From the NCBI GenBank assembly GCA_907165135.1, contig OU015570.1:2129929-2193928 (forward strand): DNA of 64,000 nt, written 5' to 3'. The position numbers and the translations under genes are program-made. Shown piece after piece: positions 1 through 64,000 of this stretch; position 1 is the first letter of the stretch, and each line of letters starts with the position of its first letter. The notes beneath the pieces are model-generated. The model was not told the origin of the DNA, did not search any database, and was given only the letters and a program-made list of their open reading frames with translations. The DNA is from Oikopleura dioica. Taxonomy: Eukaryota > Animalia > Chordata.

Positions 1-388
1 TTCGATTAAAAGAACTTTGGTATCATGATGGGAACACTATTATTGAACAAAAAAAGTATTTTTCAGCAAATATTTTTAATAAAATCATGATAAACCTAAT
101 GTGGTGCAGAGCTTTCATAGAGAATGCACCATATATGGTGTTCTTGGCGGGTACCCCAGAAAATCCACTTTTGGCGGGCTAAGGTTAAATCTCATTATTT
201 TCAAAGAAAATGTAAGATTTTCGATAAGAAAAAACGCCACATCTGGCAAAAAAGGAGAAATATAAAATTTTGGCGCAGAAAATGTCCAAAAACTCGATAC
301 AGGCACTTTTGAAAGGTGTCCCAAGAAAACCCCTTAAAATTGCAAAAATGTCCAAAAATTTGATGTCCAAAAATTCCATAAAAAACTG
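1..388. mobile_element. Right end of a Tc1/mariner-type TIR element, cut by the window edge, inserted in the 3' LTR of retroelement 1
   Basis: Ends ...AATTCCATAAAAAACTG|TA, the same terminus as the MITEs at 10405 and 61566. LTR homology resumes exactly at the TA (389). Confidence 0.8.
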
Positions 389-544
389 TAGTAAATTTAC
401 ACTTGATTTATTGAATGTTAATATCTATTGAACAGTTGGGTGGAGTCAGTGAAGTTATCATTTTCGTCGCTTAGTCTTCGTCGGTGAGCGTCCTGCTCAC
501 GAGCGGCTGCGCGCCATTTTTTGGATCGTAATTGTTCATTCTCT
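389..544 (-). repeat. 3' LTR of element 1 (partial, interrupted by a MITE)
   Basis: 156-bp near-identical direct repeat of 18427-18582. Minus-strand AGAAGGGGG polypurine tract lies just upstream (~549-557). Confidence 0.8.
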
Positions 545-1301
545 ATCCAACCCCCTTCTAGTTCTTTTGAAACACTGTTCTTGTGGCTTTAGTAATCGAT
601 TCTGGGTTTGTTGGATAGTTCGTTCGTTCAGCTTTGAAAATTTTGTTTGGTTTACCTTCTCCTCCCTCCAAAGAAAAATAAATTTAATAGTTTTGCAAGA
701 AAAATGTTTAGACTAAGTTTAAATAATACGCCAAGAATAATTATGAACAAATCAGAAAATACAAGTTTTCAATAAAAGTTTACAAGTGAAATAAGAAATT
801 GAGCGTAAATGAAGAGCAGTTAAAATTTATAAAAATACAGCAATGAAGTTTGCCTTTTAAAAAAAATTTTCAGTCTTATAAATTATACAGTAGATATTTT
901 TGCGACCATTTTGTCGATCTTTTTGTAGTTTTTGAATATTTTTTTGTTCACTAAAGTTTTCAATTTTGTAATTTTTATGTGGAAGGATTCCTCCTTTTTT
1001 GGAATATAAATTTCACAGAGCATTATATACATAAAAATAATTTCTTTACATAAAAAATGTCAGGGGCAGCTTAGTTATCGAGCACAATTTCAATAAAAAT
1101 GTGTTGTGGTTCACGAAAAAGCCGATCCTGATTCTATCTTGTTTTCATGTTTTTCTCGCGCAACGTATTTATGCGGAGCGCGCTGCCACTTTTACACACT
1201 TCGTTCTCGCCGCTCCTCGGAGCACTACAAAATATACCAGTTCTTTTTCCTACACAAGACCGTGTTCAGTTTTTGCAGCTTATTCGAGAGCCAACATAAA
1301 A

Positions 1302-1312
1302 TGGTACCAGGA
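1302..1312 (+). promoter_or_regulatory. PBS complementary to a tRNA-Leu(TAA)-type 3' end
   Basis: TGGTACCAGGA matches the reverse complement of ...UCCUGGUACCA, known from animal tRNA-Leu(UAA). Confidence 0.6.
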
Positions 1313-1608
1313 ACTTGCTAGAACCCTCGCCCTCAACTCCGTCTACTTAAATTTTTTATTGTTGGAATCTCGCCTATTCTTTGCTGGTAGAGAACGAACG
1401 TCACCTGGCCACCTCTGGACATCCCCGCCGTTATTTTCTTGCGCTCAACGTTGGCTACGACAACAACGACCCTACTTATTAGCTGGCGCATGAATCAAAC
1501 CGCGTACGCGCGTCACTCTTTAACCGTGCCGGTTTACCGGCCACACAAAGAGTGCCCACCAAAGGTAGTTTAACCCGCTGAGCCACTTACCTCGATTTTT
1601 CGCTCATC

Positions 1609-2444
1609 ATGACCGACCTGGAAATGCTGAAAAAATGGTCGGAGGAAGTCGAAGCAAAGCTAACCACCCTGACCGTTGGTTCCGCCCATCACACGACCAA
1701 CCGAGAACTGCTAACAGCCCTGAAAGCCAAAGTCATCGCCGCGCTAAAACCCGCTCCAGTCTCCAACGCCAAATCTTCCAACGGCGATCTCACTCGCGAT
1801 CAAATGGCATCTCTGCGTTCGTCCGAGTCCGCGCTCTCGACACTCGAGTTCACCGGCCGCCATTTTGATCGCACTACACAATTTCTCGTGCTTGTCGACA
1901 AGATATACGACACGTACATCGACTCCGACGCCACACTCGAAGCTACCTTCGTCAAGCAAGTTAAAATGCTGAAAATCTTGCTGAAAATCCCTACGCCCGA
2001 CTCAAGGCAACTACGACTTCTACTTCAACCTGGGCCGAGCTGAAAGCCTGGATTACCGCCAACTTTGATAGCGGTCTCACGTCTATTCAATTGCTCACCC
2101 GGGCGATCGAGACCGACTACAAGAAAAATTCCTGCTGGAAAGCCTTCGCCACCGACGTCGATTCTCGCATGTCCGCCGCTAAAGCCGCAGTTGTTGAGCA
2201 GATACGAGTCCGCAATGCCAAAATTAACGGCAAAAGCTGTGACCACGACGACAACGCGCCATCAATCGATGACATCTTTTCCTTCTTCAGCGCCGCCGTT
2301 GTGGCAGAGAGATTAAAATCACACGCCGGCCATATCCACTCACTTCTCGCGCAAGAATGGAAATCTATCAACAACGCCGCTGATCTCGCGTGTAAAGCTG
2401 AATACTTGATAGCTCAAACTTCATCCTACTCATCCGATTTTTGA
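1609..2444 (+). pseudogene. gag-like ORF, one frameshift
   Basis: ORFs 1609-2043 and 2091-2444 lie directly after the PBS/leader. Helical capsid-like composition, no zinc knuckle or pol seen. Confidence 0.55.
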
Positions 2445-3476
2445 CTATCTACAACACTCTCAATCTTCAAAATCCTTCTTCACTCAACCCTCTGCTCGTC
2501 ATCAGCTCGGGGGGTACGATGCATCTTTCGCTCGCTTCTCCTATCTCTCATCTCTACTCTGCGCTCGACTCAAGACGCACAAAACTCAGCTGATCGACTT
2601 CGCAGACTCTCTTCTTCAACTTCTACAACTACTACGTCAACTACTTCTACAACTACAATCTCAACTTCTAAGCCCAGTTTCCGTCCTGGCACACCACTCT
2701 CCTTCAAGCCCAGCACTCGCCCTGGCAACCAACTCAACTTCCATCAACTCTCACTAAGCCCAGCGCAAGCCCTGGCACTACTACACAAATCTACCAAGAC
2801 CAGCCCTAGTCCTGGCAATCCTCACCGCTCTTCAAACCCAGCTCTAGCCCTGGTACTGCTCGCTACTCTCCTTTCTACATCTTCAAGCCCAGCTACTGTC
2901 CTGGCAATCCTGACTTCTCCTTATCTCGCCGCTACCTGGCTTCTCTCTACAACTCCAAATCCAGCTCTCGCCCTGGTAAATCTACACTTTCAACTCATCT
3001 TTAGTTCTCTTCTTCTACAATTTCACCCTGATCGCCTACTTCTTCCCTTCCGAATCACCGTGCTCGCGCTCAAAACCTGCGCCGCGCGTCCAGTCAACTC
3101 TACTCATCACCCTAGAATCATCATCGTCTGGGGGGCTGTTGTGGTTCACGAAAAAGCCGATCCTGATTCTATCTTGTTTTCATGTTTTTCTCGCGCAACG
3201 GTATTTATGCGGAGTGCGCTGCCACTTTCACTCACTTCGTTCTCGCCCGCTCTACGGAGCTCTACCAAATATACCAGTTTTTCCCTACGCTAGAACCTTG
3301 TTCAGTTTTTGCAGCTTATTCGAGAGCCAACAAATGTACAAAAATAATTTTCTTTTTTCTCGGGAGGTGTCCTCCTCTTTTTGTTTTATATTACTTTTTT
3401 TGTTGGAGAATACAAAAATTCTCATCTTTTTATTTTATAATTTACAGCGTTTCTATTTTCCAACAAATCGGGGGTA

Positions 3477-4094
3477 GGAGAATGGCGTTCCAAAAATTAG
3501 GAACGGTTCCTAAATTTAGGAACGGTTCCTTAAATTAGGAACACCATTCTCCAAAAATTTCTTTATCTCATAAATGAGAAAAAGCCGAAAATTAGGAACC
3601 GTTCCTAAAAAAATTTTCTAGAGCCCCTATTTTCATGTTCATTTTACATTTTCTTTCCCTCAGAAATGAGCGAAAAACGATTCCGGTTGCCTACAAGTCA
3701 AAAATCTGTTTTACTCTAACCCTGTTTTGATGAGAATCATATAAAAAATGCTTTAAAAATCAAATAACTATTAAACCCTTACCTTTCTTAAAGAGAATTC
3801 AAGTTTCCTAAAAGATATTTTGCATTGAATCCATCTGCTTGCCGCCAAAAACGAAATATGCGCTCCGCGCCTGTTTTTAAGCAAATTCAAGAATTTGTTT
3901 GCTTTTCGAATGAGAAAAAAAGAGACGATTGCTTCCCCTAACCCTAACCTTACCCCTAACCCTAACCCAAATTTTAGGAACGGTTCCTAATTTTAGGAAC
4001 GCCATTCTCCGCTTTTTTGTTTAAGATCTTCAGCAACGGTTCCTAAAAAATTAGGAACGGTTCCTAAAAAAAAATTTTAGGAACGCCATTCTCT
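3477..4094. mobile_element. MITE with TIR GGAGAATGGCGTTCC and a doubled right end
   Basis: Left TIR at 3477, inverted ends at ~4010 and ~4094. About six AGGAACsGTTCCT palindromes and a short CCCTAA-like run at 3935-3968. Confidence 0.7.
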
Positions 4095-5790
4095 CATCCC
4101 CAACAAATTCGTCTCTTACATTTCTGTACTCATTTGACGAGGATATTTTATTTTTGCTTGATAGCTTTCTCGTTTGAGTCCAGAAAAGTAGGAGTTTCTT
4201 ATTAGCGCTTGGAAAATAGATGTGGTATTCTGTTGTTATTATCTGGAGCAAAAGTTCTTCAAGTTTATTTTTGCCAAGATGCAATAAATGGACCGTATCC
4301 GCTTTATCGAAGAAATGCTTGAAGTGTAAGGGAGAATATCCCTTACAATAGTGTCTGAGTGCAGAAAGCTGAGCTTATATGATTTTCCCTATGTTTGGTC
4401 GCCGGAGGGCGCTTATTGAGTGAAGATGTTAGGCAAGAGTCGCTCTTGCCCTTAGCAAACGCCTGTGATCATTTCTGGTTACTTCCGGTCACTTCCGGTT
4501 CACCTCTAAATCATTGCTATAAGTGTTCATCCATTCATTTAACTTACAAGAACATAACTGAGCTAATGCTCACTTGAAACAGCGCCACCTGGTGCATGCT
4601 CTCGCGCCCCATCTAGCGTCAGCTCTTGCGCCCCACCTAGTGGACACACAGGAATAGCTCTCTAGTGACCTCTAGTGGTGGCTCAGTTGCGCCACCTATG
4701 GTGAGCACAAAGCTTGAGATCTCATCCTGATTCATCAGTGACTGAGGATCGACTTCATTCGATGAAGGTCCTGGAACATTCTGGACACCCTTACTCACTA
4801 TGACTCACGATTACGAAGGATGACATCATTTGGAGAATCTACTCGAATATTCCATCACTGTTCTAAGAAGCTTGAAGATTCATCTATCCCGATCAAGGAG
4901 CTTCTCGACTGTTCTTATTTTCCCTTTTCTGTATTATATAAAGCGTGCACTTTGCTGTTAGTGGATTATTTTATTTCAGTAGAATAAAACCGACAAAAAC
5001 AACTTGACTCTCTTTTATCCAGCAGACACCAGCAGAACCCGAAAAAACCGACAGCAAGTGCAGCACCAACAACTAGGACTCATAGAGTACTAGTGGACTG
5101 GAGAGACCCCCCAGAGATTCTTCCCCTTTATACGAAGAGCTTTGGGTCCTTTTCGAAGGATGAAGAAATATTAGAGAATGTTATTTTTGGGTTATTTTTA
5201 TTTTTGATGAAATCGTTTAACATCTCGTTAAACTGGATTCGCCTTTTGTTTTCCGAATCGTTTCTCTTTAGCAATGAAATACAAATAATGTCTGCGTAAC
5301 TATAATTTTCTCGAATGTTATTTATCAAATCTATATATTTATTTAGAATTATTTGTAACGGGGCTCTAACTTTGGTTCTGGATAATAAATCGTTGGTTCC
5401 TACCATAAGAATGATTCGTCGGATTTTGAAGGGGTGCGGAAAGGTAGTCGTTTCGAATCTGTCGTTACAAATCCAGTATAGTGCTTCCTGGGTAGGCGCA
5501 TAATATACAGTCGACTGTTTCGAAATAAGGGAGGTTTCCTCCTAAAATTCAAATCAGAAAGTTAGAATGCGGCGAAAATTTAGCTAATTAATTTTTATTT
5601 CGTATTTAATAAAACTGATAAAAATGACGATTTAGGTTATCTTTTGTCATGAAGAATTTTACAAAAAATGAAAATTTGCCCAAAATTTTGTTGGTTCTTA
5701 CTTCAATGACGCAAATCGGAGATTGAATTCGGTTGAAAGTGGCTTTTCTTCCTTGATTGTCTGAGACAATGATTAGTGATATGACGTGAG
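4094..5790 (-). CDS. Spliced SGNH/GDSL-hydrolase-like accessory gene within element 1
   Basis: Predicted phase-0 introns 5542-5701 and 4318-5133 join LIIVSDNQGR (block I-like), IILMVGTND (block III) and FFDKADTVHL..G (block V DxxH) in frame. The 3' end runs into a MITE. The 5' start is uncertain. Confidence 0.65.
4352..5071 (+). mobile_element. Putative solo LTR inside the predicted SGNH intron
   Basis: TGT...ACA ends, imperfect TSD AATAG/ACTAG, TATA-like at ~4933 and AATAAA at ~4983 near the 3' end. Confidence 0.45.
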
Positions 5791-5948
5791 TGAATCAAAT
5801 TTACGCATTTCTCATGCATCCGTCAAAACAAGGACTGATAAGCCTCGGATTCTTTTCGCGCATATAAGCAGCTCCTTCTTTTCGAAAATCAGAAACCGTC
5901 ACAAAATAGTTTTTGATCGAGAAACTACTAAAAACAACGAAAATAAAG

Positions 5949-6266
5949 ATGTCCAACGAAGCTAATGCTCTCAGCGATCCAACCTTTTTAGCTGTCGTGC
6001 TCGGCTGTAAGTATATTAAGATGGATTGAATAAGTTTTTACTTCTTAATGATTAGATGAAAAATTTTGATGGTTTTAGTCTCTCTCGCTTTCTTCATTAT
6101 CATTTTGTTGGTAATCTACTGCGTGTACAAGGAATATAGACGTTCGCGAGCCAATTCTACTAGGGAAGACCTTGTTCCCTTAACTCCGGTCGAAAACGTT
6201 CCTCGTGCATCAAAAAGTTATCACTTGTCTCTTCCAATCAACATCAATCGAACTTCCAGAAACTGA
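5949..6266 (+). CDS. 81-aa single-pass membrane microprotein (2 exons), antisense to element 1
   Basis: ATG 5949, GT-AG intron 6007-6078. In-frame product MSNEANALSDPTFLAVVLGFSLAFFIIILLVIYCVYKEYRRSR...RN* has a TM helix followed by a basic cluster. Confidence 0.55.
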
Positions 6267-7499
6267 TTCTGTCAGTATTTCTTTCTACTGGATTAAAAAG
6301 TAAGTCTTTTCAATTACTCAATATTAACATGTTTTTAGAAATAGAAAATCAAGTAAAAACTACAAAATCTCCCGAAAAACTCATTTGGCGCTAGCATCGA
6401 TTGGCTGTAATTCTACTCTGATTTGTTCCCAAATAAATTCTGCTTTCGCGAAAAAGCGTCTCATTTTGTCCGAAATAATCTTTGGGAGGTCTCCTTCCGA
6501 AAATTTGATGAGTGGAATTAAGTGAAGCCTATTCGGTTTTGAGTTAAATTTGTGAAAAAGAATGATTTTAAGGCAAAATTTGATATTTTATCGCGGTTAT
6601 TTACTTCTAATTTATCTTGAAAAACAAAATCATCTGGGCTTTAATTTGAGAAATCGAGAAAAATGTCTTAGGGAGGACTCCTCCCAAGTCTTTTTAATTT
6701 TTTCAAAATAAACGACGCTTTACAGTATAAGTATAAACTATTTTTACAATTTACGATAAGATTAAAGTTTTGTCTTTTCAATTAATTTTCAAAGAAAAAT
6801 TGTCTAATCGGAAATATGATAAAGCTTAGAATTTTCAAAATGAATTCGATAATTTTTGACCAAATGGTTCTGACGCGAACAGCCGCAAGAGAAAGATTTT
6901 CACAGATTCGGCAATGCTCGACTTGTTTGATTACTTTCGATTCCTCTTTTGTTTTTTTCCTCGACTTACTGGGAGCCCACTGATTCACACTTTTGAAAAG
7001 ATCGGCCTCGTTTTCGAGAATTATTTCAACCAAAACCAGTTTTTGTGAGTGAAATATTTTCACGAAAACGTCGCCCAAGTTTGCTTCATAAGCCCTTCGA
7101 AGTGATTATAAATCATTGGTGAGCTCTCGTCTCACAGCTTTCGCAAATCTTCTGGCTTTAGTCCATTCATATTCATTTCGATCTCAGAACTTGTTTCCCT
7201 GCGCTAGTTTTGTTAAGATCATGGAACGTTTTAAATTATTAGTCGCAACCAGGGCTGGTAAATTAGCGCACTATTTTCTCTCGAAGAAAAAATTAGTGCA
7301 CTAATTTTTTAGAGACATTTTCGCGTCTTTCGCGCCTTTAGTGCACTAAAATGACACTAATTTTTCCTCTTGGGGAAATTAGTGACTTTTCGAGAGCTGA
7401 TCAGCACTAAAGACGCGAAAAAAGGCTCTTTTTCATCATCTAATGGGCTCTTCCCGGATGATAGTTTCATGGAAGACGATTTTTGTCAGGGAAGAATTT

Positions 7500-7800
7500 C
7501 TTCAAACTGAAACTGCTGGATATTTAAAAATCAATGCATCATAAATATTGGGGAATCCGAAAATTTACTGATGAGAATTCGCGACCACGGGCAAAAATCA
7601 AAAGATACAGCTGTATACGCACACACTCAGTCATGTGAGGTTTTTCAGACAGGATTTAATGAAAAGTATCAGCAAAATAACCCGAAGTCCCGGTTTGAAT
7701 ATCTCAAATCGAAATTTACCCTGCTGCATAAGAATCTATCGTATGACAAACGAAAACATGATTCTATTGTCAAAATTGGGTTCTGCCTTATCGAGCGCAA
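7500..7800 (+). pseudogene. 3' fragment of a second Penelope-like element (GIY-YIG half)
   Basis: IGESENLLMRIRDH...AVYAHTQSC...KFTLLHKNL aligns by eye with the endonuclease of the PLE at 26010. Confidence 0.6.
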
Positions 7801-9167
7801 AAGATTGGCTTTTTTGACTACAAGAGCAAGGTTATGTGGTTTTGATACAAACTACTGTTTTATCATTCTCCTGTAATATGCCGTGAGAAACTCGAGTCAT
7901 TGCCAGATGGATAGTAGGCTGTGTGACTTTTCCATTAAAGGAATTTCTTATTTTTTGAATCGTTTCTGCATTTCGTCCGCAGCCAAAGGCGTAAAGTTGG
8001 TCGCAAAAGTCGGAATGAATTTTTTTTAATTGTTTAAATTCAATTTCAAATATTTCGTTGGAGCTTCCTTTAATAATGTATCCTAATTATTGCGTTTTCT
8101 CCAAAACGAAGTCCAAATTTAACCTTTGGGACAATAATATCGCTTAGGTCTCCGAGTTGAGACATATCGCGGATGAATATTTCATCCATGGATTTCTCCT
8201 TAAGCTTGCAAAGCTCAAGGATGATTCCCACATGAATCATCCACAGTTCCCTATTGGCTGGGCTAACTCGCCGCTCTATATTCGGCCAGCGTTTTTCCAA
8301 TTGCCTAAAAGACCACTCTCCCATTTCAGAGTCTTATTCTTTTATGACTCTTGTTTTGGGTTTTAAATTCGATGCAAAAACAAAAGTCCGGTCTGACCGG
8401 ATTCGGGGTTTTGTCAAGATTCTCAAATAAGTGTCAAAGTAGTAAAAAGTCGAAAATTTTTGGGTAAAAACTGAGGTTGTTTATTAATCCTTACTTTTTG
8501 AAAATATTCGTCTCGGTTCTCTGTCTCTCGAAATGCGATCTGACGAAAGTGCTGAGATTTTTGCTGATTATAAAGGTTGCTCTGATCCTAGCTTTAAAGA
8601 TATTTCCGTTCCCATTGACGTAACCATTAAATTTATATGCTAATTGCCATTTTGTTTGAAGTGAAGAAATAATTGGTTCCCACGCTAACGACCCTAATTG
8701 GTTATAAAATTTATAGTCTGAGAAGGTTGCTTTACCGCATCTATTTCGGTACTACTTTGAAGTTTGAAATTCATTGGAATTTCTACGCATCGATTTTATA
8801 AGGAGGTCTCCTCCGTTACTCAAAAATTTGACGATTTATTTCACGGGAGGACTCCTCCCGAAATAAAAATTCGTGATTGGCTACGCTTTGTTTGTGGCGC
8901 AGTTCGCGGCGCACCAGAGTTCATCATCGTTTTGCTTCTGAAATAGCGAGCCTTGAATAAAATAATATCGAATAAAAAGATTGCGATCGAAAAATTTCCC
9001 TTGCGATTTTAAGGTTAAAGCTGAAAAACTTTCTTAGTCAAAATTTAATTTTACAGGAATTTTTCGTTGATTGGAAGGACTCTTCCGCAACCAAAGGTTC
9101 CATACTAGGCGTAAATTGATAGCGCATTGTAAGTCAGGATGATGGTAGAAAGCCGAAATTTGTATTT

Positions 9168-11920
9168 TTAGTGTGATCTTATTTTATTCTTTTTCCTTGA
9201 TCTTATTTTTAGTCCAAAAAACATACCAATTGTCTTAAGGAGACAAACTAGCAAGTTTTTTATTATCGTAAGTGATATGATTACTGAAATTATTAAAATT
9301 ATGAAAAACGAAACTGAATGATAAATCGTCGAGACTCCTTTAACATTTTCAACCTTTTTTATAAATTTTCCAATTTTGCCTGTACCTGGTAAAAATTCTA
9401 ATTCCGGTAAAAAGGTGTAATTTGTGTGGGAGCTAAAATTATAATAAACGTCAAAGTAAGAAGCGTAATAGTTTTTCGGAATAACTAGACTTTTTCTGTC
9501 ACATAAAATAAGGACGTCCGAGTTGGTGCTAAACGTTTTAGGCGGCAAAAGATGTGTGCCTTTTTCGAGAACTTTTGTTTTCATCAGGTCACTTTCTCCC
9601 GTAATAATCTTAGCACTGGTTTTTGTTGAAAGGAGGGCTCCTCCCTTTCCAATTTGGAAGCGGCAATCTTGTCTTACTGTTTTTTCTTCACAATTTAATA
9701 CCGTGGATCTGTTGCCAGAAATAAGGGATTCTACGCATTTAGCTTCTTCATCATCGTCTTTTAATAACTCTAGAGGGCAATCAAGAATATTTTCGGTCTT
9801 TTTGCATTCAGGCGCAATTTGAATGGAAGACTTTGACATAATTATATGGCCTTTTGGAATTTGTTTTTGATGGAAGTCATTTCCCACTACTTCGGCGCCT
9901 TGTAGAATTTCTAATTCATTGTGGAAATTATGCGAAACGACAATTGGCACTCGTAATTTGATTTTGATAATAAGACTAAAAGTTTCAAGTTCGTCCTTGA
10001 ATAATCCTTCTATCGAAATACGGTCTTTGCAAAATATTTTTAAGCAGTTCTTTGGGCTCATTTTCGGATTTAAGGCTTCGCAATGTCTAACAAATAATTC
10101 TTTTAGTCTAAAATCCATTTTCGAGATAAGTAAATTAAGGGTGTCCACATACTTATCTACCATATTTTCTGCAATTTGATCGTAAAATAAATGGACTCGA
10201 TTTCTATGGATTTCGCAAAAACTTGTCTCAAGCTTGAAAATTTCCCTTCCGTTAGCTATTTCTAGGTCTTTTATTTTTCGAATGTCATTTTCCGATAGAT
10301 CGACTAAAGAATTTCTTTTCTCCCCTCTGGACGTAACACCTTCGTACATTTTATGTAAGATATATCCTCACCCGGTCCCCGCAGCGGCTCCAGCAAGTGC
10401 AATACAGTTATTTATGGAATTTGTGGACATTTTTTGTCTCCTAGTTTTCTGAAAAATGTCCACAAATTTGATAAAGAGCCTCGAAAAAAATGTCCCAACG
10501 AACTTGTTTAAATTTTTTATAAGAAAGAAAATTTGATGATTTTTCTCAAAAAATAATGAGAAAAAGAATACAAGATTGAATCTAAAGACGTAAATCTAAA
10601 CAAAAATTAAGATTTTTGACGAAAAACAGTTCTTTGCAGATAAAATTGGCTTCAATTACGAAAGTAAGACCAAAATTTAGAAGTAAAAGATATCAATTGA
10701 GAAAAAATGTCCACAAATTTGATACCCTCTTTTTTTGGTATGTCCCAAGAAAACCCCTTATAATCTGAAAAATGTCCACAAATTTGATGTCCACAAATTC
10801 CATAAAAAACTGTACCTATCTGACGTCGTTTTCTCGAATTCAGAAACAATCTTGCCGATACGTTTGGTGGCGCAATTTGCTTGCCTTCCAATGTTTCCGT
10901 TATTTTGGCGCATCTTTCTTCGGTTGTATCAAATGAAACCACTAGAAATGATCACATAGTAATTGGTACGTTTTCTCCCTTAAGTGGGTCCGAGCATGTA
11001 ATGGCCAAAGAATTATAAATTGTTATTTTACAAAAATTTCCCATTAGGTTATTACTCTCCTCTCTTTTGATTTTCTCAAGATTATTTTCATCAACCATAA
11101 AGAGCGCAATTCTAATTTTAAAATTATCTTCCATAAAAGCTTGTCCTTCCGATGATTTGAAATATTTTAACTCGCTAGCGCCTATGCCAATATTAACTCC
11201 TATTTCTGTGATGACCCCCTTAAGTTCTATAAGAATTGCATTTGCACAAATAATGCATTCTTTCCAATCACCAAAAGGATTCAAAATATTTCCCCATAAC
11301 CAATTTTTTAAGGCCTCGTCCCATTTCAGGTTCACCTTCGGCGAAACCGTCAATTTCAGCTTATCCTGGAGCACGTTCACAAAACTTTCAGTAGGAATAA
11401 TTTCACCGTCGCCTTCAGAAAAAGTACTCTTAATTATGCCAAATATTTCATAATCGCTCACTTTTTTGCCAGGTAATAAAGTCCGATTTTTAACTGGATA
11501 ATGATGATTTTTATCGATAAAATTATTGTTCAACAATTTTAAATTCGAGTGAGACGATGGTCCTAGGAAATTTTCGAATTTCTGAATTACTGAATCTCGT
11601 TTTTCCAAATGGTTTTCAGCTAAATTTTCACAATAAACCTCTTGGCAGACATTCTCGTTTCCGATGCTCCCGCTTACCCTATCCATAATTTTATTCGCAA
11701 TAATTAAATTCAAATTTGGTCTGTGAGTATCATTTATACACATCAATTCTTGGCTTTTTGTTTCTAGTTTAGGAAATCCGAAATGAGCATTTAAATCTAC
11801 AACTTTTGCATCTAGTGTTACTAAAACTTCAGTATCTAAAATTGTCGTCAACGTGTTAGTATCATTATTGAAAAATGTTTGTCCATCTACTATTATAAGA
11901 AAAAGGTGAAAAAGCCTCAT
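9168..11920 (-). pseudogene. env: env-like class I fusion glycoprotein of element 1 (~780 codons once the MITE is removed)
   Basis: Signal peptide MRLFHLFLIIV, furin site RKRR followed by QIGIALAGAAAG, C-terminal TM and basic tail. One reading frame with two TGA stops (10952-54, 10368-70) and a MITE at 10405. Confidence 0.85.
10405..10812. mobile_element. Tc1/mariner-type MITE (408 bp) in the env fusion peptide
   Basis: TIR CAGTTwTTTATGGAATTTGTGGACAT, TA TSD, near-identical copy at 61566-61975. Confidence 0.92.
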
Positions 11921-14900
11921 TCTCGATAATATATTATTCTCCTCGGTCTAAGATTCTGTTCATATCCGGGGTTTTGAAATCTCGATGGCGTATTATTGGG
12001 TTCGATTCTGTTTTGTGAATTTTGGGTTGCTCTCTGGTGAATATTTGAAGACTGGTCGGGTTCGAAAGGATCTGTTTTTGGATCGAGTGGCACTGGGGCT
12101 GGCTTGTCGTTGATCATAAAAATTCCGTCGACGCTGACACGGACTGCGCGATTGCGCACAGCCTCTAACATGTTCTCAGTCATGAACAATTTGCGAATCA
12201 TTTTCTCATTCCTGATGCACCTGGTTTCATTAACCATATGTTCTATCTCTACGGCCCCGTTATTATTCCTTAAAACCAGATACGGCCCTGTACTGGCGTT
12301 CCCATGGCCGAGAGTTTTATTATTTACGACAATCACTACATCACCTTCCTTTATGGTGTCCTCGATAAGTATAGATTTTCTCTTTATTTCGCGCTTAAAA
12401 CAAATATAAATTTGTATCCCAAATTTCTCTCGCCTCCGCTTTCTGTTCCTCAGAAAAGTCTCCATAATTATTTTGAATCTCCTCTAAATGTTCTACTTGA
12501 ACAATAAGATTTTGTGGCTGTCCCGATAAAATTTCTGCCGGAACTTTTAAACCTAAATTTTGCTTTGGCTTCGAGTTGTAACTGTTGTGAGCTAGCTGTA
12601 GTCTCTCCGTATCATTCATGTTTAGCTCGTCAGCTAAACTTTGGCACGCTTCTAAATGTCTCCTAAAGATTTTATGCACCCTTACAACTGGGTTGGCAGT
12701 AGGATTGTATCCCGTTGGGTTTGAATGCCTTATCCCATACTTTTTAAGAAAAATGCGGAACTCGTCGCTCCTAAATTCGGGTCCTCCGTCACGTTAAATC
12801 GAGTTTCCCGGACCAAGTGAATATTTGAAAATTAAAATAGTCATCGCCTTAATGACTGATTTCGACGTTTTATCCAAAATTGGCATAATATCTAGATGTT
12901 CTGAGAATTCGTCTAAAAATGACATTCCAAATGGCGCCGTTTCCGATTTTTTATCTAAGACCAAAAGGTCCAAGCTAAATTTCTGAAAAGGAAAAATCGG
13001 CAATGTCATGTGTCTTATTGGCTGACTTCTGTGCGGCTTCTGCTTTAACGCGCAAAGATAACAGTTAGCACGCATTTCTCGCATCAGGTAAATTTTATTG
13101 TTAATGAAAATTCTATCAACTTCCAGTTTTTTTCGAAATCGCGGCTTCCGCGCTATGCCCGTAGGACATATGGAGAGTGATGAGTATTTCTTTCGCTTGT
13201 TTTTCCGGAATAACGTAGCAAAAGTGATTTTTTCTATGGTCAAATCTCATCAAAACTCCTCCTTCCCCTTCTTGAAATTCAGCAGGCCCGATATTCCAAA
13301 TGATTATCATTTAAGCGAAAAATTCCTTGACAAAAAGGGTCAGCGTCCTGCGCATTTTTCAATGCCTGTAAATCCAGAGTTATTTCAGACAAATGCCTGT
13401 GTTTGTAGTCCTGAAGAACTTCGAAATGGTTAAAATTTTCACTTGGGAGGACTCCTCCAACCCACTCTACTATCTCGCTTTGTTCAATTTTTCCGGAAGT
13501 TGATATTGCTCTGGATAGGCCATCGCAAATTTGAATTATTTCATCTTTAGCTGATGCATATCTAAGTTCTAGGTTTGGGTACTGAAAAAGTGTTAAAAGG
13601 GCTTTCCTGACTCGTGTCACTGGAAATTTTTTAAGCGCTTCACTTTCTTTATAGTTACAAATACTTTTGTGATCACAAATTACCGTTACGGGTACAGCCT
13701 CCGATAAAATATCCTTAAAATACTCCAAAGCTCTTTGAATCCCTTTAAGCTCGCGATTGCGACTCGATTCTAGCTTAAATTTTTCCTCAAAAACGCCTGA
13801 CTCAAATGCAATGGGCTTAAAGTCTTGGATTTCCGTTCTCCCACTTTTCCTATTCCAAAGACTGTTCCGAAACCTTCCAGGCTCGCATCAACCGCTAAAA
13901 CATAACTTTCCCCCTTACAAGGAATCGGATAAAACGTGAGATTTTCCTTGTTGATTTCGACTTTTAATTTTTCTACCGCTTCGTCAACTTCCTTGCTACC
14001 CTTAAAATCTTTATTCGAGCTTTCCTTTGCTAATGCACTTAGATAAAATTGGGCTCTTGGCAGGGATCTAGTGAAAAAGTTGCAGCTACCCATAAAATTC
14101 TGAATTTGCTTTTGAGTTTTTGGTGACTCCATTTTCAGAAGTCCTTCCATTTTATTCCTTAGAGGAGTGATTCCGACTGAATTAATCGAAAATCCCAAAA
14201 AGTTAACTTTGCGCTTAGCTATGTGCGTTTTCTTAATATCTAGAACTAAATTATTTTTCAGAATTATTGAAAGTAGCCAGCTTAGCGCCTGCTCGGTGCT
14301 ATCTTTACGATGGATGAGTAAAATATCGTCGATGTAAAGTTCGATTCTGAAAAATTTCGCTAGATTCTCTGGCAGAACCAATGTCTCAGCGATAAATTGC
14401 GAAAATACTGCTGGTGCAAGGCTTAGCCCTTGAGACATTTTTGCATATTGCTAAAGTTTATTTCGGCCACTGAAGGCTGTAAATTTCCGAATTTTCGGTT
14501 CTAGCGCAAGTGTGTTATATCCCGATTTTAAATCTACAGATGTAAATAAAATCCCTGACTCACTTTATTTCTTAAGTTCGTTTATGTGGCTAGCTATGGA
14601 ATAAAATAGATCTCGAATGGGTCGAATAGGCCGTTGTGGCACGTGTAAACACTCATTGAGCCAGGTTTAAAAATTTGTCACCATTCGCAATTTTGAATTC
14701 TTTTTTGGAATAAACATCGATGGGCTTGACCAACTAGAATTACTTTTCTCAATGGTTCCGTTTATTTCTAATCCCTTCAAGAACTCCAAAATTTTATTTT
14801 GATCCGCCGATGGATTTCGATAAGCAGATCTTTGCTCGGGCTGTCGAGCCGATCTCGCCAATCTCGCCGATCTCGCCAACTAGAGCGTTTCTATCGATAA

Positions 14901-15356
14901 TAATTAGCCCCTCACCCTTATTAAAACCCGTTAAAATTCCCGTATGTAAATTGAGACCTTCGAAAACAACATTTTCCGCTCGTAGGTTTTGCACTGGATC
15001 CGGAAGCAATTCCATTTTATCCTTTTTATGTCGATCGAGCTTCTGGAATTTTAAATTTATCTTTATCTGAAAACGCGACCGAGGTTGAATGACTGTATCT
15101 TCTTGCGCGATCAAGTCTTTCGTAATGTTTTTCAAATTTAGAAGCGAAGAAATATGGACTGGCTCAGTCAATCGGGCTTCTACGGAAAATGAGTGGATTG
15201 AAATCCCTCTGACTCGGTTCGGCAATTTCTTGAAATTAATATTTAAAAATTGAATAACATTGTACCCGAGAATAATTCTATAACTTATTTTTGGCGTTAT
15301 AAAAAGCTCACACATCGGAACACTTCCTCCCTTTTCAAATTTTAGATTGAGCACTG

Positions 15357-16331
15357 ATAATTTCAAAAAAATTTTTGCGGGTCTGAAAATCGTAAAAATT
15401 CTGAAAGTGCAGTTTTCTTCAGCTTGTTGAGACGAGTCGAATGGTGGGTCAAACTCTTGATAACTCCAAGGATTGTCCGGTTAACCGGCTTGTTACCGGA
15501 AAATACGTTTCCGCTCGCCGTTTTTGTTCTAGAAATGCTAGGATGATGAATGAACCCGGAAACTGATCCTTATGGTCAGTTCGGTAGACGGCGGGTTCCA
15601 TTCTTTGTGAAGAATGATTCTTTTTTCAAAGAATGGTTCTTTTTTGCGAAGAATCATTCTTTTTTAAGAATACATGAAAGGACGCATAAAAGACACTCAA
15701 AAGTTCAGAAACAAAATCCTGTCTATGCAAATAACTCAGGAGCGAGTGTGCGCTTCGCGCCAGTTATCAGGGAAACTCCTAAGTGTTTGGCATCTTAGAA
15801 TTTTGATATATCCGAAAAACCTTTTTTTACCTCATTTTCTCTAGAATATTGAGAAAAAGAATGATTCTTTAAAAAGAATGGAACCCGCCGTCACCCGGTC
15901 AGTTCTACTGTGGGCAAAAAGATATTGGTCAAATATATAGCGAAACTCTTTTTAACGATAAAAATTCTAAATTTTGTATGTATTTTGTTGTTGCTGCACC
16001 TTCCTAATTTTCGGTCCCATTTTCATAAGAAAATAGAATTTTGGTGATAAGCATCTTATGGTTAGAGATATGATTCTCATTTTTTCACCCACAGAAGAAC
16101 TAACTTCAACGACCAGTTTCCCGCTTTTTTTGTCATTCTAGCATTTCTAGAACAAAAACGGCGACCGGAAATGTACTTTCCGGGAAATTGCCGGCTAACC
16201 GGTTAATCATTGGAGTCATCAAAAGTTTGACCCATTGACCCGTTGATTCGACTCGTCTCGACGAGCTCAAGAAAACTGCACTTTCAGATTTTTTATGATT
16301 TCCGGACCCGCAAAAATTTTTTTGAAATTAT
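15357..16331. mobile_element. Foldback element (~190-bp imperfect arms) in the protease of element 1
   Basis: Apparent 5-bp TSD CACTG. Removing it restores in-frame EKTV|LNLKF. Confidence 0.8.
15583..15896. mobile_element. MULE-type MITE nested in the foldback
   Basis: TIR GG..GACGGCGGGTTCCATTCTTT, 9-bp TSD GGTCAGTTC. Confidence 0.75.
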
Positions 16332-16822
16332 CACTGTTTTCTCGGAGAGCTCGGATATAACGTGACCATCACCCCCTTTTAACGTTAGATTTTCTGCTTT
16401 CTTCCTTCTTAGATTTAATTCGGTTACTAGACTCTCTTCTATCAGGCTTACTGACGCTCCAGTATCCAAAAGACACCATATTTTATTGTTATGAAAGTTA
16501 TCTATTGTTATCTGTATTAATGGAAAACTTTTATACACGTTGATCTTTCTGGGAGGATACCTCCCCAAAAATTTCAATAGCGAGGGTTCGTTTTTAAAGA
16601 GCAGTTATTTCCGAAAATTTCATTTATTTCCTTTTTACAAAGATATATACGCGGTTTTGTTACGATTTTCAAAAATAACAATGTAAAATAGTCACTAAAA
16701 CAAGACAAAACAAAACAGGAGGAGTCCTCCTAAAAATTACATTTTATCCTAAACTAAGGAGGAGTCCTCCTAAAATTATACTTTACCCTAAACTAAGAAG
16801 GTGTCCTCCTAAAAAGTCCCCA

Positions 16823-18164
16823 TTATTGGCTATTTTGTTTAAGTGGACACTGTCTGCTAAAGTGACCGCTCTGCTTGCAGTAATAACAAACGTAGCTCCC
16901 CTGGTTTGGGCAGTTTCTCAAAATATGACCGGATGACCCACAACCCCAGCAGATTCCCTCTTGATTTCCGATTGGTGGTTTGTTTTGTCGAGGGGCTGGC
17001 CTTGGGCCTTGTTGCTGAAAATTTTGTGGTGCCCAAGCTGGGTTCGCTCTTGGTGCGTAAAAGTTATTTCTTTGTTGAGGTTTAAAGCCGCCGCCGACTT
17101 GGTGTCTTGGGTTATAATTATGATAATTACCCGGGCTCTGAGAACTTTCTGGGTTCTGAAAATTACTTCCTTGACCTTTGAAGTTCTGCTTTCCATAGTT
17201 ATTTTTGCCATAATTTTTGTAGCCATTATTTTTATAGGTCTTGCTTTGATCTTTTTGAGTCTTCTGCTCGTTTTTCTGTACAATTTTCACATTGTTGAGT
17301 GACGAAAGTTTCTTTTGACTTAAAAAATTCTCAGAGAATCTTACTTATTCTTCTCCTTCTATATTCATGCTAATAACTTGAAAAACTGCGTCACTGGGGC
17401 AAATTTTCTTTCGAAAGTGCATGTCTGCGAATTTGGTTTGTCCCTTATTATTTGGAAACATTTTAGATGCACTTGCCATTTGGACAAGTCTCCTGTAAAA
17501 ACTTTGTGGTGTGTCCCTGGCTGGGTTAAATGTGAGCATTTCGATTTCACGCAAAACAAGCTTATCGGGCTTTCTAGCCACTTCTTCAACAATTTTCTTG
17601 AAAGCTGCAATATTAAGTTTTTCCCTTGGGTCTCTAACTCCCTCAATTTATCAGTGAGCCCTTCCGAAATGGTTTTTGTATCAATTGCAGCCACGATGTA
17701 GCCGATAAATTGTTTATCTGAAATTTTCTTACTTCCATTTTGCAATTTAAGGTTAAAGAGCTGATTTTCAACCCATGTTGGCAACCCATCCCGATCATCT
17801 TTATCAGTAAATCTTTTCGGTAATTTGTAATATCTTCGCCCGCAACAACGTGTCTGTTGTACAAGAAATTAAGGGCGTTTCCGATGTTATTTTCGGTAGT
17901 TGTTATGTGTTTTGGATCGAAAAGTGGAATATTCTCTACTATTCCGGGGATTTCCGAGCAAAATTGTTCGTACGTTTTTGTTTCCAATTTATCGAGATCA
18001 CTTGGGATTTGTTTAAGGTATGGCATTGCGAAAACGATATACAAATTTTTGTATGGCTCTTCCTCTCTTTTACTGAGTAAATAAAGTGCCATTGCTATGA
18101 CGTGAGGTTCGCTTCTATTTTTCTTCCCATGCCTTTTTAAGTATTCTTTTTTTTTATGACTCAA
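16823..18164 (-). pseudogene. gag: gag of element 1 (frameshifted pieces)
   Basis: ORFs 17643-18164, 17345-17581 and 16823-17290. Two CX2CX4HX4C knuckles (CWGCGSSGHILRNC, CYYCKQSGHFSRQC). Confidence 0.85.
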
Positions 18165-18281
18165 TCGCGTTATTACCCTTTGAAAAACTCATCCAAGCTA
18201 ATAATTGTTCCATTCTAACTAACTGTATATCATCAAGTGACAACCTGTGCATTTTATACGAGGGGGGTCTCATCTTAGTTT

Positions 18282-18293
18282 TTTCAGTCACCA
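18282..18293 (-). promoter_or_regulatory. Putative primer binding site of element 1
   Basis: TGGTGACTGAAA on the minus strand between LTR and gag. Cognate tRNA not identified. Confidence 0.55.
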
Positions 18294-18296
18294 GAA

Positions 18297-18582
18297 AGAG
18301 ATTAAACAGGTTATCCCTGATAGACTATACTGGCAAAGACTGCTTTCCTAATGACTGGTATGGGCCGATGGCTAACAGGTGTCTGACTTGCTGATATACT
18401 TGCTAATTGATAAGAATGAATCCACCTAGTAAATTTACACTTGATTTATTTAATGTTAATATCTCTTGAACAGTTGGGTGGAGTCAGTGATGTTATCATT
18501 TTCGTCGCTTAGTCTTCGTCGGTGAGCGTCCTGCTCACGAGCGCCTGCGCGCCATTTTTTGGATCGTAATTGTTCATTCTCT
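18297..18582 (-). repeat. 5' LTR of element 1
   Basis: Terminal inverted AGAGA/TCTCT. PBS-like motif 3 nt from its inner end. Right part matches 389-544. Inner boundary is inferred. Confidence 0.7.
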
Positions 18583-19032
18583 TAGGGAACTTAAGTGGTT
18601 CGGTAAAACTATGAATTCGACACCAACATAAAATAAACAATGCTTTCCCTTAGATGTTCATAGCGGGATATCAGTCAGCAGCCGCCCTCTTTCGGTCAAG
18701 ATATTGAATTTGTGGGCATTACTCTTGCTCAGCAATCATATGAATTCAATTTGTTGATATAAATGAAACAGTAATTCTAAGAACAATTTTTGTAAATGCT
18801 TCATTCCTGCAATTATAAAATGCTGCAGCATTTTCTATTTTCTTTTGGTCAGATTCAACAGCAATCTGACATTTATGCTTTTAATAAATAAGTCGAAGAG
18901 TAAACAGACTTTTTGCGGTTTTTTTTTTCATTTAATTTCATCATTTTGAGAGATAAATTTATTCGGAATGTTAATTTTAGAAAAGAATTAACGAAAATTC
19001 TAAAGATTCTGGAGATATTCAATTTGCTCGAA

Positions 19033-19203
19033 CTAATGAAGGCAGAGGCACATAGCGCATTTGTTTCTCCAGCGACGAAGCTCATCATTTTGGAGTTTTG
19101 TGTGGCAATCCACACAGAAGAAATGTCCGCATAGCGTCACATAAATATCTTCGTCAATGTCATTTTTGCAAATTTTGCATGTTGTCATCTCTTCGTCGGA
19201 CAT
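19033..19203 (-). CDS. C3HC4 RING-finger ORF (56 aa, possibly the last exon of a longer gene)
   Basis: CKIC-x12-CGHFFCVDC-x15-CAMC. Below the ORF-track length cutoff, translated by hand. Confidence 0.7.
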   Translation of the reverse strand: MSDEEMTTCKICKNDIDEDIYVTLCGHFFCVDCHTKLQNDELRRWRNKCAMCLCLH

Positions 19204-20059
19204 TTCCCTGTCGCGAGAAATTCGCTGGGCTGCTCTTCTTTAGAATTTTTTAGAATTCTATTTCATGAGGGAAGAACGAGGAAAGTGGTCGAAGTGGGAT
19301 GATACTTCGTCTGGTAATGCGGGAATTTTGGAGGAGGATATGCCATTCGTTACTGTTGAAGGGCATGTAGTTGCATAATTTGCAGGTTTCGCAAACATTC
19401 ATCACATCTTGAACTTTGTCTGAAGCCGGCTATCGGTATGTCAAAAGCTGAGTCCGCTTCTTGGTTGTAGGCGGTCATCTGGGCAGACCTGTCCAGGAAG
19501 TCGAATTTGCTTTCCTGGACAGTTTCTGCACAGGAACTGAGGGCACAGTGTTCCTGGACAGAGTTCCGTCTAGGAAAGGCGTTTCGAAGTTCCGATTTGT
19601 AAAGATCTAGCACTCCATTTTAGTGACTACAATATCTTTCTTAGTGAATCGGTAACGCAAAATTTTTGATAGCATAAAACCAGAAAATTGTATGCGCTCC
19701 GCGCCTGATTTGAGAGTTTCATTCATTTCAAAGGTCATATATTTTCTCTACAGTTGCACATTTATCATTCAAAGTCACTTTTTGATCGTAATTTTGAATC
19801 TAGCTCCCTGCCACCCTTTAAACTCGATTTCAAAGTCATCTTGAAAGTTAAATTTACGACAGGAAATCAGTTATCGTTCCATATTGAGGAAAAATTGAAA
19901 GTTAAAAGATTAAAAGTCTCTAGATTTGCTTAGTTAGATGAGAGAAAACTGTGCAGGACTTATTGATATTAAAATGGATATTTTTTGTCTCGAGTCGGAT
20001 AAAGGCGAATTAAGGCCAGCGCAAGAGCGCCTTCGAGCGGCAAAGGGCAGGTATCCATA

Positions 20060-20281
20060 CAGTCAGGTCTTGCAATTGCGCGAACTGCAATTGCGCGGTT
20101 TTCGGCGAAAATCCCGAAAATTTTGCATTTTCCAAAAATGCTTTTTTTCATAGTAAAAAGAAAAGAGGCGAAAAAGGTCAATTAAATTGTCCCATTTTCA
20201 AAAAAAATTGACGGCTTGCAATTACGCGGTTTTTGGTGAAATTCCCGAAAAATAAAACCGCGCATTTGCAAGACCTGACTG
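20060..20281. mobile_element. Tc1/mariner-type MITE (222 bp), copy 1
   Basis: TIR CAGTCAGGTCTTGCAA, TA TSD, essentially identical to 34574-34795. Confidence 0.92.
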
Positions 20282-20887
20282 TATATGGATACCTCGATTT
20301 TTTCGGGGCAATGCATTGAAATCATCGGTATCTATAGTATTATCTATAGTTAAATGCTTTAAATTCAATTTAAAAGGAATCCACAAGGCCAAGGCAGATT
20401 CTGCAAATGCAAATTTTTCTCTTGGGTCTGTTCTTACATATGATTACAAATTAGTGGTTTGGGCATCTAATTTACTCGAGATATTTGGGAGAGAATGCAA
20501 ATTTTTACCACAAAAGAATGAGCCAAGGACTAAAGTTGATTGAAAAAAATATAGTTGACGCGTGTCAAATCCTATAAAAGTTTACTGAACAAAAATTAAA
20601 ATCCTTTTTTTTTCATAAAAAGTCTGAAAATAAATCTTCTGATATCAAAATCTATCGAATTTGATTTTTTGAAAGTTTTTCATCCCAAAAAAGTCTCAAC
20701 TTTTGCAAAATCGACCGTTACTTCTGACAAAATAGTCAGATCGCGCAAATTTTTGGCTGAGATAGGTTTTAAGACACAGCGAATAAGATGTAATGAGATT
20801 CATTCGAGCAAAGAAATTTTTTTTGGCCGACCCTACTATAGACTATTGTTAGGCATAACGCACAAAAAAATCAACTTTTTCCCTGTA

Positions 20888-21652
20888 CCGTGGTTTTCCA
20901 TTTTAAGAGCGTTTTTTAGATGACAGGGTTTGCTCAAAACGCTCTTAAATTGGAAATTTTCCTATCGATATAGGATGACAGTGGTTATTTTCATTTTTCA
21001 GGGAATTTCGAAAGTATGAAACAGAAAAGATCTAGAAGCAAAAGTATTTGTATATCAAGATGAGAACGTGAGTGATTTTTTCAGGATTTTCCTCGAGCGT
21101 TTTTTCTTAATCTGATCTCTTTCATTCTTCAAAATGTCAGGAGAAGAAAAGAAAAACACATGTCTTTGGCTTAGAAGAAAAAATATGCGCAGATTCTGGT
21201 GAAGGCTCAAAAAGAAAGGATGGGAGAAAGACTGTCATGGAGATCTAATAGATAATCCGAAGGAAAATGATGGGGAAGACATGCCTCAGTCACTGAGGCT
21301 CAGGGTACATTTTCTAGCCTTTGTAGGAATAGGTAAATTAAATATCTAGGAATCAGATTAAAAGCAAAAGAGCTCCGACCATGATGGTCCGTCGGCGATG
21401 GAGATTGAAGAAGAACCTCAAGTTCAAATGACAGAAGGAGCCGACACTGCCAAACCATTGACTTTAAAATGGCCGGAAAAGCAGTCAGAGATTACACGTT
21501 TTAGTTAATGATTTATTTGAGTCTAAAAATTTTTTGATTGCATAAAAATCTTCAAAAACGCTCTTAAATTGGAATTTTCGCAGATAACATAATTTGCAAA
21601 ATGTTGGCGAAAACGCTCTTACATTGGGCGCTCTTAAAATGGAAAACCACGG
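20888..21652. mobile_element. Tc1/pogo-type non-autonomous element (765 bp)
   Basis: TIR CCGTGGTTTTCCATTTTAAGAGCG, TA TSD. Carries a decayed MSGEEKKKHMSLA*KKKYAQILVK segment. Confidence 0.85.
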
Positions 21653-21990
21653 TATTTCGAAAAGCTTGTATTCCTCTTCAAACTTTTCCAACACGGCCAA
21701 AGCGTTTTTTCCGATCTTAAATAGTTTTTGAGTTTCTTTTCATTTGAATTTAAATTTTACCATCTAAAGCACGTCCATTTCCAATATAAGTTACATCATG
21801 TCCAAGCACCAGGAAAGACCGATCGCTGTCGACTGACCTATCAATAAAGGATGCTGCTCGCCATGGGTTCAAGTCCCTAAAAATTTTTATTTGTCTCTAG
21901 AAGCTCTTTTTTTCTCAAAACTGCGATCCTAGTCTTTTACATTTTTGAAACCAAAGCTCTGTCCGATTTTTTCAAATGTTCCCTAATATA

Positions 21991-22810
21991 CAGGGAAACC
22001 CCAACTTAAGGCCACTTTTTGGATGACAGCTAATTTGAAAAGTGGCCTTAAGTTGGGTGATTCTCCGACTAAGTTGGATGACGCTAAAATTTTTCTATTT
22101 CTGGAGTAAGGGACTGAATCATGGGAATCAAAAATGAAAGGCTAAGGGCCTTATCAGAAATTTCCCGTACGAACCAAGTATGAATTGTAAAAACTGAATG
22201 CGCCATTTAAATCAAACCTTCGGTTATTTTTTCATTCTCTTAAAAATTAATTTGCTGCAAACATGTCGCAAGAAGAAAAGAGAATCCACATGACATTGGC
22301 CGAGAAAAAAAGATATGCAGAGATTCTAGTGAAGACGCCGAAGAAGAGTGATGGAAAGAAGATTATCAATGGGCTATTTCGAAAGAAACATGATGGAAAA
22401 GACATTCCGACGCGGACATTTTCTCGACTTTATGATCAGCGGTTCAAAATCTTGGATTCTTAATCGAAAGTTTCGATTCGTAACGAAGGTTTCAAATGTC
22501 TCAGCATTTCTTGGCGCATCAAATTTATGAAATACGAGCTGCAACTCCGATGGAGGTTGAAGAAGTACCACAAGTTTAAGTGAGAGAAGATGCCGACGCC
22601 GAAAAGCCATCGACTTCAAATCGCCAAAGAAGCAGCCGAAAATAACGAGTTTTTTTATTTAAAAGTGGATCTACAATTTACTCACTGTGAATAAAAATTG
22701 CAAAAAAAGTGGCCTTAAGTTGGATTTTTTTCGGATGACAGATTTCGAGGATTTTTCAAAAAAGTGGCCTTAAATTGCTCGGCCTTAAGTTGGGGTTTCA
22801 CAGTGAAACT
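21991..22810 (+). mobile_element. pogo/Tigger-like deletion derivative with an N-terminal HTH ORF (22263-22463)
   Basis: Imperfect TIR GAAACCCCAACTTAAGGCC with internal copies. ORF MSQEEKRIHMTLAEKKRYAEILV resembles a CENP-B/psq-type N-terminus. Confidence 0.6.
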
Positions 22811-24081
22811 TTCACTATATAATATGTAAGTTATTTGTTGACATTTTTTCTAGAACACATTTGTTTTTGTAATTTTCATCCCTTATTCTTGGATTTTTCA
22901 TACCCTCTGTATATATCCCCTTTGAAACTTTTCTAAATCCATTTTTATTTTTACACCTTCTAGAATCTCCATTGTTTATTTTCCCAAAAAACTTTAATTC
23001 CGATATTTTACACATTTAGTCTCAAATTTCATCTTAATTAATTTTTCATTATTCCATTAATTCTAATATATTTTTCAAATTAACTCACTTTTCGAGCCAT
23101 TTTTTATTTTCTTCTTTAACCGGGATAAATTTTTCTTCCCACATTCAGAATCTTTCAAATTTAAGAAAAGAAGCAAATGACTGTTTTTCCTTTCGACTCT
23201 GGTTTTTATAGCTGATTGGATAAATCCCGAATTATTCACACAAACTGAGCCTAGATCCGGTTCACTATTTTTCATATTTTATCATATTATCTCACGCTTA
23301 TTATTCATTCTACTATTATTACACATATTCTTTCTAATATTAGTAATTTTTCTAGCTTTCGCATTACCTCTTTATCCAATAGTCAAGGTCGTGTTTTGCC
23401 GGAACTAGCTCCATTATTTGATTACTCTTCAAGAAATATGATTTGTTTCAAAAGTCGAGTTTTCAGAGCTAAATCTGGTAAAATTTCCGCGTTTCCGTCT
23501 CAACGACTCAGAAACTGGAATTTTTCCGTTTTTGGTCTAAGCTCGACTTTGAATAAAATCAAACTGATGAGTATTTTTCAGTTGCGCTGCCCTTAGGGAT
23601 GTGTTTTAGAGAAATTCGGGCTTTTTCCCACTTCAAACTCAACAACACCTCAACCTCGCGCACCTTCATCCTAATCCTCTCTAATGACAACAACAACTCC
23701 TAATTCTAGAATTTTTTATAGATCTTGTATAAGAGTTGAGGCCTTACTTTCGGTCAGTCACTGGAGGAGTGAACAAGTCCATCTTTCGATCTTTTCCGAA
23801 GTCCCTTTCGAAGCGTCTAAATAGAAACAATTTTTAAACACAACCGACGATATTTTTAAAATGAGATATATCAAGTTTTCTTAATTAAGATAAAGCCCTT
23901 GCCTGAGGCTTAATGAATAGAGGAAACAAACAGAAAAAATGACCACAATAAACAGTTAGAACTGATGCACAGAATACAGGCGTTTTGTTCTTGCCTAGGC
24001 GGAGTCGTGGTGTAAAGAAAACAAGGATCCAGGAGCTGCAGCTCCGGGCGTGCAGCTTCAGCTTTATGACGATCAGTCTTT

Positions 24082-24433
24082 GGTACATTCGGGTCATTGA
24101 AGATTGCCCATACTGTCGCAGCATCCGAGATCAGTCTGAAGTATCCCAAACCCTCGGTTTTCTTGGTTGAAGATGAGACAAGTGATACTTACGTTTTCAG
24201 CTTCAGGGTTTTCAGCCCCTCTTCTTTGGTAGCGTGATTGCCATGGGCAATGTCTCGTTAGCGATACTTAGAGAATTGCCGTGAAGAACGCTACGAGACA
24301 TTGCCCATGGCAATCACGCTAGCAAAGAAGAGGGGCTGAAAACCCTGAAGCTGAAAACCGAGGGTTTGGGATACTTCAGACCGATCTCGGATGCTGCGAC
24401 AGTATGGGCAATCTTCAATGACCCGAATGTACC
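24082..24433. repeat. Inverted duplication of a gene fragment
   Basis: Arms 24082-24263 and 24289-24433, 25-nt spacer. The right arm lacks a 36-nt GTAAGT-containing segment. Confidence 0.9.
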
Positions 24434-24650
24434 TAGGGACCGAACGCAAATCAGGGGTCAAAATTTTAAATCGCTTGAAATGAAAATTTACAATAGTAAA
24501 TCGAGTATGGCGATCATTTTCTTTCATTACAGTAACCCCGAAAAATGTCCGGAAGACCGAGAAAATCACTGCTCTAACCCTAATTTGGCCATTTTGAGAG
24601 TGAAAGAGTCGATGCTTAAGTTTTGGCACCAAAAAATCGATGGGAATTGA
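24434..24650 (+). mobile_element. Left end of a hAT-type element (family of 46996-48711)
   Basis: TAGGGACCGAACGCAAAT terminus plus ~200 bp of homology to 46996-47200. No right end found. Confidence 0.8.
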
Positions 24651-25219
24651 TCAAAGGATGAAAATGCCAAAAATGAAGGTAGGTTTCCAACTGCCTCTTG
24701 TTAAGCAAGCATTTTAAAGTCTTCGAGCTTGAAAAATCGAAAAAATGAAAAAAGAGGAATCGAGCTCGCGCCCTCATGCGAACCCAGCAGAAGCGATATC
24801 CACTAGGCCAGCAGTGTTGATGCATGAGGCTTACATTAACCAGGATTTATACTTGTTTTTGATTATTCTCAGAACATGACAGACCTTCTCATTGATCGTT
24901 TGCCAGTTAACAGAGTCGGCGAAGAAATCATCATGGGTAGACTGTAATCAGTTTGAGTAAATTAAGCTTTCAAAGAAACGAGCTTAAAATCCGCGGAAAA
25001 AGGTTTATGTCTGCGAGACGCGAGTCTATGAGACCTGGGCCGGTACTGTTACGTTTATTACGTAACATGTACTAATGTAAGGTTCTCTTTCGAGAGTGAT
25101 CTTATGCCGCAACGCGAAATTTTGCAACATGGCATTTCTGCGAAATTTTTTCTGTTATTTTTAATAATTAAGAGAATAATATAATTCAGTTTAGAGAAAT
25201 TGCTAAATATTTTATCCTC

Positions 25220-25682
25220 GCCAAATACATGAAGAAATTCTTCATCCGTCACGACAAGAAAACCGACTTCTGGAAGTTTTTCGCTGGTTTGTTGGCCGCT
25301 GGTGATGCCGCCGGTGCTACATCCATGGCTTTCGTCTATCCCCTCGACTTTGCCAGAACTTGATTGAGCGCTGATGTCGGGTAGGTGACCGAAAAGCATG
25401 TACTTTAGAAGTTTATGCGTGAGTTCAGAGCGCTTCTGATCGACAATTCAACGGAATCCGCGACTGTATGAGAAAGATCTACAAGGCCTACGGTATCACC
25501 GGTCTCTACCAAGACTTAACCATCTTAGTATTCGGAATCATCATCTACAGAGCTTGCTTCTTCGTCTCTACCATAGAATGAAGGTAAAAAATTCCGACAA
25601 AACTCTTAAACAAGCTCTTTAGGGCTCTCAACGAATGTACAGCGGCTCTATCGACTGCGCTAGAAAAATCCTCGCCAACGAA
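25220..25682 (+). pseudogene. ANT: ADP/ATP translocase (SLC25A4-like) pseudogene fragment
   Basis: [73 protein letters not shown]. In-frame TGA at 25361. Confidence 0.88.
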
Positions 25683-25740
25683 CTCAAGCAGTTTAGCTGT
25701 TAACTCTCAGGCTGACAAAGAATTAATATCATTATTTATT

Positions 25741-28565
25741 TACATTTCATTTATTTAGCAGAAGCTTTTCGCCATTACGGCTTCTTCAGTGCTACAGAGA
25801 AATAGTTGGAAAATCAGAAACATAAAAAAAGCTGTTACCTTAAGTGATGCAAAGACAGAACTGATTGGAAAATCGAAAACAACTACCACAATCACTGGTG
25901 TTCTAGAGATTTTTCAAAAAGAAAAACAACAATAAGCGCCGAAATGTTGACAATGAGACAGGGGCAACCTTTTTCCGCGCGTAAAAGCCCCTGTCTCGAT
26001 ATAAAATCTTCAAACAAAACTTATACTCTCATGATGGACTTGAATATTGAGATCAGGCCTATCGAGAACAATATGGACTGCCTCTAATTTCTTCCTTTCT
26101 CTGAGATCTAAGTTACGCTCAAGGATTTTAAATCTTGATTGAAAAAAACTTTTTGGGTCAAGCCCAGATTCATTCATTTCCTTCTGGTACCTTTCGCATT
26201 CGATTATATGCAAGTACGGTTTTCCCCTGTGTGAAGGGGTAAAATGTTGATTGATTCTAGCTCTGACATTAATCGTCTCACCGATGTAACTGGAAGGACA
26301 ACAACAATTAAATTTATAGATCGCATTAACGGCCGAAAGAGGGTCTTTCTCACTATAAAGCTTTGATATTATCGTGTTCCTTAGATTAAGTGTTTTATGA
26401 GAAATTCTTAGATTAAAATCCGGGGACACTGATTTGACGAGTTTCTTTAAATCGCTTGCGACTTTTGACACTCTTTCACTCGTATAAGGTATTGGTAAAC
26501 AATGATTTCTATCAGGATTATCAGATATTTCCTCTCCCCAATTTATCTTATTTTCTGAGTCATTTGTCCCATTTGCATGGGCTTTTGCGGAATCAATAGT
26601 TTTTGATGTGTATCCAAGAGTTTCAAATTTTTTCGAAAGATCATTAAAAGCTTTTTCAAGCTGTTCTGGCTCTGAATTTCGCATTTTGGCCCTAATAAAT
26701 TCTGATTTTAAAATTCCGATTTTCATATTTTTCGGCGCTACTGCCGTTTTAGAATCCATAGTGACAGATTCTTTTGGAGCACTTTTAATTTCAAGTTTGT
26801 TACTTTTTTGACTTTCATAGATGCAAAAATCAAGAAATTTTAGTTCTTTATTTTTGGGCAAATCTAGCTCATAGATAATCGATGGATGAAAATTTTTGAA
26901 TCTTTCTGTGATTATATGTTGTGATCCCTTTGGAGCAAAAATGAGACAATCGTCACAGTATCTAAAATAATTCAGAATAAGTCCTTCAGACTTCATTTTT
27001 TCAATTTCTTTATTTTCTATTCGATGTAAAAAATAATTGGCCAGAATTGGACTTGTGATATCTCCCATCGAAAGTCCTTTTGACTGTCTAAAATAATTTC
27101 CATTTACTTCAACAGCTGTAAAATGGGTAAGTGTTTTTGTAAGCATGATTTTAAGAAGATGCTTCGGTATTGGTGGTAAAAGTTTACCGTCAGAATCACG
27201 ATATCTTGGGAGCATTTTTACAGCGCGATTGCGCACATAAATTTCATCAAGACAAAAATCAATAAGAGTTTTTGTGCAAACTGATGGAAATAATTTTTTT
27301 TACATCTAATGAAAAAACTTCTATTTGATCATTCGGAAAAGATTTGGATTTAAACCACTTAGCAAAATCTTGGCTTGATTGTATGCCATTCCCTGTAGGA
27401 AACTTTTCAAAAATTGACATAAAAAATTTTTTTGATAGATTTGTTCCTATTGAATTTTGTTGATTAACGATAGGGCGAATTGGAAAATCTTCTCCAAAAT
27501 TTTCTTTGTGCGTTTTAAAAAGAGCGTATGATGTCTTTAATTGTGCGAGTGGTTGCATTTGTATACGGAAACTGTGTTTGTTAATCGAAGGGTATTTTGA
27601 CTGAAAATCACGAATAATTTTGACTGAATTATCATTTGAAAAACATTTTGAGAGAGACTCATGTATCAAAATAGCGCGTCCTTTGAGGTGAAATCGAGAA
27701 ATTGGATTAATGCCGGCTTTTTCCAAATGTTTGTTCCATTTGGAAAGGAATGAATCAAAACTACCCATAAGTTTTAAAGAATGCGGTTTCCCGCCATAGG
27801 GAAATCGGGGCCCACGTGTTAATATTGTTTCTTCTGATTGTGGAAGTGTTATCGAGGTGCAATTAACAATGGTAAATTTAGAAGGTTCAGTTTTTGAGAA
27901 TTTACGAAGTTTTTCTAATTTAGCATTTCTTGCACGATCACGTGAACGTTCAAGATGGGTAACTCGAGAAATAATAGAGTTTTTAAGTTCAGTAATGACA
28001 GAAAAAGAAAAATTGTTTCTAGAACATATTTGTGCCAATTGTTTTTCGAAAAGCGTATTTACCATGAGAAGATGATCTTCAGCGGATTTGATCTTTTCGT
28101 CCAGTAGTCGACGTCGTTCTTTCAGAATTTTTTTCTTTGTTCCATCTCGTGTACTTTAAAACAGCAGCTGGTATATACGTGCATCTTGGAAGCAGGTTTT
28201 CATCTTTGCATTCAGTTAAGAATAGCAGGTGTTTCTGGTTACGATGTACTTTCGTGAATCGTTGATCCAAATATTTCTTTGTTCGTCGGTCAATGGTCAT
28301 TATCGTTTCTTTAGTTGCCCCTGTCTCATTGTCAACATTTCGGCGCTTATTGTTGTTTTTCTTTTGAAAAATCTCTAGAACACCAGTGATTGTGGTAGTT
28401 GTTTTCGATTTTCCAATCAGTTCTGTCTTTGCATCACTTAAGGTAACAGCTTTTTTTATGTTTCTGATTTTCCAACTATTTCTCTGTAGCACTGAAGAAG
28501 CCGTAATGGCGAAAAGCTTCTGCTAAATAAATGAAATGTAATTGAACTCTCGTCAACTAAAGAAA
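25741..28565 (-). mobile_element. Penelope-like element with a 228-bp inverted terminal repeat
   Basis: 25741-25968 is the reverse complement of 28313-28540. Candidate 11-bp TSD CATTATTTATT at 25730 and 28566. Confidence 0.88.
26010..28492 (-). pseudogene. PLE reverse transcriptase + GIY-YIG endonuclease (frameshifted)
   Basis: KTHK..PIRPIV, SLDVKK, GLSMGDITSPILAN, RYCDD, then AIYKFNC..YIGET..RINQH. Three ORF pieces. The region before KTHK looks internally shortened. Confidence 0.92.
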
Positions 28566-28717
28566 CATTATTTATTTATTGTATTAACATGCATAATAAT
28601 ATTGTATTGTTATAATAGATTTTTTCTAAAAATTTAAAACTAAAAGAAAGAATTTCTCTAGTTGTAAAACATTTTGGAACAATATTCGGCATATTTTTGG
28701 TGGTTGAATGCTCTTAA

Positions 28718-29660
28718 GGGATCCCCCCTGATTTCTGAGCTTACGTAGGAAGCTGGTTTTGGGCGCATTAGAAAGCCCGCTTCGAAAGGAGCAAATTCTG
28801 GTAGAATCAGCTTGCCAGCAAAACATTCGCTTAGATGAAATTAAAAAACATCATTTAAGGCAAAATTTTTCAAAAAAATTTTATTGCTGCATTTGAAAGA
28901 GTAAAAAATTCTGAGTCAAATGAACTACTTCCGGCTCTATAAATTTACAAAATGACGTCATTATGAGTCATTCTGCTCAAAAACTTTTGGGCCGATTTTG
29001 AAGGGGTTTTCGATGGATTTTTTCGGAGTTCTTAGGCTCATGAAAATCGCCATCGAAAATTGAGGTGGGGTTTTGAAGCATTTTGAGAAATATTAAGGGA
29101 ACCACCCTCAATTATCGGATAATCAGCATTATCGGATAATTGAATAAAAAAATTCTAGTTGTAAAACTTTTTGAAACCATTTTTAACGTTATTTGAGTGT
29201 TAGAATGCTCTCTAGCGCCAACAACTGGCCAGAAATTCTAGTGCGGTTATTATATTCGTAATCTTCACATTCTAAGCTTTCGAAAGAGCCCTTGGTTGTG
29301 TTATTTGGATGACAATGAAAAATCGAAAAAATTGCGATTTTCACGCTTAGTACAATTAATATGCATTTTCATGAACTTTGGGAGCCAAAATTTTGGGGAT
29401 GCATTTATGTAAAGGGGTACTATGATATATCAAAATGATCCTCAGAATACGAGGAATATAATCATAGGCGATAATGACCGGTGCCAAAGTTTTGAAAAAT
29501 CGGGGGGGGGGTGATCCCTAAAGCGCCAACAAATGGCCGAAAATTCTAGTGCAGTTATTATATCCGTATTCGAAACTTTTCAATCTTTCAAAAATCCCCT
29601 TATTTGTCCTCTTTTGATAACGACAAAAAATTGAAAAAAATTGCGATTTTCGTGCTAAGT
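28718..29660. mobile_element. Cluster of truncated TTAA-GGG (Kolobok-like) MITE pieces
   Basis: TTAA|GGGATCCCC at 28718, TTAA|GGGAACC at 29097. Internal homology to 41150-41470 and 60276-60410. Confidence 0.65.
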
Positions 29661-29664
29661 GCAT

Positions 29665-31875
29665 TCAATTCAGTCAGAGACGGGGCCTAGCCGACCGGAA
29701 AGGGAGGCCTCTCTAACAGTCCACTTCAACCAATACAGTCATGTACTTGGCCAAGCCGACCCGAGAGGGAGGTGAGCTCATTTCATTCAATACGGTCAGG
29801 TACGTGGCCAAGCCGACCCGAAGGGGAGGCCAGTTCATTCCATTCAATACAGTCATGTACGTTGCCAAGCCGACCCGAAGGGGAGGTCAGTTCATTTCAA
29901 TCAATACGGTCAGGTACGTGGCCAAGCCGACCCGAAGGGGAGGTCAGTTCATTTCAATCAATACGGTCAGGTACGTGGCCAAGCCGACCCGAAGAGGAGG
30001 CCAGTTCATTTCAATCAATACAATCAGGTACGTGGCCAAGCCGACCCGAAGGGGAGGCCAGTTCGTTACATTCAATACAGTCAGGTACGTGGCCAAGCCG
30101 ACCGGAAGGGGAGGCTAGTTCGTTTCATTCAATACAGTCAGGTACGCGGCCAAGCCGACCCGAAGGGGAGGCAAGTTCATTTCATTCAATACAGTCAGGT
30201 ACGTGGTCAAGCCGAGCCGAAGGGGACGGCAGCTCATCTCAATCAATTCAGTCTTATACGTGGCCAAGGCGACCTGAAGAGAAGGCCAATTCATTTCAAT
30301 CAATTCAGACTTGTACGTGGCCAAGCCGACCCGAAGGGGAGGCCAGTTCATTACATTCAATACAGTCAGGTACGTTGCCAACCCGACCCGAAGGGGAGGC
30401 CAGCTCATTTCAATCAATACAGTCAGGTACGTGGTGAAGCCGACCCGAAGGGGAGGCCAGTTCATTTCATTCAATACAGTCATGTACGTTGCCAAGCCGA
30501 CCCGAAGGGGAGGCCAGTTCATTTCAATCAATACAGTCAGGTTCGTGGTCAAGTCGACCCGAAGCGGAGGCCAGTTCATTTCAATCAAAACAGTCAGGTA
30601 CGTGGCCAAGCCGACCCGAAGGAGAGACCAGTTCATTTCAATCAATACAGTCAGGTACGTGGTCAAGCCAAAGAAGCGGAGGCCAGTTCATTTCAATTAA
30701 TTCAGACTTGTACGTGGTCAAGCGGAGCCGATGGGGAGGCCAGTTCATTTCAATCGATACAGTCAGGTACGTGGCCAAGCCGACCCGAAGGGGAGGCCAA
30801 TTCATTTCATTCAATACGGTCAGGTACGTGGCCAAGCTGACCCGAAGAGGAGGCCAGTCCATTTCAATCAATTCAATCAGGTACGTTGCCAAGCCGACTC
30901 AAAGGGGAGGCCAGTTCATTTCGATCAATACAGTTAGGTACGTGGCCAAGCCGACCCGAAGCGGAGGCCAGTTCATTTCAATCAATTCAGGCCAGTTCAA
31001 GGTGCCCAGCTTCGGCTTCAGTTCATTCGATACAGTCAGAGACGGGGCCATGCCGACCCGAATGGGGCGCCACCCACTACATTCAATTCGGTCAGAGCCG
31101 GGGCCAAGCAGACCCAAATGAGGCGCCACTCAAGCACATTCAATTCGTTCAGAGCCGGGGCCAAGCGGACCCGAAGGGGGCGCCACTCAAGCACATTCAA
31201 TTCATTCAGAGACGGGTCCAAGCCGACCTAAAAGGGGCGCCACCAACACCATTCAATTCGGTCAGAGCCGGGGCCAAGCCGACCCAAATGGGGCGCCACT
31301 CAAGCACATTCAATTCGGTCAGAGCCGGAGTCAAGCGGACTCGAAGGGGGCGCCACTCAAGCACATTTAATTCATTCAGAGACGGGTCCAAGCCGACCCG
31401 AAAGGGGCGCCACTCAAGCACATTCAATTCAGTCAGAGCCGGAGCCAAGCCGACGCAAAGGGGAGGCCACTCAAGCACATTCAAATCAGTCAAAGCCGGG
31501 AGGATGCTGATCCGAAAGGGGCGCCATTCAAACACATTTATTTCAGTCAGAGCCGGGGCCAAGCCGACCCAAAAGGGGCGCCACTCAAGCACATTCAATT
31601 CGGTCAGAGCCGGGGCCAAGCCGACCCGAAAGGGGCGCCACTCAAGCACAATCAATTCGGGCAGAGTCGGGGCCAAGCCGACCCAAAAGGGGCGCCACTT
31701 AAGCAAACTCAATTCAGTCAGAGCCGGGGCAAGCCGACCCGAAAGGGGCGCCACTCAAGCACATTCAATTCGGTCAGAGCCGGGGCCAAGCCGACCCGAA
31801 AGGGGCGCCACTCAAGCACATTCAATTCGGTCGGAGCCGGGGCCAAGCCGACCTAAAGAGGAGGCCACTCTATCA
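29665..31875 (+). repeat. 57-bp minisatellite, ~38 units, two subfamilies
   Basis: Type A (AATACAGTCAGGTACGTGGCCAAGCCGACCCGAAGGGGAGGCCAGTTCATTTCAATC) ~29730-30985. Type B (AATTCGGTCAGAGCCGGGGCCAAGCCGACCCGAAAGGGGCGCCACTCAAGCACATTC) ~31025-31870. Confidence 0.95.
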
Positions 31876-32120
31876 CATTCAGCTCGTATGATTTTTCTTA
31901 TAAAATGTTTCTGCTTAACTCTATATTATTATTGTGGTTGTCAATGAATCATTCACTGAAATAATTATTATCCGAAACTGAATTAATAAAAGATTTAATT
32001 CTAGACATATTTCAAGCTAACAATAATGCTTGTCATTACTCGTGAAACACTTGTGTCTCTATTCGCTGACGTATCGCATTCGAGATCTTCTGAAAATCTT
32101 CTCTTGGTGTGGGCGAGTTA

Positions 32121-32752
32121 CAAATAAATCATTAACTAAAACGTGTAATCTCTGACTGCTTTTTCGGCCATTTTAAAGTCAATGGTTTGGCAGTGTCGGC
32201 TCCTTCTGTCATTTGAACTTGAGGTTCTTCTTCAATCTCCATCGCCGACGGACCATCATGGTCGGAGCTCTTCTGCTTTTAATCTGATTCCTAGATATTT
32301 AATTTACCTATTCCTACAAAGGCTAGAAAATGTACCCTGAGCCTCAGTGACTGAGGCATGTCTTCCCCATCATTTTCCTTCGGATTATCTATTAGATCTC
32401 CATGACAGTCTTTCTCCCATCCTTTCTTTTTGAGCCTTCACCAGAATCTGCGCATATTTTTTCTTCTAAGCCAAAGACATGTGTTTTTCTTTTCTTCTCC
32501 TGACATTTTGAAGAATGAAAGAGATCAGATTAAGAAAAAACGCTCGAGGAAAATCCTGAAAAAATCACTCACGTTCTCATCTTGATATACAAATACTTTT
32601 GCTTCTAGATCTTTTCTGTTTCATACTTTCGAAATTCCCTGAAAAATGAAAATAACCACTGTCATCCTATATCGATAGGAAAATTTCCAATTTAAGAGCG
32701 TTTTGAGCAAACCCTGTCATCTAAAAAACGCTCTTAAAATGGAAAACCACGG
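32121..32752 (-). mobile_element. One-ended inverted copy of the 20888 element
   Basis: Reverse complement of 20888-21519 with very few mismatches. Ends CCACGG|TA. Confidence 0.9.
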
Positions 32753-33407
32753 TATCTAGATATCCTGCTTGCCTACACTGACGAGGTAGCTAGAAGCGGA
32801 AAGAAGTCGCTATTCTACCGAAAATTGAGGGATATCCAGGCAATTTTTCAGCCGAATAAGGAAAAAAGCATGCTTTTTTGACAGTTTATCGTTTGTACAT
32901 GACTTTTAAAGCGGCAAGCAGGATTATATTACATCTAATGAAAGCTTAGACACTCAGCTTTCTCACAAATGAGATCATATGACCTCTCGAGCGAGTATAC
33001 GGATGTCCCGGGCGATTTAAGAGTTCTAGTGCCTATTTTGGGACTTCCGGGCCCCCGAATTGCCTTGCGGGCATGACCCAGACCCCTCGATATGGTGCCC
33101 AAATTAAAGGTCAGGTCCTGGGCTTTCTGAAACTGTATCATATGACTCCTGAATCAAATTATAAAAAAGGGTATATATTTTCAATAATAAGCCTATCAAT
33201 ACGGATCTCTCTCTAACGAGAGTTGCTTTCGTGAAAAAGATCTTCTCAGTCCTTACCCAGGAGTGCCAGGACGAAGTCATCAAGACCTGGAGGCAGCTGG
33301 TTGCAGTGGAAGAGAACACGAATAGGTTCGAACTCCCAATGGTTATATTTGGACTTTATTACCCTTTTATATTTGAATCGATCTTGATTTTCATTAATAG
33401 ATATTAA

Positions 33408-33826
33408 CCCTCTGCGTGACGATCAGAAGTACCCCTATGCGTGACGCGGGTGCATTCAGTGCACCCGGCCCATCTAGAACAATTTTTCCTCTTTTTTGCC
33501 AATTTTCGAAGAAAAACAGCCCGAATTCGCTGTTGTTATTGTCTCCGAGACCGAAATACCCACTTCTTCGGCGGCGAAAGGGGCTCGAAGTTACGTAACT
33601 TGCATCAAAATAGCTGTTCTCGAGACGAAAAATAGCAAAATTACGACAATTTTTACGTTTTTAGCTTACTAAAGAAGATTTTTCTAAAATTTTACGAAGC
33701 AGGTTAGACGTGTTTTTTGACGTAGATTCTTATTCTTTTTTAATTTTTGAATTCAGGAAAATTGAGAGAGAAAAGGACAGAAAACCTTGAGCGGGTGCAC
33801 TGAATGCACCCGCGTCACGCATAGGG
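33408..33826. mobile_element. piggyBac-type MITE
   Basis: TTAA|CCCT...AGGG|TTAA, TIR CCCTATGCGTGACGCGGGTGCATTCAGTGCACCCG, left end partially doubled. Confidence 0.8.
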
Positions 33827-34573
33827 TTAACTTATATTAATAAAAACAAAATTTTTGTTTTTATTTAATGATTCCAATATAAAGATTTGGCTGACAGGGG
33901 TCGACCTGAAATTCATAAGTGAAAGTCGCAAGCTACAATTTTTTGGAAGCGAAAAACGAACGATGTACCGCATTTTCATTAAAAAAAGATCGACGTACCG
34001 CATCTTCACAAGCCAAAATGTGCGTTCAAAAAATTTTCTCCGGCAAAAATGATCGACGTACCGCATTTTTGCAAAAAAAAACGATCGATGTGCCGCATTG
34101 GCCGATAAACCGCAAGACGGTAAGGAGTTGCGTTTGGGTTTTATTTCCACTTGTTTTAGTTCTCTTTGCACTGAAGATGGCTTAAAGTAGCCGAATGGTA
34201 TATTTACATGTAATTATTTTTAAAGAAAAAAAAATCGATTAATACAATTAAAAGGACTATATAATAACATCAGTATGCAAGAAATTTCTGTTGCTTCAAT
34301 AATCTTTGCCAAGATTTGGAATAGCACTTTTTTCTGGCTTCTTCCTTTATTTTGGATAATCTTTATTAGTCGACTGGAAATAATTTTTTTCTATCAGCCT
34401 AAACTAACTTCCTAAAGTTCCCAGATTAGAAAAAAAATCGAATCTTGGAACCGGGTTACGAACCAATATTTGAGTTCAAATGACATAAAATTGCACATGT
34501 TTAATTATTTAATCTAGAAATAGAGTGAAAAGCTTCAAGGAAATCTTTTATATAATATAAAAGATTTAAATTA

Positions 34574-34795
34574 CAGTCAGGTCTTGCAATTGCGCGAACT
34601 GCAATTGCGCGGTTTTCGGCGAAAATCCCGAAAATTTTGCATTTTCCAAAAATGCTTTTTTTCATAGTAAAAAGAAAAGAGGCGAAAAAGGTCAATTAAA
34701 TTGTCCCATTTTCAAAAAAAATTGACGGCTTGCAATTACGCGGTTTTTGGTGAAATTCCCGAAAAATAAAACCGCGCATTTGCAAGACCTGACTG
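34574..34795. mobile_element. Tc1/mariner-type MITE (222 bp), copy 2
   Basis: Same sequence as 20060-20281, TA TSD. Confidence 0.92.
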
Positions 34796-36030
34796 TATAT
34801 AAAAGATATAAATTATATTCCAAAAAATTGCTGAGAAGGGGGTCGAGCAGATGGCTAAAATTTTGGATCGATCAATGATCAATTCTCTCTTTGATTAAAT
34901 ACCGATGAAAGTAGGGGTTGCCCTGGACTCGAGCCCAAATAAGCGAGACCAAGTGTTCGTGTTTCGCTTTTTCATTAAGCGGAGGACCACGCGGAGCCGT
35001 TTGATGCACGGTTCTACTGCAGCGCACAAGATCACTCTTTGGTGCTAGGGAAGTACGTCCGACATTCCTGCTAAAAATCTTATATTTATTTAAATTTGTC
35101 TTCACTTTTGTGGCTTATCCGCGGCTGAGCTTGATTCAAATCTCAGGCTCAATGCACCCTTGATTATGTTTACTCAGAACTCACACCGAGTCTTTGCGCG
35201 AACTTCGGCCCAGTAGCTGTCTCTGCAGGCTACTGCTCGCTCGCAGTATTAACTCGGAACGCGTCGCGGCAAAAGCTTCTCCCCGTGACCCTTTGCGTGA
35301 TGCTTTGCCGCTGCGCTGCTAATTGGCTCTTCTATTCTTCTCTTTTGAATTTTCAAAGCGTGATAAGTTCTTTCTCGGGAGTTCTTGCGAACTCAGGTCT
35401 ACGTCTTAGAAGAGCTGTTTTGAATCTTGAATCTTGTAGTCGTAGTGTATTGTCTCTTTAGTCGTACACGCAAAGACCCAAGTATAAAAAACCAGATCAG
35501 GAATTTGACTTTCTTCACGAGACTGAATCATTGTACTTAGTACAGTCTATTCGGTGAGCGAAGTAATCGGTTCCACGATAACAGATTGGACACGGTAGCT
35601 AACACCAAAACTTGCGCTGTCACCACCCTGGAGTGACTCTGTCAAGGTCTACCCTGATCTATAGCGGACTCTTTAAGAATCTTTTTGATTCGGTTCTCGG
35701 CGTATAGGTTTTATCACCTAGCGGGGAATAAAAAGATCCGTCTACGGCGCAAAGACGAAAAACTATCCGAACGCGGCCTAGCGTATAGGCGATTCCCTGT
35801 GACATCGTTCACATTCCCCTGAAATACCTGGAGAAGGTTTAGTTGACGCATTAGCAGTAAGCATGAGCAACAGCATAAGCAGTTAACTTACACTTTTCTT
35901 TTTAGCTAGGCCCAAAAATATGTCGACTTATTATTCAAAATCGACATTTGATCTCTCCAAAAAGGAGCTCTTGTTACGACTCACTTCCTGGTCGTACTTA
36001 CCCAACTAAGCATTCGACAACAGACAAGGC

Positions 36031-36256
36031 TGATGTGTGTTGACATAAAGTCTCCAATTAATCGCCCGGGCAACCTAGATTAATTAGCACACTTCCGCTC
36101 TTTATCAACTGTGCGCACCTTAATCAGCTGCTTTCCCGCGCTTCTCCCTGTGCAAGATCCAAATAGTATTATTCAATAAAGTGAGCTTGAAAGAGTTGGA
36201 CGACTTTCTATCACTAAGAATCAATACAATACAATAGGCATTACCAAATTGTATCA
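36031..36256 (+). repeat. 5' LTR of element A
   Basis: 225/226 identical to 52103-52328, contains AATAAA. Confidence 0.95.
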
Positions 36257-37107
36257 CTGGTAACTGCACAGATTGAAAACCCAGAGACCTCCCACGAACG
36301 AAGACTGAAACAACATCAAAGAGAAATTTCCAATTGTGCCGAATCCAGATCCTGTTGCTGAGACTTGTAAGTTAAAGTGTGAATCTTGGGAGTGGGAAGA
36401 AGGGCAATTTGGAAAAAGTGTGTTATCTTTTGGTGGACGCCTTCTTTGGATCTTTTGATTGCCTGGTTACTTTATCGTCGTGATCTCCACGCGCTTGTGG
36501 TCTCCAACCGAGCCGCGCCGATTTCGAGCGCCGCATCGCCGCACGAGTGACTTCCTACCGCGACGCCGGAAAAACTTGCGCTAGTGGTCTCCAACCGAGC
36601 CGCGCCGACTTCGAGCGCCGCATCGCTGCACGACTGATTTCCTACCTCGTCACCGGAACTCGCGTTGCTCTCCCCCTGCGCAGATACACATCTTCTTAGT
36701 TACAATAGTAGTTAACTACCCACTGCGTTTTGGTTTTTGTTTCGAGCACCCGCTTGGTTCAGTAAACACAAATAACGACTATCAACCTCGATCATCAGCA
36801 ACCCGCTGAGTGATCACAACGACGGTCGTACGTGCTGATATCCGCAGAAATCCGCTGCTCATTATCAGTGACCTGCTGCGCTAGTTGCAATCACACGAAG
36901 TATCCCGCAGAACTCCTCATTAGCAGCGTCCTGTCATTTCTGAAACCTGCTGAGCTGAACTCAGAAGAGACTTCCCGCTGCGACTGACGCCATTCCTCCC
37001 AGTCGAAATTTTAGGGTATCTCTTGCTTATCCGAAAAACGCTCGCTTGCCTGTCAATTCGTCGGAAAAAACTCATCTGTGCAAAAGCGCGTCTCTTCCAA
37101 AGTCAAG

Positions 37108-38795
37108 ATGGGCCTCAAACCTGTTGCTGAACTTACTGTGGCCGAGCTTCGAGCGGTCTGCAAACGCCTCAAATTGGACACTAAGGGCCTGAAGACTGAT
37201 CTCCAACAAACTCTTCGCGCTGATGCAAAGGAAATTGGATATCGCCGAACGGACGATCTTAAAGACCATGTCATCAATACTGACAACATCGATACCGAGA
37301 TCGAGGATGCACCAGTCACGACTGCTAGTGGCGCTTATCCTGCTCTCACATCTTTTTCATCGATCATCCCAGTACCCACGACGGAGTTGCCATCGGTAAC
37401 GAGTCCAGCGCCTGTTCCATCATCGACTTTTGCATTCCCCAAGTCTTGCTCAACGGCGCCGATCTCGATCACAAGTCTTGATTCCATGACTGCGTCTTCG
37501 ATGTTCACTCCTAAGAAGAGCAATTCAAGAGCCGATTCTGTCTCTCGCATTCTGGATGGATCTACTACTACTATATCGCCAGCCTTTGGTGGTCAATATG
37601 GTCTTTTCGGAAATCGCCTAAATTCTGGATTGAACTCGAATAGGAACGTGATTGGCCAATCGACGCAATTTGCAAAGACTTCGCCTCCTGTGACTCCGCC
37701 GATGAATCAATTCGCAGTCAACTCTGCTGGCGCAAGCACTTGAAAAGCCAGAGACAACTTAAGGGTAATCCTATACATCGGCGCGGCGCTGCTCGCTCGA
37801 TCCGCGCTACGCCAGAACCTATTTTTCACTAGCCCATAGAATCCGAACGGAGTAAGAATTTTCAAAATTCAACAAGATTTAAGATGCTTAAACTCTCTAC
37901 TATTTCTCTAGCAAAAATGAAAAAATCGGCAACGAGGAACCATCTGAAAACCGCCGGTTTTCTCCAAAAGACATTTCCCGCCACATTTCTCATTCAAATT
38001 TCACAAAACTCAGATGGTCTGGTAGAGAATCGTCTGCTCTACAATTCCTGTTTCTTAGATTTTGATTTTGTGCTCTCAATAATTTCATATGGTCATTTGA
38101 AAAGAGCGCTATTCTTCCTCGCGCCTCTTTGCTTCCTATTTCTCACGGCGCGCTCGCGCAGAAAAGAATAGCACTCTCTTCAAACTATCAAAGAGAATTA
38201 TTGAGAGCACAAAATCAAAATCTAAGAAACAGGAATTGTAGAGCAGACGATTCTCTACAAGCCCATCTGATTTTTGTGAAATTTGAATGAGAAATGTGGC
38301 GGGAAATGTCTTTCGAAGGAAACCGGCGGTTTTCAGATGGTTCCTCGTTGCCGATTTTTTCATTTTTGCTAGAGAAATAGTAAAGAGTTTAAGCATCTTA
38401 AATCTTTTGAATTTTGAAAACTCTCACTCCGTTTGGATTTTATGGGCTAGTGAAAATAGGTTCTGGCGTAGCGCGGATCAAGCGAGCAGCGCCGCGCCGA
38501 TGTATAGGATTACCCTTAAGAAAAAAGTTCTGACATCAAACTCGTTGTCTCGCGAGAGCCGCAGGAGATTGAGAGTCTGCTTGACCAAATTCTGAATTTG
38601 GGAAGTATCTATGAGTGGAGCGACGCGCAGCGCATGATCGTGCTCCGAACTAAGCTCAGTCCGCAAATTCAGCGAGAAATTGGAATGTCGGGTCTTGGAA
38701 ACTTCAATGATGCCGCGGAACGACTCCGTAAAAGATTGGGATTCAGTCATCAAAAACTGACGCTGTTGATCGAAAAGCTCTCTCGTGGACTGTGA
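37108..38795 (+). pseudogene. gag: gag of element A with an N-terminal SAP-like motif, interrupted and truncated
   Basis: LTVAELRAVCKRLKLDTKGLKTDLQQTL fits the SAP pattern. S/T/P-rich linker, then capsid-like YEWSDAQRMIVLRTKL after the MITE. Confidence 0.65.
37763..38515. mobile_element. Near-perfect foldback MITE, TTAA-GGG class
   Basis: TTAA|GGGTAATCC...GGATTACCC|TTAA, ~345-bp inverted arms. Confidence 0.92.
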
Positions 38796-38949
38796 CGGCG
38801 AACTTCTGAGTAATTAGGGACCGCGAGGCCCTAGTTACGCGGTAAGCCCGCGCTCTTTACGGCTTAACCGCAGAATAGCTCCGTGCACTATAAAAGAAGC
38901 AGTTCGGCTGCAGTTGCTCAGTCTCATAATAAAGTCTCTATTGAAAAGA

Positions 38950-41900
38950 GGACTTGTATTTATAAGCAAGAGAAGCAGGCAATTCGGCAGAGCATCCATC
39001 AGTTTTATACTGGTGAAGAAGACAGAACTCCCCGAAGAAGAAGAAGAACAAGCCGCCGCCGCCACCTGCTTTGGACTCCGTAAGTTTTTCAATCAAATTT
39101 ACGTAAAAAGGCGAAAAATTATCTGAAAAACTTTTATTTTCCTTGCCTTTGTCAAGGAGCTTTTTCAGAAATAAAAGGTGTCCCCCTTAATTGGAGAGCT
39201 ATTAAATTCACGGAGTGATTTTAAATAGCTAATTAGAACCTATTCCATTTCCCCAAACAGCGGACGGCCACCGCGAAATCCGTTTCCAAAAGTTTTTGGA
39301 AGCGAAGTATAAAAATCAAGCCAAAAACGGAGAACTCCTTCGCGGGTCTCAAAGCTCTGGTTAGCCGAAGGGTTGAATAAAATAGTCAGTACCCCGGTAG
39401 GCTTAAAATTAGTTTATTTTCTTTGTTACGAGTTATTCGAACGGTAGCTCTTATATTGAGAACCGGTTTTAGAGAAGCGCGCCGCCAAGCGGCGCGAGAG
39501 AAAAGTGGCAGCGAGCGCGTTGGAGCGCGCTGATTGGTCCGCTTGAGAGCGAAAACCAGTCTAGCGAGATTTCGATTTACCCAAAATCCAGCGCCCCTTT
39601 TGCGAATAAGCGCCGCCTAACGAGCAATTTCGTAGCTTGTCGGAGCGGTTTTGAATTTTGCTGAAGCGTCAGAAATTTATTTTTCTCTATCGTTGTCTGA
39701 GTGGTTTCCTCTTTTGGTAACTAAGGATTCAGTTGATTCTTTGAAATTTCATCGATCACCTGCACGATTACAATGGACATTTAGGAATGGGAATTAATAA
39801 TTTGGATTTAACAAAAAGTCACTTTATTAGAGTAAATTCGAGCATTAAAATTAATTGCCTCCGAGCGTGGACTATTTTGCTTTTTAAACAGGATAATAAT
39901 TCTGACAAAACAACGCTTCTTAATCAAATACTCAAAAGCCCATTAATTACGTTCACGTCCAAATTCTAAGCGAGAACGGAGGATATTATCTTTATCCCTT
40001 GCAATTCTGGGAGAGTTGTTCGAAGCAAGTCGTTGGTTATAATCGCCTTATTTACAGCTTCAATAGTTTATCTGAAGAAGGCCTTCAAACCATCGTTAGC
40101 GTCAACTCACCCTTATTGGAATCTTTCAAAACTCTCGATACCGCGCATAAACTCGCCGAGAAAACTCCGAGCTTTAAAGCCCTTCTAGACATGGAGGAAA
40201 ATTCGGAAGCATTTAATTTCGATGATATTAAGATCGAAGAGGATCTTCTTGCGAAGGAGCGCAAAAATAAGGAAGAATCGCTCCAAAAAGCGACCTTATA
40301 TGATATGAACTTTTTCTCATTGTCAAAACCTTTGGACTTGTATTTATTAGCAAGAGAAGCAGGCAATTCGGCAGAGCATCTTCCAGTTTTATACTGGTGA
40401 AGAAGACAGAACTCCCCCGAAGAAGAAGAAGAACAAGCCGCCGCCGCCACCTGCTATGGACTGCGTAAGTTTTTCAATCAAATTAACGTAAAAAAGGCGA
40501 AAAATTTTCTGAAAAACTATTATTTTCCTTGCCTTTGTCAAGGAGCTTTTCTCAGAAATAAAAGGTGTCCCCCTTAATTGGAGAGCTATTAAATTCACGG
40601 AGTGATTTTAAATAGCTAATTAGAACCTATTCCATTTCCCCAAACAGCGGACGGCCAGCGCGAAATCCGTTTCCAAAAGTTTTTGGAAGCGAAGTTTAAA
40701 AATCAAGCCAAAAACGGAGAACTTCTTCGCGGGTCTCAAAGCTCTGGTTAGCCGAAGGGTAGAATAAAATAGTCAGTACCCCGGTAGGCTTAAGGGATCC
40801 CCCGATTTCGCCAATTTTGACGTCGAACTACTTTTTCTGGGCTTAGCTTTTTAAATGGTTGATAGCTCATTTTGAAGCCCGTTTCTCAGTGAACAAACTC
40901 TAGTACAGGAAAAAATTTTCATAAGGGGAAACACCTCGAAAAAGCGGGCTGAATACATAGATACTCGCGAAAACCCCCGTTTTGGGCCTTTTTCAAAGTC
41001 GAACTAGTTTTTTTTGCTCTTATATAGAGCCCTAAATCAATTTTTATTATCTTTCTTGATCCTTTATCTACAATCTCTAGTACAGAGAAATCGTTTGGTC
41101 AAGTAAGAAAAATTTTTTCTTAAGAAAATTTTTTTGATGCCATTTTGGCCCTTTTCTGGCTCAAAATTGCTCTCTAGCGCCGATATATGGCCGTAAATCC
41201 GAATGCGGTTATCAGATTCTTAGTCAGTGCGCTGTAAGCGTTCGAAAGACCCCTTACACGTTTATTTTCGATGACATCGAAAAGTCAAAAATAATTGCGA
41301 TTTTCACGCTAAGTACAAATAACATGCATTTTTACGATTTTCGAGGGTCAAAATTTTGGGTAAAGATGATCGTAAGGGGGACATATAATATATCAAAATG
41401 ATCCTCAGAACACGGGGATTCTTAAAATGCCGCATAGACACCCGTCATAAAGACTTGAAAAATCGGGGGATCCCTTAAAGTGAGTTTATTTTCTTTGTAA
41501 CGAGTTATTCGAACGGTAGCTCTAATATTGAGAACCGGTTTTAGAGAAGCGCGCCGCCAAGCGGCGCGAGAGAAAAGTGGCAGCGAGCGCGTTGGAGCGC
41601 GCTGATTGGTCCGCTTGAGAGCGAAAACCAGTCTAGCGAGATTTCGATTTACCCAAAATCCAGCGCCCCTTTTGCGAATAAGCGCCGCCTAACGAGCAAT
41701 TTCGTAGCTTGTCGGAGCGGTTTTGAATTTTGCTGAAGCGTCAGAAATTTATTTTTCTCTATCGTTGTCTGAGTGGTTTCCTCTTTTGGTAACTAAGGAT
41801 TCAGTTGATTCTTTGAAATTTCATCGATCACCTGCACGATTACAATGGACATTTAGGAATGGGAATTAATAATTTGGATTTAACAAAAAGTCACTTTATT

Positions 41901-42401
41901 AGAGTAAATTCGAGCATTAAAATTAATTGCCTCCGAGCGTGGACTATTTTGCTTTTTAAACAGGATAATAATTCTGACAAAACAACGCTTCTTAATCAAA
42001 TACTCAAAAAGCCCATTAATTACGTTCACGTCCAAATTCTAAGCGAGAACGGAGGATATTATCTTTATCCCTTGCAATTCTGGGAGAGTTGTTCGAAGCA
42101 AGTCGTTGGTTATAATCGCCTTATTTACAGCTTCAATAGTTTATCTGAAGAAGGCCTTCAAACCATCGTTAGCGTCAACTCACCCTTATTGGAATCTTTC
42201 AAAACTCTCGATACCGCGCATAAACTCGCCGAGAAAACTCCGAGCTTTAAAGCCCTTCTAGACATGGAGGAAAATTCGGAAGCATTTAATTTCGATGATA
42301 TTAAGATCGAAGAGGATCTTCTTGCGAAGGAGCGCAAAAATAAGGAAGAATCGCTCCAAAAAGCGACCTTATATGATATGAACTTTTTCTCATTGTCAAA
42401 A
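38950..42401 (+). repeat. Tandem duplication (~1.38-kb unit) of U5-leader-5' gag of element B
   Basis: 38950-40330 repeats at 40334-42401. The second copy carries a 681-bp MITE and the first has a 1-nt gag frameshift. Confidence 0.92.
40794..41474. mobile_element. TTAA-GGG (Kolobok-like) MITE, 681 bp
   Basis: TIR GGGATCCCCCGATTT, TTAA TSD. The empty site is visible in the first tandem copy. Confidence 0.92.
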
Positions 42402-43250
42402 CCAACCAAGGTGACAATTTGCCAATATAACAGATCACTCCCCATCCTCAATTGGATAAAACTTGCCACTAATCAATTGGAACGGCAAGGGGTGACCGAT
42501 CTTAATCTGGAGATCGAAAGTTTAATAAAGGCGTTACCTGCTGCCGACCAAATTTCTCTCAATACTGATTTTGCTAATTTGCCCGAAAAGACCAGAGGAA
42601 TTTCGAGAAATTCCTTGACCTTCTGAAAAAGAGGTATAGGAAAAACAAAGCGGTCGCCCTGAAAAACCTTAATGACCTTAAATTCGGAAAGCCGACCGAT
42701 ATGAGGTCTTTCTTTCAACAGGTCAGAAGCTTAACTGAAGAAGCTCATTCAGAAAAGCCTAATGAGGTCATCGAAGCCTTGGCATGGGAAGCTTTTAAAG
42801 GCAAATTGCCGAATTACCTGACAAAGGAAGCTATGTTTAGAACGGCTGCCAATCGATCCAGAGATGAGCAGATCTCTCTCCTCGACGATTTGTATGCTAC
42901 GGCTATAGCGCCAGCAGATCTGAACCAGATTTCCCATAAAAGGTAATGGCAAATCAGCAGACTCCGAGAAGGAATCGCTGAATGCCTACGGTAAAAATCA
43001 AAGTCATAATTCTGGCAAGAAAAAGGGTAGTGGAGGAAATAATAAAGGGAATAAGGGGAAAAAATGGTATAATAAAAGAAGTGATACCAAAAATAACGGG
43101 GACAAAAACAAAAATCAAGGAAAAGATGAAAAAGGCGGAAATAAAAAGAAAGACGGCGATAAAGGTAACAAAAATCAAAGGCTCACGTTGTTTGTAAGAA
43201 ATGTGGGGTAAGGCCCACTATGCCAACGAGTGCCCTAGTGTTTTTTAGCC
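41859..43250 (+). pseudogene. gag: gag of element B
   Basis: ORF pieces 41859-42626 and 42701-42946, and a CKKC-G(V)KA-H-YANE-C knuckle at ~43194-43235 with a 1-nt shift. Confidence 0.75.
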
Positions 43251-43381
43251 GTAAAATGATCATCATTCATGATCTTTTCGCGTTTCTTTTCTTTCTCTCG
43301 TTTTTTAAAAAATTTTTTTCTGCCAATATTTTTCCTGTAAATATTTTTACGTTTTGTTATTTTGAATTCCCATAAAAAGCC

Positions 43382-46300
43382 ATGGGACATGATCTGCCTG
43401 TTTCCGAAATTGAAATCGTCCAGTACGACAACGACCACATTCTCACTTATGAGGTCAAGAACGTGTTATTGGACACTGGGGCCAGTTCGAGCTTTATCCG
43501 TAAGAACATGGTCCCAACCAATTTTAAAACTTCAAAGGTTTCGGTTGCACTCACCAACGCCTTCGGGAGCAGCATGTGTAGTATAACGGAGAAATTGTCA
43601 TGTTCTATCAAAATTGACAATAAAATTATTCCGGATGTTGAGATGTTGGTCATTCCGAAGCAGAATCGAATCGATTTTAATGCTGTTCTCGGATACAACG
43701 TCTTAAAACGTTTTAAATTGAACCTCAATGGACCGACAAACAGTCCTCTCCTTCTAAATCGAATGAAAATTGAGTGCCTTAATGAGGAGGTTGAAGAGGT
43801 CGTTAAACGAACGGAAAAGTCTGCGCTAGTGGCTAGGGAAACTAGCTTTATTGGGCCAAATGAAACCAAATTTATTCGAGTAGTTAGAACCGAAACACAT
43901 AAAGCGCCGTTAGAGTTAAATCTTATCGGGTCCGAAGGGCTCATTGAAAGAAATTTGGCGCTACAGACATATACTTTAACCGGCAATCATGATCAATTGT
44001 CGGTCAGCAACCATAATGATCATACAGTTGCTATTAAAAGAGAGCTGCTATTGCAGATTTAGCTGAGGAAATGCCTCAGCAGGTCTTAAATTTTTGGTAA
44101 AGAAAGCTGATTTACCACTGCGTGAAAGAAAAACTCATGAAAGTGAGTTTGCTAAATGGAAAAAGCGGCGAGACCTTCTAGTCGCGGACATAGATATGAG
44201 TTCCGACATTGAAATGGTCGCAAATACCGCGCCGATTCAATACGTTAAAGGTCTCCGCCAACTCCTTGACCAATATAGCTGGAACTGGTCAAGGTCGGCA
44301 TCAGACACAGGTCTGTCCAAGCATTATCTATGTGAGATAAAGCTCAAAGACATAACTCCTGTCTATCATCGGCTTTATCCGATTGATGCCCACAAAATTG
44401 AGCCAGTGGAAGAGAAGCTCAAGGAAATGGTAGAAAGTGGAATTCTTGAACCAACCGTTAGTGGGTTTAACAGCCCTTTACTGACGGTGGTAAAGAAATC
44501 AGGGAAATTAAGAGTAGTGAATAATTATTCTGCGGGAGGTGAAAATTCGATTAACTCGAGATTGATCCTTCCAAGATTCCCCACTCTTCCCGTTCGAACC
44601 CTTTTGGCAAAATTGTCAACGGCCATCACAAAGCTGAAAGAAAGATTTCCCGAGGATAAAATTATATTTTGCAACCTTGATTTGGCAAATGCTTTCTATA
44701 CTCTTGCGATTCGTGAAAAGCATCGAGAGTATACAGCCTTTATCTTTGGAGACAAACAGCTCCAATATCGAAAGATGTGCCAAGGGTTGGCATCAGCGCC
44801 CTCCACCTTTCAAGCTTCAGCAAATAAAATTTTGTACGAGATTGAAGGTAACGAGGAAAGTTTCTTCTGTTTCAATTATCAGGATGATTTCTTGGTAGTT
44901 TCGACAGAAAGAAATCATCTTCGCACTTTGGAAACTATATTTAGGAGAATAAAGGACTTCAACGTCGTAGATTCCCTGGCGAAATGCGAATTTTTAAGAA
45001 ATCCGTGAAAATTCTCGGGTTTGTTATCGATGAGTCAGGGATAAAAGCTCCAGAAGCCAAAGTCGAGGCGCTTCTGAATTTGAAAAATCAAGAAACAGCC
45101 AAACAAGCGATGAGTTTTAATGGATGTCTTAATTATTATTGTAGACTCATCCCAAAACTATCCGCACTTCTCTCCCCAATTGCAAAGGCAATTTCTCAAG
45201 GGCGACAATTTAAACTGACCGAAGTCATGAAGGACAATATCGAAATTCTTAAATCACACATCAAGAACGGAATCGGTGTGTGTCATCTCGTTTATCCTTC
45301 AGATGAGCAAGAAAATGAACACATTTTCGTCGCCTCGGACACAAGTCAATTCCAGACAGGTGCAATTATTGGCAACCTTACGCTGGACAATGACGAAATC
45401 AGCAACGTTCGCGTTTGTGGATATTCGTCAAAAGCTCTTGAAGAACCCGAGACATTCTTGTCCGCAAGGGCAAGGGAACTTGCGGGCCTTATGCATGGCA
45501 TCAACTCATTCAAAGACCTTCTTCCGAAGGATGCTAGGCTCATCTTCATAGTTGACCATAAGTCACTTGAAGATCTCCACTGCAAACCAAGTCTTAAACC
45601 AAGCAGCGGGACAAGAGCAAGACGAGCTTACAGCTCTGTCATGGAATTTTCTCGTGCTAGAGTTATCTACCTACCTAACACGAGTGATATCATTAAAACT
45701 TGTGATAATCTGTCACGACATCCAATCTTTGAAATTGACCACAAAGCTGTTTTCCATCCCTCAATTCTCTGTCCAAAGAGGACCAAAGAGAATTCATCGA
45801 GTGACCATCTGAACAACTTAAAGCTTCAGATTCCAAGACCAAAGGTCGATGTCAGAGCGATCATCGATGCCCAGAAAAAGTGCACTGAAATATCTGGGAT
45901 TCGAGAAAATATTGAGCAAAACAAGTCTAAAAACAACGATTATTTTTTGCTCAATGATCTTGTCTATAAGAAGGTCCGTAACAAAAAACTTGTTGTTATT
46001 CCGGAAAGCCTTACCATAGACATCATCAATTATTTTCATCAAGCTCTGTTTCACATCGGAGAAAAACCCCTGCTCCAGCACCTTAATAAGAATGAACATT
46101 TTCTTTTTAAGCAAAAGGGAAAACATGTCAAAGCATGTGTTAAAAGTTGCCTCAGATGCAATCATATTCACCGTCGCTACAAGACTGCGGACGTCAAGCA
46201 GAAGCTCGAGCCGACATTACGTCCATACTCGGCTGTTTATGCTGACACGATGCACTATGTCTGCGAAGGAAAGAAATTTTATTTTTAACATTCCTAGACG

Positions 46301-46510
46301 GATTTAGCCGTCGGCTAACAGCAAGACATGTCCGGTCACTCAAAGCACCCCATATCTGCCCCGCTCTCACTGAACTCATCTATGAAGCAGGCGCGATTGG
46401 GAATTGCCACATGATTCTAGACAGTGGCCCTGAATTCCAAGAAGAAGTCATGACTCTTCTTACATCATTAGCAGTCAGTCATAGCAGAATTTCTCCCCGA
46501 AAATGTCAAG
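43382..46510 (+). pseudogene. pol: pol of element B (PR-RT-RH-partial IN)
   Basis: LLDTGAS, LDLANAFY, QGLASAP, YQDD, ASDTS, H..H..C..C and LDSGPEF. Single-base shifts. Stops at ISPRKCQAN. Confidence 0.92.
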
Positions 46511-47320
46511 CGAACAGCATCATCATATCATCATCAGTCGGCCCCTTCCGCTGGACGTCCTGAAAATGGAACCTGAAGTCGACCAGAGACAATGCGACGT
46601 CGACCGCTGCATCAAACACTACAAAGCCAACCGTTGGGACAGGAGAGAATGCACGGAAAACCTCGCTAATAAACGAACTTTTGCCCTACTGGATGTGATC
46701 GAGCGATAATTCCGATTGTAACTGCAGTCGCTGAAAGCACAAGCAGCATATGCCAGATCTCATGAATCGCATCTGGGGAAAAGATTCGCCGGCGCTCCCG
46801 CTCTTGTTCTGGCAGCAGCGAACCTGGGTCTTAAGGGACCTTATCGAGCTGGCTGAAGCGCGACTTCAGGGGCGCTTCATTGATTTTTGATATGAGCTTT
46901 TTCGAAATTCTTTCTGCAAACATTATCTACAGACACTCTTCTTTTTATTGCAGCTCTTAGTTTTTCTTTATCATTCTAAATTCAGTCGCTATCGTTAGGG
47001 ACCGAACGCAAATCGGGGGTCAAAATTTTAAATTGCTTGAAATGAAAATTTACAATAGTAAATCGACTACGGCGAACATTTTCTTCCATTACAGCCACCC
47101 CGAAAAATGTCCGGAAGACCGAGAAATCACAGCTGTTTTCACAATTTGGTCGTTTTGAGGGTGCTAGAGTTGATGCGCAATTTTAGTCCCCAAAAAATCG
47201 AAAGATAAAATAAAAACCATTTCTAAAATTGAAAAATTTGTACAGGTTTGTAGGGGTCCCTGGGTGCGCAAGCCTTTTGAAGGTTTCAAGAGTGAAAATG
47301 ACTCATCATCATGGCGCGAG

Positions 47321-47395
47321 AAAAAACGAGGCGGCGGGTTTCGAACCCGGAGCGCCAGCATGCCGATCCATGACGCTACCGATGCGCCACATACA
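47321..47395 (-). ncRNA. tRNA(Ala)-derived Pol III-like module
   Basis: A-box TGGCGCATCGG, B-box GGTTCGAAACC, oligo-T end. Degenerate cloverleaf. Confidence 0.5.
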
Positions 47396-48342
47396 TGTAC
47401 GTTATCCTGAGAAACTTTATTTATAAACTTATATGGAAACCTCTTTGTTTCAAAAAAATCGGGGTCAAAAAAATCGATTTTTTTATTTTTGCAAAATTAG
47501 GCCTAGTAAAACCTAGCCGACCATTTTTAAAACTCAAGAATGATTTTTTCGACTCGTAAAAAATTAAAGCAAGATAATAAATCCGCAAATAAAGAAATTA
47601 AAATTAAAAAAAAAACATGTATATATAAACCATAAGAAAGCGTAAAATTTGAATTATTTATATTTTCTCCCTAAAAGGGTGTGGGTGGGGTTGGGGACAT
47701 AACTGAGATTGATCACCTCAGAGACCGCCGCCGATCTCAAGCCCCTTAAATTTAATAATCAAGGAACGGGGCTGAGACGGCCGAAATTTAATAATCAAGG
47801 CTGACCAACTTTTTTTCTCGTTTGTGCCCGTAGAATTTTTAACCCTTTTCCTTCCCCCTAGCAGTTTGATTTTTATCTATTCAATCAGGTTTTCTCGCTT
47901 CTTTGGTCAAGAGAAATTAAGGGGGAGGTCGACGTGAATAAGAATTTTTCGGACAAATTTCCCGAAAAATCTGATTATGTAATTATATTTTGACTTCTCA
48001 GTTGGTAAAAGAAGGGTATTAAGAATCTATCGGCAAAGAGTTTCGCGAGTCTTCGCAGAAATTTCGTGCACTTCTTTACCAAAAGTGGCAGAAGAAAAAT
48101 CACGAAAATATCAGAAAATTGCCAAAATGGTAATTTGGGGTCCACTTTGAGACAAGTTTTCGACCATTTTTTCTGGTCAAAAATTTTTCTTCTCTTCGCC
48201 GATAGATTTTTCAAACCCTTTTCTTCTCCCTTAAAAAGACAAAATTTTTCCAACCAATCAGGTTTTTCCGGAATTTTGTCCGAAAAATCCCGATTCTCGT
48301 CGACCCCCTGAAACTAAATTTATACCCATGCAAAATGGGTTG

Positions 48343-48426
48343 AGTGTCTAAGAACGAATGGCCTAGTTGGCACAAGATAGGGTCGGGTAACCTCTGTAGA
48401 GCGGGTTCGAATCCTGCCTGGGCACT
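48343..48426 (+). ncRNA. tRNA-derived module (pseudo-tRNA)
   Basis: AGTGTCT/GGGCACT acceptor-like stem, A-box TGGCCTAGTTGG, T-arm GCGGG-TTCGAAT-CCTGC. Irregular anticodon arm. Confidence 0.5.
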
Positions 48427-49831
48427 CTTAATTAATTTTTTATTGGTGGAAGCGCAGGCTCGCTCGCAGTGAAAACTCGAAACGCGTCGCGGCAAAACCT
48501 TCTCGCCCCGGAGCGCCACCATCAGAGTAAGACTGCGCGCTTGAAAGTGGTTCGTTCCTGAAATTTTAATTCTTTCCAAAGGTCAATATCTCGGAAACGG
48601 AAGGGATTGGGAAAAATTGAGAACACAGTTCAATTTCTCTGGTTTCAATACCCCTTTTTTCATTCATAACTCTCAGAACTAAATTTTGGTCCGATTTGCG
48701 TTCGGTCCCTAGCTATCGTCGAAAAGACAAGTTCAACTTCAAAAGGAATCAGCACTTTAATTTTGAAGATATGGAATTATAATTACATTCACCGGAAAGC
48801 GCAGAAAATTCTGTACAAAAGTTACCTAATGGGGTTATGATGGTCGTCACTTCCAACCTTTCGGGATCCCGAATGTTTCGGGATTTCCCGAATCTTTCGG
48901 GATTACTCCCGAATCATTCGGAAATTTCGTTGAGGATTACGTTATGAAAAAGTGGTATAAATGCCGAATTCGGGCATTTTACTTATCAAAAAGAGAACTC
49001 TAGCTGCTTTCGTCAAATTCGATGGTCTAAGAAGGCCAAACATTGTTTCAATTGTGAATTTGCAGTCAAAGAGAATGTGTGCGCTCCGCGCCTGTCTTAT
49101 AGAGAACTTCATGAGTTATAAATCCAATTATTCGTGTAAATTATTTTTTCCTTCGTGCCTTCATTTGCTTCAATAAAGATGTACTTAGACGTTACTATTT
49201 TGCTTTAGATATTTTCTCGGACAGAAATCATTCAAAAATCATCCCCGAAAGGTTCGAAGACAAAAAGGCCCTTTTTCACTGCGAATGTTTCGGGAAATCC
49301 CGAAACATTCGGGATACCGAAAGGTTGGAAGATTCAACCGGTTATGATAACAATAACCTGCCGTGTGCAAGGTGAGCTTTTCCGGAGTGTATCGGTTCCA
49401 CAGCGGGCGTTCGCGCTGCGCGAGGCAATATTTTGGCTTGTTTGCGCTTGATTTCCGCAAAGCGCACGCTAATAACTATGGATTACAGATTCTTACCACT
49501 ACATCAATGATTTTCATAAGACCCCTTTAGGTAACTTTTGTACAGAATTTTCTGGGCTTTCCGGTGAATGTAATTATAATTCCATATCTTCAAAATTGAA
49601 AGTGCTGAATCCTTTTGAAGTTGAACTTCTCTTTTCGACGATACCGACTGAATTAAGAATGATAGAGAAAAACTTAGAGCTGCAATAAAAAGAAGAGTGT
49701 CTGTAGATAATGTTTGCAGAAAGAGTTTCGAAAATAGCTCATATCAAAAATCAATGAAGCGCTCCTGAAGTCGCGCTTCAGCCAGCTCGACAAGGTCCCT
49801 TAAATTGAAAAATACGAACGACATTGCCAAG

Positions 49832-50158
49832 CAGAGTTCCAAAACACGCGTGCGTACGTTTGCACGCACTCGCACGCGGATTTTGAAAATTGTTGCGCAC
49901 GCGCACGCACGCGCACGCGAAGATTGGGATAGCGCACGCACGCGCACGCGAAGATTGGGATCGCGCACGCACGCGTTATAATTAACGATTTAATTAATTA
50001 GAAAGGCTAAAAAAGCTAAAATTCGACAATTCTACCCTTTTTGCGCACGCGTGTTCGAAAGTCGTTTCCGCACGCGCACGCATGCGCACGGGAAATTTTA
50101 AATTTCTCCGCACGCGCACGCACGCGCACGCGAGAATTTTGCGTTTTTTGGAACTCTG
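49832..50158. mobile_element. hAT-type MITE with GCAC repeats
   Basis: TIR CAGAGTTCCAAAA, 8-bp TSD TTGCCAAG, many CGCACG units. Confidence 0.92.
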
Positions 50159-52102
50159 TTGCCAAGCTTCGATCTGTATCTCTTCATCAAGGAAAGAACT
50201 TGGACAAACTCACACGAAACTTTGCGAAGCTCCAAAGCGCCGTCCAGGTCAATCTCAATGCAACTCAGGACCAGCTAGCGCGAATCGACAACGATATTTG
50301 CCGACTCAATAACCGGATGTTGGAAGCTCGATTCGAGGACTGGGCCCGGATCACCGTCGACAAATTCATGGAGGACATGGATTATCAAGTCGCCAGTTTG
50401 GAGAAAGGCTTGATTCCGAGCCGTGTGGAATGGAACAGACTCTTTACGTCTGCGTGTTGGGGATCATGCATTGCTCTGGAACCGAAAATCTGCGAGCGAT
50501 GCTGTGAGAACATGCTGAGAGAATTTCCACAAAAATTAAAACCTTAACTCTACGGGCTGAACATCACTGAAAACTCTCTCGACATCCACATCCAGCTCTC
50601 TTTTCCAATCATCGAATCCGCACCTACACGACTGTATCATGCAAACTCCTTCGGAATCATCTCAAAGGACCCTTCAACCGAATCTCCTGATCGCCCCGGA
50701 CATTTCCCCGTTTGCGACATTGATCCAGAACGAGTTTTACAAAGTTGACCGCTTTAGCTGTTTAAGCGCTCGCAAAAACATGATCTGCCGGCACTCAGCA
50801 ATCTCAAGCGCTTCATGTCTCCGCGATGTCTAGAATTGCAACATCCGGAAAACGGCTACAAAAGCAACCTGTTCCTTCGCTTTCGACAGAAATGGACTCA
50901 TCGTTTACGCGGCAGAGACAGCAATCCTCAGAAACAGAACGGTCTTGTCCGATATCGGATCGGCCCACGATACCTTCACTGGCTTCAAATATTTCCACGA
51001 AACAAGCTTGGAACAGGAAGTCTTTTGTTCTGGATCGCAGCAGCTCATCAAGATCCCAAAAACAAGCATCGTGACGTCTGACAACACCAAGATCGACTTC
51101 AGAGGAGCAAGAAACAACTTCACCTTCAGCGCCGCTCATCTTGACCACAACGACCTCACCGATGACGTCGAGGACCGTCTCGATGACTTGGAGGATGTAG
51201 TCGACGACAACTTCACTCGTTCAAAATCCATATCTCTAATCTCTAATGGTATTCTCATTCATTCTACTCTCTCAATACTGATTCTCTTCACTTGCATGTT
51301 CTGCAGGCGAGTACGCGGACTCGACAAAGCGATAAATAGGCATCTTCAACCACTTGTATAAGCTAGCGCCGTTAAGTTCACACCCACGTCCAACTTCTTT
51401 TTTTTTGGTGGAGTCAAGCCACTTCGAGTCCTACCTCTGGAGAGCCTGGTTAACAAGTCATAAAAAGATATTTTTTTGGTCCGATTTTAATTAAAGAGGG
51501 GGGCGGGAGAGACTTGGTTGACGGCAAGTCTGGCTCTGTATACGTAACGGTTGCAGAACGGGCTTTCCTCGATACCACTTAATACTCCTTACTTTTTATC
51601 GCGGAAGCTAACTCCACGCTGACCGACCCACATAAGCGGCCTTTTGGTAAAGGCGGGGGTTAATTGCTCTGATCGGACACTAGGATTAGAAATTAGCGAG
51701 GTCTAGCGTTTTACAGTTCAACTTATATATGTTGGATAAAGTAGCTAAGTTTAATCGCTTGGTCAACCCTGTACTCCGCTTTGATTATTGCAACCTTCAA
51801 TACTATAATCATTTTTATCAATAGCTCTTGACATCATATACTCAACCCACTTTTCCTTTAAATCTCTTTGTTCTTTTATTGTGCGTGTGTGTGCCTTTCC
51901 GAAGATGCAGGATTCTTCAAACAACGACAAAACAACTCTTCAGAGAAGAAAACGTTGGAATATTACTGTATCTAATCTGTTTCTCAAAGTCCACCCTTAT
52001 ACTACGGTGTAAAACTTAACCGCTCGTGCCAGTCAAAATTTATCCAATCAATGTGTTTGTGTATTTCTTAACCTTCTACAGCTCTAGAATTCTGGTGGTG
52101 GG

Positions 52103-52328
52103 TGATGTGTGTTGACATAAAGTCTCCAATTAATCGCCCGGGCAACCTAGATTAATTAGCACACTTGCGCTCTTTATCAACTGTGCGCACCTTAATCAGC
52201 TGCTTTCCCGCGCTTCTCCCTGTGCAAGATCCAAATAGTATTATTCAATAAAGTGAGCTTGAAAGAGTTGGACGACTTTCTATCACTAAGAATCAATACA
52301 ATACAATAGGCATTACCAAATTGTATCA
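52103..52328 (+). repeat. 3' LTR of element A
   Basis: 225/226 identical to 36031-36256, followed by TSD AGGC. Confidence 0.95.
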
Positions 52329-52785
52329 AGGCATCACTTGTCTTAAATATCTTGTCACTTGACAAAGATTTTTTGAAAAAAAGCGAAAAACTAAATTGTT
52401 TCGAGAGAAAAGACATCGGGGATATTAAATAACATAAGGACTATGCGGAAACTTGCGAACAAATTGCGCAGAAGCGTTTCAAAATAAAACCGCATGATAT
52501 CTTTGCACTTGTGTCAGCATAAAGCATGAGCGAGAAATACAAAAAGGACCTTTCTTGCTCTGATTACAAAATCAAAGCACCAAAATACCAATCATCAGTA
52601 CTATTGAGAGTTGGCTGCGCAATAAATGAATTTTTTCATCTTGCTCAAATATGTCAAAACCAAAGCATATCACGATCGCTATTTCTCATCTACTGAGTTG
52701 TGAGGCAGGTGCAAATATAATTTAAAGCCTTGATAACAAAGAACTGAATGACTGGAGCTTATTCAAAAGCAAACTCATAAGCATA

Positions 52786-53033
52786 ATGGGACGAACTAAA
52801 GAATTCTACAAGCATGAGTTTAGTAAATATCAGAGAGGTGCAAATTCATTCGGAGTCTGTATAGCAAATCTAAAAGCATACTTCAAGAAAGGTTACAACA
52901 AAACCACTATCACTCCTTCCGATGAGAAAATTATTCTTGAAAGATTCATCGATTGCCAGAACCCAAGACTTAAAGAGCTCTTTTTACGTGAAAAATCGAT
53001 GCTGTCAATCGAAAAGAAAAATTTAAAAATATT
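52786..53033 (+). pseudogene. gag: gag fragment of an older gypsy element C (host of A and of the MULE)
   Basis: FSKYQRGANSFGVCIANLKAYFKKGY..ILERFIDCQNPRLKELF. Colinear with the protease and RT pieces downstream. Confidence 0.55.
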
Positions 53034-53410
53034 CGACTCAAACTTCAAATCGATGTTTAGCCCGAACGGCAAATTATGAATAGCCTCATCGAAAAGCCCG
53101 TAGAATTTTGACCAAAGTTACGTTAGTGGCAACACGCGAAACATATCCGAAAACTGGTAATCGAGAGATTACTACAGTTACTTGGTGTGAGACTTGTCGC
53201 CCGCAGCTTAAAGCTCCTCTTTTCAGTGCAAATACCCCAGATTCAACGCCGAGCGCTCCGGGTAACTGAATTAATCTCTTGATCACAAGTTTCCGGATTC
53301 ATTCTGCGAGTCGCCAATAACGTAACTTTGATCAGAATTTAACGGGCTTTTCACTGAGACTATTCACAAGTTGGTCATGTTAGCCGATCGGGCTTAACAT
53401 CGATTTGAAG
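53034..53410. mobile_element. Foldback MITE (~85-bp diverged arms)
   Basis: 53034-53115 is inverted at 53330-53410. No clear TSD. Confidence 0.65.
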
Positions 53411-54399
53411 TGTGAGTCGAAAATTGTTAGACATCTCGTGAACAAGAAAAGGTATAGTCATAATTTTGAACTGTTCTTTTCACTCAAACCTAGCTGAGGG
53501 TCTAATCTGTGGCATGGTGGGGTTTAAAATTCTAGAGATGAGTCATTATTGCGTAATAGACCTCTAAAGTTGAACTTCTCTGAAAATCGCCATTTTCCCT
53601 TTTCCAAACGACCATTTCCCTTTTCTGAAAGAGAAGAACATCTTTCTAGACTCTCTATCTCTCTTTTCCAGAATAAGGCCACCACTCAGGCCCTTTCGAT
53701 AATTTCACGAAACTAAAGTTTAGTTACTAAACTTAAAAAAAAATTAAATAAAAACCATAAAAAACTAAAAATAGGGACAATATAAATTTTTAAATCAGAT
53801 GGTGGTGGGCGGGGTGTGAGACGGTAAAATACAGTATAATAATGCATGACGATGGCACACGCACGAAAACGGACGAGGCATATCCGCAAAGCCGGATAGA
53901 CCTTCTCCGGGCCCTCTCCGGGCACGTGGCGTTGCTAATCGTCATAGTGCTGAAAAGGTGCTCTAGTGACACCACTAGCGCCCTCCACGGTGAGCGTAAA
54001 TATCGCGAGCCGAAAGCACATCAACACACATGTTTTATTGATAATAAAAAGACCGCAATGTCTCCTCAAAAACTAGCAACAACAAACAAATAGAGATATA
54101 TGATAGTAAGTATTTGAGTAGTAGGTGATAGTTTGATAGAGGTAGAATTACTATTAATACGGGGTTAGGGACGCAACTAAGAATGATCAACTCAGGCTTC
54201 TCCCAGCCTTTGTCAAGCCCCTCAAAATTGAAAATCAAGGGACGGGGCTGAAACGAGTTGTTGACTACGTGAAATCCCTTTGACTCCTTGGGAAGGATAG
54301 CCAACAAATATTCACTTGTCCAAATCTTTCATCAGCACCTATTTTTCTCAGATTTGTAAAAATAACTATCAATGATCTTGTCTACACTAGACTCTACAC

Positions 54400-54650
54400 T
54401 GCCATGATAGACACTGGCTGTTCAAGAACTTGTATAAGATCTGACTTACCATTTATAAATAAGACAGCTGAATCAAATAAAAGACTCACTTGCGCAAACA
54501 ATGACTCGATTCGAACACGCATTTTCTGTAGCGAGATTGTTATGACCGCATAGTCTAGATCTGGACAATTGAAACTAATAATAAGACCACTCGTTACTGA
54601 AAAAATATCTGTCCCCATTATTCTTGGTCTTGATGCGCTCAAAAATATGT
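54400..54650 (+). pseudogene. pol: Aspartic protease remnant of element C
   Basis: MIDTGCSRTCI...PIILGLDAL with a stop. Confidence 0.75.
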
Positions 54651-56386
54651 AATCATTAACAATCAGATAATCAAAACAACGACACCGGACTTTTCATGCT
54701 CATTGTTTAAAATCTCAGCAATTATCGAGATAGAAGAGGAGAGTAAATCACTCAAACTATTTCAATCATCACTACAAATAATTGCGTCCCAAACAAATTT
54801 TAAACCAATTATTGGATCGTTTGGCGATGCTAACACTGAACGAAAGCAGCGCTTTAATAGTTGCTTCAGTTCATAAGCTTAGTTAGTTCATAAGCTTCAA
54901 TTTGAGCTATAGAACGTCATAATAGCTCGCGTTAATCAAAAGTTGAAAATCTTGAATTTTCGTATCTGACGATTTCAGTCAACTTTGAGGCATCAGATAC
55001 TACTGATAACGTTGAGGTGCAAAACCAATTTTTGGTGTGTCGATAGAATGGACCCTAAGCTTTCTTCCAAGGCGGAAGAATGCAATTAGTCTGGTCCCAC
55101 GTGCCAGAATTCGACCAAAATCTGAATTCTGGTCCACCGAGCCAGAATTCGTTCCAGAGTTTAATTCTGGTCCCCCGAACCAGAATTCGCCTATTTACTT
55201 CTAGTCTGGCCCCAAGGACCAGAATTGCCATCTGACTACGAATTCTGGCTCACGATAATCTTCATATTTCCTTTCTTCTTCGTTCCAGCTTCATCAGATG
55301 TCCACAGTAGTCCATTGTTGCAATTTGAACGCATTTTTTCTTCTTCGACGATTTGACGATTCTAGATAAAAATATTTTATGTTTTGATTTCAGTCATAGA
55401 GTTTAATCTAAAATGTCAAGCTATCGACAGCTAGAGAACGTATTTATCCGATTCATAACAACTACAAGAAAAGCTGGGTTTCCTGCCTTAGTGATCTCTG
55501 ATGAAGGAACAGATTATCGCTTTACTACTGGTTCTCCGTCTGGTCAATATTATACTTTTCAATGTGAGGATTCTCGTTGTAAGCGTACCTTGAAATTGCT
55601 TGTAAGTTGTTTTCTTCGTTGATTTCTTCCTGACTCTCGCTCTTTAATCTCATGATTAATATTTTAAGCTTTCACCTCAAATTTCTGAGACTAAAACAAC
55701 AACAACAATCAAAAGATTGCCTGATGGCACGGAAAAGACTAAAAAGCGAAATACGTGTAGTATTATTCGAGGTGCTGAGGGAATGGAAAATACTGCGAAT
55801 TACACGATAATTGGTGCTTCAAATGTCCATTCATGTACTGTAGATGGAAATGAAGAAGAAGAAACTGAAATCAAAGCAAAAATTATCGATGCAATTCGCG
55901 ATTTTCTTTATGCCAGTGGAAAGTCCCTCGAAAATGCTACTTGTCAGGACATTCGGTCAAAGCTCCTCAAGATTCTCATCTACGATTATGGCTTTTCCTT
56001 CTCTGAAGTTCGTTACAATTTCCCAAGCCGTAACAAGTTTGATTCATTGATCCGGTACTTTTACTGTTTTTATCATTTATCATTCATTTATCACAGTTAC
56101 CGCTTACTTAAGGGACCTGGCCGAGCAGCGCGCGCCTGAACTTCAGGCGCAAGCAGTATCTGATAAAAATAAGATATTTCAAAAATTTTTTGGGAAGGAT
56201 ATCTACTGTCTCTCAGCTTTCTTCTCGTGTTCTTTATTTTTCACTAGCATAGATTAAAGACTCACAAATTTAGAAAAAGAGAAGTAAAACTTTAAACTGC
56301 ATCAGTTTCTTTACTAAGAACAATCAGATCACGAAAATCATATCATTGAAAAGCCCATTCAATTCTCTATAAATCTTTTAAACTTA

Positions 56387-56581
56387 GCATTTGCGAATTG
56401 TTGTTTTTTGGTTCGTGCGCGCTGATAAGTTATAGAACTCAGCGCACGGAGGCGCATGTGGTGCGATTATGAGCCTCGATCGAGCCAAAATAGTGCAAAT
56501 GCGGGAGATTCCCGCCGTGATTGCGCTACATTCCCGGACTTATCAGCGCGCACGAACCAAAATACAACAATTCGCAAATGC
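56387..56581. mobile_element. PIF/Harbinger-type MITE
   Basis: TIR GCATTTGCGAATTGTTG, 3-bp TSD TTA. Confidence 0.75.
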
Positions 56582-57641
56582 TTAGTCTATATTATAGACT
56601 AAGCTATCGAGACTAAGCTAGGGTTCCGCACGATTGGACCAAAAATTTATTTTTTAATAAAATTTGGAGATTCCACCAAAAATATGCCAAGGAACTCATT
56701 CCTGGCCTCTGTTTTCCCCAAAAATCCCCCCTTCAGCCCTTTTTAGGGCTTCAAAGTAAATTTTGCCAAAGAGGCCTGCTGCGCGCTGATTGGCTGGCGC
56801 TCGTCGCGGGAATATAAATCGGGTAATGCTAACCACCGTCGCCCTGGAGTTGGCTGAGTGGTGAGCGCTTCTCTTTGCAAAGAGGAGGCGGCGAGCTCGA
56901 AGCCAGCTCGAACGCACCCCCTTTTCCATGTTTGGCTTTCTAGCTTCAACATGGAAAACGCGGATGGGCCTCGAAAAAGAAAAATTCTTTTTGAGATTCG
57001 AGCTCACGCCCGTCCGCCAATCCTTTTTGAAGGACTGCGCTCACCACTCAGCCAACAGCTACTTGGGGGGTGGTCCCGTTTACCGAGTTTCGACTCGAAA
57101 TTTCCGGAGTCAAAGTTTCCGGACATTTTTTGGATTTTAATCAATCCCCCCGATTTCGTCAACTTTGACTTCGAACTACTTTTTTTTTGGTCGGTTTTTT
57201 AAAGGTTTTTAAAGGATGAGGGCTCATTTTGAAAATAGCAAAGTTTCGAAATCTTCAAAAATGGGATTCTCAGATTATTAATGAATTTTCTTGAAATTTT
57301 TACTTGTTTATATTCTGCCTATTTATGATATGCTTATTATTTATTATTTTCGAAATATTTTTTGCTTTATATATTATCTGGTTATTAGAATTTAGTCATT
57401 ATAAATGATAGACACTTTAAAAAAGCGAAAAATGATCAGAAATAGCATCATTTGGGCCCAATTCTGATGGAAAATTTTTATTTTTGAAAAAGCGGCCAAA
57501 TTTAAGCTTTCTATAGAGCCCTTATTCGTCTAATTCTATCGACTCTCAAAAGTGGAAAAATTGCGGGACCCTGCGAAATTGAGTGAAAGAAAAAAGAGAA
57601 GTTATAACGACATAGTGATTTTCAGAATTTACATTTTAAAT

Positions 57642-60006
57642 TTACTGTGGAACAATGACAGATTTTTTAAATTTTCGCGGTATGAGCGCTAGCTGGCGTT
57701 GGTCTTCCTGTAGGCTTCTTCTTTTTCTCTCTTCGCGCTGAGTTTTCTGGCTTCTAAAAGCCGCCATCAGCTTCGATTCTGCTTCGTGCGGCTTAAGATC
57801 ATCCAGCCATTCATTCAGCTTGTTGAATTTGGCTCGCCCGTTTTCGTACATCTTTTCGTGACATAGATTTTGGATTGATTTCTCAAATCCCTTGAGAGTG
57901 GCGAAGGACGATTCTTAATTGAAATTCAGATATGCTTTATTCAAAAGAAAATTACCGACTGCTCTGTTCGAGCAACTAATTTTTCTGTCGTCTGGCAAGT
58001 TCAAATCCTTTAGAAGCCCGAAATCCTTCATGTATTTCTTCAGACTTCCACCGACAACAGCAACAGCAACAGTGTTCAGTCGCTTGATTCTTGTTGCGGA
58101 AACCTTCTGGAATCTTTCTTCAATCAGTTCCACGGTTTTTTTAGATTCCTCGGATGAAGACATCAGAGCCGCCTTCTCCAAAAGACACGAATACGGCTCG
58201 TTTGAATCAACAATCGTCTTCATTCGCTGAATCACTGACTGGAACAAGTCTTTCAATCCCAGGAAAGACAGAGCTTCGTTGTTCACCTTTGAGATCTTCT
58301 TGTGGAAATGATTGATGTTCGCGCAGTAGTTCAGGAACAATGTTGCAGCGTCGAGCAAAACCCCATTATCTCGACCGGAGCAAAGTTTGTGGATCTGGTG
58401 AAACTTGCTGTCCTCAAAACTTCTTGTCATCATGTGCTTTGTCGCGTTCATCACCGTCGGAAAATGTCTCACAAGAGCGCCCGAGTTGCGACAGTCATTA
58501 CCGAAGCGCTTGCCTATTAACATTAATTGAGAAAAATCATTCGAAGGAAGTTACCTAGATCGTGAGAGAAATTCTTTGTTTGGCCAGTCCCGGAACCTTT
58601 TATTCTGGTGCTCTCCAAATCGTATTTAAGAAGCAGCTGAAGCGATCGGCGACCATCCTGTTGGACGTACCCAAATTTTTCTGGTTTTCCGAAGACACTC
58701 TTCACAAGTTCCAGTAAGGTAAATGCTTCTTCATTGACCTCTTTTAACGCAGAACAGCTGTTCTTGTCGCAGTTCGAAACGCAGTGCATCGCACAAAAGA
58801 GTGATGGAGGTGCTTCCTTGTTGATTTCCCGCGTCAGTTTTTCTGCAACGATTGCGTTTGCGTTGATTTGAGCTGACTGCTGGTCAGACATAAGGAGATC
58901 AATCTTCTCGCCGATGACTCGTCCCAAACTGGTCTTGTTTATGATCGCAATCATTTGGTCGGCAATTATTTGACTTGTACCTCCGATCGAACGCTCGGTT
59001 CCGATGAGATGAAGCTTGCCAGACTCGTCTATCAGCCCGACTGAAATCGTTTTGGATGCATCTAACATGGCTGCGCCGTCACTTGCGAGGTGGAATCGTT
59101 TGCCTTTAAGAATGACATCTTTGGTGTGCTCTTCGTTCAAATACTTCAATGAATCACGAAGTCGCTCAAACCAGTCAGGCGATGGAACTCTTTTTTCTTC
59201 GCCCAGAAGCTCGGGATAATACTTTGCTGTCGTTTTAAAGAAATTGTGGATGCTACTTGCTGTTTCTCCTTTAATAAGCATTTCCAGCGACAAGTTGATA
59301 AATTTGGGACTCCAAGTTCTGTTATCACCACCTTTTCCGTTACTAGGAAGTTTCCCGCTGCGAAGAAAAATATCGGTGATCGGCGATTTATCTTTAACCA
59401 GTTCCGGCTCATCATTTGCTTCCTGGATTTTGTCGACAACTTCATCTTCTTGGATTATTTCTTCTGATTCAGGCATCCATTTTTCCTCAAGCTCACCAGA
59501 ATCTTCAATGAACACCTCGTTCATTTTGTCGTTGTTGTCTTCGTTGATTTCAGTCGTTTTCAATATTTGCGACAGACCAGTCGATCGGGTTCCAAGATCT
59601 TTCGCCGCAAAAGTAACGCAATCTTCCTTCGAAAAAAACTCGTTTTCGATTCGAAACCAGTGCTCAAGGTCTCGACGAACCTGATTTTTTTTCTTTGTCA
59701 ATTTCATTCCTTTCAAGCAATTGTCAAAGACAAGTTCTGGTTGGTTTGTGATGATGTCTATGAAGGAGGATAGAAAAAATAACTTAGATGTATCATACCT
59801 TCGAGATAGGGAATTATCGCTGAATAAAATCCAGAAGTGTTTCTCGAATGTTTCTTTGCAATTTTCTCCCATTCTTCGGAATTCTCTAAGATAGTTTCGA
59901 GGTATTCTCTTGAAAAGCCGGTGAATCGGACTTTCGTGTTGGAATGCTTAATAATAAGCGGTGCGCGAAGGAACTTCATAAAAGATCGCTTGTTGAAAGA
60001 AAACAT
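57642..60006 (-). CDS. DDE transposase, 4 exons, 746 aa from ATG 60006, no stops after splicing
   Basis: Introns 59758-59798, 58514-58554 and 57914-57955 (41, 41, 42 nt, GT-AG). Exon sum is 2241 nt. Motifs LASDG, LMSDQ, CAMH, NRAVESSF. May extend 5' to ~60230. Confidence 0.85.
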
Positions 60007-60275
60007 CTTGACGATAAAATTGAGAAATATTACTCGCTCAATGATTCAAAAATTCGAATGAATTTTATTGCGTTAAAAAGTTAGGCTGAAATTGTAATCT
60101 AGAAAAAAAATTAAGTTTTCGAGAAAAAAAATGCTTTTTAATTTCTAGAACTTCTACGTCAAGAAAAGACTGAGACAGCACATCAAGCGCAAGAACAGAA
60201 ACTTTATTTGAAAGAGAGTAGAGTTTCTAAAAGAAGAGACAGCTATCATTTTTCGCCCCTAGTCCCCCTATTTAA

Positions 60276-60415
60276 GGGATCCCCCGATCTCACCAACTTT
60301 GACCTCTATCTACTTTTTTGAGCTTACGTAGCTGGTTTTGGGCGCATTAGAAAGCCCGCTTCGAAAGGAGCAAATTCTGGTAGAATCAGCTTGCCAGCAA
60401 AACATTCGCTTATGC
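60276..60415 (+). mobile_element. Left end of a TTAA-GGGATCCCCC MITE
   Basis: Terminus as at 40794, body matches 28735-28830. Confidence 0.65.
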
Positions 60416-61565
60416 ATTAGAGGCCGTCAAAGTGATTAACATTTTGAAAAATGGCCATTTTAGGTCATTTTCAAATCGTATCTACTTTTTTGGGCTTTGG
60501 GATTCAAAATCTTTTCGTTTATCTAAAAGTATAGACGCTAATCTTTATTTTTGGTAGAATCAGCATGATCGGATAAGTTAAGAAACGCGACGAATGTTTT
60601 TGCACAGTTGGACAGTCACTGGCGATAAACTTGGTGGATAGATACTTCTGCAGGTCGATTTGCACTTTGAGAGGGGCATTAGACCAAAGTGAGGGGTTGA
60701 ATTTTGAGGCAGTTTTTGGATTTTTTAATTATTCTAATAAGTTCTTTCTGGTTTCATAAGAATAATCATTCTTCCGTTATAAGAGGGCCTCCAGAGGCTG
60801 CTTCGTTTTTAACCAATCAGAGCGCACCTAGCTTTCTCACGGCGATTCATAACAAACTGCTAGAATTAAAACTACCAGCACAAGAAAACGGTGAATTTTT
60901 AGAGAAACTTTCAAAAAGAAAAACGATTTTTTATTTTATCGCTATCATAATTTGGCAACGCGAAGTTCGTGCTGCCACTAGAAGTATGAAAAACCGAGAG
61001 AAATCGGCGACTCCGATGGTGAATCGGAATATTAATATCATCATTTTTTCGCCGTATTCGAAAACCTAAACTTTATAAAAAGTCAATTCTTAATACAATA
61101 AGGATTTGGATTTTGAAAAATAAGGTCCTCCAATCGTGCGGAACCCTAGACTAAGCTACTATAGCTCTATACTATAGACTCTATAAGATTTGTGGAGAAT
61201 TGAATGGGCTTTTCAATGATATGATTATCGTGATCTGATTGTTCTTAGTAAAGAAACTGATGCAGTTTAAAGTTTTACTTCTCTTTTTCTTAATTTATGA
61301 GTCTTTTATCTATGCTAGTGAAAAATAAAGAACATGAGAAGAAAGCTGAGAGACTGTAGATATCCTTTCCAAAAAATTTTTGAAATATCGTATTTTTATC
61401 AGATACTTCTTGCGCCTGAAGTTCAGGCGCGCGCTGCTTGGCCAGGTCCCTTAATCTTTGCATTAATAATTTTGTATATAGTGTTTTCAAAGACAGTCTC
61501 AAGCCAAAAACTGAAGAAATCGAAACAATTGCCTCGTATGAATTTACTGAAGAACAAGCTAAATA

Positions 61566-61975
61566 CAGTTATTTATGGAATTTGTGGACATTTTTTGTCC
61601 CCTAGTTTTCTGAAAAATGTCCACAAATTTGATAAAGAGCCTCGAAAAAAATTTCCCAACGAACTTGTTTAAATTTTTTCCTAGAAAGAAAATTTGATGA
61701 TTTTTCTCAAAAAATAATGAGAAAAAGAATACAAGATTGAATCTAAAGACGTAAATCTAAACAAAAATTAAGATTTTTGACGAAAAACAGTTCTTTGCAA
61801 ATAAAATTGGCTTCAATTACGAAAGTAAGACCATAAATTTAGAAGTAAAAGATATCAATTGAGAAAAAATGTCCACAAAGTTGATACCCTCTTTTTTTGA
61901 ATATGTCCCAAGAAAACCCCTTATAATCTGAAAAATGTCCACAAATTTGATGTCCACAAATTCCATAAAAAACTG
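61566..61975. mobile_element. Tc1/mariner-type MITE (410 bp), copy 2
   Basis: Near-identical to 10405-10812, TA TSD. Confidence 0.92.
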
Positions 61976-63639
61976 TATGGGGACACCCTTGTTCTTCGAA
62001 AATTGGATGATGATACCCTTATTTTTTATACAGAAGAGAACCTTGAGGTGTGCACTGACTTGGAAGCGCTTCTGATAGGTACATTTTTGAATGATATATG
62101 ATAAAAGCAGTATAATTACCTTTTCAAACTGAATGTTGTTGCATTGCTTCATCAAATGTCCGCAGTAGTCCATTGTTCCAATTTGAACGCATTTCTTCTT
62201 CGGCAGTCTGTAATTGATAATTAGCTGAATTATAATTTGTCCATGATTAAATAAGTTTGTCTAGATGGATCTTTATGGAGTCTTTGGAAGGGCAAATTTG
62301 AGCAATGCCTCTTCCTTCAAGGACGTCTCAAGAACAAGTTTGGTGTCACTCTCAATACATTGCTCTTTGCCTGTTTACATACTGGAAAGAAGATGGAGGA
62401 TTATCAAGAGTTATTTAAAAAATTAAAGGTTATTTTTAAGGATGTCACGGGTCAAGAATTAAGCGCATCTCGCTTAGTTACTGATCAAGAATGTGGGCTT
62501 AAAGGAGCAGCTGAGAACGTGTTTTTCAATGAAAAATTTGGCAAGTTTTGCTATTTTCATTATGTTCAAAACAGAAAGAAGGATTTTGCGAAATTCAAAA
62601 AGGAACTTTAATCCTCAGGTTTACTTTTGCGGTATTTCTTCGTTATTCACCTTCTTCCCCTTCTTCCTGATACCATATCAGTAAATTTTATTGAATGGTT
62701 GAGAAATGACCTAGCTAAATCCAAGGATTGTGTATTCTTTGAATATACAAAAATTGATAAAGACCACATGAAATTGATCGACGCAGAAAATCTAACCATG
62801 AAACTTGTACTCGATAAAAAACTCGAAACACTCGAGAACCGGTTCAGATCTCATGCAGGATCTCTTTCTTGGTATCAAGAACTCGTTGATGCCAAAAGAC
62901 TCTTTGTGGATCGCACATCCAATACAGTAGTTTGGAGCGATCTAATCGTGAATTTAGAGATCTATTCCGAAAGAGCTCCAACAAAAGAGTGGTTGATAGG
63001 ATTCAGCTTATAAAGGTTATGATGTTCGAGAAAAACTTGGCGTTTCTTATTGATTTGATCGCAGAGAAAAGGCTCGTCCTCAATCTCGATCTACGGAATT
63101 ATCCGCGAAATCAACTCAGAGGCTCCTTAAATTGGTCCATGATCAGGCTCAATCATCCTTTGACTATCCCGAAATTTTTGAAATTCTCGGTAATGCCTTC
63201 CAGAAATCTGACCTTTAAAATCTTTCTACCTTTTCTATTTTTCTACTTTTAACATTTATTTTATATTTTATGAAGCATAAAAAAACAAAAAAAACAATAA
63301 AGATCATTTATCTGAACTGTAGTTAACATCTTTGTCCAGCATCAGCAAATCGCAAAGACCAGAATTCGAATCAAGAGCTGAATTCTGGCCCCTGGTGCCA
63401 GACTTGAGAAAATAAGGCGAATTCTGGTTCGGGGGACCAGAATTAAACTCTTGAACGAATTCTGGTTCGGGGGACCAGAATTCAGATTTTGGTCGAATTC
63501 TGGCTCGGGGACCAGACTAATTGCAACCCTCCTGCAAGGCTACTCTCGAACGTCTTACCAGGTGGGAAGGCTTTTCTAATCAGCTTCTAATCACTTTTGT
63601 GCTTTTTTCCTCGTCAAAAAACACCCAAAAAAGGTGTCA

Positions 63640-64000
63640 AAGAGACTCATTTCGAAAAATCGGCTAGTGCAGTTTTTCATAGCTTGTCTTGATGCATATT
63701 TCCAGCAAGTTTGGTTAGATTCGGCCAGAGAACCTGGAAAATAGAAAAAGGTGCGGGAAGCCTAATTATAATCTATTTTGATGATTCGATTTGCATTGAT
63801 TCTTCCTTTGAAGACCACCTTAAGACACTTGAGTTTATTTTCAAAACTTGCTACGATTATGGTCTTCTCCTGTCTGCAAAGAAATGCAATCTATGTATGA
63901 GCGAAACCGACTCTTAAGGCCATAAAATTTCAGCCAGCGCCTACCCATAAATACCAAGAGGTTATTAAAAAGCTTGAGCCGCCAAGAAACAGAAATGAGC
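63640..64000 (+). pseudogene. pol: RT remnant of element C (continues past the window)
   Basis: IIIYFDDSICIDSSFEDHLKTLEFIF..LLLSAKKC with stops. Confidence 0.8.

Follow-up and report, generated by a model that had tools for sequence, protein, structure and literature searches.

A decayed LTR element of the gypsy type, lying on the minus strand at positions 389-18582, occupies part of the window analysed here, a stretch of 64,000 nucleotides of the Oikopleura dioica genome. In its 3' region, behind an env-like gene, lie the relics of an SGNH esterase gene and of one or more further genes, and on balance we favour the view that these were working accessory genes in the active ancestor. The anatomy of the element, its SGNH similarity, the breaks in its genes, the nested inserts, and a sister form that links env to the SGNH 3' end are all directly observed.

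The element is bounded by two direct repeats that differ at four positions (152/156 bases identical), a 5' LTR of 156 bases at 18427-18582 and a 3' LTR at 389-544, both on the minus strand. The latter is preceded immediately by a purine tract, which bears out its identification as the element's own LTR in the initial annotation. A repeat insert directly follows the 3' LTR and abuts its end at the site where a target duplication of the whole element would lie, and no clean TGG start of a tRNA primer site directly follows the 5' LTR. The remains of gag (16823-18188, minus strand) are in several pieces and end in two CCHC knuckles (Pfam zf-CCHC, E 6e-11). Those of pol (11917-16604, minus strand) contain many stops and frame changes, but retain matches to Asp_protease_2 (E 1.5e-5), RVT_1 (E 2.5e-10), and RT_RNaseH (E 3.9e-6), along with an integrase match (rve, E 0.017) that is below the cut-off. 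The order protease, reverse transcriptase, RNase H, integrase agrees with Ty3/gypsy, as do the paired LTRs, the purine tract, and the position of gag upstream of pol. A search with the reverse transcriptase against longer proteins gave two distant matches, with no Tor pol among them; exact look-up matched 0/10 window proteins, viral contigs gave no match for the reverse transcriptase, env or SGNH, and Rfam and tRNA scans returned nothing relevant.

The env-like gene (9168-11920, minus strand, approximately 780 codons) starts in overlap with the pol stop, terminates at 9168, and has one stop in each half. It carries a furin-type RKRR site at 10834, a small hydrophobic, fusion-peptide-like segment at 10400, and a C-terminal membrane segment (KD 2.8). 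We call it env on this anatomy, as Pfam and further profile searches gave no match, including none to F-type or gB-type fusogens, a protein search with the C-terminal half found 0 matches among 2603, the N-terminal half had no usable match in the ESM Atlas, and the structure model was poor (pLDDT 39). Together with the LTR pair, gag, and the order of pol, the anatomy of this gene supports the earlier description of an env-bearing gypsy-type retroelement. Gag, pol, and env are all broken in the window copy, which as read encodes no functional product.

Six nested inserts, totalling 5592 bases, interrupt the element and leave it at 12.6 kb net. An insert with inverted ends lies in pol (15352-16331), and contigs from all four DNA runs join 15351 to 16332; another, with TA-flanked inverted ends, sits in env, immediately behind the RKRR site (10403-10812), and is likewise skipped in 4/4 runs (10402 joined to 10813). 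Two of four runs join 7246 to 7758 across an insert at 7247-7757, and two of four join 3469 to 4110 across a repeat insert at 3470-4109, over which the RNA reads that are present come from other copies. The remaining two are a solo LTR-like insert (4321-5133, plus strand) and an LTR element without pol, with LTRs of about 200 bases and gag-like frames (1098-3335, plus strand). The initial annotation had put the distance from the env stop to the 3' LTR at about 8.6 kb, with roughly half not explained by nested elements, and this estimate was accurate: the interval measures 8623 bases, of which 4421 are left after removal of the four inserts that it contains.

Within this interval, the SGNH core (5134-5542, minus strand) shows block II as CAYPG (5500) and block III as VGTND (5403), with a stop and a change of frame between them near 5467-5439, and a C-terminal piece (4111-4320, minus strand), open to the next insert, carries block V as DTVH (4299). 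The block II glycine, the block III asparagine, and the Asp-x-x-His of block V are thus present, distributed over two frames and parted by the solo LTR-like insert. The Pfam GDSL_2 match rises from 22.6 to 29.4 bits (cut-off 32.9) and extends from profile position 62 to 37 when one X is placed at the frame break, and tblastn with the Oikopleura relative splits its alignment between two frames (residues 42-60 and residues 64-164). The spacing from the block II glycine to the block III asparagine is 31, versus 32 in the closest relative, and the best ungapped match to that relative's block V scores 20, versus 9 at the next site. Four of the five top Foldseek ranks (the first three and the fifth) go to SGNH proteins (best E 0.013, model pLDDT 51.5), while a wide structural search with VIA-align was not discriminating. 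The SGNH assignment made earlier is supported by the 29.4-bit GDSL_2 match (below 32.9) and 28% identity to an O. dioica SGNH protein; of the profile and structure checks then proposed, the structural one returned SGNH proteins as top matches, albeit at E 0.013, and the profile score stayed under its cut-off. HMMER over the full library gave three matches with the SGNH sequence, namely a multi-GDSL protein (P0003), a protein of the Oikopleura cluster (P0004), and a repeat protein (P0002) judged spurious; a protein search with the core yielded 0 matches among 11 candidates. Three metagenome loci, matching only over 19 residues around block III, were set aside because L003, the one of the three that was opened, holds a bacterial-type GDSL gene.

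Further frames accompany the esterase, all of them stop-poor and on the sense strand. Between env and SGNH lies a decayed ORF of about 340 codons with a hydrophobic C-terminus (6782-8333, minus strand), in which one frame class has 3 stops over 263 codons and another has none over a further 87; it had no family match and no usable match in the ESM Atlas, and scans of NCBIfam, PHROGs and PDB sequences gave nothing relevant. A possible, weak further frame at 8340-9167 (minus strand) has 6 stops in 276 codons (shuffle p 0.0035, for bounds picked after looking). The initial annotation mentioned neither the ORF at 6782-8333 nor a palindrome, GGAGG-N3-CCTCC, that occurs 13 times between 982 and 16809 with at most one mismatch. 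Its copies start at 16809, 16770, 16730, 16564, 13458, 9644, 8858, 8814, 6684, 6497, 5542, 3375, and 994, and thus spread over pol, env, and the entire 3' region, beginning at the gag-pol junction. All 13 fall within the 18194 bases of the element, with 0 in the 5592 insert bases and 0 in the 45806 bases outside (shuffle control: mean 0.14, maximum 2 in 300). We found no match for it in the literature searched, and folding of ten palindrome regions gave z values from -2.8 to +0.4, indicating a hairpin of uneven strength. The element probably uses this repeat as a cis signal, in the form of an RNA hairpin or of a DNA site.

Sister copies are represented among the DNA contigs. Diverged contigs carry part of the 3' region (6447-6985, with 61 differences in 539; 9059-9400, with 41 in 342), but none of the sister contigs yielded an intact SGNH gene. 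In two of the four DNA runs, both from one study, contigs join 5174 to 10018, and this deletion form, which lacks most of env, the ORF at 6782-8333, and most of SGNH, brings env right up to the 3' end of SGNH. One depth value, 367.8, is common in run X3 to this joint, that of the solo LTR-like insert, and that of the 3470-4109 insert, and 41 bases separate two of these joints; given this common depth and spacing, the three probably belong to one contig of an independent copy. Since the palindrome is specific to the element and the deletion form joins env to the SGNH 3' end, we regard the 3' region as belonging to the element. The deletion contig is also the deepest among the listed joints in the 3' region, which hints that spread may not have needed the deleted genes in cis, contig depth having been rejected as a measure of copy number.

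Could the SGNH remains instead be a fragment of a host gene, perhaps with its own intron, that was trapped once behind env and carried as inert cargo? We consider this unlikely, though it is the rival reading to be taken most seriously. The closest relative clusters with O. dioica CBY09137.1, a protein with an SGNH domain, an intact GDS block I, and a long Arg/Ser-rich tail, which is likely encoded by a multi-exon gene; short members of the cluster either depart from the shared sequence after residue 54 or have an internal start, again suggesting a gene with introns. Moreover, a stretch of 160 bases at 5542-5701 (minus strand, 24% G+C) has donor and acceptor words that fit the consensus, and an intron on the sense strand would not easily survive reverse transcription; the sister deletion form also drops most of the SGNH region. 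However, blocks II, III, and V align to CBY09137.1 with just 28% identity over 102 residues (28-29% across the comparisons), which argues against a recent capture from that gene. A palindrome copy lies inside the SGNH region and others between the extra frames, and part of the 3' region recurs in contigs of diverged sister copies.

Non-LTR and Penelope-like elements often encode SGNH domains (PMC3905857), and in a window full of nested inserts the SGNH gene and the unassigned ORFs might together represent a separate element of such a kind, or a DNA transposon, that inserted into the 3' untranslated region. This is very improbable: neither termini nor a reverse transcriptase are seen for such an element, its clean removal is observed in none among 15 of the 49 DNA joints, the large joint has its breakpoints within env and within SGNH, and the palindrome is common to this region and to gag-pol-env.

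The initial annotation had proposed that two introns, 5542-5701 and 4318-5133, are removed from a multiply spliced RNA to give, in frame, an accessory esterase or a catalytically dead SGNH binding module. Its elements are in place, as SDNQGR (5764-5747), VGTND, and DTVH were found where it put them, and GT and AG are present at 5701/5542 and 5133/4318 with both joins in phase 0. The SDNQGR-type word would also seldom arise by chance: a pattern written after seeing the word finds none in 90796 codons beyond the element. Yet the second intron is largely refuted, being the solo LTR-like insert of 808 bases with a TG start, inverted ends, and a target duplication of 4-5 bases, and contigs of three of the four DNA runs join 4320 to 5134 across it. 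As to the first, joining at 5541 in phase 0 leads to a frame without block II, and CAYPG lies in another frame, followed by the stop at 5467, so that this possible intron is, in the window's letters, out of register with block II. Near-identical DNA contigs of two runs span 5542-5701 without a skip. Its acceptor may be a by-product of the palindrome, 4 of the 13 copies being preceded by the same T-rich run, and splice words show no sense-strand excess (donors 19 versus 19, acceptors 31 versus 32). No junction at 5541/5702 or 4317/5134 appears among the 14 joints listed for four RNA runs, in which depth over the SGNH region is zero save for a trace confined to a single bin in one run; essentially no reads fall on any gene of the element, although the samples may not carry it. 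Near-identical contigs are 3 and 12 letters longer than the window across 5451-5916, so that some frame breaks may be assembly errors. The upstream frame with the block-I-like SDNQGR (5702-6037, minus strand) has two stops (stop scarcity p 0.10) and no Pfam match; a second candidate word, SDLNFR (5558), lies in a third frame at the 3' end of the possible intron, and neither has the catalytic serine of block I. This absence does not allow a dead module to be inferred, because gag, pol, and env are broken in the same copy. Overall, we give very little credence to the proposal that double splicing yields such a dead module today.

Equally little speaks for the earlier suggestion of a receptor-destroying esterase on the virion surface, like the viral haemagglutinin-esterases: the gene adjoins env and the frame at 5702-6037 has a hydrophobic stretch (KD 1.8), but no ATG precedes that stretch, a hydrophobic anchor is missing from core and tail (KD maximum 0.59), which have one cysteine, there is neither an anchor after the esterase nor an inserted lectin domain or room for one between the blocks, and no haemagglutinin-esterase is among the structural matches.

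If the 3' genes did work in the ancestor, as we favour, the esterase would have been a soluble, basic protein (the core has 18 K/R versus 10 D/E), made from a subgenomic RNA by way of an internal promoter or one splice, as in Tor elements. A+T-rich codons may account for part of the K/R excess. By analogy with the ORF1p of ZfL2-1, it might bind acidic phospholipids with slow turnover, and would help Gag-RNA particles to dock and bud at Env-bearing membranes; a role in binding particles to membranes while the element was active thus seems likely on this comparison. More broadly, and with nearly even chances, a lineage of env-gypsy elements, probably of appendicularian tunicates, may possess a conserved accessory block after env (SGNH and one or two orphan ORFs) and a hairpin signal, and so be an invertebrate-grade counterpart of complex retroviruses with a lipid-binding esterase alongside its fusogen. 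The basis for all of this is a single decayed copy together with contig joints. If true, it would offer a chordate-relative system for testing the lipid hypothesis of retroelement esterases. The 13-copy palindrome is a candidate packaging, export or promoter signal.

Parts of this architecture have published counterparts. In ZfL2-1, a non-LTR retrotransposon, a compact SGNH domain is likewise found, but as part of ORF1p, upstream of pol, where it binds acidic phospholipids and turns them over slowly (Schneider et al., 2013; PMC3905857; PDB 4c1b); our structural match to this esterase (Z 4.8) was not above background. The gag-pol-env gypsy layout with short LTRs, the furin-type site, and the C-terminal membrane segment of Env are shared with the Tor elements of Oikopleura, whose subgenomic RNAs are described as arising by splicing or an internal promoter (Henriet et al., 2015; PMC4402516), and with the appendicularian F-type errantiviruses (PMC13524379); the word "esterase" does not occur in the main texts of these two papers. 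At 12.6 kb net, the present element exceeds the 9.0-10.0 kb of those published appendicularian elements, three out of six, that have LTR coordinates. The descriptions of Tor motifs set its env apart, as Tor3b and Tor4b have an F-X-G tripeptide and an N-[L/V]-G motif in Env, and Tor4b a pol-env gap, whereas here there is no F-X-G beside RKRR, only N-I-G, and no such gap.

A close parallel is provided by the Vesta LTR retrotransposons of bdelloid rotifers, which carry a GDSL/SGNH ORF3 of putative activity and proposed membrane role (Rodriguez et al., 2017; PMC5408684). The initial annotation knew of no SGNH domain in LTR or env elements, which is too broad a claim of novelty; GDSL genes in LTR elements are published, though there they replace env, and an element with both env and SGNH was not found in the literature searched. 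This combination therefore appears to be new, its conservation across copies being putative. Both Vesta and the present element are of the gypsy type and carry an SGNH esterase ORF 3' of pol. In Vesta, as described, the esterase takes the place of env and has its catalytic residues intact, whereas here a decayed copy stands behind an env-like gene with another ORF in between. Esterase ORFs in env's place leave open whether they substitute for env; an element with both would show the esterase doing something that env does not.

The element is laid out on the minus strand between direct repeats that differ at 4 of 156 bases (5' LTR 18427-18582, 3' LTR 389-544), with a purine tract directly ahead of the downstream copy, and carries a gag with CCHC knuckles followed by protease, reverse transcriptase, RNase H and, as a weak match, integrase. 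The gag and pol genes are all fragmented. A third, env-like gene of approximately 780 codons (9168-11920, minus strand) begins on the pol stop and displays an RKRR motif at 10834, a small peptide rich in Ala and Gly at 10400 and, toward its C-terminus, a membrane segment; one stop per half and one nested insert interrupt it. It had no match in profile or sequence searches, and the label "env" therefore refers to anatomy only. Between this gene and the SGNH region lies a decayed frame of ∼340 codons (8333-6782, minus strand) with a hydrophobic C-terminus, without family match in the searches run; it has 3 stops in 263 codons, where spacer has 0.06 per codon (binomial 7e-5, with bounds set after looking). 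Six nested inserts add up to 5592 bases, and without them the element measures 12,602 bases, versus 9.0-10.0 kb for those three of six appendicularian env elements whose LTR coordinates are given in PMC13524379. A nested 2.2 kb LTR element (1098-3335, plus strand) contains gag-like frames and a low-complexity repeat, and no pol.

Elsewhere in the window, a second gypsy-type pol (43376-46563, plus strand) encodes protease, reverse transcriptase, RNase H and an integrase zinc domain, and a Penelope-like reverse transcriptase with a weak GIY-YIG match (25735-28546) lies between inverted repeats of ∼190-250 bases. We also observed 57-base units repeated in tandem, with long open frames (29604-31875), a perfect 634-base inverted repeat whose arms (20886-21519 and 32121-32754) are 10.6 kb apart, and a SAP-domain frame (37015-37743, plus strand, E 3e-8). 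On the minus strand at 57915-59947, two long frames (474 and 211 codons) have no significant Pfam match.

The similarity to SGNH hydrolases centers on 5131-5541, which scores 22.6 bits against Pfam GDSL_2 and 29.4 bits with one X placed at the frame break, still below the cut-off of 32.9. A full-library HMMER search with the SGNH sequence gave three matches, P0004 grouping with the O. dioica protein CBY09137.1. Residues 64-164 of this relative align by tblastn within the window on 5439-5134 (28%, E 8e-11), residues 42-60 align in another frame that runs through a stop (5503-5447), and block V (DTVH) is the top local match to its block V. For a single-sequence predicted structure (pLDDT 51.5), Foldseek placed SGNH proteins at ranks 1, 2, 3 and 5 (best E 0.013); a wide structural aligner was not discriminating on this model. 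Two candidates exist for block I, neither with the block I serine: SDNQGR at 5764, sharing its genomic frame with block II, and, in a third frame, SDLNFR at 5558, which is 64 bases ahead of the block II glycine, near the 21-residue spacing of the relative. Near-identical contigs (0-6 substitutions) are longer than the window by 3 and 12 letters across 5451-5916 and, in three runs, by 2 letters across 6447-6985; the window may therefore hold small deletions or small assembly errors.

The initial annotation, which read an env-bearing element with an SGNH accessory gene spliced through two introns, is partly confirmed in its observations and partly supported in its interpretation. Its second intron (4318-5133) is not borne out: the stretch is a solo LTR that landed in the coding region, with a TG start on the plus strand, inverted ends, a 4-5 base duplication and the deep contig cover of a repeat. 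Sister DNA does without it: four of six DNA runs were compared, and contigs from three of the four (two studies) connect 4320 directly to 5134. An intron at 5542-5701 is possible, because this stretch has 24% G+C and ends in consensus donor and acceptor words, of which the sense strand has few (19 and 31 in 12.6 kb). The phase-0 join proposed there misses block II, its acceptor falls on a repeated motif, and no skip of 5542-5701 occurs among the 15 of 49 DNA joints listed. Four of six raw RNA runs were compared (59, 56, 56 and 4% of the respective runs), with depth only over nested repeats, mostly from reads <95% alike that continue into other sequence; nothing beyond traces fell on gag, pol, env or the 3' genes, a weak result since the samples may lack the element.

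The main rival reading is that the SGNH sequence was cargo trapped once. Contigs ∼89% alike cover 6447-6985 and 9059-9400; among the 27 records listed, which show a minority of the pieces, no diverged contig covers the SGNH core. Linkage is seen in contigs of two of the four DNA runs (one study), which join 5174 to 10018, so that SGNH and env are both cut internally. In one of these runs, X3, this joint has the same depth value as those that span the solo LTR and the 3470-4109 insert; env and the SGNH 3' end therefore likely stood together on a single molecule in an independent copy before either insertion. The joined form, with a 4.8 kb internal deletion and high contig depth in one run, may be a non-autonomous derivative that was amplified. 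That the 3' region belongs to the element is also supported by the palindrome GGAGG-N3-CCTCC. Its 13 copies in the element are spread from the gag-pol junction to a point 450 bases short of the 3' LTR (982-16809), with four at that junction and pairs before and after the 8333-6782 frame; it is absent from the nested inserts and from the 45.8 kb outside the element (shuffled sequence, 0.14). It is a possible packaging, export or promoter signal.

Layout, SGNH similarity, frame breaks and linkage are direct observations; beyond them, the SGNH sequence was likely once an accessory esterase, soluble and basic, its core having 18 K/R, 10 D/E and no anchor. By analogy it would have worked like the ZfL2-1 esterase, described in PMC3905857 as binding acidic phospholipids and hydrolyzing slowly. 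In Tor elements, env RNA is spliced from GA donors, or an internal promoter is used (PMC4402516); either route is therefore conceivable here if the host is Oikopleura.

We found no env-plus-SGNH element in the literature, most subscription papers lying outside the search, and neither esterase nor SGNH nor GDSL is mentioned in the main text of PMC13524379. GDSL ORF3s occur in rotifer Vesta elements, which are without env (PMC5408684), extra ORFs may sit downstream of env (PMC6431247), and an SGNH gene lies in a Helitron, with an unlinked Oikopleura relative (PMC4021074). The element combines known parts in a new arrangement, observed in a copy that is a fossil.
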